Shown here: one piece after another, positions 1 through 41,061 of the stretch
Layout: every line of letters begins with the position of its first letter
How positions within the stretch are numbered: the first letter of the stretch is position 1
From: Deltaproteobacteria bacterium
GTDB lineage: Bacteria; UBA10199; 2-02-FULL-44-16
Length of the DNA: 41,061 bases
Direction of reading: 5' to 3'
Assembly (NCBI GenBank): GCA_016202335.1
Contig: JACQOX010000075.1
Span: 1 to 41,061, forward strand
The notes under the pieces: generated by a model
The model's input: the letters and a program-made list of their open reading frames with translations, nothing else
Told to the model about the DNA's origin: nothing
The model's database searches: none
Made by a program: the position numbers and the translations under genes

Positions 1-2
1 CC

Positions 3-557
3 CACAACTTGGGCCCTCAACGCGAATTCAAGATTGCTTCCAAAGAAGGAAAATCTGCCGGAGAAATCTTTGGCGAGGCGGCTGGCTTTCTGGAAGAGTT
101 TAAGGCTCAGACTTCAGCGATGTCCCTCCAAGAGTATCTGCTCCAAAAGGGTGTGTACACCAAAGACCGCGTGAAAGCGAATTACACGGCAGGGGTGATG
201 TGGATGCTCGGGCATCTCAAAAAACATCTTTATGCCAAAGATGATTTCACCAAGGCGCGCAGCAGCTACGCGAAACTCGCGGGTATTCAGTTCGGTTGGC
301 TGGTGAAGCAAGGCGCCGTATCCTTTAATGACGCGGACAAGGTGTGGCAGATCAACTACGCTAAACTGCCGGCAGCGATCGAATCGCTGATGACCACGGT
401 TGGTTCCATCTATGCCAGCGGCAATCGGGACGCGCTTGAAGCTCTTACCAAACAATATCTCACGGGTCCCATGCTCGCCAAATATCACCTCGATGTCCTG
501 GAAGAACGCGTGGGATCTGATCCCAATGTGGCGCTCCACTACGAAGTCCTGCCATAG
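3..557 (+). CDS. C-terminal fragment of a conserved hypothetical protein. The gene start lies left of the window. It may be the helical C-terminal domain of an M49/DPP-III-like hydrolase.
   Basis: The frame is open from the window edge to TAG 555-557. The amino-acid composition is normal. TTG at 9 is only the first possible start in the ORF track. The resemblance of the tail (WQINYAKLPAAIESL...GNRDALEALTKQY) to DPP-III-like proteins is from memory and was not verified. Confidence 0.5.
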   Translation, partial: HNLGPQREFKIASKEGKSAGEIFGEAAGFLEEFKAQTSAMSLQEYLLQKGVYTKDRVKANYTAGVMWMLGHLKKHLYAKDDFTKARSSYAKLAGIQFGWLVKQGAVSFNDADKVWQINYAKLPAAIESLMTTVGSIYASGNRDALEALTKQYLTGPMLAKYHLDVLEERVGSDPNVALHYEVLP

Positions 558-567
558 TTCCGCTGTC

Positions 568-592
568 ATTCCCGCATGTCGTAAGCGGGAAT
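568..592 (+). terminator. REP-like hairpin (8-bp stem ATTCCCGC / GCGGGAAT, 9-nt loop), possibly a weak terminator after the upstream gene.
   Basis: The inverted repeat was read directly: ATTCCCGC (568-575), loop atgtcgtaa, GCGGGAAT (585-592). It starts 11 nt after the stop codon. No U-tract follows, so terminator function is uncertain. Confidence 0.3.
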
Positions 593-647
593 CCATCCTT
601 AGCAACAAATTTCTGTGCGAGCCGATAATGCAAATGAAGAGGAAAAT

Positions 648-2567
648 ATGGTCACCATGTACCCAATTATGGCTCGAGCGAGTTTTGCAAACATGCCGGG
701 AGCTGTTGCCAATCTCTATGAGCGCTCTCCACTTCTGCAAGGCATTGCAGATGTCTATCTCGGAACCCCTCAATTGCTCACAAGCCATTTGTTGGAATTA
801 AGACCGGCTATTGTAGCCGAACAAAGGCAGGCGCGTGGGGTGTGTGCTGAAGTATTGCCAGGGTATGCGTTAAGCACCCTCGTTCATGCACTGGAAGCTG
901 GGGGGAGATTAGCAGGAGGAGTGCAGACTTATGTTCGTTTGGCGAGTGCGCGCGATCTGTATGATGCGTCCTTGCTGTTGCAGGAAAGCATTACAGCAGA
1001 AGATTTGTCGACACCAAAGGCTTTGGTGGATCGTTTGAATGTGCTTCGATATGACATAGCTCGAGAACAGGGGGGAGAACACTATGCGCTTGCTACTCTG
1101 GTGCAAGCGCTGGAAGCGGGAGGGCAGTTAGCGATGGGAATACAATTCTATGAACGGTTAGCGAATGCCCATGATTTATATGATGCGTCGTTCTTGTTGC
1201 AGGAAAGCATCGGCGTAGAAGATCTATCGACCCCAAAAGCCTTGGTAGATCGCTTGGCAGCGATACGGCATTATGTGTCTCGTGAGCTAGGGAAAGAACG
1301 TTATGCACTCGATACACTGGTACAGGCGCTGGAAGCGGGAGGGAGGCTGACGAATGAAGCGCAGCCCTATAAACGTTTGGCCAGTGCGCGTGATTTATAC
1401 GATAAGTCGCTCTTGTTGCAGAAAAATATTTCAGAAGAGGACGTGTCGACACCCAAGGCCTTAGTGAATCGTTTGGCTGTTCTCCGAAATGACATCGCTC
1501 GAGAATTAGGCGAAGATCATTATGCGTTGGGGACTCTTATGCAGGCGCTGGAAGCGGGAGGAAGGTTGGTGAGGGGAGTGCAAACCCACTATCGTTTAGC
1601 AGGTGCGCGAGATCGATATGATAGATCCTTGTTATTGCAGAGAAGTGTTTCGGAAGAAGATTTATCGACGCCCAAGTCCTTAGTGGATCGTTTAACTGTC
1701 CTTCGGCGTTATGTTGTTCGAGAGTTGGGCGAAGAGCGCTATGCACTCACGACACTCGTACAAGCGCTTGAAGCTGGGGGTAGGTTAGTGGGTGGAGTGC
1801 AATCCTATCAACGTCTAGCAGGTGCGCGTGACCTGTATGACCGCTCATCAACGTTGCAGACAATGTCTGCTGAATTGCTTGAAGATGATCATCTCTTGAT
1901 GCGTTGGCTCTTGATGGTGCGTGATAGAGTGAAGTTTGAAAATGGGTTGCGCATGGGTAAATCTCTTGCGGTCGCGTTTGAAGAAGCCATGAATGAACCC
2001 TACGCCTTGAAGACAATCACTAATGCACTATTTGCCGCCGGTGTCATAGCCGTGAAGAAAATGCAGAAGCTGAATTTTAGTATTTCAGGTCCTTTAGAAT
2101 ATGCACTGGAGCGCCGGGGAATAATTGCCGCAGAAGTAGACAAGATGAGAAAGGGAGAAAGAGGAGCGTTTCAACGTGTGGACCATACTCCCTTTACATA
2201 TCTCGCAGATTCCACTCGGCCATTAAGTGAATTTTATATCAGAAATATCCTTAAATGGGCGGTGTGGTTGGAGAGCAATCCGGAGATCGTGACACGCAGC
2301 CTTTACCGGGCCGACGAACTCGTTTTTCTCTCACTGGGCAGTGAAGTTGGTGAAAGCATGATGCATGCTGCAATTCCTGCTCTTAATGATCGGCTGCAAC
2401 GTGCTATGTCGCAAACGGTGAATGAGCCGATGTTCGCTCGTGAACTTGTGGTAGGAATGATGCGAGAGACGGTTGAATATTATGCCGATTCTGCGAGACT
2501 CCCTGCATCAATTGAGGAGCAAACGTATGTGAAACGCCTGCAACGTCTTGTGACGTGGAATTCATAG
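648..2567 (+). CDS. Tandem-repeat protein of unknown function: five 73-aa repeats plus a ~210-aa unique C-terminal domain.
   Basis: The ORF is 615-2567. GTG 615 lacks a Shine-Dalgarno sequence, while ATG 648 is preceded by AGAGGA (638-643). The repeat consensus is YALxTLVQALEAGGRLxxxxQxxxRLAxARDLYDxSLLLQxxxxxEDLSTPKALVDRLxxLRxxxxRELGExx. I recognise no known family. Confidence 0.75.
   Translation: MVTMYPIMARASFANMPGAVANLYERSPLLQGIADVYLGTPQLLTSHLLELRPAIVAEQRQARGVCAEVLPGYALSTLVHALEAGGRLAGGVQTYVRLASARDLYDASLLLQESITAEDLSTPKALVDRLNVLRYDIAREQGGEHYALATLVQALEAGGQLAMGIQFYERLANAHDLYDASFLLQESIGVEDLSTPKALVDRLAAIRHYVSRELGKERYALDTLVQALEAGGRLTNEAQPYKRLASARDLYDKSLLLQKNISEEDVSTPKALVNRLAVLRNDIARELGEDHYALGTLMQALEAGGRLVRGVQTHYRLAGARDRYDRSLLLQRSVSEEDLSTPKSLVDRLTVLRRYVVRELGEERYALTTLVQALEAGGRLVGGVQSYQRLAGARDLYDRSSTLQTMSAELLEDDHLLMRWLLMVRDRVKFENGLRMGKSLAVAFEEAMNEPYALKTITNALFAAGVIAVKKMQKLNFSISGPLEYALERRGIIAAEVDKMRKGERGAFQRVDHTPFTYLADSTRPLSEFYIRNILKWAVWLESNPEIVTRSLYRADELVFLSLGSEVGESMMHAAIPALNDRLQRAMSQTVNEPMFARELVVGMMRETVEYYADSARLPASIEEQTYVKRLQRLVTWNS
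864..1958 (+). repeat. Coding tandem repeat, 5 x 219 bp (73 codons). A sixth degenerate unit starts at 2001.
   Basis: The unit starts (TAT GCx, encoding YAL) fall at 864, 1083, 1302, 1521 and 1740, exactly 219 nt apart. Units look roughly 70-75% identical at DNA level by eye. The second half of the fifth unit diverges. Confidence 0.95.
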
Positions 2568-2612
2568 TCCAAGACGTATCGCGATAAATTTGCTTCGGTT
2601 CAATCCTTTTCA

Positions 2613-2641
2613 TTGTCAGCACTTCCGGCTTGAGTTAAAAT
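2613..2641 (+). promoter_or_regulatory. Sigma70-like promoter TTGTCA-N17-TAAAAT placed to give a leaderless transcript of the beta-CASP gene.
   Basis: TTGTCA is at 2613-2618, followed by a 17-nt spacer and TAAAAT at 2636-2641. The ATG at 2648 is 7 nt past the -10 hexamer. There is no Shine-Dalgarno sequence between them. Confidence 0.45.
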
Positions 2642-2647
2642 GACATC

Positions 2648-4000
2648 ATGAAAATAACGTTTCTGGGTGCTGCAGGAACGGTGACAGGATCCAAGTTCCT
2701 CCTTGAAACCGGCAAACAACGGATTTTGATCGACGCCGGCCTCTTCCAGGGATTCAAAGAACTCCGCGTACACAACTGGCAAGACCTTCCATTCGATCCC
2801 CGATCGCTCGATGCCGTCATCATCACCCATGCTCATATCGACCACACCGGCTATCTCCCAGCGCTTTGTAAGCATGGCTTCATCGGTCCCATTTACTCCA
2901 CGGCGGCGACGAAAGAGCTGTGTGAAATCCTCCTGCCGGACGCGGGATACTTGCAGGAAGAAGAAGCCCGCTTTGCGAACAAGCATGGTTTCAGCAAACA
3001 TCAGCCAGCCCTCCCGCTGTTTACGGTGGAGGATGCTCGACATGCTTTGGCGCTTTTTGAACAGCTTCCTTTTCACGCGTGGCATGAGCTTGGGAACAAG
3101 CTCTCTTTTCAGTTTACGCCGGCAGGACACCTGCTCGGAGCGGCGTGTATTCATCTCAAAACGGATCAGGGGAAGCTCGTGGTGAGTGGGGACATCGGAC
3201 GTTCGAACGATCTGCTGATCAAACCACCGGAGCCAGTTCGTCAGGCAGACTATCTGCTTTTAGAATCCACGTATGGAAACAAGGATCACCAAAATCAGGA
3301 TCCGCTGCAGGCCTTTGAAGACATCATTCATCAGGCGTGGGACCGAAAGGGTGTCATCTTGATTCCGGCTTTTGCCGTGGGTCGCGTCCAAGCGGTGCTG
3401 CACATTCTCCATCGGCTGAAACGGGAAGGGCGTATTCCGGAAATTCCCATTTATCTCGACAGCCCCATGGCGATTCTCGCCACAGAAGTTTTTTGTCGCT
3501 ACACCCACGAACACCGTTTGACCGCGGATGAAGCGCGGGCGCTGGCCAAAACGGCCAAGGCCATCGAATCGCAAGAAGAATCCAAGATGCTCTCGCAGTC
3601 CAAGGGGCCCAAACTGATTGTCTCCGCGAGCGGCATGGCCACCGGTGGGCGCGTGTTGCATCATCTCAAGTGGTTTGCGCCAGACCCTCAGAACACCATT
3701 CTGTTTGTCGGTTTTCAATCGCCGGGAACGCGCGGCGAAGCCATGGTCAATGGGGCGACCAAAATCAGGGTTCACGGGCAAGATGTTTCGGTTCGGGCCA
3801 AGGTGGTTCACCTGGAAAATCTTTCGGCCCACGCCGACCGCAACGACATTGTTCGCTGGCTGGCCCAGATGAAGCGCCCTCAGAAGGTAATCCTTGTGCA
3901 CGGCGAACCCTCGGCGCTTTTAGGCATGCAAGCACATTTGATGGAAACCCTGCGATGGCCAAGTGTCATTCCGAAATATGGAGAGACCATTCAGTTCTAG
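2648..4000 (+). CDS. MBL-fold metallo-hydrolase of the beta-CASP family (RNA-metabolising ribonuclease-like).
   Basis: The N-terminus is ITFLGAAGTVTGSK. The HxHxDH motif (THAHIDHTG) is present. The ~450-aa length and the C-terminal SAHAD / LVHGE motifs are typical of beta-CASP RNases. Confidence 0.9.
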   Translation: MKITFLGAAGTVTGSKFLLETGKQRILIDAGLFQGFKELRVHNWQDLPFDPRSLDAVIITHAHIDHTGYLPALCKHGFIGPIYSTAATKELCEILLPDAGYLQEEEARFANKHGFSKHQPALPLFTVEDARHALALFEQLPFHAWHELGNKLSFQFTPAGHLLGAACIHLKTDQGKLVVSGDIGRSNDLLIKPPEPVRQADYLLLESTYGNKDHQNQDPLQAFEDIIHQAWDRKGVILIPAFAVGRVQAVLHILHRLKREGRIPEIPIYLDSPMAILATEVFCRYTHEHRLTADEARALAKTAKAIESQEESKMLSQSKGPKLIVSASGMATGGRVLHHLKWFAPDPQNTILFVGFQSPGTRGEAMVNGATKIRVHGQDVSVRAKVVHLENLSAHADRNDIVRWLAQMKRPQKVILVHGEPSALLGMQAHLMETLRWPSVIPKYGETIQF

Positions 4001-4111
4001 ACGTCAAATAATTGATAAATTCCTTTGACAATCAAACCTGCCCTGTCTACATGTCCGCCCACTTTCGCCCCTTAAAAAGCGAAAAATAAAAGAGAAAAGG
4101 AAGTAACGTTT

Positions 4112-5683
4112 ATGTGTCCAGTCGTCATTCAACCCACCGAGAATCAACAGAAGACCCAGTTTGCCAAGCTTTTCGAGGAAAGCATGAAGCAGGTCTCGCT
4201 CAAAGAAGGCGAGATTGTGAAAGGCAAAATCGTCCGCATCGTTCGCGATGCCGTGATCGTGGACATCGGGTTTAAATCCGAAGGTCAGATCCCAATCGAA
4301 CAATTCACGACCCGTGGTCAGGTAAAGGCCAATATCGGCGACGAAATCGACGTCTTTATTGAAGCTGTGGAAGATGATGCGGGAATGCTCATTCTTTCCA
4401 AAGAGCGTGCCGACGGGCTTCGCGCCTGGGAGCGGTTGGAAGAAATTGAAAAACAGAACGGTGAAGTCGAAGGTACGGTGCTGACCAAGGTCAAAGGTGG
4501 TCTTTCGGTCGATATCGGCGTCCGAGCGTTTTTGCCGGGTTCTCAGATCGATCTCCGTCCTACCAAAAATCTCGATCAATACGTGGGCAAGACCTATCGC
4601 TTTAAAATCATCAAACTCAACAAACGCCGTGGCAATGTGGTTTTGTCACGCAAGGCCATTTTGGAAACTGAACGCGTCAGCCAGCGCAAAGAAACCCTGG
4701 AAACGCTCACCGAAGGCCAGATTTTCAATGGCGTCGTCAAAAACGTCACTGACTACGGTCTGTTTGTGGATCTGGGCGGTGTCGACGGATTGCTTCACAT
4801 CACCGACATGTCCTGGGGACGCATCAATCATCCGTCGGAATTATACCGTGTTGGCGATGACATCCGTGTCGTGGTCCTCAAGTACGATCGGGACGCTCAG
4901 AAGGTGTCACTCGGTCTCAAGCAGTTGATGAACGATCCCTGGCAAGATGTGGAAAACGATTTTCCGGTTGGGCTTCGTGTCCATGGCAAAGTGGTGAGCC
5001 TCACGGATTACGGTGCTTTTGTGGCGCTCAAAGATGGCATCGAAGGCTTGATCCACATCTCGGAAATGACGTGGAGCAAAAAGATCAAGCATCCTTCGAA
5101 AGTTCTTTCCGTTAGCCAGGACGTCGACGCCATTGTCTTGGACGTCGACATGGCTCAACGCCGCATTTCGCTTGGCCTCAAGCAGATCATGCCGAATCCG
5201 TGGCTCGAGCTGGAACAAAAATATCCTATCGGCAGTAAAGTCAAAGGTACGGTTCGCAACATCGCTGACTTTGGAATTTTTGTGGACGTCGGGGCTGAAA
5301 TCGATGGCCTCATCCACATTTCCGACATGTTCTGGATTCAAAATTTCGTTCATCCCTCTGAAGTGATCGCCAAGGGACAAGAAGTCGAAGCCGTAGTGCT
5401 CCACATCGATCCCGAGAATGAACGCTTCTCCCTGGGCCTCAAGCAACTTCAAGATGATCCCTGGGATCTCATGAAGGGCAAATTCAAAGAAGGCACCAAG
5501 GCCACGGGCAAAGTGATGAGTCTTACGGCCGCAGGTGCGGTGGTCCAAGTTCAAGCCGGAATCGAAGGTCTGATTCAGAAGGAAGATCTTCCCGCAGGCG
5601 TGAACGTCGGTGATGAGCTCTCGTGCCTCGTGAAAAAAGCCCAGCCTGAACAGCGCCAATTTTATCTCGAAATCCAAAAGTAA
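4112..5683 (+). CDS. rpsA: 30S ribosomal protein S1.
   Basis: Six S1 (OB-fold) repeats are recognisable: GEIVKGKIVRI, VEGTVLTKVKGGLSVDIG, GQIFNGVVKNVTDYGLFVDLGG, VHGKVVSLTDYGAFVAL, VKGTVRNIADFGIFVDVG and ATGKVMSLTAAGAVVQV. An AAGGAAG ribosome-binding site lies upstream. Confidence 0.95.
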   Translation: MCPVVIQPTENQQKTQFAKLFEESMKQVSLKEGEIVKGKIVRIVRDAVIVDIGFKSEGQIPIEQFTTRGQVKANIGDEIDVFIEAVEDDAGMLILSKERADGLRAWERLEEIEKQNGEVEGTVLTKVKGGLSVDIGVRAFLPGSQIDLRPTKNLDQYVGKTYRFKIIKLNKRRGNVVLSRKAILETERVSQRKETLETLTEGQIFNGVVKNVTDYGLFVDLGGVDGLLHITDMSWGRINHPSELYRVGDDIRVVVLKYDRDAQKVSLGLKQLMNDPWQDVENDFPVGLRVHGKVVSLTDYGAFVALKDGIEGLIHISEMTWSKKIKHPSKVLSVSQDVDAIVLDVDMAQRRISLGLKQIMPNPWLELEQKYPIGSKVKGTVRNIADFGIFVDVGAEIDGLIHISDMFWIQNFVHPSEVIAKGQEVEAVVLHIDPENERFSLGLKQLQDDPWDLMKGKFKEGTKATGKVMSLTAAGAVVQVQAGIEGLIQKEDLPAGVNVGDELSCLVKKAQPEQRQFYLEIQK

Positions 5684-5707
5684 CTTTTTAGCGTTTGAGG
5701 GGGAAAG

Positions 5708-6550
5708 GTGCGAAAAATAATCGTTATTTTCGCAGCTGTTTGCGCAGCACTTGTCCTTATTCTTATCGCAGTCCCGTCTCGCGAAAAAATTGGCGTTATC
5801 CCTATCGAAGGGGAAATCCTCACCGCTGAAGATGCCGTCGAAACCATTCGCGAGATGGCACATGATGATTCCTTAAAATCGATCATCCTTCGCTTGAATT
5901 CTCCTGGTGGAACGGTTGCTGGATCGCAGGAAATTTTAGAAGCGGTCCGTGAACTCGCCCAGAAAAAACCGGTTGTTGCCTCCATGGGCACCGTAGCGGC
6001 TTCAGGCGCCTATTACATCGCCTGCGGAGCGACCAAAATATTGGCGGCACCGGGGACTATCACCGGTTCGATCGGCGTTCGCATGGAACACGTCAACATC
6101 GGCGATCTGCTGCGTTTTGCCAAGGTCCACCATGAGACCTTAAAGAGTGGGAAATACAAAGATATCGGGGCCTTCGATCGTCCGCTGTCTGTCGCTGATC
6201 GGGCATTTCTGCAGCAACTGCTCCACGACATGCACGATCAATTCATCGATGATGTTGCCGCAAGCCGCCATATGGACAGAAAAGAGGTTCTCACCTTGGC
6301 CGACGGGCGTATCTTTAGCGGTAGACAGGCACTTGAACTAAAGCTTATCGACGAACTGGGCGGCTTTTCGCAGGCGATCAGGCGTGCTGCAGAACTCGGT
6401 CATATGACGGGCGAACCGGTTCTCATCTATCCCAAAGAAAAGGGATGGAATTGGCTGGGAAAAATATTGGGTGAATCTCTGAATCACGTGGAAAATTTTT
6501 TGAATTCGTACGGATCCATGCGGATTCCACTTGCGCGTTCTGAAATTTGA
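5708..6550 (+). CDS. sppA: Signal peptide peptidase SppA, 36K type.
   Basis: GTG start with a GAGGGGGAAAG ribosome-binding site. There is an N-terminal TM segment. The ClpP/crotonase-like SppA core is present (LRLNSPGGTVAGS, GTVAASGAYYIACGA, GSIGV). Confidence 0.9.
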   Translation: MRKIIVIFAAVCAALVLILIAVPSREKIGVIPIEGEILTAEDAVETIREMAHDDSLKSIILRLNSPGGTVAGSQEILEAVRELAQKKPVVASMGTVAASGAYYIACGATKILAAPGTITGSIGVRMEHVNIGDLLRFAKVHHETLKSGKYKDIGAFDRPLSVADRAFLQQLLHDMHDQFIDDVAASRHMDRKEVLTLADGRIFSGRQALELKLIDELGGFSQAIRRAAELGHMTGEPVLIYPKEKGWNWLGKILGESLNHVENFLNSYGSMRIPLARSEI

Positions 6551-6584
6551 TGACTTTGTAACATTCTAAAAAAGCGGAGGAAAA

Positions 6585-6866
6585 GTGAACAAAAGTGATT
6601 TGGTAGAATTTATCTCGGGGAACTTGCCAAGCCTCGCGGCACGCGATGTTGAAGTCATCGTCAATACCATTTTCGACTGCATGACGGAACAGCTGCAACA
6701 CGGGGGCCGCATTGAAATCCGTGGTTTTGGCAGCTTTGAAGTTCGCACCCGTCGCGCCCGCCTGGGACGCAATCCCAAAACCGGAGCATCGGTTGACGTC
6801 GCCGAACGCCGCGTTCCGTTCTTCAAAGTCGGCAAAGAGCTCCGAGAACGAGTAAATCATGAATAA
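6585..6866 (+). CDS. ihfB: Integration host factor beta subunit / HU-family DNA-binding protein.
   Basis: GTG start after GCGGAGGAAAA. The sequence RIEIRGFGSFEVRTRRARLGRNPKTGASV...PFFKVGKELRERVN closely parallels IHF-beta. It lies downstream of rpsA, as in proteobacteria. Confidence 0.85.
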   Translation: MNKSDLVEFISGNLPSLAARDVEVIVNTIFDCMTEQLQHGGRIEIRGFGSFEVRTRRARLGRNPKTGASVDVAERRVPFFKVGKELRERVNHE

Positions 6867-7359
6867 AGTTTGGGCACCATGGCGGATGGATTTTATCGAA
6901 GACGTCCGCGGGAAATCACCAACTGAATGCGTTTTCTGTGACATCCTCAAACATAACGTCGATCGCGAAAAATTAATTCTTCATCATGGAACACTCGCTT
7001 CCGTGGTCATGAATAAATATCCTTATACGAACGGCCATCTTCTGGTGATGCCGAAACGGCACATCGCTGAGCTTCATGATCTGACACGCGATGAGCATGC
7101 GGAAATGATGGCGCTCATGGCGGCATCCATTCCGATTTTGCGGAATGTGCTCGGCGCACAAGGCATCAATTGTGGGCTTAACTTGGGCAAGGTGGCCGGA
7201 GCCGGAATTCTTGACCATGTGCATTTTCACATCGTTCCGCGCTGGGTGGGGGATTCGAACTTTTTCCCGGTGATCGCCGAAACGCGCTCGATTCCGGAAT
7301 ACGTGCAGAAAACGTATGATCGGCTCATTGGGGAATTCCAAAAAATGGGGGAGATATGA
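6859..7359 (+). CDS. HIT (histidine triad) family nucleotide hydrolase/transferase.
   Basis: The histidine triad HVHFHIVPR is present, along with VFCDIL and NKYPYTNGHLLVMPKRH motifs. It overlaps the 3' end of ihfB by 8 nt. Confidence 0.85.
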   Translation: MNKVWAPWRMDFIEDVRGKSPTECVFCDILKHNVDREKLILHHGTLASVVMNKYPYTNGHLLVMPKRHIAELHDLTRDEHAEMMALMAASIPILRNVLGAQGINCGLNLGKVAGAGILDHVHFHIVPRWVGDSNFFPVIAETRSIPEYVQKTYDRLIGEFQKMGEI

Positions 7360-7691
7360 AGAGAGTGGTTTTCGCAGTCATCATGGCACTGATCTTTTTC
7401 GTTTTGCTTAATTTCATTTACTGTAACCTCGACGTTCAGACCCTCGGCTATCAAATGGCCTTTAAATTTACCATTCCAGGGATTTTCACTGTTCGGACAC
7501 TGCCCATTCCCGTGGGATTCGCGCTGCTCCTGGCCTTCTGCATCGGCATGGTCATGATCGCGATTTTGGAAGCGCTGCCAACGATTTACAAGTCGCTTGA
7601 GCTGCGCTCAAAGAATAAAAAAATTCGCCAGCTCGAACGTGAACTCACGCTCATGAGGCAGATGTCGACGAATGCTGGTGAAAAACTCTAA
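7356..7691 (+). CDS. LapA-domain (DUF1049-like) small inner-membrane protein.
   Basis: Two TM segments are followed by a basic coiled tail (KNKKIRQLERELTLMRQ). It has an ATGA overlap with the HIT gene. It sits downstream of ihfB as in proteobacterial lapA loci. The call rests on architecture only. Confidence 0.6.
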   Translation: MKRVVFAVIMALIFFVLLNFIYCNLDVQTLGYQMAFKFTIPGIFTVRTLPIPVGFALLLAFCIGMVMIAILEALPTIYKSLELRSKNKKIRQLERELTLMRQMSTNAGEKL

Positions 7692-7694
7692 AGG

Positions 7695-8453
7695 TTAACC
7701 GCGGAGACCTTTGCCAGACCTTCGTAATTGCTTGAGCGTCACGGAGGTATTCTCGCAGGCGTGAGAAGAGGCGAGATTTGCTTTGGTGAGGGTCTTCAGT
7801 TCTTTCGCATGGAGTTCACTCTTGGTGAGTGGCGTGGTGGTGAAGGACGACCGCTGATGCTGCGGTGATGCTTTTCTGCCGAGGTTTGCGTTGGTTGCTT
7901 TTTCAGGAATGCCTTCTCGTTCATATTTCGTGAACAGGTGATCAAAGATCAATTCAAAATTGCGTAAGGGCGAAGGGTGCTGGTCCAGCAGTTTCTTGAT
8001 GCGAAGCTTGGCTTCGGGGCCGATTTTGATGAGATGATTGGGGTTCCGAAAATCGGCCTTTAATTTTTTCAGGAACATACTCAGTTCGCTGGTCGACAGT
8101 TTCACCGACGGTTTGACGCTCACGTCAAAGAGTTCGCCCAAACCTTCTTCGGTGTACTGACCTTCATTGATCTTCATCGCGTCGAACGGGATCCGGATCT
8201 CGCCTTTGTAGCGATAGCGGTCTAAATTAAAAAAAGCGACTTTGCTGATGATGACGCTCTTGTTCGACGTGCGGTACGCAGCAAAGGCTTCATGCCAGGT
8301 GGCGAGCGAGAATTGCTTGGTATCCACAAAACCCATTTCCCATAAAGCATCGATGTCTTCGGGAGTATAGCAGACGTGCTCGCCGTCCTCGGTTTTATCG
8401 AGGTTTTCCCAAAGGTAACTCATGAAATCAAAATGGCCAAGCTCGAGGGTCAT
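7695..8453 (-). CDS. Hypothetical protein, 252 aa. Last gene of an orphan four-gene operon.
   Basis: Its start ATG overlaps the upstream stop as ATGA (8450-8453). No signal peptide or TM segment is visible. The C-terminal ~60 aa are basic and low-complexity. I recognise no family. Confidence 0.7.
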   Translation of the reverse strand: MTLELGHFDFMSYLWENLDKTEDGEHVCYTPEDIDALWEMGFVDTKQFSLATWHEAFAAYRTSNKSVIISKVAFFNLDRYRYKGEIRIPFDAMKINEGQYTEEGLGELFDVSVKPSVKLSTSELSMFLKKLKADFRNPNHLIKIGPEAKLRIKKLLDQHPSPLRNFELIFDHLFTKYEREGIPEKATNANLGRKASPQHQRSSFTTTPLTKSELHAKELKTLTKANLASSHACENTSVTLKQLRRSGKGLRG

Positions 8454-8986
8454 GTCGCCCTCGACTGAGGTTCACCATTTGGATACGCCGTTCGTTTCGA
8501 CCGCTGCAGCGCTTGATCAAGCGGGGCCTGATCAATGTGGCCAGCGATTTCCGTTTTCTTGGCTTCGGCCAGCCGCATTTCTTCGACCGCTTTATCGCCT
8601 TCACTCGCTTGGCGGGCGATGGCATTGGCAGGCCGGTGTTCGGTATTGATCACTTTAAGTTTGTCTTCCGCCTTGTCCGCAATCGCCAATGTCTCCATCG
8701 CACCGTCTTTTTGAATCGACGCGATCTTGGTCTGGTGATCGATGCGGCTTTTCATCATGTTGTTCTGAATGATCCCGGTCCAGACTTGTCCAATGGCGCT
8801 GGCCACGCCGCTGATCGCTGACCCCAGCATGCTCCAGCCCATGGCGCCCATGAGGCTGTCAAAACTTTCACTGAGTGAAGGGCCATAGGTTTCACGGACT
8901 AAGGACGTGTCACTTATTCGAGAATTGATGTCATCGACAACTGATCCGCCTTTGTTCCAAGTTAAATTTGCAAATGGATCACTCAT
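8450..8986 (-). CDS. Hypothetical protein, 178 aa: N-terminal DPF motif, Gly/Ala/Ser-rich hydrophobic segment, charged helical tail.
   Basis: ATGA overlaps occur at both ends (8983-8986 and 8450-8453). The hydrophobic segment is LMGAMGWSMLGSAISGVASAIGQVWTGII. The architecture parallels the gene upstream. Confidence 0.7.
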   Translation of the reverse strand: MSDPFANLTWNKGGSVVDDINSRISDTSLVRETYGPSLSESFDSLMGAMGWSMLGSAISGVASAIGQVWTGIIQNNMMKSRIDHQTKIASIQKDGAMETLAIADKAEDKLKVINTEHRPANAIARQASEGDKAVEEMRLAEAKKTEIAGHIDQAPLDQALQRSKRTAYPNGEPQSRAT

Positions 8987-9468
8987 AATATCTCCTTAAC
9001 CTTTTCCGGGTTTCCATAAAACGCCTGATTCGCCACGTATAGGCTCGCCCGGTTGTCTTTGCCGCGCTCGTGAATGGAAGCGAGCTGCAGCTGCATGTTG
9101 CGTTCCATGCGGTCCTTCTCTTGCTGCGTTTCAAGGTATTTGATCTGGACCTCTTTGCCGTTGTCGCTGCGCTTGCCTTCAAGTTCTATTGCTTTTTCGG
9201 CCACCGCTTTTTGATGGCCGGAGATGGTGGTTTGTGCGTCGTAGGCTTTGCCAATGGTTCCAATCTGAAGAATCCCGAGGATGGTCTGGGCAATGCTGTC
9301 AATGGCCTTACCAGCGAACGACATCCAGAGCCCTTTTCCCGCTTGGTCTATCTGTTTCCCCAGAATATTTTCACCGGCAACCGAATCTAAGCTTATCTTT
9401 GTACTAATGCTAGGCATGGTATTAAATGGATCCCAACCGGGAGATACATACTGAGGTGCGTCTGTCAT
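8983..9468 (-). CDS. Hypothetical protein, 161 aa: N-terminal DPF motif, amphipathic hydrophobic segment, charged helical tail.
   Basis: AAGGAG lies 6 nt upstream of ATG 9468 on the - strand. The N-terminal motif is GWDPFNT and the hydrophobic segment is GLWMSFAGKAIDSIAQTILGILQIGTIG. The tail is rich in K, E and Q. Confidence 0.7.
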   Translation of the reverse strand: MTDAPQYVSPGWDPFNTMPSISTKISLDSVAGENILGKQIDQAGKGLWMSFAGKAIDSIAQTILGILQIGTIGKAYDAQTTISGHQKAVAEKAIELEGKRSDNGKEVQIKYLETQQEKDRMERNMQLQLASIHERGKDNRASLYVANQAFYGNPEKVKEIL

Positions 9469-9498
9469 AATTTTCTCCTTTAAAGTTAAAAGTAAATT

Positions 9499-9849
9499 TT
9501 ATCCTACTGGCCGGCCGACGTCATACGCCTCCCGCCCGTTTGGGACGAGGTGGCTCCCCTTGCGCCTGAGGGCCTTGGTTTCATTTTTCGCATCATTTGC
9601 ATGGGCCAAGTCGACCATGGCCATGGATCCCGCTTCCATGAGCGTCGTTGCCGCCTGTTGATTGGCTTTGTAAGTTTGGGCGTTTTTGAACTCTTCGGCG
9701 TTTTTGGCGTCTTTTGCCTGGGCTTCTTCTTGCTTGTCTTCAGCCTTATTCGCCTGGACCACGGAAACCACGGTGCTGCCGACGCTTGCTGCGGCTGCGA
9801 TGCCTGCGAAGAGGGGGATTAACCAGAGAAAGCCTACAATGCCGATCAT
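9499..9849 (-). CDS. Small membrane protein, 116 aa: N-terminal TM helix plus an Ala/Lys/Glu/Gln-rich tail. First gene of the orphan operon.
   Basis: The ORF-track start at 9930 lies inside the palindrome and has no ribosome-binding site. The internal ATG at 9849 is preceded by AAGGAG with 6-nt spacing. The N-terminus is MIGIVGFLWLIPLFAGIAAAASVGSTVV. Confidence 0.65.
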   Translation of the reverse strand: MIGIVGFLWLIPLFAGIAAAASVGSTVVSVVQANKAEDKQEEAQAKDAKNAEEFKNAQTYKANQQAATTLMEAGSMAMVDLAHANDAKNETKALRRKGSHLVPNGREAYDVGRPVG

Positions 9850-9922
9850 ACGGGACTCCTTGAAGTTTTTACTCTCATAGCCATTATCGGGTGGGGAGGA
9901 GGCCAGAGTTGCGTGCGAACAA

Positions 9923-9953
9923 TTGACCAATAACTGACAGTCAGTTATTGGTC
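9923..9953. promoter_or_regulatory. Perfect 31-bp palindrome, a candidate operator, in the divergent region between the orphan operon and meaB.
   Basis: TGACCAATAACTGAC-A-GTCAGTTATTGGTCA has 15-nt arms with no mismatch. It overlaps a TTGACC hexamer (9922-9927). It ends 5 nt before the meaB ATG (9959). Confidence 0.5.
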
Positions 9954-9958
9954 ATAGT

Positions 9959-10897
9959 ATGACAGTGTCACTTTTGACCCAAGCCCAGCACGGAAATATC
10001 AGAGCCTTAAGCCAACTCATCACCGCCATCGAATCCCACGACAAAGACTCTCTGAATTTGCATTCGGCGGTGTATGACGCCCGCAAAGGCGCCCCTATTT
10101 TGGGGATCACGGGCCCTCCAGGAGCAGGAAAATCCAGTCTCACCGACCGGTTGATCCACCGTTACCGCAAACAGGGGGAACGCGTGGGTATCGTGGCCAT
10201 CGACCCATCGAGCCATTTCACCGGCGGCGCTATACTGGGGGATCGCATCCGCATGATGTCGCATGCCAGCGACCCGGGCGTGTTCATCCGCTCGCTGGGC
10301 ACGCGTGGATCGCACGGCGGACTTTCCCGGGCGACGCAGGACATCGTCGCCTGCTTGGACGCCGCTGGCTTTGACCGGATTATCGTGGAAACCGTGGGCG
10401 TGGGGCAGACGGAGCTCGACATCGCCCGAATTGCCGATACGACACTTATCGTGCTCGTCCCTGAAGCTGGAGACGTCGTGCAAACCATGAAGGCCGGCCT
10501 GTTTGAAGTCGCCGACCTGTTTGTCATCAATAAATCAGATCGCGGTGGCGGGGAAAACCTCTCCACGGCGCTTCAGGGGCAGATGGCCCTTGATGAGAAA
10601 GCCTGGCAGGTACCGGTTCTGCTTGCTTCGGCGCTTAAGGATGAGGGAATAGAAGGAATCCTCGAGCAAATCGAAGCCCACCGCGCCTTTGCCAGAGACA
10701 ATCATGATTATCACACCATGCGCGAGATGCTTCGTCGTGAATTGTTTTTTGATCTCTTGAGCGATGAAATTGCTTCTCGAATGCGGCAAAAAATTGCTCA
10801 CGATAAACACTTGTCGCAACTCCTTGAACACTATGTCCATGAGGGTCGAAATCCCTACGGACTTCTGGCAAAACTTTTGGAGAGCATTGTCCCATGA
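9959..10897 (+). CDS. meaB: Methylmalonyl-CoA mutase-associated G3E GTPase MeaB/ArgK.
   Basis: The P-loop is GITGPPGAGKSSL. Other matching motifs are VETVGVGQ and NKSD, plus the N-terminal RALSQLITAIES helix. The stop overlaps the mutS start as ATGA (10894-10897). Confidence 0.9.
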   Translation: MTVSLLTQAQHGNIRALSQLITAIESHDKDSLNLHSAVYDARKGAPILGITGPPGAGKSSLTDRLIHRYRKQGERVGIVAIDPSSHFTGGAILGDRIRMMSHASDPGVFIRSLGTRGSHGGLSRATQDIVACLDAAGFDRIIVETVGVGQTELDIARIADTTLIVLVPEAGDVVQTMKAGLFEVADLFVINKSDRGGGENLSTALQGQMALDEKAWQVPVLLASALKDEGIEGILEQIEAHRAFARDNHDYHTMREMLRRELFFDLLSDEIASRMRQKIAHDKHLSQLLEHYVHEGRNPYGLLAKLLESIVP

Positions 10898-13800
10898 GCA
10901 CCGCTTTGGCCTCTGACGTCACGCCGATGATGAAGCAGTATTTGAGCATCAAGGAAGACCATCGCGATGCCATTCTGCTGTTTCGACTGGGCGATTTTTA
11001 TGAGATGTTTTTTGACGACGCGGTTGAAGCCTCCAAGATTCTCGATATTGCGCTGACGACCAGGAACCGAAGTGAAGCTCATCAGGTGCCGCTCTGTGGG
11101 GTGCCGTATCATTCCATCCAGCCGTACATCACGAAACTCCTTGAAGCCGGAAAGCGCATCGCCATCTGCGATCAGGTGGAAGATCCCGCTACGGCCAAAG
11201 GTGTGGTGAAGCGCGAAGTCGTGCGCATCATTACTCCCGGCGTGGTCCTTGACGGCGAACACCTCGACGCCAAATCGCATAATTTTCTGGCGGCGGTTAT
11301 TCCCCAGGAAAATTCGTTTGGCTTGGCTTTTGTCGACGTGTCCACAGGTTGGTTTGAAGCTGGAGAAGTGCAGAGTGCGGAAAATCTGCTGGAAGAGATC
11401 GCCCGGCGAAGTCCAAAGGAATTGGTGTTCAATCGGCCTTTGAAGGCTTCACTCAAAGAGACGATTGCTCGATATTTTCCCAAGATGGTGTTTACGGAAA
11501 CTGGTAGGGGCGACCGGCCGGTCGCCCCTACACAATTCGTTGCTCCTACACAATACACTGAAGCCGCCGCGCTTGCCTGGGACTACCTCCGATCCACCCA
11601 GAAGAGCGACCTCCCGCACATCACGTCGATCCAGCCTCTTTCTGGCAGCACCTGTATGCGCCTGGACGAAGCGACGAAGCGCAATCTCGAGCTCGTGGAA
11701 TCCATGCTGAGTGGTGAACGAAGCTATACGCTGCTGGAACATCTGGATCGCACGAAGACATCGATGGGGGCGCGGGCCTTGCGCACCTGGATTCTGCATC
11801 CGCTCCTGGACGAGGCGGTCATCAATGCCCGACTGAATGCCGTTCACAGCCTGATCGAATCTTCGGTAGCCGACGCCATGCGTGAGGCCTTGAAAGAAGT
11901 GTATGACCTTGAACGGATCATGAGCCGCATCGCCATGAAAAATGCGAGCCCACGCGATGTGGTGCATCTTTCCCTGTCGCTCAGCCATATTCCTTCCATT
12001 AAACAAGGGATCGCCAGCTCTCATGGTTTATTGGAAACGCTCGGTCATGAACTCGACGAATTGAGCGATCTTCGTTCGATCATCGCCTCAACGCTTGTTG
12101 AAGAGCCGCCGTTCTCGCCGCGCGATGGAGGCATGATCCGAAATGGCATCTCCACTGACCTCGACGAACTCCGAACCATCTCCCATCACGGCAAAGATTT
12201 CATCGCTCGCTTGGAAGCTCAGGAAAAGGAATCGACCGGGATTGGATCGCTGAAAGTTCGCTATAACAAGGTGTTTGGGTATTACATCGAAGTGACACAT
12301 GCGCATCGCGATAAAATTCCGCTGCATTACATCCGCAAACAGACGCTGGTGAACGCTGAGCGCTACATCACGCCTGAGCTTAAAGAATACGAAGAAAAAG
12401 TCTTGGGCAGCGAAGAGAAATCAAAGGCTTTGGAGTATCATCTCTTTACCGCGCTTCGCGATCAGGTGGCAGAGGCCTTACCGCGCGTGATGCGCACGGC
12501 CAAGGCCGTGGCAGAGCTCGATGCGCTGCTCTCACTTGCGGAAATTGCTTCGGAGTTTGGCTACGTGCGGCCCGACGTGATGCAACAAGATCAACTCGAC
12601 ATCATCGAAGGGAGGCATCCCATCGTGGAGCGGCTCATTCCTGATGAACGATTTGTCCCGAACGACGTCTGCCTGAACGACGCTTCTGGCAGGATGATGG
12701 TGATCACCGGTCCCAACATGTCCGGAAAATCAACGGTCATGCGCCAGACCGCGCTCATCGTGCTCATGGCGCAGATCGGTTCGTTTGTCCCCGCAAAGCG
12801 CGCTGTCATCGGCATCGTGGACCGCATTTTCACCCGCGTTGGTGCTTCCGACGCGTTGGCGCTCGGGAAATCGACGTTCATGGTGGAGATGTCGGAGACG
12901 GCCTTGATTCTCAACCAAGCGACCGAGCGAAGCCTCGTCATTGTCGATGAAATTGGTCGCGGAACCTCGACCTTTGATGGCCTGGCCATCGCCTGGGCAG
13001 TGGCGGAAGACCTTCACGATCGGGTGAAGGCCCGAACGCTTTTTGCAACCCACTATCATGAGCTTACCGACTTGGCGCTCACCAAACCCATGATGAAAAA
13101 TGTTCACATTGCCGTGAAGGAAGTCGACGGGAAGATTGTTTTTCTGCGGAAACTTATTCCCGGGGGAACTTCCCGAAGTTATGGCATCCATGTCGCGAAG
13201 CTCGCCGGCATTCCTGCGGCGGTGATTGATCGCGCGGAGGAAGTCTTGCAAAATCTGGAGCAGGGCGAATTCGACGAAAAAGGTGAGGCGAAGATCGCAC
13301 ATCGCCATAAAAAACTTTCCTCGCAGTTGGGGTTGTTTCTCGCAAAATCAATTTTTCTTTGCATCGTTGGATTCTCGACGCTCGCATCGGCCGAGACAAT
13401 GACTGAAAAGGAACTCTTTGAGCGGGCCAGTCAATTGACCTTCACGGCGCAGAAGACCCAGTCGCAACCCGATGCGCTGGAAGCCATCGATGTGCTCAAT
13501 CAATTTCACATCCGTTATCCCAAATCCAAGCTCGCCGATGATGCACTGTATAGCATCGCCGGGCTTCGCGATGCACCGCTCAAACAAAAGGACAAGGCGG
13601 TTGCCGCGCTCACCGCACTCATCAAACGCTATCCACAGGAAGATAAGGTGACCTCGGCGAAAGCGCTGCTCGCCAAACTCCAAGGCAATGCGACCAAGCC
13701 AAAACCAATTGAAAAACATCCTGCGATCGTCGCAAAAAAATCGGTTGCAGTGGTGGAACCAACGAAAAAAACAATCCCACAGAAGCCATTTGTCCCGAGC

Positions 13801-14934
13801 GGTTCTTACAACCTTGAAGATATCAAGATCTCAGGCAACAACGAGTCAGCGGAACTCATGCTCGACTTCGATCGATCGGTGGCTTTGACGACGACGTATA
13901 TTCCCATGGGGAAACGCACGGGTTCTCCAGCACATATGATTCTAGATATCCCGCATGCGTTTAAAGCTGAGCATTTGCCCAAGAAGATGAACTTTGATTC
14001 ACCGCACGTTGCGTCTGTAAAAATAAAACGGTCTTGGTTTACGAACCGCCTCATCTGCGATCTGGAACTTAAATCAGGCGTTAAATATTCGGTCGAGCAT
14101 CGTCAGAACGATGTCGTGATTTTACTCTCCCAGAAAAAGGGAAATGCTGTTACTACCGCCTCCGAACACAAAGAAGCTCCGACACCTCTTCCCAAACCGT
14201 CGTTTTTTGAAACCAAGCCAGGAACTGCGTTGCATGTAAATGACCGGAAGCTTTTGATCGTCATCGATCCAGGACATGGTGGGGAGGACACAGGTGCCGT
14301 TGGAAAACAGGGGGTCAAAGAAAAGGATGTTGCTCTCACGATCGCCAAGCGGCTCGCCAGGGAACTCAAAACGAATCTTGGGGCGAATGTCATTTTGACG
14401 CGCACGAGCGATGCCACGCTTTCGCTGGAGGAGCGTAACCGCATTGCCAATGAACATGAGGCCGACCTGTTCTTGTCCATTCACGCCAATGCATCGACCG
14501 ACCGAAAGGCCCATGGGCTGCAGACGTATTTTCTGAACGTCGCTACGGACAAGGCTTCCGAAAAGCTGGCGTCGCGAGAAAATGCTTCGGCCAAAAAACC
14601 CCTGCCGGAAGTCGAACACATCCTCTCCAACATGATGCAGACCTATCAGGCAGACGAATCGCAGCTCCTTGCCGCTGATGTGCAAAAATCCATGGTCTCA
14701 GGGGTTTCAAAACACTACGACGGTGTCCGTGATTTAAAAGTTCAATCGGCATTGTTCTATGTGCTGGTGGGGGCGAAGTGTCCGAGCATTCTGATTGAAA
14801 GCTCGTTTATCTCGAACCCCCAGGAAGAGCGGCGGCTCAAGAACGGCTATTATCAAGAGCACCTGGCCAAAGCCATTACTCGCGGGATCAAAAAATACGT
14901 GACGACGCGTGACGCCCGTGCGGCGTCTTTGTGA
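10894..14934 (+). CDS. mutS: DNA mismatch repair protein MutS (residues 1-815), continuing in frame without a stop into a signal-peptide/TPR-like/AMIN/amidase_3 module.
   Basis: The MutS N-terminus is TPMMKQYLSIKEDHRDAILLFRLGDFYEMF. Walker A is GPNMSGKST (about 12707-12733) and DEIGRGTST follows. A clamp-binding-type QLGLF motif is at 13324-13338. It is followed by LAKSIFLCIVGFSTLASA, then an amidase_3 core (VIDPGHGGEDTGA...SIHANA). The ORF track shows no stop between them. Confidence 0.85.
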   Translation: MSTALASDVTPMMKQYLSIKEDHRDAILLFRLGDFYEMFFDDAVEASKILDIALTTRNRSEAHQVPLCGVPYHSIQPYITKLLEAGKRIAICDQVEDPATAKGVVKREVVRIITPGVVLDGEHLDAKSHNFLAAVIPQENSFGLAFVDVSTGWFEAGEVQSAENLLEEIARRSPKELVFNRPLKASLKETIARYFPKMVFTETGRGDRPVAPTQFVAPTQYTEAAALAWDYLRSTQKSDLPHITSIQPLSGSTCMRLDEATKRNLELVESMLSGERSYTLLEHLDRTKTSMGARALRTWILHPLLDEAVINARLNAVHSLIESSVADAMREALKEVYDLERIMSRIAMKNASPRDVVHLSLSLSHIPSIKQGIASSHGLLETLGHELDELSDLRSIIASTLVEEPPFSPRDGGMIRNGISTDLDELRTISHHGKDFIARLEAQEKESTGIGSLKVRYNKVFGYYIEVTHAHRDKIPLHYIRKQTLVNAERYITPELKEYEEKVLGSEEKSKALEYHLFTALRDQVAEALPRVMRTAKAVAELDALLSLAEIASEFGYVRPDVMQQDQLDIIEGRHPIVERLIPDERFVPNDVCLNDASGRMMVITGPNMSGKSTVMRQTALIVLMAQIGSFVPAKRAVIGIVDRIFTRVGASDALALGKSTFMVEMSETALILNQATERSLVIVDEIGRGTSTFDGLAIAWAVAEDLHDRVKARTLFATHYHELTDLALTKPMMKNVHIAVKEVDGKIVFLRKLIPGGTSRSYGIHVAKLAGIPAAVIDRAEEVLQNLEQGEFDEKGEAKIAHRHKKLSSQLGLFLAKSIFLCIVGFSTLASAETMTEKELFERASQLTFTAQKTQSQPDALEAIDVLNQFHIRYPKSKLADDALYSIAGLRDAPLKQKDKAVAALTALIKRYPQEDKVTSAKALLAKLQGNATKPKPIEKHPAIVAKKSVAVVEPTKKTIPQKPFVPSGSYNLEDIKISGNNESAELMLDFDRSVALTTTYIPMGKRTGSPAHMILDIPHAFKAEHLPKKMNFDSPHVASVKIKRSWFTNRLICDLELKSGVKYSVEHRQNDVVILLSQKKGNAVTTASEHKEAPTPLPKPSFFETKPGTALHVNDRKLLIVIDPGHGGEDTGAVGKQGVKEKDVALTIAKRLARELKTNLGANVILTRTSDATLSLEERNRIANEHEADLFLSIHANASTDRKAHGLQTYFLNVATDKASEKLASRENASAKKPLPEVEHILSNMMQTYQADESQLLAADVQKSMVSGVSKHYDGVRDLKVQSALFYVLVGAKCPSILIESSFISNPQEERRLKNGYYQEHLAKAITRGIKKYVTTRDARAASL
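11504..11531. repeat. 28-bp perfect GC-rich palindrome (REP-like) inside the mutS reading frame.
   Basis: The sequence is GTAGGGGCGACCGG|CCGGTCGCCCCTAC. It encodes GRGDRPVAPT in frame. An imperfect 18-nt tandem duplication overlaps it and continues downstream (11524-11541 and 11542-11559, 14/18 identical), encoding APTQFV and APTQYT. Confidence 0.9.
13333..14934 (+). CDS. Possible independently translated N-acetylmuramoyl-L-alanine amidase (AmiC-like, with TPR/YbgF-like and AMIN domains) starting at an internal TTG.
   Basis: A TTG start at 13333 (or 13327) would give MFLAKSIFLCIVGFSTLASA|E, a textbook Sec signal peptide. No clear Shine-Dalgarno sequence lies upstream, so this model is tentative. 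The AMIN-like region is about 13800-14130 and amidase_3 about 14250-14930. Confidence 0.4.
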   Translation: MFLAKSIFLCIVGFSTLASAETMTEKELFERASQLTFTAQKTQSQPDALEAIDVLNQFHIRYPKSKLADDALYSIAGLRDAPLKQKDKAVAALTALIKRYPQEDKVTSAKALLAKLQGNATKPKPIEKHPAIVAKKSVAVVEPTKKTIPQKPFVPSGSYNLEDIKISGNNESAELMLDFDRSVALTTTYIPMGKRTGSPAHMILDIPHAFKAEHLPKKMNFDSPHVASVKIKRSWFTNRLICDLELKSGVKYSVEHRQNDVVILLSQKKGNAVTTASEHKEAPTPLPKPSFFETKPGTALHVNDRKLLIVIDPGHGGEDTGAVGKQGVKEKDVALTIAKRLARELKTNLGANVILTRTSDATLSLEERNRIANEHEADLFLSIHANASTDRKAHGLQTYFLNVATDKASEKLASRENASAKKPLPEVEHILSNMMQTYQADESQLLAADVQKSMVSGVSKHYDGVRDLKVQSALFYVLVGAKCPSILIESSFISNPQEERRLKNGYYQEHLAKAITRGIKKYVTTRDARAASL

Positions 14935-14944
14935 GGAATCGTTC

Positions 14945-15193
14945 ATGCTGATGACAGCTTTTATCTTACTTTCTATTCTTGTGTTTCTCCTTCTGATCGG
15001 CAATTACGTCATGAACCAACGCTATTTAAAGAAAAAGACGTCGCAGACCATGCGACCTGAAGTGTGGAATGAAATTGAAAATGAAATGAATGCGGCACTC
15101 GCTCGGCGGAACAAATTCAAAATAACGCTCGAGCAGGTTCAACAAAAATCGCACAGGGAGTTGGCAGACAATGGCGAAGATCAGAATCTGTAA
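14945..15193 (+). CDS. Small membrane protein, 82 aa, hypothetical.
   Basis: GAGGA lies 7 nt upstream of ATG 14945. There is one N-terminal TM segment (MLMTAFILLSILVFLLLIG) and a charged tail. The ORF-track start at 14909 overlaps the amidase 3' end and has no ribosome-binding site. Confidence 0.5.
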   Translation: MLMTAFILLSILVFLLLIGNYVMNQRYLKKKTSQTMRPEVWNEIENEMNAALARRNKFKITLEQVQQKSHRELADNGEDQNL

Positions 15194-15506
15194 AGAAAAA
15201 ATCTGCAAGGACCAGGCGACAACGGAAGGCTACTGTCGCCTGCATTTTTTAAAGCACTGGAAAACCATTCGCGACGACAAGAAAAAGAAGGCCGCCAAAA
15301 AGTTGAATGCCTATGTCGATTACATGCTGCGTTCCAACCCCGACAATGTGGTTGAAGCCATCCGCAGCAATATCCAAAAAGGCGAATTTAAAGATCAACC
15401 CACGCCCGATGCTGCCGACGAACCGACCTTCATCTTCGAAGACGCTGGCGCCCAAGACGAAATTCGGACGCTTTTAAAGGAATTAAAGATCGGGAAAGAG
15501 TATTAA
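15171..15506 (+). CDS. Hypothetical small protein with an N-terminal Cys/His cluster (C-x4-C-x10-C-x2-H).
   Basis: The N-terminus is MAKIRICKEKICKDQATTEGYCRLHF, followed by a Lys-rich stretch and an acidic tail. It overlaps the previous ORF by 23 nt. I recognise no family. Confidence 0.6.
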   Translation: MAKIRICKEKICKDQATTEGYCRLHFLKHWKTIRDDKKKKAAKKLNAYVDYMLRSNPDNVVEAIRSNIQKGEFKDQPTPDAADEPTFIFEDAGAQDEIRTLLKELKIGKEY

Positions 15507-17527
15507 ACCTTCCTTCGCATCGGCAATTTCATCAAACAATAACCGATAATCCCAAAGGTTGCGAATGCCAGCCAGCCGCCGGCGGTTTTGAGGAGTGCCG
15601 GTTCTTCGACGCCGAAGAAGTAGGCCGACAGCGAAGGGATGCCCACCAAGGTGAGCGCGGCCAGGGCCACACCCGTCAAGGCTTCGCCGGCGATGAGGCC
15701 CGAAGCGATGAGAGTTCCGCGGTTTTCGATAATCAGCCGTTCCTCGGGAGCAGCCTGCTTTCGATTCATCCAGCGATCCACCAACCACTTCATGACGCCA
15801 CCCACAAAGATGGCGAACGTTGTTTCAAAGGGAAGGTACATGCCGACAGCGATGAGCATGGGCGAGGGAGCTTCGATGAGGAGGAGCCCCAGTGAAAAGA
15901 ACATGCCGAAGACGACGAGTGCCCACGGCATGTCGCCGCCGACGATGCCTGTGGCGAGCTGCGCCATGAGACCAGCCTGAGGTGCCGGCAGTTTGAGATC
16001 GCCGATCCCGAGTCCTCCAGCGGCGATGTTGCCTTCGTGCAGAATGATCATCGGGAAGACCAGGAAAAACGAAACGACGATGACGCCGATGATTTCCGCG
16101 AGTTCCATCTTCCACGGTGTTCCACCGATGAGCTGGCCGATCTTTAAATCCTGAATCATGTCGCCGGACAGACAAGCGGCGCAGCAGACGATCGCGGCAA
16201 CACCCAAAACTGCAGCCACGCCAGGAAGGCCGGTCAGCCCAATGGCGATCATGACGAGGGCGGCGATGATGAGTGCGGACAGCGTGAGGCCAGAGACTGG
16301 TTGATTGGAATTGCCGACGATGCCGACGAGCCATCCGCCTACGGCTGAGAAAAGAAACCCGGTGATCACCATGATGATGGCGGTGACGATGGCTCCGCCA
16401 ATGCTTTGGGTAAAGTGGTGATAAACAAAGATCATGGGAATCAGCAAAAGTGCGGAGGCAAGAAAGATTCGACGGGGGTTTAAATCTCGTTCAAGTCGAC
16501 TTGGAGCGACGTTCGAAGCAGCGGAAGTCTTCTTCGAAAAAACACCGGAGAAGGATTTCTTCAGTGAAGATCTTAACCCCCACAGAGTTTTAAAAGATCC
16601 CACAAGCATGGCACCGACAGCGATGGGGCGGATGTGGTTATACCATGACGAATAGGCCAGCGTGGACCAGTCGGCAGGTTGGCCGTTGACAGCCAAACGC
16701 GTAGAGAGATCAGGATCCAAAAAAATGGCCAAGGGGATGAAGACCAGCCAGGCCAAGACACCGCCGGCCAGATTGATCGACGAATATTTGGGGCCGATGA
16801 TGTAGCCGACGCTGATGAGCGCGGGAGAGACGAGAGGAGTTTGGAAGAGCATCATGCCTTGGTGAGCGACATTTCCCAGGGCCTCTTTGCTGGTATTAAA
16901 GTGGTGGATCACGGATTTGGGAAATCCGATGATGAATTCCCTGGTTTCCTGAATGATGGGGAAGCCGCTGGTGTTTTTGAAAAGTTCGATGATGACGGCA
17001 ATGCCCATAGAACCGAAGACCAGAGACGCGCCTGTTTCTCCCTTCTGGCCGGCCTTCACAATTTCAAAGCAGGCATGACCTTCAGGAAAGGGAAGATCAG
17101 CGTCCACGACAAGTGTGCGGCGGAGTAAAATCACGAAGAACGTCCCCAGCAGTCCGCCAACGAGCAAGATGATCGTTGTTTCCCAATAGTGAAAATGGGT
17201 CCACAGTTTTTGCCCGCCGAGGGATGCCATTAAGAAAGCAGGAATCGTAAAAATGGCACCTGCCACCAAGGCTTCGCCAACGGAAGCTGTGGTGCGGGCG
17301 ATATTTTGTTCGAGGATCGATCCCCTGAGAAAGGGAATGCGAAAGGCAGCGATGGCGATGACCGCGGCGGGGAAGGATGCGGCAATGGTCATTCCTGCCT
17401 TGAGCCCCAAATAGGCATTGGCTGCCCCGAGGACCACGGCCATGATGAGTCCCAGCAAAATAGCTTTGACTGTGAGCTCGCGCTCTTGGCTGTGTTCATC
17501 AACGTAGGGTTTTACGTGGTTGGACAT
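15503..17527 (-). CDS. OPT-family oligopeptide transporter.
   Basis: It is 674 aa and polytopic. The N-terminus (RELTVKAILLGLIMAVVLGAANAYLGLKAGMTIAASFPAAV) and overall layout are typical of bacterial OPT transporters. It is a paralog of the adjacent gene. Confidence 0.9.
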   Translation of the reverse strand: MSNHVKPYVDEHSQERELTVKAILLGLIMAVVLGAANAYLGLKAGMTIAASFPAAVIAIAAFRIPFLRGSILEQNIARTTASVGEALVAGAIFTIPAFLMASLGGQKLWTHFHYWETTIILLVGGLLGTFFVILLRRTLVVDADLPFPEGHACFEIVKAGQKGETGASLVFGSMGIAVIIELFKNTSGFPIIQETREFIIGFPKSVIHHFNTSKEALGNVAHQGMMLFQTPLVSPALISVGYIIGPKYSSINLAGGVLAWLVFIPLAIFLDPDLSTRLAVNGQPADWSTLAYSSWYNHIRPIAVGAMLVGSFKTLWGLRSSLKKSFSGVFSKKTSAASNVAPSRLERDLNPRRIFLASALLLIPMIFVYHHFTQSIGGAIVTAIIMVITGFLFSAVGGWLVGIVGNSNQPVSGLTLSALIIAALVMIAIGLTGLPGVAAVLGVAAIVCCAACLSGDMIQDLKIGQLIGGTPWKMELAEIIGVIVVSFFLVFPMIILHEGNIAAGGLGIGDLKLPAPQAGLMAQLATGIVGGDMPWALVVFGMFFSLGLLLIEAPSPMLIAVGMYLPFETTFAIFVGGVMKWLVDRWMNRKQAAPEERLIIENRGTLIASGLIAGEALTGVALAALTLVGIPSLSAYFFGVEEPALLKTAGGWLAFATFGIIGYCLMKLPMRRKV

Positions 17528-17553
17528 GTTCGCCTCTTCGAGAAATGTGCATG

Positions 17554-17584
17554 AAAAAAGGGCCAGCGATGTACTGGCCCTTTT
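17554..17584 (-). terminator. Rho-independent terminator between the two OPT genes.
   Basis: On the - strand the stem is GGGCCAG, the loop is tacatcg, and the closing arm is CTGGCCC followed by TTTTTT. The stem spans 17560-17580 and the T-tract is the complement of A17554-17559. The + strand also has TTTT after the stem. Confidence 0.7.
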
Positions 17585-17609
17585 GGTCGATCATTCACAT
17601 GGCCAGTGT

Positions 17610-19547
17610 TTAGTCCTCAACCTTCTTCACCGCAGCCTTAAAGAGGAATCCGCACAGCACAGCGAAGACGATGACGGGGAGGAGTCCATCCAGTAATGGG
17701 CCGTAGGTTTCCCCCAGGTGATAACGTTCACCGACATTGAGGAGTGTGGCGTAAGCACCTTCATTGATCCCCGCAAGCACCGCGATGGCTATGCCGGCCA
17801 AGGAACCGCCAGCCACGAGCCCGGTGGAGTAAAGCATACCGGAGCTGATTTCGCCTTCTTCCTGTTTCTTTTTCGTCACTGCGCTGACCAGGGCATTGAC
17901 CATACCGCCGATGAAGATCGGCATGGTGGTGGCCAGAGGGAGGTAAGCCCCGACCGCGACAGGCAGCGAACGCACGCCGCAGAGTTCAATGACCACGGAA
18001 ATGAGGGCTCCCACAAACACCAGTCCCCAAGGCAATTCTTGAGCCAGCAGACCTTTGATTAGGGTTGCCATGAGGGTTGCCTGAGGGGCCGCCAATTTTT
18101 CAGAACCGATGGGGCCGTAGGGCGAGTTGTGCAACATGAGCAGGGTCAGACCAACCACGATGACGGAAGTGACGACGCCGATGAGAAGACCAAGCTGCTG
18201 TTTGTACGGGGTTGCGCCGACGATGTAGCCTGTTTTGAGATCTTGACTGGTGGCGCCGCCGTTTGCAGAGGCGATGCAGACGATGGCACCGACGAAGAGT
18301 GCCAAGGCTTGATAGGATTCGCCCGTCCAGCCGAGTGACACGAAAATCAAACAGGTGGCCATGATCGTGGCGATGGTCATGCCTGAAATTGGATTGGAGG
18401 ATGAACCGATGATGCCCACGATGCGGCTCGAAACCGTGACAAAGAAGAAACCAAAGATGACGATCAGGGCAGACATGAGGATGCGAGAAGTAAACTCACC
18501 GGGGAGTTGCGGCAAGAATGCAAAGCCGACGGCCAAGGCGAGGGAGCCGATCAAAACGGTTTTCATCGGCATGTCGCGTTCCGTACGGCTTTGTTTGCCG
18601 TCGGCCGCTGAACCTTTGAAGCTCTTGAAGCTACCGGCGAACGAAGAGATGATCGTCGGGATGGTGCGAATCAAGGTGAAGAGACCACCGGCGGCAACAG
18701 CACCTGCGCCGATGTAACGGACGTAACCGCGGTAAATTTCCGTGACCGACATTTCAGAAATCAATTTTTCCTTCCAACCCGGAAGGAGTACAGTTTGCAA
18801 TTGATCGCCAAAGAGGGTGATCAAGGGGATGAGCACCATCCAGGAGAGTACGGAACCGGCAACGATGCGGGAAGCGCCCAGAGGGCCGATGATGTACCCT
18901 ACGCCGAGGTATTCAGGAGTGATTTCAGAATTGATGGTGGCATTGGGAAACTGGCTTGTTCTTGCCGTGGTGAAAGACGGTGTGTCTTTCCACAGGCCAA
19001 ACACGCTCATCATGAGTTTGTAGGCGATGGAGATCCAGAGTCCGGAGAAGACCATTTTGGCGAGATTTCCGCCCTTTTCGCCGGCGACGAGAACTTCAGC
19101 GCAGGCCGTGCCTTCCGGGTAAGGAAGGGTTCCGTGTTCCTGGACGATCAAGGTTCGGCGAAGCGGGATCATGAACAACACGCCGAGGATACCGCCGGCG
19201 AGCGCCAAGGTCAGGATGTGAAAATATTGAAAGTATTGGTCGGCATTGGTGAGAAACGTGAGCGCTGGGACCGTGAAAACGACACCAGCGGCGATGGACT
19301 CACCGGCGGAGCCGATCGTTTGAACAATGTTGTTTTCAAGGATAGTTGAACGGCCAATTTTTTTGAAGACGGCGATGGCCAGCACTGCGATGGGAATCGA
19401 GGCCGATACCGTGAGGCCGGCGCGGAGTGCCAGATACACGGTTGAGGCGCCAAAGATGACGCCAAAGATGATGCCAAGGATGATTGCTTTAAACGAAAAC
19501 TCTGCCAACGACTCTTCTGCTGCTACGAACGGTTTAAAGTTTGCCAT
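17610..19547 (-). CDS. OPT-family oligopeptide transporter (second, upstream paralog).
   Basis: ATG 19547 is preceded by AAGGAGG with 6-nt spacing. The ORF-track start at 19613 has no ribosome-binding site. The sequence is collinear with the neighbouring OPT (FSFKAIILGIIFGVIFGASTVYLALRAGLTVSASIP). Confidence 0.9.
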   Translation of the reverse strand: MANFKPFVAAEESLAEFSFKAIILGIIFGVIFGASTVYLALRAGLTVSASIPIAVLAIAVFKKIGRSTILENNIVQTIGSAGESIAAGVVFTVPALTFLTNADQYFQYFHILTLALAGGILGVLFMIPLRRTLIVQEHGTLPYPEGTACAEVLVAGEKGGNLAKMVFSGLWISIAYKLMMSVFGLWKDTPSFTTARTSQFPNATINSEITPEYLGVGYIIGPLGASRIVAGSVLSWMVLIPLITLFGDQLQTVLLPGWKEKLISEMSVTEIYRGYVRYIGAGAVAAGGLFTLIRTIPTIISSFAGSFKSFKGSAADGKQSRTERDMPMKTVLIGSLALAVGFAFLPQLPGEFTSRILMSALIVIFGFFFVTVSSRIVGIIGSSSNPISGMTIATIMATCLIFVSLGWTGESYQALALFVGAIVCIASANGGATSQDLKTGYIVGATPYKQQLGLLIGVVTSVIVVGLTLLMLHNSPYGPIGSEKLAAPQATLMATLIKGLLAQELPWGLVFVGALISVVIELCGVRSLPVAVGAYLPLATTMPIFIGGMVNALVSAVTKKKQEEGEISSGMLYSTGLVAGGSLAGIAIAVLAGINEGAYATLLNVGERYHLGETYGPLLDGLLPVIVFAVLCGFLFKAAVKKVED

Positions 19548-19671
19548 GCCGCGCCTCCTTAAAATTTTTCTGTAAATGTCGGAACCAAGATAAAATTGCA
19601 ACAGATTTAACATGAAAGAGTTCTTCTAAGTTGCCTTGACGAAAGAGCATCTCCTCTGGTAGCCGCCCGGC

Positions 19672-21024
19672 ATGGAAAATCCCGGGAAGAAAGCTGTCTA
19701 CATCAAGACCTTTGGCTGTCAGATGAACGAACGCGACAGCCAGGCCATGGAAAATCGCCTCTTGCGGGAAGGCTATGCGGTTGCTGTTCGGCAGGAAGAC
19801 GCTGACCTCATCCTTTTTAATACCTGTACGATCCGCGATAAGGCCTATCAAAAGGCCATGAGCGACATCGGTCGGTCGGCGGTTCATAAAAAGACGCGTG
19901 GTGCCAAGATCGGGATCTGTGGCTGTGTAGCGACGCAGTCGAAAGATGCCTTGCTCACGCGCTTTCGCCATGTCGATTTTGTCTTGGGGCCTGATCATAT
20001 CGCCGAACTGCCGATGATCGTTGCGGAAGCCAGTGCCGGAAGCCGCAGCGCTCAGGCCGATCATGTCGATGACCCGGGGAAATATGTCTTTATCGATGGG
20101 GCTTCAAAAGAAAGCATTGCAACGGCGTCAGCTTTCGTCACCATCATGAAGGGCTGCAATTACGCCTGCAGTTACTGCATCGTGCCGAGTGTTCGCGGAA
20201 AAGAAGTCTGCCGGCCTGCGGATGATATCCTCGCGGAAGTCAAACAACTGGTGGAGCGCGGGGTCAAGGAAGTGACGTTGCTCGGGCAGAATGTTGCGGA
20301 CTATAAGGCCTTGCCGGAAATGAGTGAAGGTCAGCCGCGCATGAAGCTTGGCTGGTTGGTGCGCTACTTGTCGTCTCGAAGTTCCATCCATCGCCTTCGA
20401 TTCACCTCTCCCCATCCGCGCGATATCGACGACGATCTCATCGCGGCGTATCGCGATGAAACCGTACTATGCGATCACATCCACCTTCCGGTGCAATCTG
20501 GCAGCAACCGTGTGCTCAAGGCCATGCGGCGGAGATATACCCGCGAGCGCTATCTGGACTTAGTCGATAAACTGCGCACAGCGCGACCCGGCATCGCCAT
20601 TACCACCGACATGATCGTAGGATTCCCGACGGAAACCGAAGCGGAATTTGAGGAGAGCATGGACCTCATCGAACGCGTTCAGTTTGATCAAATTTACGCG
20701 TTTGCCTATTCGCCTCGTCCAGGAACTCACGCGGCGACGATATTTGCTGACGATGTACCAGTGACCGACAAACAGCGGCGACTTTCGGCGCTCTTTGATC
20801 TCGAACGGACCTGCGCCCGGCAAAAAAACGAGGCCTGTGTCGGCGAAACAAAACACGTGCTTGTGACATCGATTGATCCAAAAAAACCCGGCTATTACAC
20901 CGGCAGAAGCTCTGATAACCGAATCGTGAATTTTCCCAGTGAAATAAATTGTATTGGGAATATAGTGCCCGTACACATCACCAAGGCGAGAGGTCATTCG
21001 CTGACAGGGGAATGGAAACCATGA
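19672..21024 (+). CDS. miaB: tRNA-2-methylthio-N6-dimethylallyladenosine synthase (radical SAM methylthiotransferase).
   Basis: The N-terminal UPF0004 domain carries KTFGCQMNERDS. The radical-SAM motif is CNYACSYCIVP. A C-terminal TRAM-like domain is present. Confidence 0.95.
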   Translation: MENPGKKAVYIKTFGCQMNERDSQAMENRLLREGYAVAVRQEDADLILFNTCTIRDKAYQKAMSDIGRSAVHKKTRGAKIGICGCVATQSKDALLTRFRHVDFVLGPDHIAELPMIVAEASAGSRSAQADHVDDPGKYVFIDGASKESIATASAFVTIMKGCNYACSYCIVPSVRGKEVCRPADDILAEVKQLVERGVKEVTLLGQNVADYKALPEMSEGQPRMKLGWLVRYLSSRSSIHRLRFTSPHPRDIDDDLIAAYRDETVLCDHIHLPVQSGSNRVLKAMRRRYTRERYLDLVDKLRTARPGIAITTDMIVGFPTETEAEFEESMDLIERVQFDQIYAFAYSPRPGTHAATIFADDVPVTDKQRRLSALFDLERTCARQKNEACVGETKHVLVTSIDPKKPGYYTGRSSDNRIVNFPSEINCIGNIVPVHITKARGHSLTGEWKP

Positions 21025-21563
21025 TCATTGACGATAAAGACAATAAAATTGAAGGTCAGAATGAGCTTGTGGCCATGAAGGTGACAGGTCTGACAATTGA
21101 CCCTTTTACCAGTATGCCCATCATTATCCTCAAAGACTTTGAGGATAAATGTGCGTTGCCCATTTGGATCGGTCTCATCGAAGCTTCATCCATTGCCACG
21201 GAGCTGGAAAATATCCAACTGGCAAGGCCCATGACCCATGATCTTTTAAAGTCGATCTTTGATGAACTCGGTGTCAAGGTTCAAAAAATCTCGGTCGTCG
21301 ATTTGGAGGACAATACGTTCTATGCAGAAATCGCCCTGGCGAACGGAAACAAACACTGGGTCATCGATGCCCGGCCTTCCGACGCTATTGCCATTGCCCT
21401 TCGCATGCATGCGCCTATTTTTGTCACCAAAAAGGTCATCGAGAAATCGCGTAAAATCGATCTCTCTCAGGAATCGACGTCTGACGACCAGGTCAAGAAA
21501 CAAAAATGGACCGAAATCCTCGAAAATCTTTCCCCTGAAGACTTTGGAAAATACAAAATGTAA
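21021..21563 (+). CDS. Bifunctional nuclease (BFN/DUF151) family protein.
   Basis: It has an ATGA overlap with the miaB stop. AGGGGA is at 21005-21010. Family-typical motifs are present: PIIILKD, LPIWIG..EA, PMTHDL and IDARPSDAIAIALR. ATG 21012 is an alternative start. Confidence 0.8.
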   Translation: MIIDDKDNKIEGQNELVAMKVTGLTIDPFTSMPIIILKDFEDKCALPIWIGLIEASSIATELENIQLARPMTHDLLKSIFDELGVKVQKISVVDLEDNTFYAEIALANGNKHWVIDARPSDAIAIALRMHAPIFVTKKVIEKSRKIDLSQESTSDDQVKKQKWTEILENLSPEDFGKYKM

Positions 21564-21591
21564 CGCCGTGTTTGTCCCGGAAGGAGATGCC

Positions 21592-22098
21592 ATGACGCTG
21601 ATGACCTTTGAAACGATGTACCCCTCTGTTCACCCGCAAGCTTTTATTGCGGACAATGCCTCGGTCATCGGCAATGTTCGGCTCGAAAAAAATACAGGGG
21701 TCTGGTTTGGGGCTGTGCTCCGCGGTGATTCCAATGCCATCGTCGTCGGCGAAGGGTCCAACATTCAGGATCTGTCGGTGTTGCATGTCGATCACGATCA
21801 CGCGCTTACGCTCGGGCAGGGGGTTACGGTTGGCCATCGCGCCATTTTGCATGGGTGTACGATTGAAGACCGTGTGCTCGTCGGCATGGGAGCGATCATC
21901 ATGAATGGCGTTGTCATTGGGACGGGATCGATTATTGGTGCCGGTGCGCTTATTCCTGAAGGAGTCGTGATTCCGCCGAACTCGCTCGTCATCGGTTTTC
22001 CGGGGAAAGTGAAACGGACGCTTTCAATGGAAGAGATTCAAAGCATTGGAGCCAATGCCGAACATTACGTAAAACTTTCCAAACGATACCAAGGATAA
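21592..22098 (+). CDS. Gamma-class carbonic anhydrase family (left-handed beta-helix) protein.
   Basis: GGAAGGAG lies upstream of ATG 21592. Hexapeptide repeats are present (NASVIGNVRLEKNTGVWFGAVLRGD..., HVDHDHALTLGQGVTVGH). The longer 21259 ORF overlaps the BFN gene out of frame. Confidence 0.85.
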   Translation: MTLMTFETMYPSVHPQAFIADNASVIGNVRLEKNTGVWFGAVLRGDSNAIVVGEGSNIQDLSVLHVDHDHALTLGQGVTVGHRAILHGCTIEDRVLVGMGAIIMNGVVIGTGSIIGAGALIPEGVVIPPNSLVIGFPGKVKRTLSMEEIQSIGANAEHYVKLSKRYQG

Positions 22099-23172
22099 AT
22101 GATGCTCTTTCCCCTTTTTCGAAAAACATTGTTGGACACGCCGCTCATCAAGCCCGGAGAAAAAGTCGTCCTCGCTATTTCCGGTGGTCTTGATTCCATG
22201 GTGCTTTTGCACCTCTTTACCCGAGTGCGCGAAGAGCTTGATCTGGAGCTTTTTGTGACTCACGTGAACTACGGTCTGCGCGGCAATGATTCCCTGGAAG
22301 ATGAACGCCTGGTCCAAGCAACCTGTGAGCGCCTGAGAATTCCATTTTTTGTGAAGCATTGGTCGCAGGAAAAAAACGAAAATTTTCAAAATGACGCCCG
22401 CAACTTTCGACATCAGTTTTTTGCGGAGATTGCTGTTTCGCAGGATGCGCACGCCATCGCCACGGCCCATCATGCCGACGACCAGGTGGAAACGATTTTA
22501 CTTCATCTCATCCGGGGAACAGGTCTTCAAGGCTTATGCGGAATGCCGATGTGTGAGCCTTTGAGTGAAGGGAAATTGATTCGTCCGCTGCTCGACGTCT
22601 CGCGGGAAGTTTTGGAACAATATGCAAAACAGGAATCCGTGACCTTTCAGAACGACATCAGCAACGATACGCTGAGTTATCGCCGTAACGTCATCCGCCA
22701 TCAGATGATGCCGCTCTTTCGCGAGCTGAATCCGAATATGACGACGACGCTTGTCGACATGGGAAAGCGTCTCACCGCTGATCATGACATGCTTCAACGG
22801 CTGGCAGTGGAAACGCTTGCCGAAGCGACCCTGTTTTCCGATGAATCCCATTATCGATTTTCGCGAGCCGTGTTTGCCTCTGTGCCGAAATCGCTTCGCG
22901 TGCGCATGCTGTCGCTCATCTTTGACCAACTTTCAAAGGGAGCAGGGCATCTCAATGCCGATCAATACGAACGGATGAGTGACATTATCCTTTCAGGGAA
23001 ACAGGCCGGGGAATACAGCCTGCCATCGCCGTGGGTGTTTCAGCGAAGTGGAGAAGAACTTTCGATTTCCATGGATCACCGAAACTCGTGTTGCGTTTCG
23101 GCGAAAGAAAACGGTAAGAGTGCGGGTCTTTTAAACGAGGGGAAATATGTCGAGACGACGCAAAAACAATAA
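22099..23172 (+). CDS. tilS: tRNA(Ile)-lysidine synthase.
   Basis: The PP-loop is [15 protein letters not shown], with [11 protein letters not shown] downstream. It lies immediately upstream of ftsH, which is conserved synteny. Confidence 0.9.
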
Positions 23173-25093
23173 TGATAATCGGAAGGGCCAACGGACGTTT
23201 GCCCTGTGGGCCATCATCATCTTGATGGTCATGACCCTGATGCATTTTATCAACCAGCCGATCACGAGTTCCGAAAAAGTGACGTTTTCAGAATTGCTGA
23301 CCGCACTGGGGAATAACCAAGTCGAATCCATCCTCATCCAAGATGATCAATACAGTGGAAAATTTAAAACATCTTATCAAAACGGTGCGCGCTTTGAAAC
23401 CGTGGGGCCGGCGAACAGCGAACAGATGCTGACTAAACTTGCGGCCACAGACGCCAAGGTCGAATACCAGAAAAAAATGGAAACGCCGTTCTGGCAGCAC
23501 CTTTTGATTTCATGGCTGCCGATGCTCTTGCTGTTTGGACTGTTCTTTTTCTCCATGCGTCAGATTCAAGTTGGCGGCGGCAAGGCCATGAGCTTTGGCC
23601 GCAGTAAGGCGAGACTTCTGCAGGATACGCAGAAGCACGTGACCTTTAAAGATGTTGCTGGCGTGGAAGAAGCCAAAGAGGAGCTCGAAGAGATCATCGA
23701 ATTTTTGCGTGATCCCAAAAAATTCACTAAACTGGGCGGGCGTATTCCCAAGGGCGTGCTCCTCATGGGGTCCCCTGGAACCGGGAAGACCTTGCTTGCT
23801 CGCGCGGTGGCAGGTGAGGCCAAAGTTCCCTTCTTTTCAATTTCTGGATCTGATTTTGTCGAGATGTTCGTCGGCGTTGGAGCGAGCCGCGTGCGCGATC
23901 TCTTTGAACAGGGTAAGAAAAATGCGCCCTGCATCATCTTTATCGACGAAATCGATGCCGTAGGCCGTCATCGTGGCGCAGGTATCGGCGGTGGGCACGA
24001 TGAGCGCGAACAGACGCTCAATCAATTACTCGTGGAGATGGACGGTTTTGAATCCAATGAAGGCGTGATCATCATGGCGGCGACCAATCGACCTGATGTG
24101 CTCGATCCTGCACTGCTCCGCCCGGGCCGCTTTGACCGTCGCGTGGTGGTGGCGCGCCCGGACGTCAAAGGCCGCGAAGAGATCCTGCGTGTGCACAGCC
24201 GTAATAAGCCAATGGACCCAGCCGTGGATCTGACCGTCATCGCCCGTGGGACGCCAGGGTTTTCCGGGGCTGATCTGGAAAGTGTGGTCAATGAAGCTGC
24301 GCTCCTCGCTGCCCGCCACAACCGTTCGACGATTCTCATGAGCGACTTTGAACTGGCAAAAGACAAAGTGCTGATGGGCACAGAACGCCGCAGCATGATG
24401 ATCTCGGAAGAAGAAAAGAAAAATACCGCCTTCCATGAAGCCGGGCACACGCTTGTGGCAAAGCTCATTCCCGGAACCGACCCCATCCACAAGGTGACCA
24501 TCATCCCGCGTGGGATGGCCCTCGGCGTGACGCAGCAATTGCCGACCGATGACCGCTACACCCAGAACCGCCGCTTCTGTGAAAACTCCATCGCCATCCT
24601 CATGGGCGGTCGAGCCGCCGAAGAAATCGTCTTCGATCAACCCACGACCGGTGCTGGGAACGACATCGAACGTGCGACGGAACTCGCTCGCCGCATGGTC
24701 TGCGAATGGGGGATGAGCGAAAAAATGGGCCCTCTGGCGTTCGGAAAAAAGGATGAACAGATTTTTCTCGGAAAGGAACTCTCCACCCACAAAGATTACA
24801 GTGACGCTACGGCCGAGCAGATCGATTCTGAGATCCGCAGCATTGTCCAAACCGGTCATGCACGCGCAAAAGATCTCATTCAACAACACCGCGAACAGCT
24901 CGACCGTTTGGCCTTGGCGCTGTTGGAATTTGAGTCCCTCGACGGGATTCAAATCGAACAGATCATGAAGGGTGAGAAAGTGACCTTTTTGCCCGGTGCT
25001 GCGGCTCCCCTAAAATCAAAAACCCACAAAGAAGTGGTTCAGAGTCCCATTGAGCCTTCCGAGGCCTCGATCCCGCTTCCTGAGAAAGCTTAA
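23147..25093 (+). CDS. ftsH: ATP-dependent zinc metalloprotease FtsH.
   Basis: It has two N-terminal TM segments. Walker A is GSPGTGKT and Walker B is IIFIDEIDA. The SRH region is present and the Zn site is HEAGH. The ribosome-binding site is GAGGGGA. Confidence 0.97.
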
Positions 25094-25115
25094 AACCAAA
25101 AGGGGGACATTCCCC

Positions 25116-25940
25116 ATGCGCATCGGGACCTATACCCCAAAACCAGGCCGTTCAACGCTGTTTGGCATTCTGAATGTCACCCCGGATTCATTTTTTGACG
25201 GTGGGCAGTTTTTGGATCCGAAGCAGGCCGCTGAACGTGCGCTCGAGCTTCACGAAGAAGGTGCGGATGTCATTGACATCGGTGGTGAGTCGACGCGGCC
25301 GTTTTCCGATGCGATTTCGGTTGAAGAAGAACTTAGGCGCGTCATTCCGGTCATTGAAGCCATTCGCATGCAATCAACGCTTCCCATTTCGATTGACACC
25401 AGGAAGGCTGAAGTTGCCAAGCAGGCGCTTGGTGCTGGAGCCAATATGGTGAACGATGTCAGTGCAGGTCTGAATGATTCCGACATGTTTTCAGTGGTGG
25501 CCAAGGCTCGGGTCCCCATCTGCCTCATGCACATGCGCGGTACTCCACCATCGATGCAGCAGGACACTGTATATAATGATGTCGTCGCCGAAGTTGGTGC
25601 CTTCCTGAAGGATCGAAAAGCCAAAGCGCTTGCCGCAGGCATTGAAAATGCCAATATTCTCATCGATCCCGGAATTGGCTTTGGAAAATCACCTGAGGGA
25701 AATCTCGCACTTCTTCAAAAAATAGAACTTTTTCAGTATATCGAATCTCCAATTCTTGTTGGGACATCGAGAAAGTCATTTATTGGCAAGCTATTAGGAT
25801 ATGAAGTGAAAGATCGTTTGGAACCTGGCTTGGCAACTCTTTCATATGTAAGGCGAAAAGGTGTTGAATATTTTCGTATCCACGACGTGGCGGCCACGCG
25901 TCGCTACCTCAACATGGTTGATCGGTTGGAGGCAGCATGA
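25116..25940 (+). CDS. folP: Dihydropteroate synthase.
   Basis: Matching motifs are ILNVTPDSFFDGG, DIGGESTRP, NDVS and DPGIGFGK. AAGGGGGA lies upstream of ATG 25116. The ORF-track start at 25050 lies inside ftsH. Confidence 0.92.
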   Translation: MRIGTYTPKPGRSTLFGILNVTPDSFFDGGQFLDPKQAAERALELHEEGADVIDIGGESTRPFSDAISVEEELRRVIPVIEAIRMQSTLPISIDTRKAEVAKQALGAGANMVNDVSAGLNDSDMFSVVAKARVPICLMHMRGTPPSMQQDTVYNDVVAEVGAFLKDRKAKALAAGIENANILIDPGIGFGKSPEGNLALLQKIELFQYIESPILVGTSRKSFIGKLLGYEVKDRLEPGLATLSYVRRKGVEYFRIHDVAATRRYLNMVDRLEAA

Positions 25941-26659
25941 CCGCTCGCCTCGGTGTCAATATCGATCACGTGGCCACGATCCGTGAGCTTCGGCATACGG
26001 CTTATCCTGATATTCTGGAAGCAGCGATCGAAGCTAAGCGCGGCGGTGCAGATCAAATCACGATCCATCTCCGCGAAGACCGCCGTCATATTCAGGATGC
26101 CGATCTGGATCGTCTGAAGGCGTGGTCAGGACTGCCGCTAAACCTGGAGATGGCGGCGACAGATGAAATGGTAAGGATTGCAGTTGAAGCTCGACCGGAG
26201 CGATGCACGATTGTCCCAGAAAGGCGTGAAGAGTTGACCACAGAAGGTGGTTTAGACGTCGTTAAACAATATCGTGAGCTGGAACCACTCATCAAAAGGC
26301 TTGGAAGAGCGGGCATCGACGTCAGCCTGTTTATCGATCCCGAAACCTCTCACATTGCAGCAGCCCATGCCCTTGGGATCACCTTTATAGAGCTTCATAC
26401 CGGCCAGTATTCCGATGCACCTTCTCAAGAAATGGCTGCTGAGCTCAATAAATTGCAACAGGCGACAAAGAGGGGATTGCACTTGGGCATGCAGGTGGCT
26501 GCCGGCCATGGGCTTCATTTGGGCAATGTGCCGGAAATAGTCCTCGCAATTCCTGAAATTGTTGAATACAACATTGGACATTCAATTGTGTCACGGGCGG
26601 TCATTGTCGGGCTTCGTGCGGCCGTTGCAGAAGTGAAAGATATTTTGGAGGTGAAATGA
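25937..26659 (+). CDS. pdxJ: Pyridoxine 5'-phosphate synthase.
   Basis: Matching motifs are LGVNIDHVATIRELR, ITIHLREDRRHI and ELHTG. It has an ATGA overlap with folP. Confidence 0.95.
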   Translation: MTARLGVNIDHVATIRELRHTAYPDILEAAIEAKRGGADQITIHLREDRRHIQDADLDRLKAWSGLPLNLEMAATDEMVRIAVEARPERCTIVPERREELTTEGGLDVVKQYRELEPLIKRLGRAGIDVSLFIDPETSHIAAAHALGITFIELHTGQYSDAPSQEMAAELNKLQQATKRGLHLGMQVAAGHGLHLGNVPEIVLAIPEIVEYNIGHSIVSRAVIVGLRAAVAEVKDILEVK

Positions 26660-27030
26660 TCATTGGGATTGGAGTGGATCTTATCGACGTTCGACGTGTT
26701 GAATCGATGATCTTTCGATGGCAGGAGAAGTTTCTGCGCCGCATTTTTACGTCCACGGAAATTCGCTATTGCAACAACAAGAAAAGTCCATCCCAGCGGT
26801 TTGCGACACGACTGGCAGCCAAGCATGCGGTCGTCAAGGCCCTCTTTCCCAAGGGTGCTCGTGGAGTCAATTATCGACACCTGGAAATTGTGCAACGGGA
26901 CAATCGTCCGTTTGTGAATATGATCGGCGAAGCCAAACGGCGGGCCGACGAAATAGGCGTGCGCAATATCCATCTCATGGTTTCGCATGATGGGAATTAT
27001 GCGGTCGCGAACGTGGTTCTCGAAGCATAA
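26656..27030 (+). CDS. acpS: Holo-[acyl-carrier-protein] synthase.
   Basis: The N-terminus is MIIGIGVDLIDVRRVE. The FAAKEA-like motif LAAKHAVVKA is present. The 124-aa length fits, and the pdxJ-acpS adjacency matches E. coli. Confidence 0.92.
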   Translation: MIIGIGVDLIDVRRVESMIFRWQEKFLRRIFTSTEIRYCNNKKSPSQRFATRLAAKHAVVKALFPKGARGVNYRHLEIVQRDNRPFVNMIGEAKRRADEIGVRNIHLMVSHDGNYAVANVVLEA

Positions 27031-27035
27031 GTCGT

Positions 27036-27926
27036 ATGCATCCCAAACAGATCACTCCTCAAGATTTTGCCCCCGTTTTCGCGCTGCGAAAAAAAGAAGC
27101 TCACAAAGGAGATTTTGGGCACGTGCTGGTTATCGCCGGTCATGGAGGTGTCATTGGCGCTGGTTTCCTGTCGAGCATGGGCAGTCTGCGGGTGGGGGCG
27201 GGGATGGCGACGTATGCCTTGCCGCAAAGTGCGTTCGACAAGTTTGATCCGCACTCTCCTGAAGTGATGTGTGTTGGTGTCTCCGATGAAGGGACGGGAG
27301 TTTTTTCTCAAACTTCGCTTGCTGATGTCAGCAAACTTCTGGATCGCAAACAGACGGTGGTCATCGGCCCAGGGCTCGGGACCGAGGCTGCGACCAAGGA
27401 TTTTCTTAAAAGACTTCTCCCGCAGGTGACTATTCCTGTGGTGCTCGATGCCGATGGCCTGAACTGTATCGCTGATGATGTGACGATTTTGTCTCAGATC
27501 AAAGCCCCAACTCTTATCACTCCACATCCTGGGGAAATGGCGCGACTTTGCGGCTGTTCGCGTGATGAAGTGCAGGCACAGCGATCGACGCTCGCTGCTG
27601 CATTTGCAAAAAAATACGGTGTGATCGTTGTCCTCAAAGGGCATGACAGCATTGTGGCCTCGGCTGAAGGGGAGACCTATGTCAATCCCACGGGCAATCC
27701 GGGCATGGCTACGGCAGGCACCGGCGACGTCCTGGCCGGGGTCATTGGGGGGCTGTTGGCCCAAGGCATCGCTCCTTTCACGGCCGCTCTCGGTGGTGTT
27801 TATCTCCACGGCCTGGCCGGGGATCTCGCGGCACAAAAAGGCGAAAGGGGGTTCATCGCTTCAGATCTCTTGGTCAACGTGCCAGCGGCCATGACAAAGG
27901 CTTTCTCCGAGGTTGGTCGTGAATAA
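27036..27926 (+). CDS. nnrD: ADP-dependent NAD(P)H-hydrate dehydratase (YjeF C-terminal domain only).
   Basis: Matching motifs are KGDFGHVLVIAG, LDADGL, TPHPGE and GNPGMATAGTGDVLAG. No N-terminal epimerase domain is present. Confidence 0.85.
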   Translation: MHPKQITPQDFAPVFALRKKEAHKGDFGHVLVIAGHGGVIGAGFLSSMGSLRVGAGMATYALPQSAFDKFDPHSPEVMCVGVSDEGTGVFSQTSLADVSKLLDRKQTVVIGPGLGTEAATKDFLKRLLPQVTIPVVLDADGLNCIADDVTILSQIKAPTLITPHPGEMARLCGCSRDEVQAQRSTLAAAFAKKYGVIVVLKGHDSIVASAEGETYVNPTGNPGMATAGTGDVLAGVIGGLLAQGIAPFTAALGGVYLHGLAGDLAAQKGERGFIASDLLVNVPAAMTKAFSEVGRE

Positions 27927-28365
27927 AAGAGAAATCCCTTCGCTGGAAGAGATGCATGCTCAAGGGACCACGTTTGCTCAAAGTTTGCAGCCTGGGACCG
28001 TTGTTGCACTCGTGGGGCCGCTCGGTGCGGGCAAGACGTCTTTTGTCACGGGCATGGCCAAAGGGTTTGGCATCAACGCTGCGGCTGTCGTTCGTTCGCC
28101 GACGTTTACGCTCATCAATGAATACCACGGCAGATTGCCGCTCTATCATTTCGATTTCTATCGCATCGATCAGGTTGCAGAAATTGAACGCCTCGGTGTC
28201 GTGGAATACTTTGAAGGACAAGGTATTTCGGTGGTGGAATGGGCGGATAAATTCCCTGAAATCATGCCCAAGCAGACGATATGGATTCGATTTGAAATTA
28301 TGAATGCACAAACTCGAGTGATTTACATAACACCCCCTTCTCCCTCTTACCTTAAGAGGGGGTAA
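27913..28365 (+). CDS. tsaE: tRNA threonylcarbamoyladenosine biosynthesis ATPase TsaE.
   Basis: The P-loop is LVGPLGAGKTSFVTGMAKG. Family motifs SPTFTLINEY, HFDFYR and VVEW are present. The start is uncertain: TTG 27913, GTG 27919 or ATG 27952. Confidence 0.85.
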   Translation: MVVNKREIPSLEEMHAQGTTFAQSLQPGTVVALVGPLGAGKTSFVTGMAKGFGINAAAVVRSPTFTLINEYHGRLPLYHFDFYRIDQVAEIERLGVVEYFEGQGISVVEWADKFPEIMPKQTIWIRFEIMNAQTRVIYITPPSPSYLKRG

Positions 28366-28375
28366 AGGATTAAAA

Positions 28376-29620
28376 ATGCAAATTATTGTACAAAAATTCG
28401 GTGGGACATCGGTCGGCAGTATTGAACGCATTCAGGCTGTGGCCAAGCTCATTTCTGAAGAAGCCAGCAAGGGGCATCGCTTGGTCGTGGTGGTTTCAGC
28501 GATGGCGGGTGAGACGGATCGTCTGCTCGGGCTCAGTAAAAAACTTTCGTCGCAGCCCAGTGCTCTTCATCAAGATGTGGTGCTCGCTGCAGGAGAGCAG
28601 GTCGCCATTGGCCTCTTGGGCATTGCACTTCACGAGCTCGGCATTTCGTCCCAATTGTTTTTGGGGCATCAGATTCGCATTCTGACCGATGACATTCACG
28701 GAGCTGCCCGCATTCAACGGATCGAAACGGACCGGCTCATCGCCTGCTTGGATGACGGCAAGATCCCCATTATCGCTGGATTTCAAGGGGTCACCGAAAA
28801 AGGGGATGTGACGACGATTGGTCGCGGCGGTGGGGATACCACGGCCATTGCCGTGGCAGCGGCCTTAAAGGCTGATCGCTGCGATATCTTCACCGATGTT
28901 CCAGGTGTTTCCACGGCTGATCCACGCATGGTGAGCGATGCACGGGTGTTGCGTAAAATATCCTCTGAAGAAATGCTTGAGCTCGCCGATGCCGGTGCCA
29001 AAGTGCTCAGCAGTCGATCGGTCGAAATTGCAGCGCGTTATCAAGTGCCGCTGTGTGTTCGTTCCTCGTTCGAACCATCTGCAGGAACCATGATTGTGCG
29101 TGAAGAAGACAGCATGGAAAACGTCCTGATTTCCGGCATCACGCTGAGTGCCAATGAAGCAAAAGTGGCGATTCGGCGTGTGCCCGATGAAGTCGGCATC
29201 CCTGCACGGATTTTTCAACCGATCGCTGAAGCCAACATCAACGTCGATATGATCCTGCAGAACATTTCCAAAGACGGGCTCACGGATCTCACCTTTACGG
29301 TTCCGAAAGGCGATCTGAAGCGCGCCATGGAGCTCGCTGAGGCAGCGGCCCGCGACGTCAAGGCTGGCAAAGTTGAGGCAGCCGGGGATGTGGCCAAGGT
29401 GTCGGTCGTAGGCATTGGCATGCGCTCTCATGCCGGAGTTGCCCACACCATGTTCGAAGCTCTAGCCAAAGAGGGAATCGGTATTCAGATGATTTCAACT
29501 TCGGAGATCAAGGTCTCTCTCATCATCGACGCCAAATACGGGGAGCGGGCGGTACGCGCTCTGCACCAGGCATTTGATCTTCATAAGCCGCACACCGATT
29601 TGGTTGGGAATGAACGTTAA
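28376..29620 (+). CDS. lysC: Aspartate kinase (monofunctional, with two C-terminal ACT domains).
   Basis: Matching motifs are IVQKFGGTSVGS, VVVSAMAGETD, GRGGGDTTA and FTDVPGVSTADPR. The tail is ACT-like. Confidence 0.93.
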   Translation: MQIIVQKFGGTSVGSIERIQAVAKLISEEASKGHRLVVVVSAMAGETDRLLGLSKKLSSQPSALHQDVVLAAGEQVAIGLLGIALHELGISSQLFLGHQIRILTDDIHGAARIQRIETDRLIACLDDGKIPIIAGFQGVTEKGDVTTIGRGGGDTTAIAVAAALKADRCDIFTDVPGVSTADPRMVSDARVLRKISSEEMLELADAGAKVLSSRSVEIAARYQVPLCVRSSFEPSAGTMIVREEDSMENVLISGITLSANEAKVAIRRVPDEVGIPARIFQPIAEANINVDMILQNISKDGLTDLTFTVPKGDLKRAMELAEAAARDVKAGKVEAAGDVAKVSVVGIGMRSHAGVAHTMFEALAKEGIGIQMISTSEIKVSLIIDAKYGERAVRALHQAFDLHKPHTDLVGNER

Positions 29621-29644
29621 AATTCTTTCAAACACAAAATTCGT

Positions 29645-29674
29645 TTGAGTTTAAGCCTTCCCATCCTTTATAAT
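29645..29674 (+). promoter_or_regulatory. Sigma70-like promoter TTGAGT-N18-TATAAT upstream of the giant secreted-protein gene.
   Basis: TTGAGT is at 29645-29650 and a consensus TATAAT at 29669-29674. AAGGGGGA lies about 12 nt before ATG 29710. Confidence 0.4.
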
Positions 29675-29709
29675 AAGATTACAAAATTTAAGGGGGACAG
29701 AGCGTACCT

Positions 29710-32700
29710 ATGCACACACCTTTCACGGCAGGCCTCCTGTCCACGTTTTTGCTGTTGACGTCGTCGCTTTACGCCCAGAATTTTTCCCTTCCTATTCCGA
29801 TAGGCTCACAGCAAAGCTCCAAAAGCGGGTTTCCCGCCACTCACGTCGATGCGACGCATCTCAAATTTTTCAAGCACCCAGAGGCTCCTCGCGGCAGCGA
29901 GAATTTTGTTTCGGAAGATGTGACGATTGATGGACGTCGTTTCTTGGTCGACGATGTCGTCGCGACGCCTGGTATTTTTGAAGGCATGACGCAGGTCAAT
30001 GCCGGAAACGCGATGCTGGATGGTTTGGGCAATCGCCTCGGTCTGCCCTTAAATCCCCTCCATGGATTCTGTCCGGAAAGATTGGTGATTCAAGGGGCCA
30101 CCAGTAATCGATTGGAACTCACTCTGGATTGCCAGATTGCAGATGGGAGCACGAGTCGGGAGTTGCAGGTCGCTGATGTTCGCATGTTCAATGCTTTGGC
30201 GTCGCCATCGGAATTTGAGCGCCTCTTTGGAACAACCGAGCCTCTGGTTGCCGCGGTGATGGGCAGTGCCGAGCAGACGCTGACCCCTTACGGCACAGAT
30301 CTTTATCCGGCGACTATTCAGTCCGCAATTTTTTCTTGGCCATTCTTGGGGCCGACTCAAGCCTATCAAGATGTCGTGGCTTATGACCTTGCCGATGTCG
30401 GGCAGGGGATCATCACTGCGGCCTATGACCCAGTAAAGCTGCTCATGAATATGCAGGCTGAGCTGTCGGTGCGAACGGCGACGCAAAATCTTCAAGTGCG
30501 CGGCCAGCTCCCACAGCAAGAACTTCCTTTTCTTTCCCCGCTCGCTTTTTTTCGCAAGGATGACTATCCGTCGCGTGGCCGCATGCGGCTCGCCGGATAT
30601 TCGAGCCTTCAATTCCCATCGGTTTTGAATCGTGAAAATGCAGCGACCTTGCTGGCGCAGAATTTTAATCCCATTGCCGTGCAGCCGATGAAATTTACCA
30701 AATCAGCGACTGGCACAGGAGCGCCTCAACCCGATGAGGGATTCGCTGTGGTCAACCAGGCGACGCTTCTCAATTTGGATGATATTTTGATGTACGATGG
30801 TCTGCCGTATGTCGATCCCACGGATCATCGCGCCCATTCATGGGCTGAATATCTGGGCACGCGCGATGCCTCTGGACAGTTCCAACCTCTCGATGCGACA
30901 ACCATGCCTCACCGAACTTTGGCCTATACCATCTTCTGGCGACGCCATGCCGAATGGGCCAGCCGACCGACGGTTGAATCCTATAACCCCAATGCTGTTT
31001 TCGGCCCGTTTGTATTTGCCTTGGTCGGACCTGGAGTTTTTGACGCTGACGTCATTGTCGATCAACCGATCACTACTTCTGGGGCAACGACGTCTTCTCC
31101 TTCCGTTGAATCATTGATCGTTCCTTCGGGTGAAGTGGCTGCCGACGGGAAAACGTATGTGTATAAGATTGAACCGATCAATGCCGATCGGCTGTGGTGG
31201 CGGTTTAATCCCAAAACGCCCGTGGCGGCCGGATTACCGGGTGTGCAGACGCCATTTGTGTTGCCGACGGCTTATGCCATCGAGTCTCCCGCTGGGTTTG
31301 TTCCCTATCACGTCAAAAGTTTTGATGTTGACCGGGACGGTTGTGGAGATATCGCGCTCACCTTTAGGGGGAGCGAAACAACTCCATTGCGGACGTCACG
31401 CGCATTTCAAAATAACGTCGGTGATCACGTCGTCTTTCAGGTGAGTTCATCGGATCCTCGGATGTTTGCCTCTGTCGTTCAGATTCATCGCGGGAAATTC
31501 CGTAACGGCCGTTGTGAGATCGAAGCCACAGCAGCGGAGCGTTTTATTCCTCACCCCGGAGCGCAGATTGCTGCGATTGCGATCGAGGACATTGATGGCA
31601 ATGGGACAAAGGACCTCCTTGTCGGGGATCTGATGCCGAGAAAAATCCCTGAGGGTGAACGCGGTGCGGGGGAATACACCGGTTATGCATATTTGTATGC
31701 TGATGCCTCGCCACTCTCTGTTCCCAAATGGATTCGGGTTGGATTCAAGACTTCAAATCATGAAATCACCGATCTGCGCGCTGTCCTCGATGGCAGCGAT
31801 GCGGACGGCGTTCTTGGAGTTGCAAGCCTGGACGTCACATTTGAGGCAGGACAGGGGGCGAACATCGCCAGCATCAATGGTGCTCCCTTGGCGCTCCCAG
31901 CTATGGGCTGTCCATCTTCACAAAATGCTGAGGTGGCGAGTTTCCCTGAAATTGCCTGGAGTGTCATGCAGGGGGTTCAATCGGCGCAAAAAGGCCTGAC
32001 GCCTTTCTTCCCTGGAGCGACAGGCTTTATACCTCAGCGCTGCGCTCACCTGAATGCTTGCGCCATCAATAATGCATCCCTAGCGGTGAATGGCTGGAAC
32101 CTTCCTTTTTGGGAGAATGAGCCGTGTTGCAATCCCTGTGGTGGGACATCGCCTTTGGCCACGTGGCAGCATAATCAATGTCGCGACATTCTCTGCGGAA
32201 ACTGGTCAATCTTGAACCCCACGGCCACTCTGGCGCCTTATCCGGAACTCTGCGAAGCGATGGACATCTCATGCCGAGGGCTTACTGGTGTGTGGCCGGT
32301 GGTTACCGGAACCACCATGTGCCAGCTTTCCGGGGCGTCATTCTTGCCGGCGAATCACGCGTGTTGCAATGCGGATCCTTGCAATCAAGCCTGTCAACAA
32401 TATCTGGATGAAGAAAATCGCTGCCTTGCCGGAAGTTCGCAACACGATCAACATCAGGGGATTTGCAGCTCCAGTATCCGGCGTGGATGTCGTGTTTCTT
32501 CCCGAGATGAAATCAAGGAAGAGACGTGGGCTTATCAACCTGATCGGATCGTAGATCCACGCGAACGGGGGCATGCCATTACCTCGATGTCTGAGCTCAA
32601 ACCGGCTGCAACGGGGTACGTCAATCAGAATTCCTTGAAGCCACCACTTGGCTCTTCATTCATTCTTGGGACGCAAAATGAAGATATTGCGGTGATCGCC

Positions 32701-34368
32701 CAGAATGTTGAAACCGAAATCGGCCGGGTCTTAAACCTTAAAGAGCCTCAAACATTTGAAGAGTTTGTTCTTTCGCAGATGAGAGGTTTTTATTCCGTTC
32801 TCTTTGGCGGAAGTTTGGCTTCGGGCGGGACACCACTCCAATTGCAATCTGGCAAGACAGGTTCTCCCATCACTTCCGGGACGTTTCCGCCGACGCATTC
32901 GCTGGCAGCTGCGGCCACCCCTCCAACTTCCCCGGGACTTGCCCCCATTCGATTGGCTCGCGGGACGGTCATGCCTGGACCGCGCGAGATGACGGTGATG
33001 ATCAATACGACGCGTCCGGACGATTGGGCCTGCAGTCCCACCGGACCGGTGGCGGCGGGATTTGAATGCAATGCGGATTACGATAACTGTGGCCCAAGAG
33101 GGGGAGTGTGTGGCATCGATTGCCGCTGTCATCGCGATTGCGGCAATGGTCCGCTCGAGACGGGGGAACAGTGTAATCGCGATAATCCGTGTGAGGCAGG
33201 CCAGATCTGCACCATCGGGTGTCAATGCGTTGGAGGAATTGAACCTCCGAAGCCGCAACCAGCGATTGCCGAAAACATCACCTGTCGCGTGAATGGTTTT
33301 TCGAGTGAGAAGGCCAAAAAACGCTTTGAGGCCCTCAATCAAGAGTTTCGAACCGTATCAGGGCTGGCAGGGGACATCATCGGCGAGCCTGAATTCAGCA
33401 TCATTGAATGCGTTACCTGTGTTCCAGATGCCTCGGCACCGGAAATACCATCCACAGACATCGGCCTCTCGCTGTCGGGGACACCACTGCCATCTGTTGG
33501 CGGTAATATCCGACCCTGGGCCGTTGTTCAAACGCATGGCGCAATGCTCACTGATTTTACGAAATCGATCTACCAACCACAGTCGCTTTCGCTCGTCCAT
33601 GAACCAATGCGCATCCTTCCGCTTGAAAATCGAACGGCTGGGCGACCGTCGATTGTGCTCCCTTCGCTTTCGAACAGCAGTCGCATTCGCCTCAATGTGC
33701 CGCTCTCAGCTTCAACCGAAGTTTCGATGGTCGAGGATGAGCGCGTCGTTCGACTTAACAACGTCTTCCAACATTCCATGCAGGCCATGCGTCCAGGAAC
33801 CATTTTTAGCATTGGGACTTTGAGCCTTGCTCTGCCTTCCAAGGCGATGGCAACGACGGGGACAACCACGCTCCGTGCCGCGGAGCCTGAAAAAACGGCC
33901 TACGCCTGCCATGCGATCAGCATGCGTTTGCAGCCGGATATTGCTTCTTGGACAGGTGTCGAAAGCGGCCCTATTTCACCCAAAAATATTGAAGAACGGG
34001 AATTCGATTGGGAAAAGCTGAAAGCTGCCATCGCAGCTCGGCGTGCCGCCAAGGAACTCGTCGGTCAAAAACTGACATCTGCCGATTTAGTTGACTTGCC
34101 GTGGGAAGAGAACATGCGCAACGAATTCATGTTGGTCCAAGATCGCTATGGAAAGGCGTCTGAACCCGTACCCCCTTCGAGTGAACGCGTCATGGTGGTG
34201 CTCGCCGGCTATCCCCAGTTTACGGGGCAGGGAGCAGGATGTAGCTGTCGCCTGACGGAGGAAACACCACGGCCGCAATTGCTGGAGCTTCTCATGATAT
34301 TAGGAATGACACCGATCACCGTGCTGTGGAGATTTCGACAGAAGAAAACTATTTCGTCTTCTCTTTAA
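29710..34368 (+). CDS. Giant secreted/surface protein (1552 aa) with signal peptide, FG-GAP-like Ca-binding loops, Cys-rich modules and a C-terminal sorting-signal-like tail.
   Basis: The signal peptide is MHTPFTAGLLSTFLLLTSSLYA|QN. FG-GAP-like DxDxDG loops are DVDRDGCGDIAL (~31324) and DIDGNGTKDLLVGD (~31588). A Cys-rich region spans ~31900-32500. CGNGPLETGEQCNRDNPCEAGQICTIGCQC (~33140-33230) resembles the Myxococcus Cys-rich repeat. The tail is GCSC, then a TM segment, then RFRQKK. Confidence 0.85.
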   Translation: MHTPFTAGLLSTFLLLTSSLYAQNFSLPIPIGSQQSSKSGFPATHVDATHLKFFKHPEAPRGSENFVSEDVTIDGRRFLVDDVVATPGIFEGMTQVNAGNAMLDGLGNRLGLPLNPLHGFCPERLVIQGATSNRLELTLDCQIADGSTSRELQVADVRMFNALASPSEFERLFGTTEPLVAAVMGSAEQTLTPYGTDLYPATIQSAIFSWPFLGPTQAYQDVVAYDLADVGQGIITAAYDPVKLLMNMQAELSVRTATQNLQVRGQLPQQELPFLSPLAFFRKDDYPSRGRMRLAGYSSLQFPSVLNRENAATLLAQNFNPIAVQPMKFTKSATGTGAPQPDEGFAVVNQATLLNLDDILMYDGLPYVDPTDHRAHSWAEYLGTRDASGQFQPLDATTMPHRTLAYTIFWRRHAEWASRPTVESYNPNAVFGPFVFALVGPGVFDADVIVDQPITTSGATTSSPSVESLIVPSGEVAADGKTYVYKIEPINADRLWWRFNPKTPVAAGLPGVQTPFVLPTAYAIESPAGFVPYHVKSFDVDRDGCGDIALTFRGSETTPLRTSRAFQNNVGDHVVFQVSSSDPRMFASVVQIHRGKFRNGRCEIEATAAERFIPHPGAQIAAIAIEDIDGNGTKDLLVGDLMPRKIPEGERGAGEYTGYAYLYADASPLSVPKWIRVGFKTSNHEITDLRAVLDGSDADGVLGVASLDVTFEAGQGANIASINGAPLALPAMGCPSSQNAEVASFPEIAWSVMQGVQSAQKGLTPFFPGATGFIPQRCAHLNACAINNASLAVNGWNLPFWENEPCCNPCGGTSPLATWQHNQCRDILCGNWSILNPTATLAPYPELCEAMDISCRGLTGVWPVVTGTTMCQLSGASFLPANHACCNADPCNQACQQYLDEENRCLAGSSQHDQHQGICSSSIRRGCRVSSRDEIKEETWAYQPDRIVDPRERGHAITSMSELKPAATGYVNQNSLKPPLGSSFILGTQNEDIAVIAQNVETEIGRVLNLKEPQTFEEFVLSQMRGFYSVLFGGSLASGGTPLQLQSGKTGSPITSGTFPPTHSLAAAATPPTSPGLAPIRLARGTVMPGPREMTVMINTTRPDDWACSPTGPVAAGFECNADYDNCGPRGGVCGIDCRCHRDCGNGPLETGEQCNRDNPCEAGQICTIGCQCVGGIEPPKPQPAIAENITCRVNGFSSEKAKKRFEALNQEFRTVSGLAGDIIGEPEFSIIECVTCVPDASAPEIPSTDIGLSLSGTPLPSVGGNIRPWAVVQTHGAMLTDFTKSIYQPQSLSLVHEPMRILPLENRTAGRPSIVLPSLSNSSRIRLNVPLSASTEVSMVEDERVVRLNNVFQHSMQAMRPGTIFSIGTLSLALPSKAMATTGTTTLRAAEPEKTAYACHAISMRLQPDIASWTGVESGPISPKNIEEREFDWEKLKAAIAARRAAKELVGQKLTSADLVDLPWEENMRNEFMLVQDRYGKASEPVPPSSERVMVVLAGYPQFTGQGAGCSCRLTEETPRPQLLELLMILGMTPITVLWRFRQKKTISSSL

Positions 34369-35068
34369 TAATCCCTTCCATGGGCACAAACGTCGCTGCG
34401 TCGAGTTCCTGTACAAGTTTTAATTGGTGGTGTTGCTTCGTGTAGACCAATAAACGCTGGAAGCGTTTATCACTGCCCAAGGGAAGCACGATGCGGCCCC
34501 CTTCTTTGAGTTGTTCCACGAGTGGGGATGGGACATTGTCCGGTGAGCAAGTCAGGATAATGCTGTCAAAAGGAGCTTCAGAGGGGATGCCTTTGAATCC
34601 ATCGCCAAAATAGACTTTCACATTTTGATAGCCGAGCCGTTCCAATCTTTGACGTGATGACGTCGCCAACGGCTCCAAGATTTCAATGGTGTGCACTTCT
34701 TTGGCGAGTGGGCTCATGAGTGCCGCGACATAGCCAGCACCTGTTCCCACTTCGAGCACTTTGTCCCCCGGTTGAATGTTCATGGCCTTGATCATCATAG
34801 CGTCTTCATACGGACGGTCCAAGTTTTGCCCTTCGCCGATCGGAACTTCCAAATCATCATAGGCCTTGTGGCGGAATGCGGGGAGGACAAATTCTTCTCG
34901 TTTCGTCATCCGAAAGGTTTTAAGGATGGGTTCATCTGTGATCCCGCGCCAAATGAGTTGGCGCTGAATCATCTGTTCGCGTTTGTCTTCGAGGGAGGCC
35001 TGCCGAGAACACGAAGTGAAGAGGAGAAGGGAGCAGAATGCGATCAGAAGTTTGGAATGTAATTTCAT
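34349..35068 (-). CDS. pcm: Protein-L-isoaspartate O-methyltransferase with an N-terminal signal peptide or lipoprotein signal.
   Basis: The SAM motif is VLEVGTGAGYVAALM, with post-motifs PFDSIILTCS and GGRIVLPLG. The N-terminus is MKLHSKLLIAFCSLLLFTSC. Its 3' end overlaps the giant gene by 20 nt in convergent orientation. Confidence 0.85.
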   Translation of the reverse strand: MKLHSKLLIAFCSLLLFTSCSRQASLEDKREQMIQRQLIWRGITDEPILKTFRMTKREEFVLPAFRHKAYDDLEVPIGEGQNLDRPYEDAMMIKAMNIQPGDKVLEVGTGAGYVAALMSPLAKEVHTIEILEPLATSSRQRLERLGYQNVKVYFGDGFKGIPSEAPFDSIILTCSPDNVPSPLVEQLKEGGRIVLPLGSDKRFQRLLVYTKQHHQLKLVQELDAATFVPMEGIIKEKTK

Positions 35069-35155
35069 ACAGATATCATAACTGCATTATCAATAGGGTC
35101 AATTGTTCGTTGACGGCGGAGTTGAGAGTCTTTTATTTGGAGTGAGGGAGGATAT

Positions 35156-35959
35156 ATGAAAAAAATATATATTTTATGGATGAGCATGCTGGTGATGGCG
35201 TTGGGATGCGCGAAAGACGTGGTCAGTGGGAAATCTACGCTCAATTATTACAGCCTCAAGGATGAACCCAAGTTCGGCAATGAAGTGCTGGTCTCGCAAG
35301 TTCAGGCGCTGAAGGAAAAAGGGAAAACCGTTGATACATCGACGAATGCCCACGAGCTCGCACGCCTTCGTAACATCGTCGGTCGACTTTCCAAGGTCTC
35401 GCATTATCCCGATTTCCCGTATGAAGTGCACCTCGCTGACGTCGATGTCGTGAATGCCTGGTGTGCTCCCGGTGGGAAAATCATGGTATACACAGGATTG
35501 TGGGATTCCCAAAAAGGTTTGGTTCAGAAGGGCAATGACGCGGAGATCGCTGCGGTCTTAGGGCATGAGATCGCTCATGCGACGGCGCGCCATGTGACCG
35601 AGTCACTCAGTCGCAACATGACGATCGCGGTCGCGGGCAGTGTGGCGCAAAGCGCGATCGGTGCTGGGTCTGCACAGGGAGCGGATCTTTTCGGAGAAGT
35701 TTTTGTGCAGGGTATGAACGTCTTTGTGCCGAGCTATTCGCGCAAAAATGAGCTGGAAGCGGATCGTCTGGGCCTCATGTACATGGCCAAGGCGGGCTAT
35801 GATCCTCGGGCAGCGCTCAAGCTCTGGCAGCGGGCTGCGTCCAAACGCGGGGATTCCACCAGCATCTATGCTTCGCATCCCTCCGATGGCACCCGTGCCA
35901 AACAGATTGAAGAACTGCTGCCGGAAGCTTTGAAGGAATATGAGAAGGCGAGGAAGTAG
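35156..35959 (+). CDS. M48-family zinc metalloprotease, probable lipoprotein (YcaL/LoiP-like).
   Basis: The HExxH site is HEIAHATARH, with a downstream ELEADRLG motif. The N-terminus MKKIYILWMSMLVMALGC is lipobox-like. The ribosome-binding site is GAGGGAGGA. Confidence 0.85.
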   Translation: MKKIYILWMSMLVMALGCAKDVVSGKSTLNYYSLKDEPKFGNEVLVSQVQALKEKGKTVDTSTNAHELARLRNIVGRLSKVSHYPDFPYEVHLADVDVVNAWCAPGGKIMVYTGLWDSQKGLVQKGNDAEIAAVLGHEIAHATARHVTESLSRNMTIAVAGSVAQSAIGAGSAQGADLFGEVFVQGMNVFVPSYSRKNELEADRLGLMYMAKAGYDPRAALKLWQRAASKRGDSTSIYASHPSDGTRAKQIEELLPEALKEYEKARK

Positions 35960-36148
35960 CATCCTTCCATTGACGTCTGCTTGAGCCTATGATTTGAGGT
36001 TCTTCACTTGGTTCGGCCTGTTCAAAATGAGCCAGATGCGAGGCGCCCCGACGAAAAAGACCGCAGCGTACTTTTGATGGTACGTGAGGATCTTTCGAGG
36101 AAGGGGCAACAAAGCAGATGGCCATTTTCAACAGGCCGCCTTAAGATT

Positions 36149-36220
36149 GGCGGCGTAGCAAAGGGGTAATGCAGCGGTCTGCAAAACCGCTATACACCGG
36201 TTCGACTCCGGTCGCCGCCT
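36149..36220 (+). tRNA. tRNA-Cys (anticodon GCA).
   Basis: I folded a manual cloverleaf. The acceptor stem is GGCGGCG/CGCCGCC. The anticodon stem is GCGGT/ACCGC with loop CTGCAAA. The T arm is ACCGG-TTCGACT-CCGGT and the discriminator is T. CCA is not encoded. Confidence 0.9.
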
Positions 36221-36241
36221 CAAATTTTTTCGGAGGGTGAA

Positions 36242-36703
36242 ATGATCAGTGGTGGAATTTGCGATTCTGGAGTGCTTGGAAATGGGCCCCTTGCCGGTGT
36301 CAATCAACGTACCTATTACGTTGACCTGAATAAAGATGGATTAAGTGATGAAGTTATTTACACGGGAAACTTCAGCAGGGGGATGTGCGGGACCGCCAAA
36401 GAACTTGTTGATCAGCAGTGGGAAATTCATTTTAAAAGGCCAGATGGATCTGAGTTTGTCGTTATTTCAAAAGATGATCATTTTACCCTTTATCAACCAG
36501 GTCTGAAAATTGGATCATTTACCCTCGGTAAAATTGCAGGACTTTCACGCTGGGGGGAACTGAATGATCAGTGGCGTATTACTTCAGCAACGGTTTCGCT
36601 TGAACCTGATTTCCGTGAGTTCACTTTTGGCAGGCTTGGCTTCACATGGGCGTTACATGGGAGCTGGCTTGCGGAACGTTCGACGGTTACAAATAAAAAA
36701 TAA
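36242..36703 (+). CDS. Hypothetical protein (153 aa) with one FG-GAP-like DxNxDGxxD loop.
   Basis: GGAGGGTGAA precedes ATG 36242. The loop is DLNKDGLSDEVIY. The gene is visibly more AT-rich than its neighbours and sits between two tRNA genes. Confidence 0.6.
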   Translation: MISGGICDSGVLGNGPLAGVNQRTYYVDLNKDGLSDEVIYTGNFSRGMCGTAKELVDQQWEIHFKRPDGSEFVVISKDDHFTLYQPGLKIGSFTLGKIAGLSRWGELNDQWRITSATVSLEPDFREFTFGRLGFTWALHGSWLAERSTVTNKK

Positions 36704-36767
36704 ATCCCCCTTTGATGGGAACGCGCAATTACCTTAAGGAAAATCTCTCGTTTTTTTCAAATGACGC

Positions 36768-36853
36768 GCCCGGATGATGGAATTGGTAGACATACAGGAC
36801 TTAAAATCCTGAGGGGAGAAATCCCCGTGCCGGTTCGAGTCCGGCTCCGGGCA
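36768..36853 (+). tRNA. tRNA-Leu (anticodon TAA), class II with a long variable arm.
   Basis: The acceptor stem is GCCCGGA/TCCGGGC. The anticodon stem is CAGGA/TCCTG with loop CTTAAAA. The variable arm is GGGGAGAAATCCCC. The T arm is GCCGG-TTCGAGT-CCGGC and the discriminator is A. Confidence 0.92.
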
Positions 36854-36910
36854 CAAAATTAGGCTTCTCAAACAGCAATGGGGGAGATACGCCCGAATCA
36901 AGGAGGAGCT

Positions 36911-37555
36911 ATGACAACATCTTACGAGATTCTGGAAGCGCTTTCATGGCGCTATGCCACGAAAAAATTCGACCCCACCAAAACTCTGTCGCAAGACGAC
37001 GTTGCCTTTCTGCTTGAGACCATGCGCATGGCGCCCACGTCGTACGGCCTTCAGCCGTGGAAGGCGTTTGTCGTCACCAATCCTGAATTGCGTCAAAAAC
37101 TTCTGCCGGTTTCTTACAACCAACCCAAAGTCGTTGATGCATCACATTTTGTGGTGATCGCAGTTCCCACGACAATTGATAGCTCGTACATTGATCGTTA
37201 CCTTGAGTTCACTGCGAAGACACGAGAGGTGAAGGTTTCAGAACTCACTGAATTTGGAAGTATGATGAAAGGCTTCATCAAGGGCAAAACATCCGAGGAG
37301 CTTCGCCAGTGGGCGGCTCGCCAGGCCTACATTGCGCTTGGCTTTCTGCTGGAATCCACAGCGCTTTGTCGGATCGATGCCTGTCCCATGGAAGGATTCA
37401 TTCCTCAGAGGGTCGATGAGATTTTAAATCTTTCTTCCAAGGGTTATGCCAGCGTGGTGGCGTGTGCGTTGGGAACCAGGGCCGCTGATGATGCTTTCAT
37501 GAAACTCAAAAAAGTTCGTTACCCAACAGACGTGATGTTTGAACTCATGGAGTGA
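36911..37555 (+). CDS. Nitroreductase-family NAD(P)H-dependent oxidoreductase.
   Basis: AAGGAGGAG precedes ATG 36911. Matching motifs are RYATKKFD, MAPTSYGLQPW, IDACPMEGF and KVRYP. The ORF-track start at 36878 lacks a ribosome-binding site. Confidence 0.8.
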   Translation: MTTSYEILEALSWRYATKKFDPTKTLSQDDVAFLLETMRMAPTSYGLQPWKAFVVTNPELRQKLLPVSYNQPKVVDASHFVVIAVPTTIDSSYIDRYLEFTAKTREVKVSELTEFGSMMKGFIKGKTSEELRQWAARQAYIALGFLLESTALCRIDACPMEGFIPQRVDEILNLSSKGYASVVACALGTRAADDAFMKLKKVRYPTDVMFELME

Positions 37556-37560
37556 ATTTC

Positions 37561-38226
37561 ATGGAATTTCAGCAGAACTCATTTCATCAATTCTTGCTCG
37601 AAAATAAAGTCGTAGGTTTTTTTGAAAAGCCCATCACGCTGAAATCCGGTCGCCAATCCTCATGGTACGTGAATTGGCGCAAAGTCGCCGGCGATGTGTA
37701 TTTATTGGATCGACTGGCGGACTTCGTCTTGGCATTCGTCAAAACAAAGCACCTCGATCCGGATGTCTTTTACGGTGTTCCTGAAGGTGCCACCAAACTG
37801 GGACTCATCGCCACCTACAAATGGGCCAAGGATCAATCGACGTTTGCAGCAGGTAGCCATGCCTTCCCCATGGGACGGGCAAAGCCCAAGGAACACGGTG
37901 ATCCGGCCGATCGTTTTTTTGTGGGAGCCCCACGCGGTCGGGTTGTGGTGCTTGAAGATGTGACGACGACGGGCGGATCTCTCTTGGAAACATTGGCGTT
38001 CCTGGCAGAGGCAAAGGTCAACGTGATTGCAGCCATTGGGGTCACCAATCGCGGCGAGCAGCGGGCCGATGGAAAAACTGTCACCGAAGCCTTGGCAGAA
38101 AAAGGAATTCCCTATTTGGCGATGAGCGAAGCCAAAGACTTTTTGCGCGAGGCCGTGCAATTTATCAAACCACCTGAGGCCCTTATTCAAAGCGTTGAAG
38201 CCGAGATTGGAGCGAGTTTACGATGA
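37561..38226 (+). CDS. pyrE: Orotate phosphoribosyltransferase (type I PRTase).
   Basis: The PRPP-binding loop is VVVLEDVTTTGGSLLETL. The N-terminus has LKSGRQSSWYVNWR. GGAG lies 8 nt upstream of ATG 37561, and GTG 37552 is an alternative start. Confidence 0.8.
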   Translation: MEFQQNSFHQFLLENKVVGFFEKPITLKSGRQSSWYVNWRKVAGDVYLLDRLADFVLAFVKTKHLDPDVFYGVPEGATKLGLIATYKWAKDQSTFAAGSHAFPMGRAKPKEHGDPADRFFVGAPRGRVVVLEDVTTTGGSLLETLAFLAEAKVNVIAAIGVTNRGEQRADGKTVTEALAEKGIPYLAMSEAKDFLREAVQFIKPPEALIQSVEAEIGASLR

Positions 38227-38930
38227 TCATGAATCAAACCAGAAGCCTTATCCCTGCATGTGATCTCGATGTGGAGCAGTATGAAAAACTTCTCAAAGAG
38301 ACCGGAAACCATCCTGGCATCGGTGCCTATAAAATCGGCTTTATGTTAGGCCTCAGCATTGGTCTGCCGCGTGCGGTGGAAATTGCACGAAAATATACCG
38401 ACAAACCTCTCATCTATGATCACCAAAAAGCCGCGACGGATATTCCCGATACGGGGAAAAAGTTTTGCAAAGTGTGCAAAGACGCTGGCATCGATGTGGT
38501 GATTTTCTTTCCGCAAGCCGGTCCTGAAACCGAGAAAGCCTGGATCACAGCAGCTCGCGAAGAAGAATTGGGGGTGATCGTCGGTGGTCTCATGACCCAC
38601 AAATCCTATGCCCGTTCGGACGGTGGTTGGATTGCCGACGAAGCGATTATGGAAATGTACCGTACCGCCGCAAAGCTCGGCGTTTCAGATTACGTCGTGC
38701 CCGGAACAAAACCGCAGGAAACGGTAAAAATTCGCGACATGCTGGCGCTTGAAGGCATCGATCACTCGTTTTATTCGCCAGGGCTTGGCGCTCAAGGGGG
38801 CGATATCGCTCAAGCTGCCAAGGCTGCAGGCGCTAAGTTTCACGCCATTATCGGGCGGTCGCTCTATAATGCGAAGGATATGCGATCAGCCGCCGATGCT
38901 TTGTATCATGAACTCATCCAAGGAGCTTAA
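38223..38930 (+). CDS. pyrF: Orotidine 5'-phosphate decarboxylase-family protein, archaeal-like subfamily, with an atypical active-site motif spacing.
   Basis: The sequence appears collinear with my recollection of Methanothermobacter-type OMPDC (LIPACDL, YKIGF, SPGLGAQGGD, IIGRSLY). The Asp-x-Lys-x-x-Asp region reads DHQKAATD. It has an ATGA overlap with pyrE. Confidence 0.75.
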   Translation: MIMNQTRSLIPACDLDVEQYEKLLKETGNHPGIGAYKIGFMLGLSIGLPRAVEIARKYTDKPLIYDHQKAATDIPDTGKKFCKVCKDAGIDVVIFFPQAGPETEKAWITAAREEELGVIVGGLMTHKSYARSDGGWIADEAIMEMYRTAAKLGVSDYVVPGTKPQETVKIRDMLALEGIDHSFYSPGLGAQGGDIAQAAKAAGAKFHAIIGRSLYNAKDMRSAADALYHELIQGA

Positions 38931-39479
38931 GTGAACATCAAAACCGGAAGCGTCCACTCTTTTCATGGCCGCGATGTCGAAGTCCTGTTTTCCCGCGATG
39001 ACATTACCTCTCGACTTCAGGCGCTCGCAAAAGACATTGAAAAAGATTATCACGGCAAAGAGCTGGTGGTGGTCGGTGTTTTAAAAGGTTCGTTTCTTTT
39101 TATGGCGGATCTTGTTCGCTGCATCTCTTTGCCGCTGACCTGCGATTTCCTGCGTGTTTCCAGCTATGAAGGGGAGCACAGCACCGGCGATGTGCGCATG
39201 GAATTTGACATGACCCAACCGATTCACGGCAAAGATGTGTTATTGGTGGAAGATATCGTCGATACCGGGAATACCCTGCGCCACTTGCTTTCGCACCTGA
39301 AAGCCAAGCAACCGAGCAGCCTGCGCGTGGCAAGCCTTCTTTTTAAAGAAACGGGCCGCAATGGTCGCAGCCTCGTCGACTACATTGCCTTCGAAGTCCC
39401 CAATCGCTTTGTCGTGGGATATGGCCTGGATTACGAAGGGCAGTTTCGATCTCTGCCCTTCGTCGGCGCGTTTATCTAA
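38931..39479 (+). CDS. hpt: Hypoxanthine(-guanine) phosphoribosyltransferase.
   Basis: GTG start directly after the pyrF stop. Matching motifs are VVVGVLKGSFLFMADL, VLLVEDIVDTGNTL and VVGYGLDY. Confidence 0.9.
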   Translation: MNIKTGSVHSFHGRDVEVLFSRDDITSRLQALAKDIEKDYHGKELVVVGVLKGSFLFMADLVRCISLPLTCDFLRVSSYEGEHSTGDVRMEFDMTQPIHGKDVLLVEDIVDTGNTLRHLLSHLKAKQPSSLRVASLLFKETGRNGRSLVDYIAFEVPNRFVVGYGLDYEGQFRSLPFVGAFI

Positions 39480-39485
39480 TTTTTG

Positions 39486-40958
39486 TTATTCCACTCCGTG
39501 CATTAACTTCTTCAAAAATGGCCGAATGATAAAGAGGAAGGCTGCGATCGCTAATGCCAACCACGTGATGGTTTCAAACACGTGCGTGTAGATCGGCAGG
39601 GATTGAACGGCACTGACGGTCTCCATGCCTTCGATTTCTCCGCTGACCTGCGTGAGTTTCGCAAACAATGCAGCCACGTGTTGACCAAAGGAGATGCTGA
39701 GGAACCAAGCACCCATCACGGTGCCTACGGCATGGACCGGTGCGAGCTTGGTCACCGCTGAAAGGCCGACGGGTGAAATACAGATTTCGCCGGTGGTGTG
39801 AAGCAGGTAGGCCAGCACCAGCCAGATAAAGGCGGTCATGCCGGTGTCTTTCGCAAATGCTGCGCCGATGACGAGGGCGCCGAAGCCAAGACCCACCTGA
39901 GCGATGCCCAAGACAAATTTGGTGGGAATCGATGGTTGTTTTCTGCGTCGACTCAAGTCAATCCACATCTGCGCAAAAAACGGCGACAAGAAGATAATAA
40001 AGAGCGGGTTGATTGATTGCGTGACAGATGCTGGAACGCGCCAGCCAAAGAAATCGCCGACATTGCGATCAGCAAACAGCGTCAACGAGCTCCCTGCCTG
40101 TTCAAAGAAGGCCCAGAACATGGTGTGAAAAATCATCAAGATGATGACGGAAAGAAGTCGTTCCCGACCGACCTTTTCCGTGGTGACAGCGACGTAGATC
40201 AAGAAGAGTACGGTGGCGATCGTCGTGACGTACAGTGATGCGGAGATGATCTGATTGTACACCAAGGCGATGGCCAAGATCGGAACGGCGATGACGCATG
40301 CTGCGTATAAAGTGTGAACGCGGGTGAGTTTTCCCAAGAAGGGTGCCGTGATTTTTTCTGGCGCCGGGGGTTCGCCAATACCCTGTAAGTGTTTTTGACC
40401 GCGGAGGAAGACGATGAGCCCCAACAACATGCCGATGCCGGCCAATGCAAAACCATAGTGCCAACCATAGTTTTCACCAATAATACCGCAGGCGAGTGGT
40501 GAGAGAAATGCGCCAACGTTGATGCCCATGTAGAAGATCGTAAAACCTGAGTCTCGTCGCGGATCGCCTTGGGGATAGAGTTTTCCAACGATGCTGGAAA
40601 TGTTGGGTTTCAAGAAACCGACGCCGCAACAGATGAGAGCCAGGGCGATGTAGAAAAACATCTGCGAAGGAAAGGCCATGAGAAAATGACCGATGGCCAG
40701 CAAAATGGCTCCCAGCGTGATTGCACGGCGATAGCCCAGCAATCGATCGGCCAACAGACCACCCAAAATCGGCAATGCGTAGACCATGGCGGTATAGGCG
40801 CCATAGACTCCATAGGCCTTGGAGTCGCTGTAAATGAGCTGTTTGGTCATGTAGAGGACGAGCAGGGCGCGCATGCCGTAAAAGCTGAAGCGTTCCCACA
40901 TTTCGGTCATGAACAGGACGTAAAGACCTTTAGGGTGACTGTCGCGAAAAAATTTCAT
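39486..40958 (-). CDS. POT/PTR2-family di-/tripeptide:proton symporter (MFS).
   Basis: PTR2 signatures are present (ERFSFYGMRALLVLYM and FYMGINVGAFLSP). It has about 14 TM segments. AGGAGG lies 6 nt upstream of ATG 40958. Confidence 0.92.
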   Translation of the reverse strand: MKFFRDSHPKGLYVLFMTEMWERFSFYGMRALLVLYMTKQLIYSDSKAYGVYGAYTAMVYALPILGGLLADRLLGYRRAITLGAILLAIGHFLMAFPSQMFFYIALALICCGVGFLKPNISSIVGKLYPQGDPRRDSGFTIFYMGINVGAFLSPLACGIIGENYGWHYGFALAGIGMLLGLIVFLRGQKHLQGIGEPPAPEKITAPFLGKLTRVHTLYAACVIAVPILAIALVYNQIISASLYVTTIATVLFLIYVAVTTEKVGRERLLSVIILMIFHTMFWAFFEQAGSSLTLFADRNVGDFFGWRVPASVTQSINPLFIIFLSPFFAQMWIDLSRRRKQPSIPTKFVLGIAQVGLGFGALVIGAAFAKDTGMTAFIWLVLAYLLHTTGEICISPVGLSAVTKLAPVHAVGTVMGAWFLSISFGQHVAALFAKLTQVSGEIEGMETVSAVQSLPIYTHVFETITWLALAIAAFLFIIRPFLKKLMHGVE

Positions 40959-40971
40959 CTCGAACCTCCTA

Positions 40972-41061
40972 TTATGATGTCATGGCGCGAATGGTGCGAA
41001 TGAGTCCACCGACCGAATTAAAGGTGTCGTCGACCGCAGTTGGTTCGTAGCCGCAGTGGAC
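40972..41061 (-). CDS. Possible 3' end of an upstream gene running off the right edge (30 codons seen).
   Basis: The - strand reads ...VHCGYEPTAVDDTFNSVGGLIRTIRAMTS* with TAA at 40972-40974, immediately before the transporter's ribosome-binding site. The fragment is too short to identify. Confidence 0.3.
   Translation of the reverse strand, partial: VHCGYEPTAVDDTFNSVGGLIRTIRAMTS

Follow-up and report, generated by a model that had tools for sequence, protein, structure and literature searches.

ARM repeats bind peptides through conserved polar ladders with variable pockets. TALE arrays, known from Xanthomonas and Ralstonia effectors and from the TALE-likes, repeat a unit of 33-35 aa whose loop holds a two-residue RVD; their unit similarity is upheld by homogenisation at the DNA level. 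PPR repeats carry a code residue at position 5, and their Val2 sandwiches bases (PMC4837458). Bd3614_N, the N-terminal domain of TadA-like deaminases of Bdellovibrio and chlorophytes, accompanies a predicted RNA deaminase (PMC3239186). Here we compare with these systems a tandem-repeat protein encoded in the window, by which we mean the whole 41,061-nt stretch of DNA that was analysed (Table 1).

Table 1. Coordinates of the repeat-protein gene, its parts and its downstream neighbour in the window.
Feature	Position	Strand	Description
ORF	615..2567	+	650 aa from GTG 615
Repeat-protein gene	648..2567	+	probable start ATG 648; 639 aa (NCBI call)
N-terminal half unit	708..830	+	approximately unit positions 30-70; ANLYERSPLLQGI...LRPAIVAEQRQ; unit HMM match; opens the array
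Four full 73-aa units	864..1739 (starts 864, 1083, 1302, 1521)	+	repeat search, unit HMM, AF2
Fifth, terminal unit	1740..1958	+	first ~40 aa canonical; remainder (DDHLLMRWLLMVRDRV...) is the family-conserved terminal version
C-terminal all-helical module	1887..2564	+	aa 425-650, ~210 aa; family alignment and AF2
Cap helix YALKTITNALFAAG	2001-2042	+	inside the conserved C-terminal module
Motif YIRNILKWAVWLESNPEIVTRSLY	2235-2306	+	inside the conserved C-terminal module
Intergenic gap	2568..2647	+	80 nt; at 2613-2641 a promoter-like TTGTCA-17-TAAAAT, immediately ahead of the beta-CASP ATG
Beta-CASP metallo-beta-lactamase RNase gene	2648..4000	+	Pfam Beta-Casp 1.5e-36, RMMBL 1.3e-17, Lactamase_B; neighbour, not part of the feature

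The gene likely starts at the ATG, which follows a Shine-Dalgarno-like box (AAGAGGA) by 5 nt. A repeat search recovered five unit copies spaced 219 nt apart, and their translations agree letter for letter with the five 73-aa tandem units of the initial annotation. Matches to the unit HMM (domain E-values of 2e-44 to 4e-21) are far past chance. Tandem Repeats Finder reported nothing for the array because the units, 63-81% identical in protein, are only 67-71% identical in DNA. The dN/dS between units is 0.09-0.19, which indicates that the ORF is a real coding gene under purifying selection. Since synonymous sites between units are also saturated (pS 0.59-0.72), the duplications are old, and selection on the protein has preserved the resemblance of the units. 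The near-identity of the units, a trait common to TALE-type arrays, is therefore supported here as an outcome of protein-level selection. Strong constraint at this level acts on about 70% of unit positions in every unit, and each unit carries the same conserved polar residues (R15, Q21, R25, R30, D31, Y33, D34, S36, Q40, R62 and E68). The upkeep of unit identity in the protein despite synonymous saturation suggests that all units share one specific task. No signal peptide was detected in the repeat protein, and the 1552-aa ORF elsewhere in the window shows no unit match that would mark it as a paralog. The genomic context of the gene is housekeeping in character.

Based on the AF2 model, the protein is all-alpha, with a mean pLDDT of 84 that rises to about 90 or higher across the array. 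Each full unit comprises helix 1 (positions 3-12), a loop (13-19), helix 2 (20-35), a short third helix and a long fourth helix (51-68), in keeping with the earlier suggestion that a unit amounts to about two helical hairpins. The fixed helical scaffold proposed at the outset is likewise borne out, and variation clusters on a single face of helix 1, in the loop that follows and at the start of helix 2. What had been taken for a sixth partial unit is instead the cap helix of the C-terminal module. This module, modelled separately, is also predicted with confidence (pLDDT 91.8, pTM 0.83). Despite these confident models no solved fold was matched in Foldseek searches, which returned nothing at E<=1e-3 for the whole model against PDB or BFVD and, at best, E 0.84 for the C-terminal module against PDB. 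The nearest matches of the whole model, all above E 1e-3, were a designed alpha/alpha toroid and ARM/HEAT proteins.

The protein falls within the definition of an unnamed and rare family, with 105 representatives among 1.84 billion proteins and a presence in 2 of 185,579 species genomes. Its signature begins with a half unit, which precedes the array in all homologs, followed by n units of the form YALxTLVxALxAGGR...RLAxARDLYDRSPxLQ...TPxxLxxxLxxLRPxIxxEQ; a terminal unit (DDExLMRxLLxxRDRI), orthologous across 34 members, and a C-terminal module (KWGRWFLxDPxVxxRSIY...WNxDAL) complete it. Homologs carry 3-9 units of 72-82 aa in addition to the conserved C-terminal helical module, so that repeat number does change between homologs, and this variation arises through unit duplication and recombination. 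In one homolog (P0004) the units are 94-99% identical in DNA, pointing to recent amplification; of the 12 codons that vary there, 9 fall within codons 1-13, that is, in helix 1. Most members are acidic (pI about 5-6), and several paralogs exist. Many homologs have disordered, acidic tails rich in Pro, Ser and Ala; the window protein carries neither such a tail nor the N-terminal domain of its homologs. Related units of 64-66 aa occur as internal modules of giant proteins with unrelated enzymatic domains (GT2, GH77, metallophosphatase), and distant relatives sit in giant Omnitrophota-type proteins. Pfam scans of 19 longer or giant relatives returned unrelated enzymatic domains only, with no shared family. 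Around the homologs, at 10 loci, there is no conserved gene partner.

The view that neither the repeat nor the C-terminal domain belongs to a named family holds in Pfam, NCBIfam, PADLOC and PDB sequences. The C-terminal module had no match below E 0.1 among PDB sequences, and nothing was found in PDB for the N-terminal domain of the homologs. By fold or by family, no relatives with known function were recovered; a literature search with the family motif strings returned nothing relevant, and the family is absent from plasmid and phage collections. Several weak similarities were set aside. An MIT-like resemblance of the last ~65 residues is not significant (E 0.14), and NCBIfam PQLLE_fam, itself a family without literature, matches the window member only, at 17.6 bits against a cut-off of 80. 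Pfam matches to HRDC, Rsa3 and AbiEii have no significant stretch and are inconsistent across members. The match of PDB entry 2rdc_A to units 3-5 (E 0.0014) vanishes with the family profile and was treated as chance. Among the PADLOC defence models only AbiEii responded, at 16.6 bits and again without a significant stretch, which does not place the protein in a defence family. A synthetic fourfold consensus of the unit scored 38.6 bits against Bd3614_N (PF14442), with unit positions 1-34 aligned to profile positions 40-74, but no natural family member reaches E 0.01. Because such a synthetic tandem consensus gave many clearly spurious Pfam matches, its Bd3614_N and PPR matches are leads only.

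Variation by position was assessed over 66 to 222 homolog units. Within the unit's first half it is restricted to positions 4, 8 and 11 in helix 1, loop positions 17-20 and helix-2 positions 22, 24 and 28; in the second half it is diffuse and affects every exposed position. Positions 4, 17-19 and 22-24, singled out in the initial annotation, are thus among the most variable, but 8, 11, 20 and 28 vary equally and the restriction does not extend to the second half. The entropy profile is periodic in the way expected of amphipathic helices, with variable positions on i, i+4 and i+7 faces, and the i/i+4 polar pairs Q21-R25 and R30-D34 covary. Subfamily and linker signal dominate the mutual information between unit positions, which reveals no code-like coupling; between position 4 and the residue preceding Y1 it falls short of significance (p = 0.063). 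Neither positive selection nor unit-specific conservation was found at the variable positions. The dN/dS at these sites, a check proposed earlier, is 0.57 in one close ortholog pair, that is, not above 1, and across 34 proteins the orthologous terminal unit varies at these positions just as much as random internal units do. Position 4 is mostly Ser (26%), Gly (22%), Ala (15%) or Thr (11%), together 74%, and seldom a base-reading residue; Asn stands at 5%. The description of these positions as specificity-like finds no positive support in these results.

The best explanation, which we put forward tentatively, is that the gene product is a cytoplasmic alpha-solenoid array with a binding or scaffold role, joined to a constant C-terminal module, that it is independent of the beta-CASP RNase, and that its ligand is likelier something other than nucleic acid. 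The half unit, five 73-aa units of four to five helices and the cap would pack into one unbroken helical rod or superhelix, attached to the conserved all-helical C-terminal module of ~210 aa. Each unit would offer the same conserved polar residues, so the array may form a periodic surface for binding or scaffolding, whose length or valency would be set by unit number, while the C-terminal module could be the constant part for docking or oligomerisation. A protein, peptide or other periodic partner seems a more probable ligand than nucleic acid, and the protein would act independently of the adjacent RNase. The occurrence of related units inside giant proteins with unrelated enzymatic domains is what one would expect of a general-purpose module for binding or scaffolding. 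Like ARM/HEAT proteins and designed alpha/alpha solenoids, the protein is predicted to be an all-alpha solenoid, and its top Foldseek matches were the designed toroid 6xr1, importins, beta-catenin and CAND1. These matches, however, reach only E 0.1-1 at TM 0.1-0.2, which is not a fold match to ARM/HEAT; no Pfam HEAT or ARM model matches, and unit identity in natural ARM/HEAT proteins is far lower than in the window protein. As a counterpoint to the scaffold reading, such unit identity is unusual for HEAT, ARM and TPR repeats and hints at a more specific job for each unit.

A modular binder that reads nucleic-acid sequence in the manner of PPR, PUF or TALE arrays is an unlikely alternative. In this reading, hypervariable residues of helix 1 and the loop would bring each unit into contact with one or a few nucleotides, and the invariant Tyr1 would stack between bases. 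Among PDB sequences, the unit profile best matches consensus designer PPR proteins (6een, with E 1.7e-12 for the whole sequence), and hhalign against the PPR consensus gave a probability of 54% (P 1.3e-4, 25 columns). When eight idealised repeat types, in nine tandem copies each, were scored against the unit profile, PPR alone scored, at 44 bits against 5.4 for the best of 200 shuffled PPR units. This control supports an order-specific similarity, although a chance best match is possible given the hundreds of idealised repeat proteins in PDB. Both systems consist of helical hairpins in tandem. A faint likeness to the PPR consensus runs over unit positions 2-26 (aLsTLvqALeAGGRL...y.rl); this register sets hypervariable position 4 against PPR code position 5, and invariant Y1 against Val2. 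However, a single PPR repeat reaches just 5.6 bits (domain E ~120), and the total is inflated because the nine repeats are identical. Pfam PPR models (PF01535, PF13041 and related) match no natural member, at E<=1 for the window protein or E<=0.01 for 13 members, and an artificial fourfold consensus built on the 64-aa variant stays under the cut-off of 25 bits, at 17.3. Units of 72-82 aa are twice the PPR length and differ from a 35-aa repeat with code residues at 5 (N/S/T) and 35 (D/N/S); their second half, a short helix and a 19-residue helix, has no PPR counterpart. The S/G/A/T alphabet of position 4, poor in Asn, departs from the N/T/S of PPR, and the equivalent of the phosphate-binding Lys13 is a conserved Ala. 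The family is, moreover, bacterial, rare and mostly acidic, its variable positions are unconserved in orthologous units, and no nucleic-acid enzyme is a conserved neighbour.

The likeness to TALE proteins lies in near-identical helical units with few differences beside a Gly-Gly loop, a hallmark that would favour such a reader, and in varying unit number. In contrast to TALE, the 73-aa unit is twice as long, about ten positions vary per unit instead of a two-residue RVD, and unit similarity in the window gene is kept at the protein level with saturated synonymous sites. No Pfam TALE match was found, and the unit profile did not match nine copies of a TALE consensus. It is quite improbable that the family is a hitherto overlooked class of bacterial repeats with programmable nucleic-acid binding, in which a PPR-like first hairpin, with Tyr1 stacking and positions 4 and 17-24 reading bases, would alternate with a spacer hairpin. 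If true, this would count as the third or fourth code scaffold found in nature, following TALE, PUF and PPR. Were the faint PPR-like register real, the protein would be a new programmable binder; if the register is false, the family still serves to illustrate that a fixed scaffold with variable positions need not imply a recognition code.

A role in host interaction or as an effector-like protein is also unlikely. In that reading the protein would evolve fast, the uncultivated bacteria that carry it may be predatory or episymbiotic, and gain, loss and shuffling of units and surface substitutions in helix 1 would diversify target recognition. The paralogs, three of them in tandem at one locus (L011), the varying unit number, the recent helix-1-biased amplification in P0004, the acidic tails and the distant Omnitrophota-type relatives are consistent with such a role, as is the comparison of the close orthologs P0002 and P0003, whose differences are enriched twofold at hypervariable positions (p = 0.016). 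Against it stand the missing signal peptide, the absence of secretion-system genes near all loci examined, a dN/dS at variable sites that does not exceed 1, the lack of an N-terminal domain and tail in the window protein, its housekeeping surroundings and the absence of the family from the plasmid and phage collections.

That the repeat protein is a co-transcribed targeting or specificity subunit of the beta-CASP RNase, as initially proposed, is highly improbable: the shared direction, the correctly reported 80-nt gap and the lack of a terminator-like site between the genes favour it, but no beta-CASP gene was found at any of the 10 homolog loci, no family member lies within 5 kb of beta-CASP relatives (45-66% identical) at any of 52 loci, and a promoter-like site falls within the gap. 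That site is a consensus match only, and since the region has fewer such sites than shuffles, it has no statistical weight. The proposed nuclease partnership is already contradicted by comparative context, and a tidy gene adjacency such as this one can be lineage-specific chance.

In summary, the alpha-solenoid reading extends the known tandem-repeat proteins by a well-defined family that is modelled with confidence and wholly unannotated, all three modules of which (the N-terminal domain of the homologs, the repeat unit and the C-terminal module) are dark. The upkeep of unit identity at the protein level only, after synonymous saturation, is rare among helical repeats. The array is attractive for structural work and a possible design scaffold.

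The open reading frame proposed for the repeat gene (locus tag HY540_03000), which lies on a 41-kb MAG contig labelled 'Deltaproteobacteria bacterium', was confirmed in the sequence. Translation likely begins at ATG 648, which is NCBI's start call, has an AAGAGGA box 5 nt upstream and would give a protein of 639 aa. A repeat search recovered the five copies at an exact 219-nt spacing (864, 1083, 1302, 1521 and 1740), and the translated units are identical to those read initially and match the unit HMM with E-values of 2e-44 to 4e-21. The supposed sixth partial unit is present as a piece of sequence, but it is a cap helix after the array. Pairwise unit identity is 63-81% for protein and only 67-71% for DNA, which explains why TRF reported no repeat in the window. 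For units 1-4, Nei-Gojobori estimates gave a saturated pS of 0.59-0.72 and a dN/dS of 0.09-0.19. These values indicate that the units are old duplications whose similarity is kept by protein selection and not by recent DNA homogenisation, and thus that the gene is real. The 182-aa ORF directly upstream, at the contig edge, has no Pfam or NCBIfam family and probably represents the C-terminal portion of a truncated gene.

Features of the contig, with coordinates in the window
Feature	Position (nt)	Strand	Remark
182-aa ORF	9-557	+	
Repeat gene ORF	615-2567	+	
Half unit ahead of array	708-830	+	unit HMM
Cap helix behind array	2001-2042	+	unit HMM
Promoter-like TTGTCA-17-TAAAAT	2613-2641	+	10/12 matches
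Standard beta-CASP MBL RNase	2648-4000		
1346-aa ORF	10894-14934	+	MutS (domains I-V, aa 10-789), TPR_6 (883-915), Amidase_3 (1122-1334)
Two tandem OPT paralogs (674, 667 aa) and a POT/PTR2 peptide transporter	15503-19613 and 39486-40958	-	
1552-aa ORF	29710-34368	+	signal peptide
tRNA-Cys(GCA)	36149-36221	+	
tRNA-Leu(TAA)	36768-36854	+	

The gene product represents a new, rare and unannotated alpha-solenoid family. A word-indexed search gave 18 relatives with lengths of 571-1086 aa, and when 1.84 billion representatives were searched exhaustively with a HMMER profile, only 105 passed E<=1e-3. Two loci came from a scan of one genome for each of 185,579 species, and the plasmid and phage collections contained no match. 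Additionally, Pfam, NCBIfam and PADLOC gave no consistent match for the window protein, 13 members or 19 longer relatives. In the common architecture, an optional N-terminal domain of ~100 aa and then a half unit precede the 3-9 units of 72-82 aa, which are followed by a conserved terminal unit (DDExLMRxLLxxRDRI), a ~210-aa C-terminal module (…KWGRWFLxDPxVxxRSIY…WNxDAL) and, frequently, a Pro/Ser/Ala-rich acidic tail; the window protein has neither the N-terminal domain nor the tail. In distant relatives, a 64-66-aa unit variant (NSLxYLIxALxxAGKLPEG…SAAAYDFYLNSxLLQ…WLxEHRDELG) is embedded in giant proteins (1,600-4,400 aa) with unrelated enzymatic domains (GT2, GH77, metallophosphatase), one of them from a Candidatus Omnitrophota MAG. 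Five such proteins with arrays of this unit (P0069, P0075, P0093, P0083 and P0105; 1,759-4,413 aa, including the one from Candidatus Omnitrophota) have GT2, GH77, metallophosphatase or sigma70_r4 domains as well.

Several members occur together or depart from this plan. Locus L011 (1321-10406) holds three paralogs of 854, 1243 and 916 aa head to tail on one contig, and P0010 and P0011 are different members from one sample on separate large contigs. The distant members P0015-P0019 (887-954 aa) form a basic subgroup (pI about 9.5) with 2-3 units, ~330 N-terminal aa that are Gly/Ala-rich, hydrophobic and membrane-like and, judged by eye, an apparently duplicated C-terminal segment (…NGExFSRxxLxxIxRWGxWxW…), an architecture unlike that of the main group.

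The AlphaFold2 model of the window protein, built from a 13-sequence alignment, is all-alpha (mean pLDDT 84, pTM 0.65; about 90 or higher in the array). Each unit is modelled as H1 (3-12), a loop (13-19), H2 (20-35), a short h3, sometimes a one-turn helix, and a 19-residue H4 (51-68), so its initial description as about two hairpins was fair. Foldseek returned nothing at E<=1e-3 against the PDB, where the best matches were a designed right-handed alpha/alpha toroid (6.4e-3) and ARM/HEAT proteins with TM <0.2, and nothing against BFVD. For the C-terminal module, modelled from 29 sequences (pLDDT 91.8, pTM 0.83), the PDB offered neither a fold match (best E 0.84) nor a sequence match below E 0.1, and the homologs' N-terminal domain had no PDB relative. 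All three parts, the N-terminal domain, the repeat unit and the C-terminal module, are dark.

Aligned units, 66 at first (13 proteins) and then 209-222 (72 proteins), showed a sharp alternation of conserved and variable sites over positions 1-40. Nearly invariant are Y1, L3, T5, L6, A9, L10, A12, G13, G14, R15, Q21, R25, A27, R30, D31, Y33, D34, S36, L39 and Q40; hypervariable are positions 4, 8, 11, 17-20, 22, 24 and 28, of which 4, 8 and 11 share one face of H1 (i, i+4, i+7) and 17-19 make up the H1-H2 loop. The variable positions listed in the initial annotation were thus correct but incomplete, and its position-restricted variation holds for the first hairpin but not for the second half, where all positions vary except the buried 54, 58, 62, 65 and 68 of H4. 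The best-supported mechanism, which we advance tentatively, would make the protein a periodic rod for binding or scaffolding: a conserved polar surface would recur in every unit, unit number would set rod length, and the rod would be coupled to a constant C-terminal module and act independently of the RNase. This reading and its three rivals, given below, together leave some of the probability unassigned.

A PPR/TALE-like reader of nucleic acid is unlikely, although the unit profile found its best PDB sequence matches in consensus designer PPR proteins (6een, 1.7e-12; 4ozs, 4pjr, 4wsl), aligning aLstLvqALeAggrlrknvqsyerl with a 25-residue PPR counterpart. That total score is inflated by nine identical repeats of only 5.6 bits each (domain E ~120); hhalign of the unit against the PPR consensus gave a probability of 54% (P 1.3e-4, 25 columns). 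When eight idealised repeats were scored as a control, each as nine tandem copies, only PPR scored (44 bits; best of 200 shuffled PPR units, 5.4 bits). In the PPR register, hypervariable position 4 lies opposite code residue 5, and invariant Tyr1 opposite Val2, the base-sandwiching residue of dPPR-RNA structures (PMC4837458). Against PPR membership, Pfam PPR models matched none of the natural family members, Ala replaces Lys13, the alphabet at position 4 is not that of the PPR code, the unit has twice the length, and most members are acidic (pI about 5; window array 5.9). The PPR resemblance is classed as a lead, not as membership. A synthetic-consensus scan, which had many spurious matches, also matched Pfam Bd3614_N, a domain attached to a predicted RNA deaminase (PMC3239186).

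Three comparisons probed whether the variable positions carry specificity. PPR and PUF proteins with conserved targets show unit-specific conservation, whereas this family shows none, since the orthologous terminal unit of 34 proteins is as variable at positions 4, 8 and 11 (2.79, 3.34 and 3.31 bits) as random internal units (2.79, 3.27 and 3.09 bits). Position 4 is limited to small residues (S 26%, G 22%, A 15%, T 11%, N 5%). The simplest reading is that the variable positions form a weakly constrained, sterically limited surface, but they may represent fast-evolving specificity. A fast-evolving, effector-like protein is doubtful. Between the close orthologs P0002 and P0003 (83% identical), 11 of 44 repeat substitutions hit one of the ten hypervariable positions, where 5.4 would be expected (p = 0.016), and omega is 0.57 there and 0.33 elsewhere, neither exceeding 1. 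In recently amplified units of another homolog, P0004 (94-99% DNA identity), codons 1-13 account for nine of the 12 variable codons, the others being 24, 41 and 72, a pattern that fits helix 1 diversification but also mosaic conversion tracts; pN/pS is 0.5-1.6 on very few changes. In the P0002/P0003 comparison (L011 7656-10406 vs L014 371-3139), dS is 0.15 in the array against 0.38 in the N-terminal domain and 0.51 in the C-terminal module (2.5- to 3.5-fold lower), which suggests either recombination or conversion, or DNA-level constraint, inside the array.

Partnership with the beta-CASP RNase is very improbable, as the proposed conserved linkage was refuted by the initial annotation's own criterion: a beta-CASP gene is in none of ten distinct homolog loci, and no six-frame ORF matched the unit or C-terminal HMM in 52 metagenomic loci around 45-66% identical beta-CASP relatives, where beta-CASP itself, as positive control, was recovered in 52/52. 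Neighbours in the ten loci are unrelated housekeeping genes; only the close P0002/3/7 lineage has alanine racemase downstream, and two related genomes have RNase E/G on the opposite strand at a distance of 1-6 kb. The promoter-like site in the 80-nt gap, which carries no statistical weight, ends 6 nt ahead of the beta-CASP ATG; no Shine-Dalgarno sequence is visible before that ATG, and the mRNA may be leaderless.

Elsewhere on the contig, a single ORF joins a complete MutS to a TPR_6 repeat and an N-acetylmuramoyl-L-alanine amidase domain, and is either an unusual fusion or a merged gene call or assembly artefact. A clear signal peptide (MHTPFTAGLLSTFLLLTSSLYAQ) stands at the N-terminus of the 1552-aa ORF, which matched no Pfam domain at E<=1e-4 and is unrelated to the repeat family. 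Over 15-19 kb, where the OPT oligopeptide-transporter genes lie, the AT skew is strongly positive.

In summary, the evidence is at present weak for the exciting part of the initial annotation. The feature itself is real, and its near-identical units held at the protein level, which is unusual, together with modules that are all dark, make the family worth structural and binding study.

Follow-up and report, generated by a model that had tools for sequence, protein, structure and literature searches.

In the type III systems of plant pathogens, one alternative sigma factor, the ECF factor HrpL, acts through a strict bipartite promoter (the box GGAACC-N16-CCACNNA) on the machine and on scattered effector and helper genes. 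For the sigma-28 (FliA/WhiG) family, the promoter of P. aeruginosa fliC has been written as (-36)TCTAAAG(-30) / (-15)GCCGATAA(-8) (PMC12784957), and Abby and Rocha have placed the root of the non-flagellar type III systems near incomplete systems of Myxococcales (PMC3459982). We consider here a four-gene locus of an uncultured bacterial lineage, in which three of the genes probably share a promoter of the sigma-28 type with a type III secretion operon.

The locus lies in a window of 41,061 nucleotides (the whole stretch of DNA analysed), where a first-pass annotation had described a translationally coupled four-gene orphan operon. All four open reading frames are present on the minus strand as described: g1 (9499..9849, 116 aa from its ATG) and g2 (8983..9468, 161 aa), both assigned from the ORF list and the family alignment; g3 (8450..8986, 178 aa), from the ORF list, hhalign and hydropathy; and g4 (7695..8453, 252 aa, soluble), from its homologues, an AlphaFold model and synteny. 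A longer g1 frame is possible from a TTG start, reaching 9930; the AAGGAG ribosome-binding site at 9861-9856 stands 7-12 nt upstream of the ATG. A site of the same type precedes g2 (AAAGGAG), as had been annotated, and g3 has an AAGGAG as well. Both ATGA stop/start overlaps are found in the sequence, at 8983-8986 (g2/g3) and 8450-8453 (g3/g4), and the coordinates confirm that g4 converges on a lapA-like gene (7356..7691, plus strand; LapA_dom in orthologues) with a 3-nt gap. The GC content of g1-g4 is that of the flanks.

The chained overlaps had been taken to suggest a fixed stoichiometry of the four products, and here the relatives tell otherwise. In most of them an intrinsic terminator lies downstream of g3, and in at least seven relatives with such terminators g4 is preceded by a sigma-70-type promoter, TTGACA-N17-TAAAAT; no sigma-28-type motif was found upstream of g4. 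Hence, the coupling of all four genes is specific to the window genome: judging from these signals, g4 normally is transcribed on its own, and its ATGA overlap with g3 is peculiar to this genome, which lacks the g3-g4 terminator and promoter and has g4 translationally coupled to g3. We propose that the region comprises two conserved lineage-specific units, joined in the window genome only. One would be the g1-g2-g3 operon, encoding three paralogous small proteins under an alternative-sigma promoter, and the other g4, adjoining lapA and having its own sigma-70-type promoter in relatives. That the four genes are real and form two units is very probable. Coupling seen in one genome can thus mislead, as comparison with relatives splits the 'operon' into two.

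The gene neighbourhood is conserved, since 14 of the 21 related genome loci have genes similar to g1, g2 and g3, in this order, upstream of g4. Similar clusters are present in seven further metagenome loci, and MAGs of 'Deltaproteobacteria/Pseudomonadota bacterium' have g1-g3 in at least 20 loci. Their copy number varies, the triplet being duplicated in L001 and g3 being absent in L013/16/18/19. Purifying selection acts on all four genes, with dN/dS of 0.28-0.42 for g1-g3 and 0.10 for g4, rather than values near 1. Every genome examined has the locus in the chromosome, in a syntenic position, and the rpsA-sppA-ihfB-HIT-lapA block is syntenic as a whole. The genes g1-g4 are real and vertically inherited, and one uncultured bacterial lineage has conserved them. 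The label 'orphan' is apt in that no annotated family matches them; it is not apt as regards relatives, given more than 100 homologues of g4 and the loci of g1-g3 counted above.

The families of the small proteins were collected from the loci, because a word-indexed search returned only the query for g3 and four relatives for the g2 profile. Searches of Pfam, NCBIfam, PHROGs and PADLOC with g1-g4 yielded nothing above threshold, and the same was true of Pfam with 45 family members; no PADLOC model matched any of the four proteins at E <= 0.1, and profiles of the g4 and g2 families had no significant match in the PDB. The claim that the cluster stands outside known families thus holds in all these collections. 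The Pfam and NCBIfam matches of the window proteins (E <= 1) and of the 45 family members (E <= 0.1) did not include PspA, YtxH or DUF883. No homology of g1-g3 was seen to a known type III substrate family (SctA/B/E/F/I, effectors), translocator, needle protein or chaperone; the cluster contains no class I, II/TPR or III chaperone gene, and g4 matches no chaperone family or fold.

The three small proteins (12-22 kDa, fast-evolving) have a common build: a small-residue-rich hydrophobic or amphipathic segment, a Q/K/E/A-rich helix of 60-90 residues and a C-terminal motif. Such a shared design had been noticed in the window, and the profiles support it more strongly than had been claimed. The g2 and g3 families, suspected to be diverged paralogs, are indeed paralogous (hhalign probability 98.3%, E 1e-14, 117 columns), and the C-terminal motif is common to the g1 and g2/g3 families at an hhalign probability of 88-89%. 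The consensus of this motif is R..[YW].[YM]G.P, and the window proteins have AYDVGRPVG (g1), FYGNP (g2) and AYPNGEP (g3). The 'DPF' start of g2 and g3 is present in the window but specific to its genome, most orthologues starting with M-[ILF]-S/A-A/G-G.

Membrane segments had been proposed for all three proteins, but only that of g1 is of transmembrane grade (Kyte-Doolittle 19-residue mean 2.0-2.8). It forms an N-terminal anchor (residues 1-31) followed by the K/E/Q/A-rich helix; the hydrophobic segment starts at residue 1, with hydropathy of 2.25 there and no signal-peptide n-region. The segments of g2 and g3 score 0.3-1.6 and are therefore amphipathic. Both proteins have disordered, S/T/P/Q/G-rich N-termini, which in g2 are followed by an amphipathic Gly-rich helix (approximately residues 36-70) and a 74-residue helix; the AlphaFold model of g2, built from 5 sequences, is of low confidence (pLDDT 47) and was used for secondary structure alone. 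The amphipathic segment of g3 is GAMGWSMLGSAISGVASAIGQVWTGII. Signal peptides are absent from g2, g3 and g4.

The description of g4 as a soluble protein with a basic disordered C-terminus is supported. It has no hydrophobic segment (Kyte-Doolittle maximum 0.58). Residues 1-180 form an acidic alpha/beta domain, and the tail is basic, with LRRSGKGLRG at its end; in the family, the basic tail RRSRKGMRG is invariant. The homologues (n = 107 at E <= 1e-39) are all about 250 aa long. The AlphaFold model is confident (pLDDT >90 for residues 10-170), and Foldseek found no match to it in PDB or BFVD (best E 0.44 and 0.67, respectively), so far as these collections go. Scattered Foldseek matches to EF-hand and MerR proteins were rejected (probability <= 0.2), as were giant Cna-B-repeat surface proteins, matched by the g4 profile over 30-45 residues, which we judged a spurious effect of a W.D..D.DG.RP repeat. 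Secreted proteins with the g4 N-terminal module (P0212, P0222, P0223, P0225) had no informative Pfam match or context. We regard g4 as a strongly conserved cytoplasmic protein whose predicted fold is without a match.

Upstream of g1, the alignment of 19 promoters from 17 loci, made without gaps, reveals a conserved promoter, GCAACTT-N15-CCGATAAT; written with the sigma-28-type box, it is GCAACTT-N14-NCCGATAA, with the spacing constant in 19/19 copies. In the window, the -35-like element is GCAACTC (9906..9912, minus strand; family consensus GCAACTT), located at the fixed distance from the -10 element cCCGATAAT (9883..9891, minus strand), which matches the sigma-28 consensus GCCGATAA. The -10 box CCGATAA[T/C] is present in 18 of the 19 aligned promoters, the exception being L017 with CCGATAC, and in L001, where the triplet is duplicated, each copy has the promoter. 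The 41-kb window has a single occurrence of the motif, with 0.06 expected by chance. Transcription is predicted to start near 9876, within the conserved purine-rich ATGAGAG. The gap between the 7-mer and the 8-mer is 14 nt, as in P. aeruginosa fliC. The -35 consensus, (A/C)GCAACTT, in contrast, contains neither TAAA nor TCTAAAG and coincides with the latter at 2/7 positions. It resembles the -35 box of RpoE-type promoters, GGAACTT, which is one base from GCAACTT, and another sigma factor is therefore possible.

A palindrome in the same region had been put forward as a candidate operator. The 31-nt perfect palindrome TGACCAATAACTGAC-A-GTCAGTTATTGGTCA (9924..9954) is real and non-random, and it is placed between the promoter -35 element and the start (9959) of the divergent meaB. 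However, none of 13 other loci has it upstream of g1, and it is hence specific to the window genome; the conserved element is the sigma-28-type promoter.

The metagenome scan with the promoter motif returned 120 loci, approximately 40 of them with the same purine-rich leader. The leader-bearing loci include seven g1-g3 clusters and the secretion operons in L118, L037, L096, L071, L043 and L141. The operon in L118 encodes YscJ_FliF (86.9 bits), FliG_M/C, FliH (86 bits) and ATP-synt_ab with T3SS_ATPase_C, and also a Sigma70_r2/r4 protein whose best PDB matches are WhiG and FliA (E from 1e-27 to 1e-17). The FliH-like protein scores higher with FliH than with SctL, and the ring protein, of 319 aa, is a lipoprotein of the YscJ type. 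The first gene of the secretion operon (175 aa) was considered by eye for a needle protein and rejected, as Pfam and PDB profiles were unsupportive; the match of the g1 HMM to a 140-aa protein downstream of sctJ (23 bits) was judged compositional. The promoter also precedes a lytic transglycosylase gene of the secretion type and dozens of genes without annotation. The regulon consists mostly of the latter, often large or encoding lipoproteins, and g1-g3 are its most often recovered targets, whereas no flagellin, hook, rod or Mot genes were seen among the approximately 40 promoter-bearing loci. What links g1-g3 with secretion is the shared promoter only, the secretion operons coming from metagenome contigs that may be of another lineage than the window; no secretion or sigma-28-family gene was seen in the 41-kb window or in any g4-bearing locus. 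As the same promoter stands before g1-g3 and before the secretion operon, g1-g3 would be 'late' genes of the secretion regulon, and we consider it likely that they belong to a sigma-28-family regulon common to the operon.

The long helices would assemble g1-g3 into a hetero-oligomer in the membrane or inserting into it, and the common C-terminal motif would serve as a docking site. As cargo exported by the machine, the proteins could resemble a translocon or effectors; alternatively, they could be accessory proteins at the base of the machine. It is a tentative suggestion that they act on the membrane as a hetero-oligomer, together with the secretion system, whereas for the explanation as a whole, two units and membrane proteins of a secretion regulon, we see about even chances. 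The membrane pore or scaffold envisaged in the first-pass annotation could hold in its general form, but nothing links the genes to envelope stress, the promoter tying g1-g3 instead to a flagellum-related type III secretion regulon. The hydrophobic segment of g1 starts at residue 1, unlike known type III export signals, which favours a resident membrane protein. A scaffold or stress module of the inner membrane has to be weighed, in which g1 would anchor a g2/g3 coiled-coil assembly at the cytoplasmic face, with or without g4, and would stabilize or remodel the cell's own membrane like PspA/LiaH-, YtxH- and ElaB-type proteins; the co-regulation with secretion would be incidental, or the module would protect the envelope during machine assembly. 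The lack of an n-region in g1 and of signal peptides in g2, g3 and g4, the chromosomal syntenic locus in every genome examined and the single base separating GCAACTT from the RpoE-type box agree with it. We nevertheless regard it as unlikely: PspA, YtxH, DUF883 and other families are unmatched, fast evolution and variable copy number are unusual for a housekeeping scaffold, and the -10 element, the spacing and the sigma gene under the promoter are of the sigma-28 family, not ECF. Distinctly less probable is that g1-g3 are the exported minimal translocon of an undescribed FliG-retaining machine, with g4 as export adaptor. A flagellum-derived machine in an uncultured 'Deltaproteobacteria'-labelled phylum would then be under control of a FliA-like sigma factor, the acidic domain of g4 would hold the R..Y.YG.P motif, and the basic tail would dock on the export gate.

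The position of g4 allows for another role, since it adjoins lapA in 18/21 loci, and in L021 both genes are on one strand, where g4 comes after lapA and start and stop overlap. With or without the small proteins, g4 could be a LapA partner replacing LapB/YciM in the FtsH-mediated control of lipopolysaccharide; the sigma-70-type promoter and dN/dS of 0.10 are housekeeping-like, and FtsH is encoded within the window. Neither profile search nor the AlphaFold model, however, showed TPR repeats or a rubredoxin-type zinc site (Zn_ribbon_LapB) in g4, which also has no membrane anchor, and it is convergent to lapA in all loci but one. Moreover, as the whole rpsA-sppA-ihfB-HIT-lapA block is syntenic, the adjacency may be inherited rather than functional, and a replacement of LapB, suggested by the expected place of lapB after lapA, seems improbable. 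If the promoter were that of flagellar FliA and the secretion genes a divergent fliF-G-H-I cluster, g1-g3 would be true flagellar late genes, namely lineage-specific stator or basal-body associates. The FliG-, FliH- and FliA-like genes of the operon and weak sub-threshold FliL/FlhA-type matches of g1 point this way; with a YscJ-type lipoprotein in place of FliF, no flagellar structural or Mot gene in the promoter-bearing loci and a regulon of mainly unannotated genes, we hold this to be very unlikely. A phage module, domesticated or resident, whether of ejection/pilot-type proteins or a holin/spanin lysis cassette, is the least credible and largely refuted. It was suggested by T7_gp14 (PF24072), the only family match of g1, with sub-threshold Pfam hits in 4/15 g1 and 1/13 g3 family members (best 20 bits, E 7e-4; gathering threshold 27 bits), and by a PHROG 'internal virion protein' (E 0.04), an Rz-like spanin (E 0.15) and phiX174 H (E 0.47). 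All these matches are below curated thresholds, the identity with T7 gp14 was rejected by hhalign of the g1 and g3 profiles (probability <1%, 0.2%), and relatives were found neither by tblastn of g1 in 50,697 phage records nor, for g4, in IMG/VR viral contigs; no capsid, tail, endolysin or integrase gene is nearby, and the genes keep one chromosomal position throughout the lineage.

The cluster adds two protein families without annotated relatives, and in g4 a confident predicted fold without a match, while the promoter motif with the purine-rich leader provides a handle marking the whole regulon in an uncultured lineage. The type III operon of this regulon mixes injectisome-like and flagellum-like parts (YscJ-type lipoprotein, FliG, FliH, FliI and a FliA-like sigma factor). 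The origin of non-flagellar type III systems from flagella would become testable with a sigma-28-controlled, FliG-containing system whose targets can be computed, and if the translocon interpretation is true, these targets would be a ready-made effector list for a flagellum-injectisome evolutionary intermediate.

Compared with described systems, g1-g3 resemble T7 gp14 and phiX174 H in having an Ala/Gly-rich hydrophobic N-terminal segment followed by a Q/A/K-rich helix, but there is no significant similarity, and the context is cellular, not viral. As in the LapA-LapB (YciS-YciM) pair, g4 adjoins lapA downstream of rpsA-ihfB and is coupled to it in one genome, but it has none of the defining domains of LapB, and the orientation is usually convergent. 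With the translocators SctE/SctB (YopB/YopD, IpaB/IpaC) and the chlamydial Inc effectors, g1-g3 have in common the lack of a cleavable signal peptide, disordered S/T/P/Q/G-rich N-termini (in g2 and g3), a hydrophobic segment with long coiled-coil-type helices, several related proteins per operon, co-regulation with the machine and fast evolution. They differ from type III translocators in size (12-22 kDa versus 30-60 kDa), in the lack of sequence similarity and of an adjacent TPR class II chaperone gene, in being encoded outside the secretion gene cluster, and in the hydrophobic segment of g1 beginning at residue 1. The regulon is like those of sigma-28 in its -10 box CCGATAA with the 14-nt gap to a 7-nt -35 element (as in P. 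aeruginosa fliC), in having a FliA/WhiG-family sigma gene within the secretion operon that this promoter precedes (L118), and in its targets, comprising the machine's own genes and many unlinked operons. It departs from them in the -35 element (GCAACTT, not TAAA/TCTAAAG), and from flagellar sigma-28 systems in the YscJ-type lipoprotein ring, with no flagellin, hook or Mot gene seen, and in targets, including g1-g3, that are in no known flagellar family. The sigma factor here is of the FliA/WhiG family, unlike HrpL; as in the hrp-box regulon, however, a single alternative sigma factor acting at a strict bipartite promoter would serve both the machine and scattered effector or helper genes, so that members of the regulon can be listed from the motif.

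Four consecutive ORFs were found on reading the minus strand of 7400-10300 in the window: g1 (9849-9499, 116 aa), g2 (9468-8983, 161 aa), g3 (8986-8450, 178 aa), and g4 (8453-7695, 252 aa). Ribosome-binding sites of the AAGGAG type precede g1, g2, and g3, and, as the first-pass annotation had described, ATGA stop/start overlaps join both g2 to g3 and g3 to g4. The GC content of the cluster (0.49-0.53) is the same as that of its flanks, which are formed by housekeeping genes: rpsA, sppA, ihfB, a HIT protein gene, and lapA on the upstream side, a MeaB-type GTPase gene and mutS on the other side, and FtsH, folP, pdxJ, and others at a larger distance.

The neighborhood has some features of its own. 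No methylmalonyl-CoA mutase gene adjoins the MeaB/ArgK-type GTPase gene (9959-10897, plus strand). In the window, as in L004, L013, L016, L018, and L019, this GTPase gene separates the g1-g2-g3 triplet from mutS, which is not the case in the other loci from related genomes. The following plus-strand ORF (10894-14934) encodes, with no intervening stop codon, a single 1346-aa protein in which an entire MutS (domains I-V, its end close to a QLGLF clamp-type motif) is joined to a signal-peptide-like segment and an AmiC-type Amidase_3 domain; in relatives (L001), mutS and the amidase gene are separate and adjacent. The window also contains two large plus-strand ORFs without a Pfam match at E <= 1e-5 (615-2567, 650 aa; 29710-34368, 1552 aa), two tandem genes of OPT-family oligopeptide transporters (15503-19613, minus strand; 674 and 667 aa), and a POT/PTR2 peptide transporter (39486-40958).

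The cluster had been taken for an orphan one, which is at odds with the 107 homologues of g4 and with the presence of triplet-like genes in 14 of the 21 genome loci. The g4 homologues (37-51% identity, all approximately 250 aa) come from metagenome-assembled genomes labelled Deltaproteobacteria, Pseudomonadota, or simply "bacterium", and a g4 profile search of 1.84 billion representatives yielded 141 clusters, none of them with a Pfam domain or a name. The lineage probably corresponds to the GTDB phylum UBA10199. The gene order in long contigs is that of the window, rpsA-sppA-(ihfB)-HIT-lapA, then g4 convergent on lapA, the small genes, and mutS or meaB. Of the 21 loci from which the ORFs upstream of g4 were taken, 14 contain genes resembling g1 and g2, and usually one resembling g3, with their order kept; g3 is missing in four genomes (L013, L016, L018, L019), and the triplet is present twice in L001. 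The latter is a tandem duplication (L001/L005, 4353-7756) with a separate promoter for each copy, the copies being 54-82% identical with a dN/dS of 0.28-0.42. In L004, a 1007-aa ORF is inserted between g3 and g4. Mobile insertions next to g4 were also observed: in L016 (5502-5959), g2 and g4 are separated by a toxin-antitoxin pair resembling hicA/hicB, and in L020 (4538-5581) an IS element with a transposase of the ISL3 type lies upstream of g4. All four genes are under purifying selection; by the Nei-Gojobori method, dN/dS is 0.10 for g4, whereas the small genes, which evolve 3-4 times faster, have values of 0.28-0.42.

We are highly confident in the gene and unit structure of the cluster, with g1-g2-g3 as one unit and g4 as the other. 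In relatives, a gap of 86-470 nt separates g3 (or g2) from g4. This gap contains an intrinsic terminator in nine loci (L001, L003, L006-L009, L011, L018, L019), and a well-conserved TTGACA-N17-TAAAAT promoter is situated 38-107 nt before g4 in seven (L001, L006 with TAATAT, L007, L008, L009, L011, L012); a sigma-28-type motif was found before g4 in none of the loci. Moreover, g4 stays beside lapA without the small genes in L014, L015, L020, and L021. The last of these (CG11_big_fil_rev_8_21_14_0_20_47_16) is the most divergent genome; it has no small genes in the vicinity, and its g4 lies downstream of lapA in the same orientation, the lapA stop overlapping the g4 start (5621-6798). Since relatives have the gap, the terminator, and a separate g4 promoter, the ATGA junction between g3 and g4 in the window, where no internal promoter is detectable, is a derived fusion of two units. 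Hence a fixed stoichiometry of four proteins would not be a general one. As the whole block is syntenic, the adjacency of g4 and lapA may or may not reflect function.

The three small proteins are shown to be paralogous, one membrane-anchored and two amphipathic, with long helices and a common C-terminal motif. Members of the g1 family have a hydrophobic stretch of 25-30 residues right from the start (M-L/I-G-L-L/I-G-I-x-G-C... in most), its Kyte-Doolittle 19-residue mean of 2.0-2.8 being of transmembrane grade. In the g2 and g3 families, most members start with M-[ILF]-[SA]-[AG]-G, followed by a disordered region (often Q/P/G/Y-rich in g2), a Gly/Ala/Ser-rich segment, and a long helix; the hydrophobicity of the segment is just 0.3-1.6, and it is therefore amphipathic. 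The DPF starts earlier listed as a shared feature of g2 and g3 are peculiar to the window genome. In all three families, the protein ends a few residues after the motif R..[YW].[YM]G.P. The g2 and g3 profiles match each other over 117 columns (98.3% probability, E 1e-14), and the match of g1 to g2 or g3 (88-89% probability) is driven by the C-terminal region. In a low-confidence AlphaFold model of g2 (five sequences), the N-terminal 35 residues are disordered, residues 36-70 form a helix, and a single helix of 74 residues follows.

For g4, the AlphaFold model (43 sequences; pLDDT > 90 for residues 10-170) consists of a compact alpha/beta domain, a disordered stretch, a conserved amphipathic helix (211-228), and a basic end that is invariant, reading LKKIRRSRKGMRG in the majority of homologues and LKQLRRSGKGLRG in the window. 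The domain has an acidic pI (4.7-5.7), the tail a basic one (approximately 10-10.8). The model has no Foldseek match in PDB (best E 0.44) or BFVD (best E 0.67), and the sequence profile has none in PDB. The first 75 or so residues recur as a C-terminal module of a few signal-peptide proteins, also after a PDZ domain (P0239). Four such proteins (P0212, P0222, P0223, P0225; L144) are 265-351 aa long and carry a Sec signal peptide and conserved cysteines, together with a hydrophobic stretch rich in Ala/Ser and charged helices; neither they nor their context provided a functional clue to g4. The protein is a conserved cytoplasmic one, and its acidic domain with the invariant basic tail suggests an adaptor, whose partner could be LapA, the C-terminal motif of the small proteins, nucleic acid, or the export gate.

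Neither the four proteins nor 45 members of the small families had a match above threshold in Pfam, NCBIfam, PHROGs, or PADLOC, and no homology was found between the cluster and LapB, Psp/YtxH, or any family of substrates, chaperones, or phage proteins. The sole recurring family match, to the internal virion protein T7_gp14, was below the threshold (at best 20 bits with a cut-off of 27). Several findings speak against a phage origin: hhalign of the g1 and g3 profiles with T7 gp14 was negative, tblastn of g1 against 50,697 phage records was empty, viral contigs contained no relative of g4, and the chromosomal position is fixed across the lineage.

In the alignment of 260 nt upstream of g1 from 14 loci, (A/C)GCAACTT and CCGATAA(T/C), separated by exactly 15 nt, form an invariant two-part motif located 35-60 nt upstream of the start codon; a purine-rich (A/G)TGAGAGG-like leader comes next. 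The copy in the window (9912-9883, minus strand) is the only one in 41 kb, with 0.06 expected by chance; transcription would start near 9876, giving a 27-nt leader. The motif precedes both triplets of L001, a second copy is located before the inserted ORF of L004, and in L014 a copy precedes an unrelated gene. The -10 part of the motif corresponds to the sigma-28 consensus GCCGATAA. Its -35 part departs from that of sigma-28 promoters and resembles RpoE-type boxes, so that an ECF sigma is a possible reader.

Between this promoter and meaB lies a perfect 31-nt palindrome (9924-9954, TGACCAATAACTGAC-A-GTCAGTTATTGGTCA), its end 5 nt short of the meaB start codon; the -35 box of the g1 promoter is 12 nt downstream of it. 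The palindrome, previously proposed as an operator of the cluster, is real, but nothing like it was seen in other loci, those with meaB included. It is specific to the window genome and stands outside the conserved system; its possible roles there are regulation of meaB, as a regulator site, or modulation of the promoter.

A metagenome scan with CGCAACTT-N15-CCGATAAT returned at least 120 loci. Among the matches listed, about 40 have a purine-rich leader and then a gene with a ribosome-binding site, and seven of these are HMM-confirmed g1-g2-g3(-g4) clusters (L044, L046, L058, L067/L060, L079, L106, L140). The motif also heads, as GCAACTT-N15-CCGATAAT, a secretion operon that is fullest in L118 (metagenome contig Ga0265297_10000248, 437-8230, minus strand). 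In order, the latter encodes a 175-aa protein without a family match, a TPR protein (Pfam TPR families), a 319-aa YscJ-type lipoprotein (YscJ_FliF, 86.9 bits), two small proteins without a family match, a 291-aa sigma factor (Sigma70_r2 and r4; best PDB matches WhiG at 2.8e-27 and FliA at 1e-25, compared with 2e-6 for SigA), a 164-aa protein without a family match, a FliG_M/FliG_C protein (both above Pfam thresholds), FliH/SctL (86 bits), and a type III ATPase (ATP-synt_ab and T3SS_ATPase_C). Parts of the same operon are present in L037, L071, L096, L043, and L141, and an inner second copy of the promoter precedes a 140-aa gene after sctJ. That a sigma-28-family gene stands under a promoter of the sigma-28 type points to autoregulation, with the FliA/WhiG-family sigma of this operon as the likely reader of the motif.

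The regulon is broad (about 40 of the loci L024-L143, e.g. L133, L065, L076, L054, L060, L048, L098, L038) and comprises mostly unannotated genes, numerous targets having no match at all. Among its members are an SLT lytic transglycosylase (L133), a DUF4423 protein, transglutaminase-like and ChaN/Tiki-like proteins, lipoproteins, and large proteins that begin with MGGSSNPI or MGSNPING and have Ala/Gly-rich hydrophobic C-terminal halves, the L004 insert being alike. Large ORFs of 400-1007 aa after g3, each with a promoter copy of its own and without a Pfam match, occur in L004 (2933-5956), L079, and L060 (1386-4160). No flagellin, hook, rod, or Mot gene was seen among the promoter-bearing matches listed, and no secretion or sigma gene in the window or the g4-bearing loci. 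The main value of the cluster is the regulon that the promoter motif opens up.

Judged from sequence, g1-g3 are co-transcribed from the same motif that heads the flagellum-related type III secretion operon with its FliA/WhiG-type sigma; the putative tie of the small proteins to secretion rests on this promoter identity. We consider the assignment of g1-g3 to this regulon probable, which would make them late genes of a type III secretion regulon. More tentatively, and with somewhat less than even probability, their products would form a hetero-oligomer in or on a membrane that works with the secretion machine, either as cargo that is exported and inserts into membranes or as an accessory situated at the base of the machine. 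Export by the type III machine is favored by the absence of signal peptides, by N-termini that are disordered and S/T/P/Q/G-rich, by conservation of the extreme N-terminus, by the fast evolution, and by the variable copy number; however, the transmembrane segment of g1 begins at residue 1, which argues against export of at least this protein.

The secretion operon is unusual in its own right, as it pairs a YscJ-type lipoprotein with FliG and hence injectisome-like with flagellum-like parts; FliG has been treated as flagellum-specific by Abby and Rocha (PMC3459982). The closest known kind of system is the late regulon of a type III secretion system under sigma-28-type control, in which g1-g3 would take the place of late structural or exported proteins. 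The g1 promoter differs from it in the -35 box, and the likeness consists in the -10 box, the spacing, and the FliA/WhiG-family gene under the same motif in the metagenome locus L118. In particular, the P. aeruginosa fliC promoter, (-36)TCTAAAG(-30)/(-15)GCCGATAA(-8) (PMC12784957), likewise has a 14-nt gap between a 7-nt upstream box and an 8-nt -10 box.

Follow-up and report, generated by a model that had tools for sequence, protein, structure and literature searches.

An open reading frame joining mutS to a cell-wall amidase at a signal-peptide-like junction: a probable derived gene fusion

The window, defined here as the whole stretch of 41,061 nt of DNA that was analyzed, contains an ORF that encodes MutS and an amidase as one chain (Table 1). 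The ATG of this ORF overlaps by 4 nt the stop codon of an upstream MeaB-like gene (9959-10897), and the encoded domains follow in the order MutS I to V, QLGLF, signal-peptide-like segment, TPR-like, AMIN-like and Amidase_3. An earlier note on this DNA had read the mutS frame as open into the amidase. We found indeed a single stop-free frame over 1346 codons, with catalytic motifs retained in both the MutS and the amidase halves. The remainder of the window presents long intact ORFs, and a scan for promoters and terminators yielded nothing above background.

Table 1. Positions of the features of the mutS-amidase ORF in the window.
Feature	Position (nt)	Strand	Basis
Fused mutS-amidase ORF (1346 codons plus stop)	10894..14934	+	ORF list, Pfam and NCBIfam domain matches
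MutS core, domains I-V (aa 10-789)	10921..13260	+	Pfam MutS_I to MutS_V
QLGLF, beta-clamp-binding-type pentapeptide, last MutS-derived residues (aa 811-815)	13324..13338	+	Alignment with relatives, E. coli position
Two in-frame TTG codons, possible independent amidase start (MFLAKSIF...)	13327-13329, 13333-13335	+	Sequence
Amidase signal peptide minus initiator Met, LAKSIFLCIVGFSTLASA (aa 816-833)	13339..13392	+	Alignment, hydropathy
TPR-like (YbgF/BamD-like) helical domain (aa 835-930)	13396..13683	+	Pfam TPR_6, AF2, Foldseek, alignment
All-beta AMIN-like domain (aa 972-1080)	13807..14133	+	AF2 model, Foldseek
Amidase_3 catalytic domain (aa 1121-1343)	14254..14922	+	Pfam, Foldseek, motifs

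The MutS half belongs to MutS1 as defined by the NCBIfam equivalogs: it scores above both curated cut-offs (1044.9 bits for NF003810, cut-off 480; 1018.4 bits for TIGR01070, cut-off 641.7) and presents domains I to V in order. The mismatch-binding Phe-x-Glu motif (GDFYE, aa 33) and the ATPase motifs (Walker A GPNMSGKS, aa 606; DEIGRGT, 685; THYHEL, 719) are all present. The five core domains and these motifs are common to bacterial MutS1 of the E. coli type; in contrast to the latter, the window protein does not possess the C-terminal helix-loop-helix and is instead prolonged by a hydrophobic segment followed by 513 residues of a predicted periplasmic enzyme. Neither half was found on a lengthened branch in neighbor-joining trees of the MutS and amidase halves (identity distances, no bootstrap), and the root-to-tip distance of MutS is 0.298 for the window relative to 0.309-0.319 for unfused clade-A relatives. 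This absence of accelerated evolution would fit equally a very recent, possibly deleterious deletion.

The pentapeptide QLGLF, which directly abuts the hydrophobic segment, would fit the clamp-binding type and aligns with QYQLF, QLSFF, QLDLF, IQLF, QLTLF and QLSLF of the relatives. Its proximity to the residue number of the E. coli motif, pointed out in the earlier note, is confirmed by the published position (812-QMSLL-816; PMC1636413). In E. coli, this motif is followed at residues 823-853 by a helix-loop-helix, which constitutes the dimerisation/tetramerisation domain of MutS (PMC1636413). It had also been stated that MutS ends where expected, but only the clamp motif is at the expected place: the seven orthologues present 36-41 further residues, and a C-terminal domain of the form TP[LI][ED]AL...L..L follows the clamp motif in all seven linked relatives. 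The TIGR01070 match of the window covers model positions 2-804 of 840 and reaches position 838-840 in every one of the six other MutS scanned (five linked relatives and the MutS part of P0241, a second fusion described below), which indicates that some 36-41 C-terminal residues are missing in the window. No remnant of this domain was detected in the six frames of the window by tblastn and motif scan. A point mutation removing the stop codon or a frameshift can therefore not explain the fusion, all the more as the signal peptide starts directly after QLGLF. A relocated C-terminal domain downstream of the signal peptide was also considered, where QPDALEAIDVLNQF was weakly paired with TPLEALNILHEL (MAFFT; tblastn, E = 1.1). 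This candidate was rejected and the resemblance treated as chance: the segment aligns better with the first TPR helices of the homologues and is modelled there at pLDDT > 90. In E. coli, loss of the C-terminal domain impairs mismatch repair: with the truncated MutS800, mutation frequency rises 5-10-fold even if the protein is supplied from a multicopy plasmid (PMC1636413). The helix-loop-helix is missing in both this laboratory truncation and the window protein, but the latter keeps its clamp motif.

The residues that follow QLGLF read LAKSIFLCIVGFSTLASA/ETM, where the slash marks the predicted signal peptidase I site (A831-S832-A833/E834). Free-standing homologues carry N-terminal signal peptides of the form M[KR][KR]...h-region...AxA, with which the segment up to E834 aligns; only the initiator Met is missing, and K818 falls on the n-region Lys/Arg of these peptides. 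By its sequence, the segment would qualify as a Sec signal, with an n-region (HRHKK...LAK), an h-region (SIFLCIVGFSTL) and small residues at -3 and -1 (ASA/E). Hydropathy and homologue alignment agree in this with the earlier description of a Sec signal peptide with a Lys n-region, a hydrophobic core and an ASA site, whose predicted cleavage coordinates we correct to nt 13392/13393. No other 19-residue stretch of the protein is as hydrophobic as the junction (Kyte-Doolittle mean of 1.99), which is flanked by charges of +3 upstream and -1 downstream. Its h-region is short (about 12-15 residues), which makes targeting efficiency uncertain, and direct reading of the signal segment revealed no twin-arginine motif. 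The segment lies 815 residues into the ORF, and its location is N-terminal only if translation starts at TTG 13327 or 13333. Within the fusion, it would serve as an internal export signal or a membrane anchor.

In the amidase half, the TPR-like region matches Pfam TPR_6 (aa 883-915) and, weakly, YfiO and TIGR02795 (ybgF); it is modelled by AF2 at pLDDT > 90, resembles the TPR domain of YbgF (Foldseek 2XEV, E = 9e-3) and contains two repeats of the type YP..ADDALY versus three in homologues. The AMIN-like domain, which lies between two linkers predicted to be disordered (aa 933-969 and 1083-1115), matches the B2/AMIN domain of PilQ (Foldseek 4AQZ, E = 3.7e-4), and a match to AmiC (Foldseek 4BIN, 382 columns, E = 4.5e-24) spans both this domain and the catalytic domain. 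The YbgF/TPR-like and AMIN-like assignments of the earlier note hold at the level of the fold (4BIN, 4AQZ and 2XEV) but not for the Pfam AMIN model, which was detected in some homologues and gave no match in the window protein even at E <= 10. The catalytic domain is clearly recognized as Amidase_3 (PF01520, aa 1122-1334, E = 7.9e-52; 176 bits, cut-off 27). It presents the zinc and catalytic residues in the motifs DPGHGG (1125), SIHANA (1195) and ESSFISN (1302), and the sequences first quoted for this domain, VIDPGHGGEDTGA and SIHANA, are both present. It further contains an inserted helix like that of cell-division amidases, and the structures of AmiC, AmiA and AmiB were matched at E-values from 1e-14 to 4.5e-24. 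The NCBIfam equivalog scores remain far below their cut-offs (AmiC, 144 vs 700; AmiA, 143 vs 400; AmiB, 115 vs 532). The window amidase has the Amidase_3 fold and the zinc/catalytic motifs in common with AmiC, AmiB and AmiA, the AmiC structure 4BIN being the best match, and its free-standing homologues carry an export signal. It differs from these enzymes by the addition of a YbgF-like TPR domain, the lack of a twin-arginine motif and the internal rather than N-terminal position of its signal peptide.

We then compared the orthologous loci, as the earlier note had proposed. In all seven relatives with linkage, mutS and the amidase are separate genes with conserved synteny, and intact synteny extends to either side of the junction of the window; two of the examined loci present no mutS-amidase linkage. 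The two genes are adjacent in five relatives, with gaps of -4 bp (L016), 0 (L012), 21 (L011), 22 (L002) and 79 (L014), and a single gene is inserted between them in L001 and L013. The mutS genes of the relatives are about 856-882 codons long and lie on the same strand as the amidase gene, which encodes an exported, AmiC-like protein composed of a signal peptide, TPR-like, AMIN-like and Amidase_3 domains. The separation of the genes in the relatives indicates that the window carries a derived fusion. The earlier idea that two genes lost their separation is thus supported as history by seven of seven relatives, but not as a simple loss of the stop or a frameshift, since the MutS C-terminal domain, the spacer and the ATG are also gone. 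An ancient fusion followed by fission would be unparsimonious: seven unfused relatives surround two fused proteins that belong to separate clades and present different junctions.

The second of these fused proteins, P0241 (1261 aa), was the one other MutS-amidase fusion among the best 150 matches of an exhaustive HMMER search of 1.84 billion representatives. Its locus (L010) is found in two NCBI assemblies (GCA_044356295.1 and GCA_041443045.1), which may represent one population sampled twice. P0241 belongs to a different clade, sister to the unfused L011; its nearest sampled relatives (L011 and L012) are both unfused, and its MutS is 40% identical to that of the window. Like the window protein, it derives from the conserved mutS-amidase pair, presents MutS, the amidase signal peptide minus Met, a TPR-like region and Amidase_3 in that order, and keeps a canonical cleavage site (IFA/ES). 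Unlike the window protein, its MutS is full length (TIGR01070 positions 4-840 of 840), it possesses no AMIN-like domain, and its gene neighborhood and junction are different. A deletion of no more than the stop, the spacer and the ATG would have sufficed to produce P0241. Both independent fusions keep the n-, h- and c-regions of the signal, as would be expected if export and cleavage make such fusions viable. A search with the C-terminal half of P0241 yielded no fused relative below 90% identity, but it did not return its own source protein, indicating that such a search can miss fused proteins.

Taken with the relatives, these features make it probable, in our view, that the ORF is a derived gene fusion acting as an accidental, self-resolving polyprotein. 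The ancestor would have possessed mutS followed, within -4 to 79 bp, by the gene of an exported AmiC-like amidase on the same strand. We infer that one in-frame deletion of roughly 140-220 bp in the lineage of the window would have taken the last 36-41 mutS codons, and with them the helix-loop-helix dimer/tetramer domain, together with the stop codon, the spacer and the ATG of the amidase gene, joining MutS right after QLGLF to an otherwise complete amidase signal peptide. A single chain would be translated and its MutS part would fold in the cytoplasm, whereas the internal signal (upstream positive charges, hydrophobic core and ASA) would engage Sec N-in/C-out, resulting in translocation of the amidase half. 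Signal peptidase I would then cut after A833, freeing a normal mature periplasmic amidase and leaving a MutS without its C-terminal domain and with a short hydrophobic tail. Export and cleavage behind a folded domain of 815 residues would rest here on the general biology of Sec and signal peptidase I. Under this scenario, amidase function would survive and MutS would probably be weakened rather than abolished, which would explain why the fusion is tolerated.

It is unlikely, by comparison, that the junction reflects an assembly or consensus error at 13339, or a recent deleterious or minority deletion allele in a population whose dominant genome has separate genes. In favor of this reading, two genes are present in every relative that is close enough, the fused state shows no trace of long-term adaptation, and the junction is uncorroborated, as the genome of the window is absent from all collections searched: exact-protein look-ups (fusion, MeaB-like and OPT proteins) returned no near-identical genome, and peptide-pattern scans of genome and metagenome contig collections returned distant amidases only. 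A protein search with a junction-spanning query returned only MutS fragments. However, the intact synteny on both sides and the long intact ORFs elsewhere in the window speak against an artefact, and no repeat that might cause assembly collapse was found near the junction. Moreover, the deletion preserves both the reading frame and the entire signal peptide, and two other assemblies contain an analogous fusion.

It also appears improbable that the fusion is real but that the amidase is made mainly as an ordinary precursor from an internal start at TTG 13333 or 13327, the full-length chain being minor or unstable and MutS activity coming from this chain or being lost. In favor of such a start, both in-frame TTG codons are located exactly where the homologues start. 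The mRNA near them ranks within the 3-5% of the ORF with the weakest structure and is similar in this to genuine start regions: the 60-nt windows around the two codons fold at -5.7 and -6.7 kcal/mol, relative to means of -13.0 kcal/mol within the ORF and -9.3 for 26 putative gene starts. This weak structure may nonetheless be a simple legacy of the stretch that was once the 5' end of the amidase gene. No Shine-Dalgarno sequence at a workable spacing was found at the TTG codons, in agreement with the earlier note, although about 40% of the putative genes of the window and several amidase orthologues also lack one. In addition, the upstream sequence contains no promoter-like site, the start would be covered by ribosomes translating mutS, and in L010 the equivalent codon is CTC, with the nearest in-frame ATG 15 codons upstream.

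A selected bitopic protein, in which the uncleaved segment would hold MutS at the inner membrane with the amidase in the periplasm and provide a physical link between septal wall cleavage and either mismatch repair or replication status, seems highly unlikely. The topological coherence ascribed to a single-pass fusion is real (charge of +3 inside and -1 outside) and both halves are intact; mutS-amidase linkage is conserved in several lineages, with a parallel in amiB-mutL of E. coli, and the fusion arose twice, the second also retaining the whole signal peptide. However, both fusions are singletons with different junctions within unfused clades, and their canonical signal peptidase sites and short h-regions are typical of cleaved signals rather than stable anchors. 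A literature search gave no relevant report of a MutS-amidase fusion or functional link. ToxR/CadC-type proteins offer an analogy of topology only: unrelated in sequence to the mutS-amidase fusion, they likewise place a DNA-binding domain in the cytoplasm at the N-terminus and cross the membrane once, with a C-terminal domain in the periplasm. Their architecture is ancient and conserved, and the anchor is a stable transmembrane helix lacking a signal peptidase site. Finally, an alternative genetic code or a read-through signal is inapplicable to an ORF without any stop at the junction.

If the junction is real, a cytoplasmic repair enzyme and a periplasmic enzyme are joined in one chain by a signal peptide alone, and the locus constitutes a natural test of the capacity of an internal Sec signal to drive export and release of a passenger located behind a large folded domain. 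The same join would have arisen twice from a conserved and tightly packed pair, illustrating how operon neighbors become fusions. A MutS without its dimer/tetramer domain also means that the lineage may have weakened mismatch repair and could be a mutator. For annotation, the risk is that pipelines call the ORF "MutS" and lose the amidase, or that the fusion is taken as evidence of a functional link. We regard it as quite unlikely that the MutS-amidase fusion is a recurrent, selectively retained architecture of uncultivated Bdellovibrionota-like lineages, with the Sec signal as a cleavable 1:1 linker or with MutS tethered to the membrane. In the cleavable version, a DNA-repair protein and a septal cell-wall hydrolase would be produced at a fixed 1:1 ratio, and in the tethered version replication fidelity would be linked to cell separation; either would make sense of the repeated operon linkage of mismatch-repair and amidase genes.

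The pairing of mutS with an amidase gene across several lineages is itself an unexplained association. The parallel drawn by the earlier note with amiB-mutL of E. coli is correct: an amidase gene and a mismatch-repair gene lie there side by side on one strand with a gap of 9 bp, but the partner of the amidase gene is mutL instead of mutS, the two stand in the opposite order and they are not fused.

The mutS gene of the window runs without a stop codon into a gene for a periplasmic cell-wall amidase. The earlier note had described this 1346-codon read-through precisely: the ORF list, Pfam and NCBIfam all bear it out, and its positions for the clamp-type motif QLGLF, for two in-frame TTG codons and for the continuation into a signal peptide proved exact. 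The MutS part scores 1045 bits against NF003810 (curated cut-off 480) and 1018 bits against TIGR01070 (curated cut-off 641.7; both NCBIfam), and the motifs GDFYE, Walker A, DE.GRGT and TH[FY]HEL were all found. Past QLGLF, the frame reads LAKSIFLCIVGFSTLASA followed by ETM; the ASA at the junction is A831-S832-A833, and the predicted cut, counted on the sequence, falls between nt 13392 and 13393. No other 19-residue stretch of the protein is as hydrophobic as the junction segment (Kyte-Doolittle mean 1.99), which is flanked by a net charge of +3 in the 15 residues upstream and of -1 downstream. The N-terminal signal peptides of free-standing amidases (M[KR][KR], h-region, AxA) align exactly on this segment: K818 aligns with their n-region Lys/Arg and the Met alone is absent.

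Coordinates of the fused ORF, of its parts and of the loci compared with it
Feature	Position	Strand	mutS-amidase gap	Remark
MeaB-like GTPase gene, upstream of fusion	9959-10897			Stop overlaps fusion ATG by 4 nt
Fused mutS-amidase ORF	10894..14934	+		1346 codons, uninterrupted (ORF list)
MutS domains I-V	aa 10-789			Pfam
QLGLF	aa 811-815, nt 13324-13338			Sequence
In-frame TTG codons	13327 and 13333			Sequence
Signal segment, helix	aa 816-831			AlphaFold2, low confidence
Helical repeat domain	aa 835-930			AlphaFold2, confident
TPR_6 repeat	aa 883-915			Pfam
Disordered linker	aa 933-969			AlphaFold2
All-beta domain	aa 972-1080			AlphaFold2
Disordered linker	aa 1083-1115			AlphaFold2
Amidase domain	aa 1121-1343			AlphaFold2
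Amidase_3	aa 1122-1334			Pfam
L002 (GCA_002796345.1, labelled Deltaproteobacteria CG11)	3408-7722		22 bp	MeaB-mutS-amidase-glnD-small-small-OPT
L014	2309-6764		79 bp	mutS, amidase adjacent
L001, L013				Not adjacent; one unrelated gene between mutS and amidase
L016 (4.8 Mb contig)	4001-8457		-4 bp	mutS stop overlaps amidase start
L011	2331-6248		21 bp	Separate mutS, amidase
L012 (labelled Bdellovibrionota)	2361-6362		0 bp	Separate mutS, amidase
L010 (P0241, JBIKWN010000038.1, GCA_044356295.1)	1073-4858			Second fusion

The clamp motif of E. coli MutS (812-QMSLL-816) sits within a poorly conserved linker, and the conserved helix-loop-helix that comes after it (residues 823-853) stabilises dimers and mediates tetramer formation; cutting MutS at residue 800 impairs repair (PMC1636413). 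The earlier note took MutS to end where expected, which is wrong. The TIGR01070 match of the window's MutS stops at model position 804 of 840, whereas the match reaches position 838-840 in all six other MutS scanned (those of five of the seven relatives and of P0241, a second fusion protein), and 36-41 residues with the signature TP[LI][ED]AL..[LI]..L follow the clamp-type motif in 7/7 orthologues recovered. No remnant of this C-terminal domain was found in any of the six frames of the window, by tblastn with five such domains and by motif scan. DNA is therefore missing, and a frameshift or a mutated stop cannot explain the fusion. The N-terminal part is a MutS1 on all tested criteria but the C-terminal domain, and by analogy with E. 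coli MutS800 (PMC1636413) mismatch repair would probably be weakened. Downstream of the signal peptide, a segment QPDALEAIDVLNQF (13447-13545) bears a weak likeness to MutS TPLEAL..L..L (tblastn E 1.1); we judged its likeness to a relocated MutS C-terminal domain to be chance, as it aligns better with the first TPR helices of amidase homologues.

At least three lineages conserve the mutS-amidase linkage, with the two genes separate, and the fusion is a derived state. Free-standing homologues of the amidase half have 550-630 residues and about 40% identity, and none of its 120 best matches is fused. The linkage is absent from two comparison loci (L009 and L017). The neighbours of the fusion are like those of its relatives on both sides (three small minus-strand genes and MeaB on one, two small ORFs and OPT transporters on the other), so the junction is no misjoin of unrelated regions. 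The earlier note's reading of two separate genes that became joined stands with respect to the relatives, but its proposed cause, loss of a stop, gives way to a deletion, the MutS C-terminal domain being gone. The simplest history would be a single in-frame deletion of ~140-220 bp, comprising 36-41 codons, the stop, the ATG and a spacer of the length seen in the closest relatives (22-79 bp); we infer this size and the one-step nature because there is no close relative from which to reconstruct the ancestor.

We searched for further fusions exhaustively with HMMER (query aa 501-1346 against 1.84 billion cluster representatives), in which both halves of a fused protein contribute to its score. 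The best 150 matches contained one other, the top match P0241 (1261 aa), which is found as an identical protein in two NCBI assemblies on contigs of 96 kb (GCA_041443045.1) and 22 kb. It has a full-length MutS, matching TIGR01070 positions 4-840 of 840, that runs from ...TPLDALNSLSQLKKY straight into the amidase signal peptide LLIVLSFLIIFSISSPEIFA followed by ESKK, joining ...SQLKKY to LLIVLSF..., again without the Met. P0241 carries all the motifs checked in the window except the last amidase motif (ESSFISN). Its neighbourhood (response regulator, mutS-amidase, PolyA_pol, SPOR, PP2C) is that of L011 and L012, where the genes are separate. In NJ trees of both halves, built from identity distances without bootstrap, P0241 nests with these two loci, its closest sampled relatives, and the window nests among L001, L013, L014 and L002; MutS identity is 35-42% between the two clades versus 47-62% within them. 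Because clades, neighbourhoods and junctions differ, the two fusions are, judging from these sequences, independent events. Both keep the whole signal peptide: n-region lysines, h-region and canonical -3/-1 site. The P0241 join falls in a lysine-codon run (CTC AAA AAA TAT), and the MutS tail and amidase n-region of its relatives are both lysine-rich, which makes a microhomology-mediated deletion plausible there. Neither fused gene has a lengthened branch (MutS root-to-tip 0.298 for the window and 0.291 for P0241, versus 0.298-0.319 for unfused genes), which fits a recent event or continued function alike. A homologue search with aa 700-1261 of P0241 found no fused relatives below 90% identity and did not return P0241 itself; word-indexed searches of this kind may miss long fused proteins, and the rarity of fusions rests mainly on the best 150 HMMER matches.

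The most probable reading, which we hold with moderate confidence, is that operon neighbours fused by accident and that the join is tolerated thanks to the retained signal peptide, which would turn the product into a self-resolving polyprotein. The whole ORF would be translated as one polypeptide, its hydrophobic segment would insert N-in/C-out, consistent with the charge distribution (+3/-1), and the amidase half would be translocated by Sec rather than Tat, since the signal segment has no twin-arginine motif. Signal peptidase I would then cut between A833 and E834, freeing a normal mature amidase from a MutS with a ~20-residue hydrophobic tail in place of the helix-loop-helix; this tail may hold MutS at the membrane until degraded or clipped. 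Such processing would explain why a cytoplasmic-periplasmic join is tolerated and why both independent fusions kept a complete signal peptide. We hold the evolutionary part with much more confidence than the processing step, and the whole account rests on assemblies of unculturable lineages.

An artefact or an unrepresentative allele could instead lie behind the junction, and public collections offer no corroboration of the window, as exact look-ups of three of its proteins and peptide-pattern scans of two collections came back empty. We nevertheless consider this unlikely: synteny is intact on either side, the junction has no repeat nearby that would account for a collapse, the other ORFs of the window are intact, and P0241 is reproducible across assemblies. 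Translation of the amidase from one of the internal TTG codons appears similarly improbable. The 60-nt windows around these codons (13297-13362; -5.7 and -6.7 kcal/mol) are among the least structured 3-5% of the ORF (mean -13.0), at the 96th-97th percentile, and comparable to 26 putative gene starts (mean -9.3 kcal/mol), although this may be a relic of the amidase gene's former 5' end. As the earlier note had observed, no Shine-Dalgarno sequence lies at working distance; about 40% of putative genes in the window likewise have none. In P0241, the equivalent position holds no start codon. A MutS-amidase kept by selection, uncleaved and tethered to the membrane, with a new coupling function, is very unlikely, as both fusions are singletons, both signal segments resemble cleavable signals rather than anchors, and no fused relatives below 90% identity were found in a search that missed even its query's source.

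The preferred reading of an accidental fusion joins known kinds of protein (MutS1 and Amidase_3) in what is a new domain architecture, for which our literature search found no relevant report. The amidase half is of the Amidase_3 cell-division type and has, in addition, a YbgF-like TPR domain; it falls far below the equivalog cut-offs of AmiA, AmiB and AmiC (NCBIfam) and is an equivalog of none of them. The motifs DPGHGG, S[IL]H.N. and ESSFISN were all found. An AlphaFold2 model of aa 816-1346 (48 homologues, mean pLDDT 83) has E. coli AmiC 4BIN as its best PDB match (Foldseek; 382 columns, E 4.5e-24), across the beta and catalytic domains, followed by AmiA and AmiB structures. The YbgF/TPR-like, AMIN-like and amidase_3 domains proposed earlier hold at fold level, with matches to the PilQ B2/AMIN domain 4AQZ (E 3.7e-4) and the YbgF TPR domain 2XEV (E 9e-3), but the Pfam AMIN model has no match in the protein. 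The TPR-like domain (13396-13683) has two 'YP..ADDALY'-type repeats versus three in aligned homologues, some 45 residues fewer, as if the fused gene had undergone another in-frame deletion or a repeat had collapsed in it.

That such a fusion arose twice independently, and that it connects a cytoplasmic with a periplasmic protein, are both unusual and open to experiment. The E. coli amiB-mutL pair (L015; gap 9 bp), rightly cited earlier as a precedent, likewise links an amidase with a mismatch-repair gene, which is mutL there and mutS here. Several uncultivated lineages, deltaproteobacteria-like and Bdellovibrionota-like, have an AmiC-like amidase gene next after mutS, at a distance of -4 to 79 bp. 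glnD lies between the amidase and the small ORFs in L001, L002 and L014 and is absent from the window and L013. Downstream of the fusion are two tandem OPT-family oligopeptide transporter genes (674 and 667 aa; 15503-19613, minus strand), and relatives have one or two at the same position. Three consecutive minus-strand ORFs at 7695-9468 (252, 178 and 161 aa) have no Pfam match; small Pfam-less minus-strand genes also lie upstream of MeaB or mutS in L002, L004, L014 and L001, a likeness of position. A 650-codon ORF (615-2567, plus strand) has no Pfam match, and a 1552-codon ORF (29710-34368, plus strand) encodes a large uncharacterised protein with only a marginal FG-GAP_3 match (E 8.7e-4).
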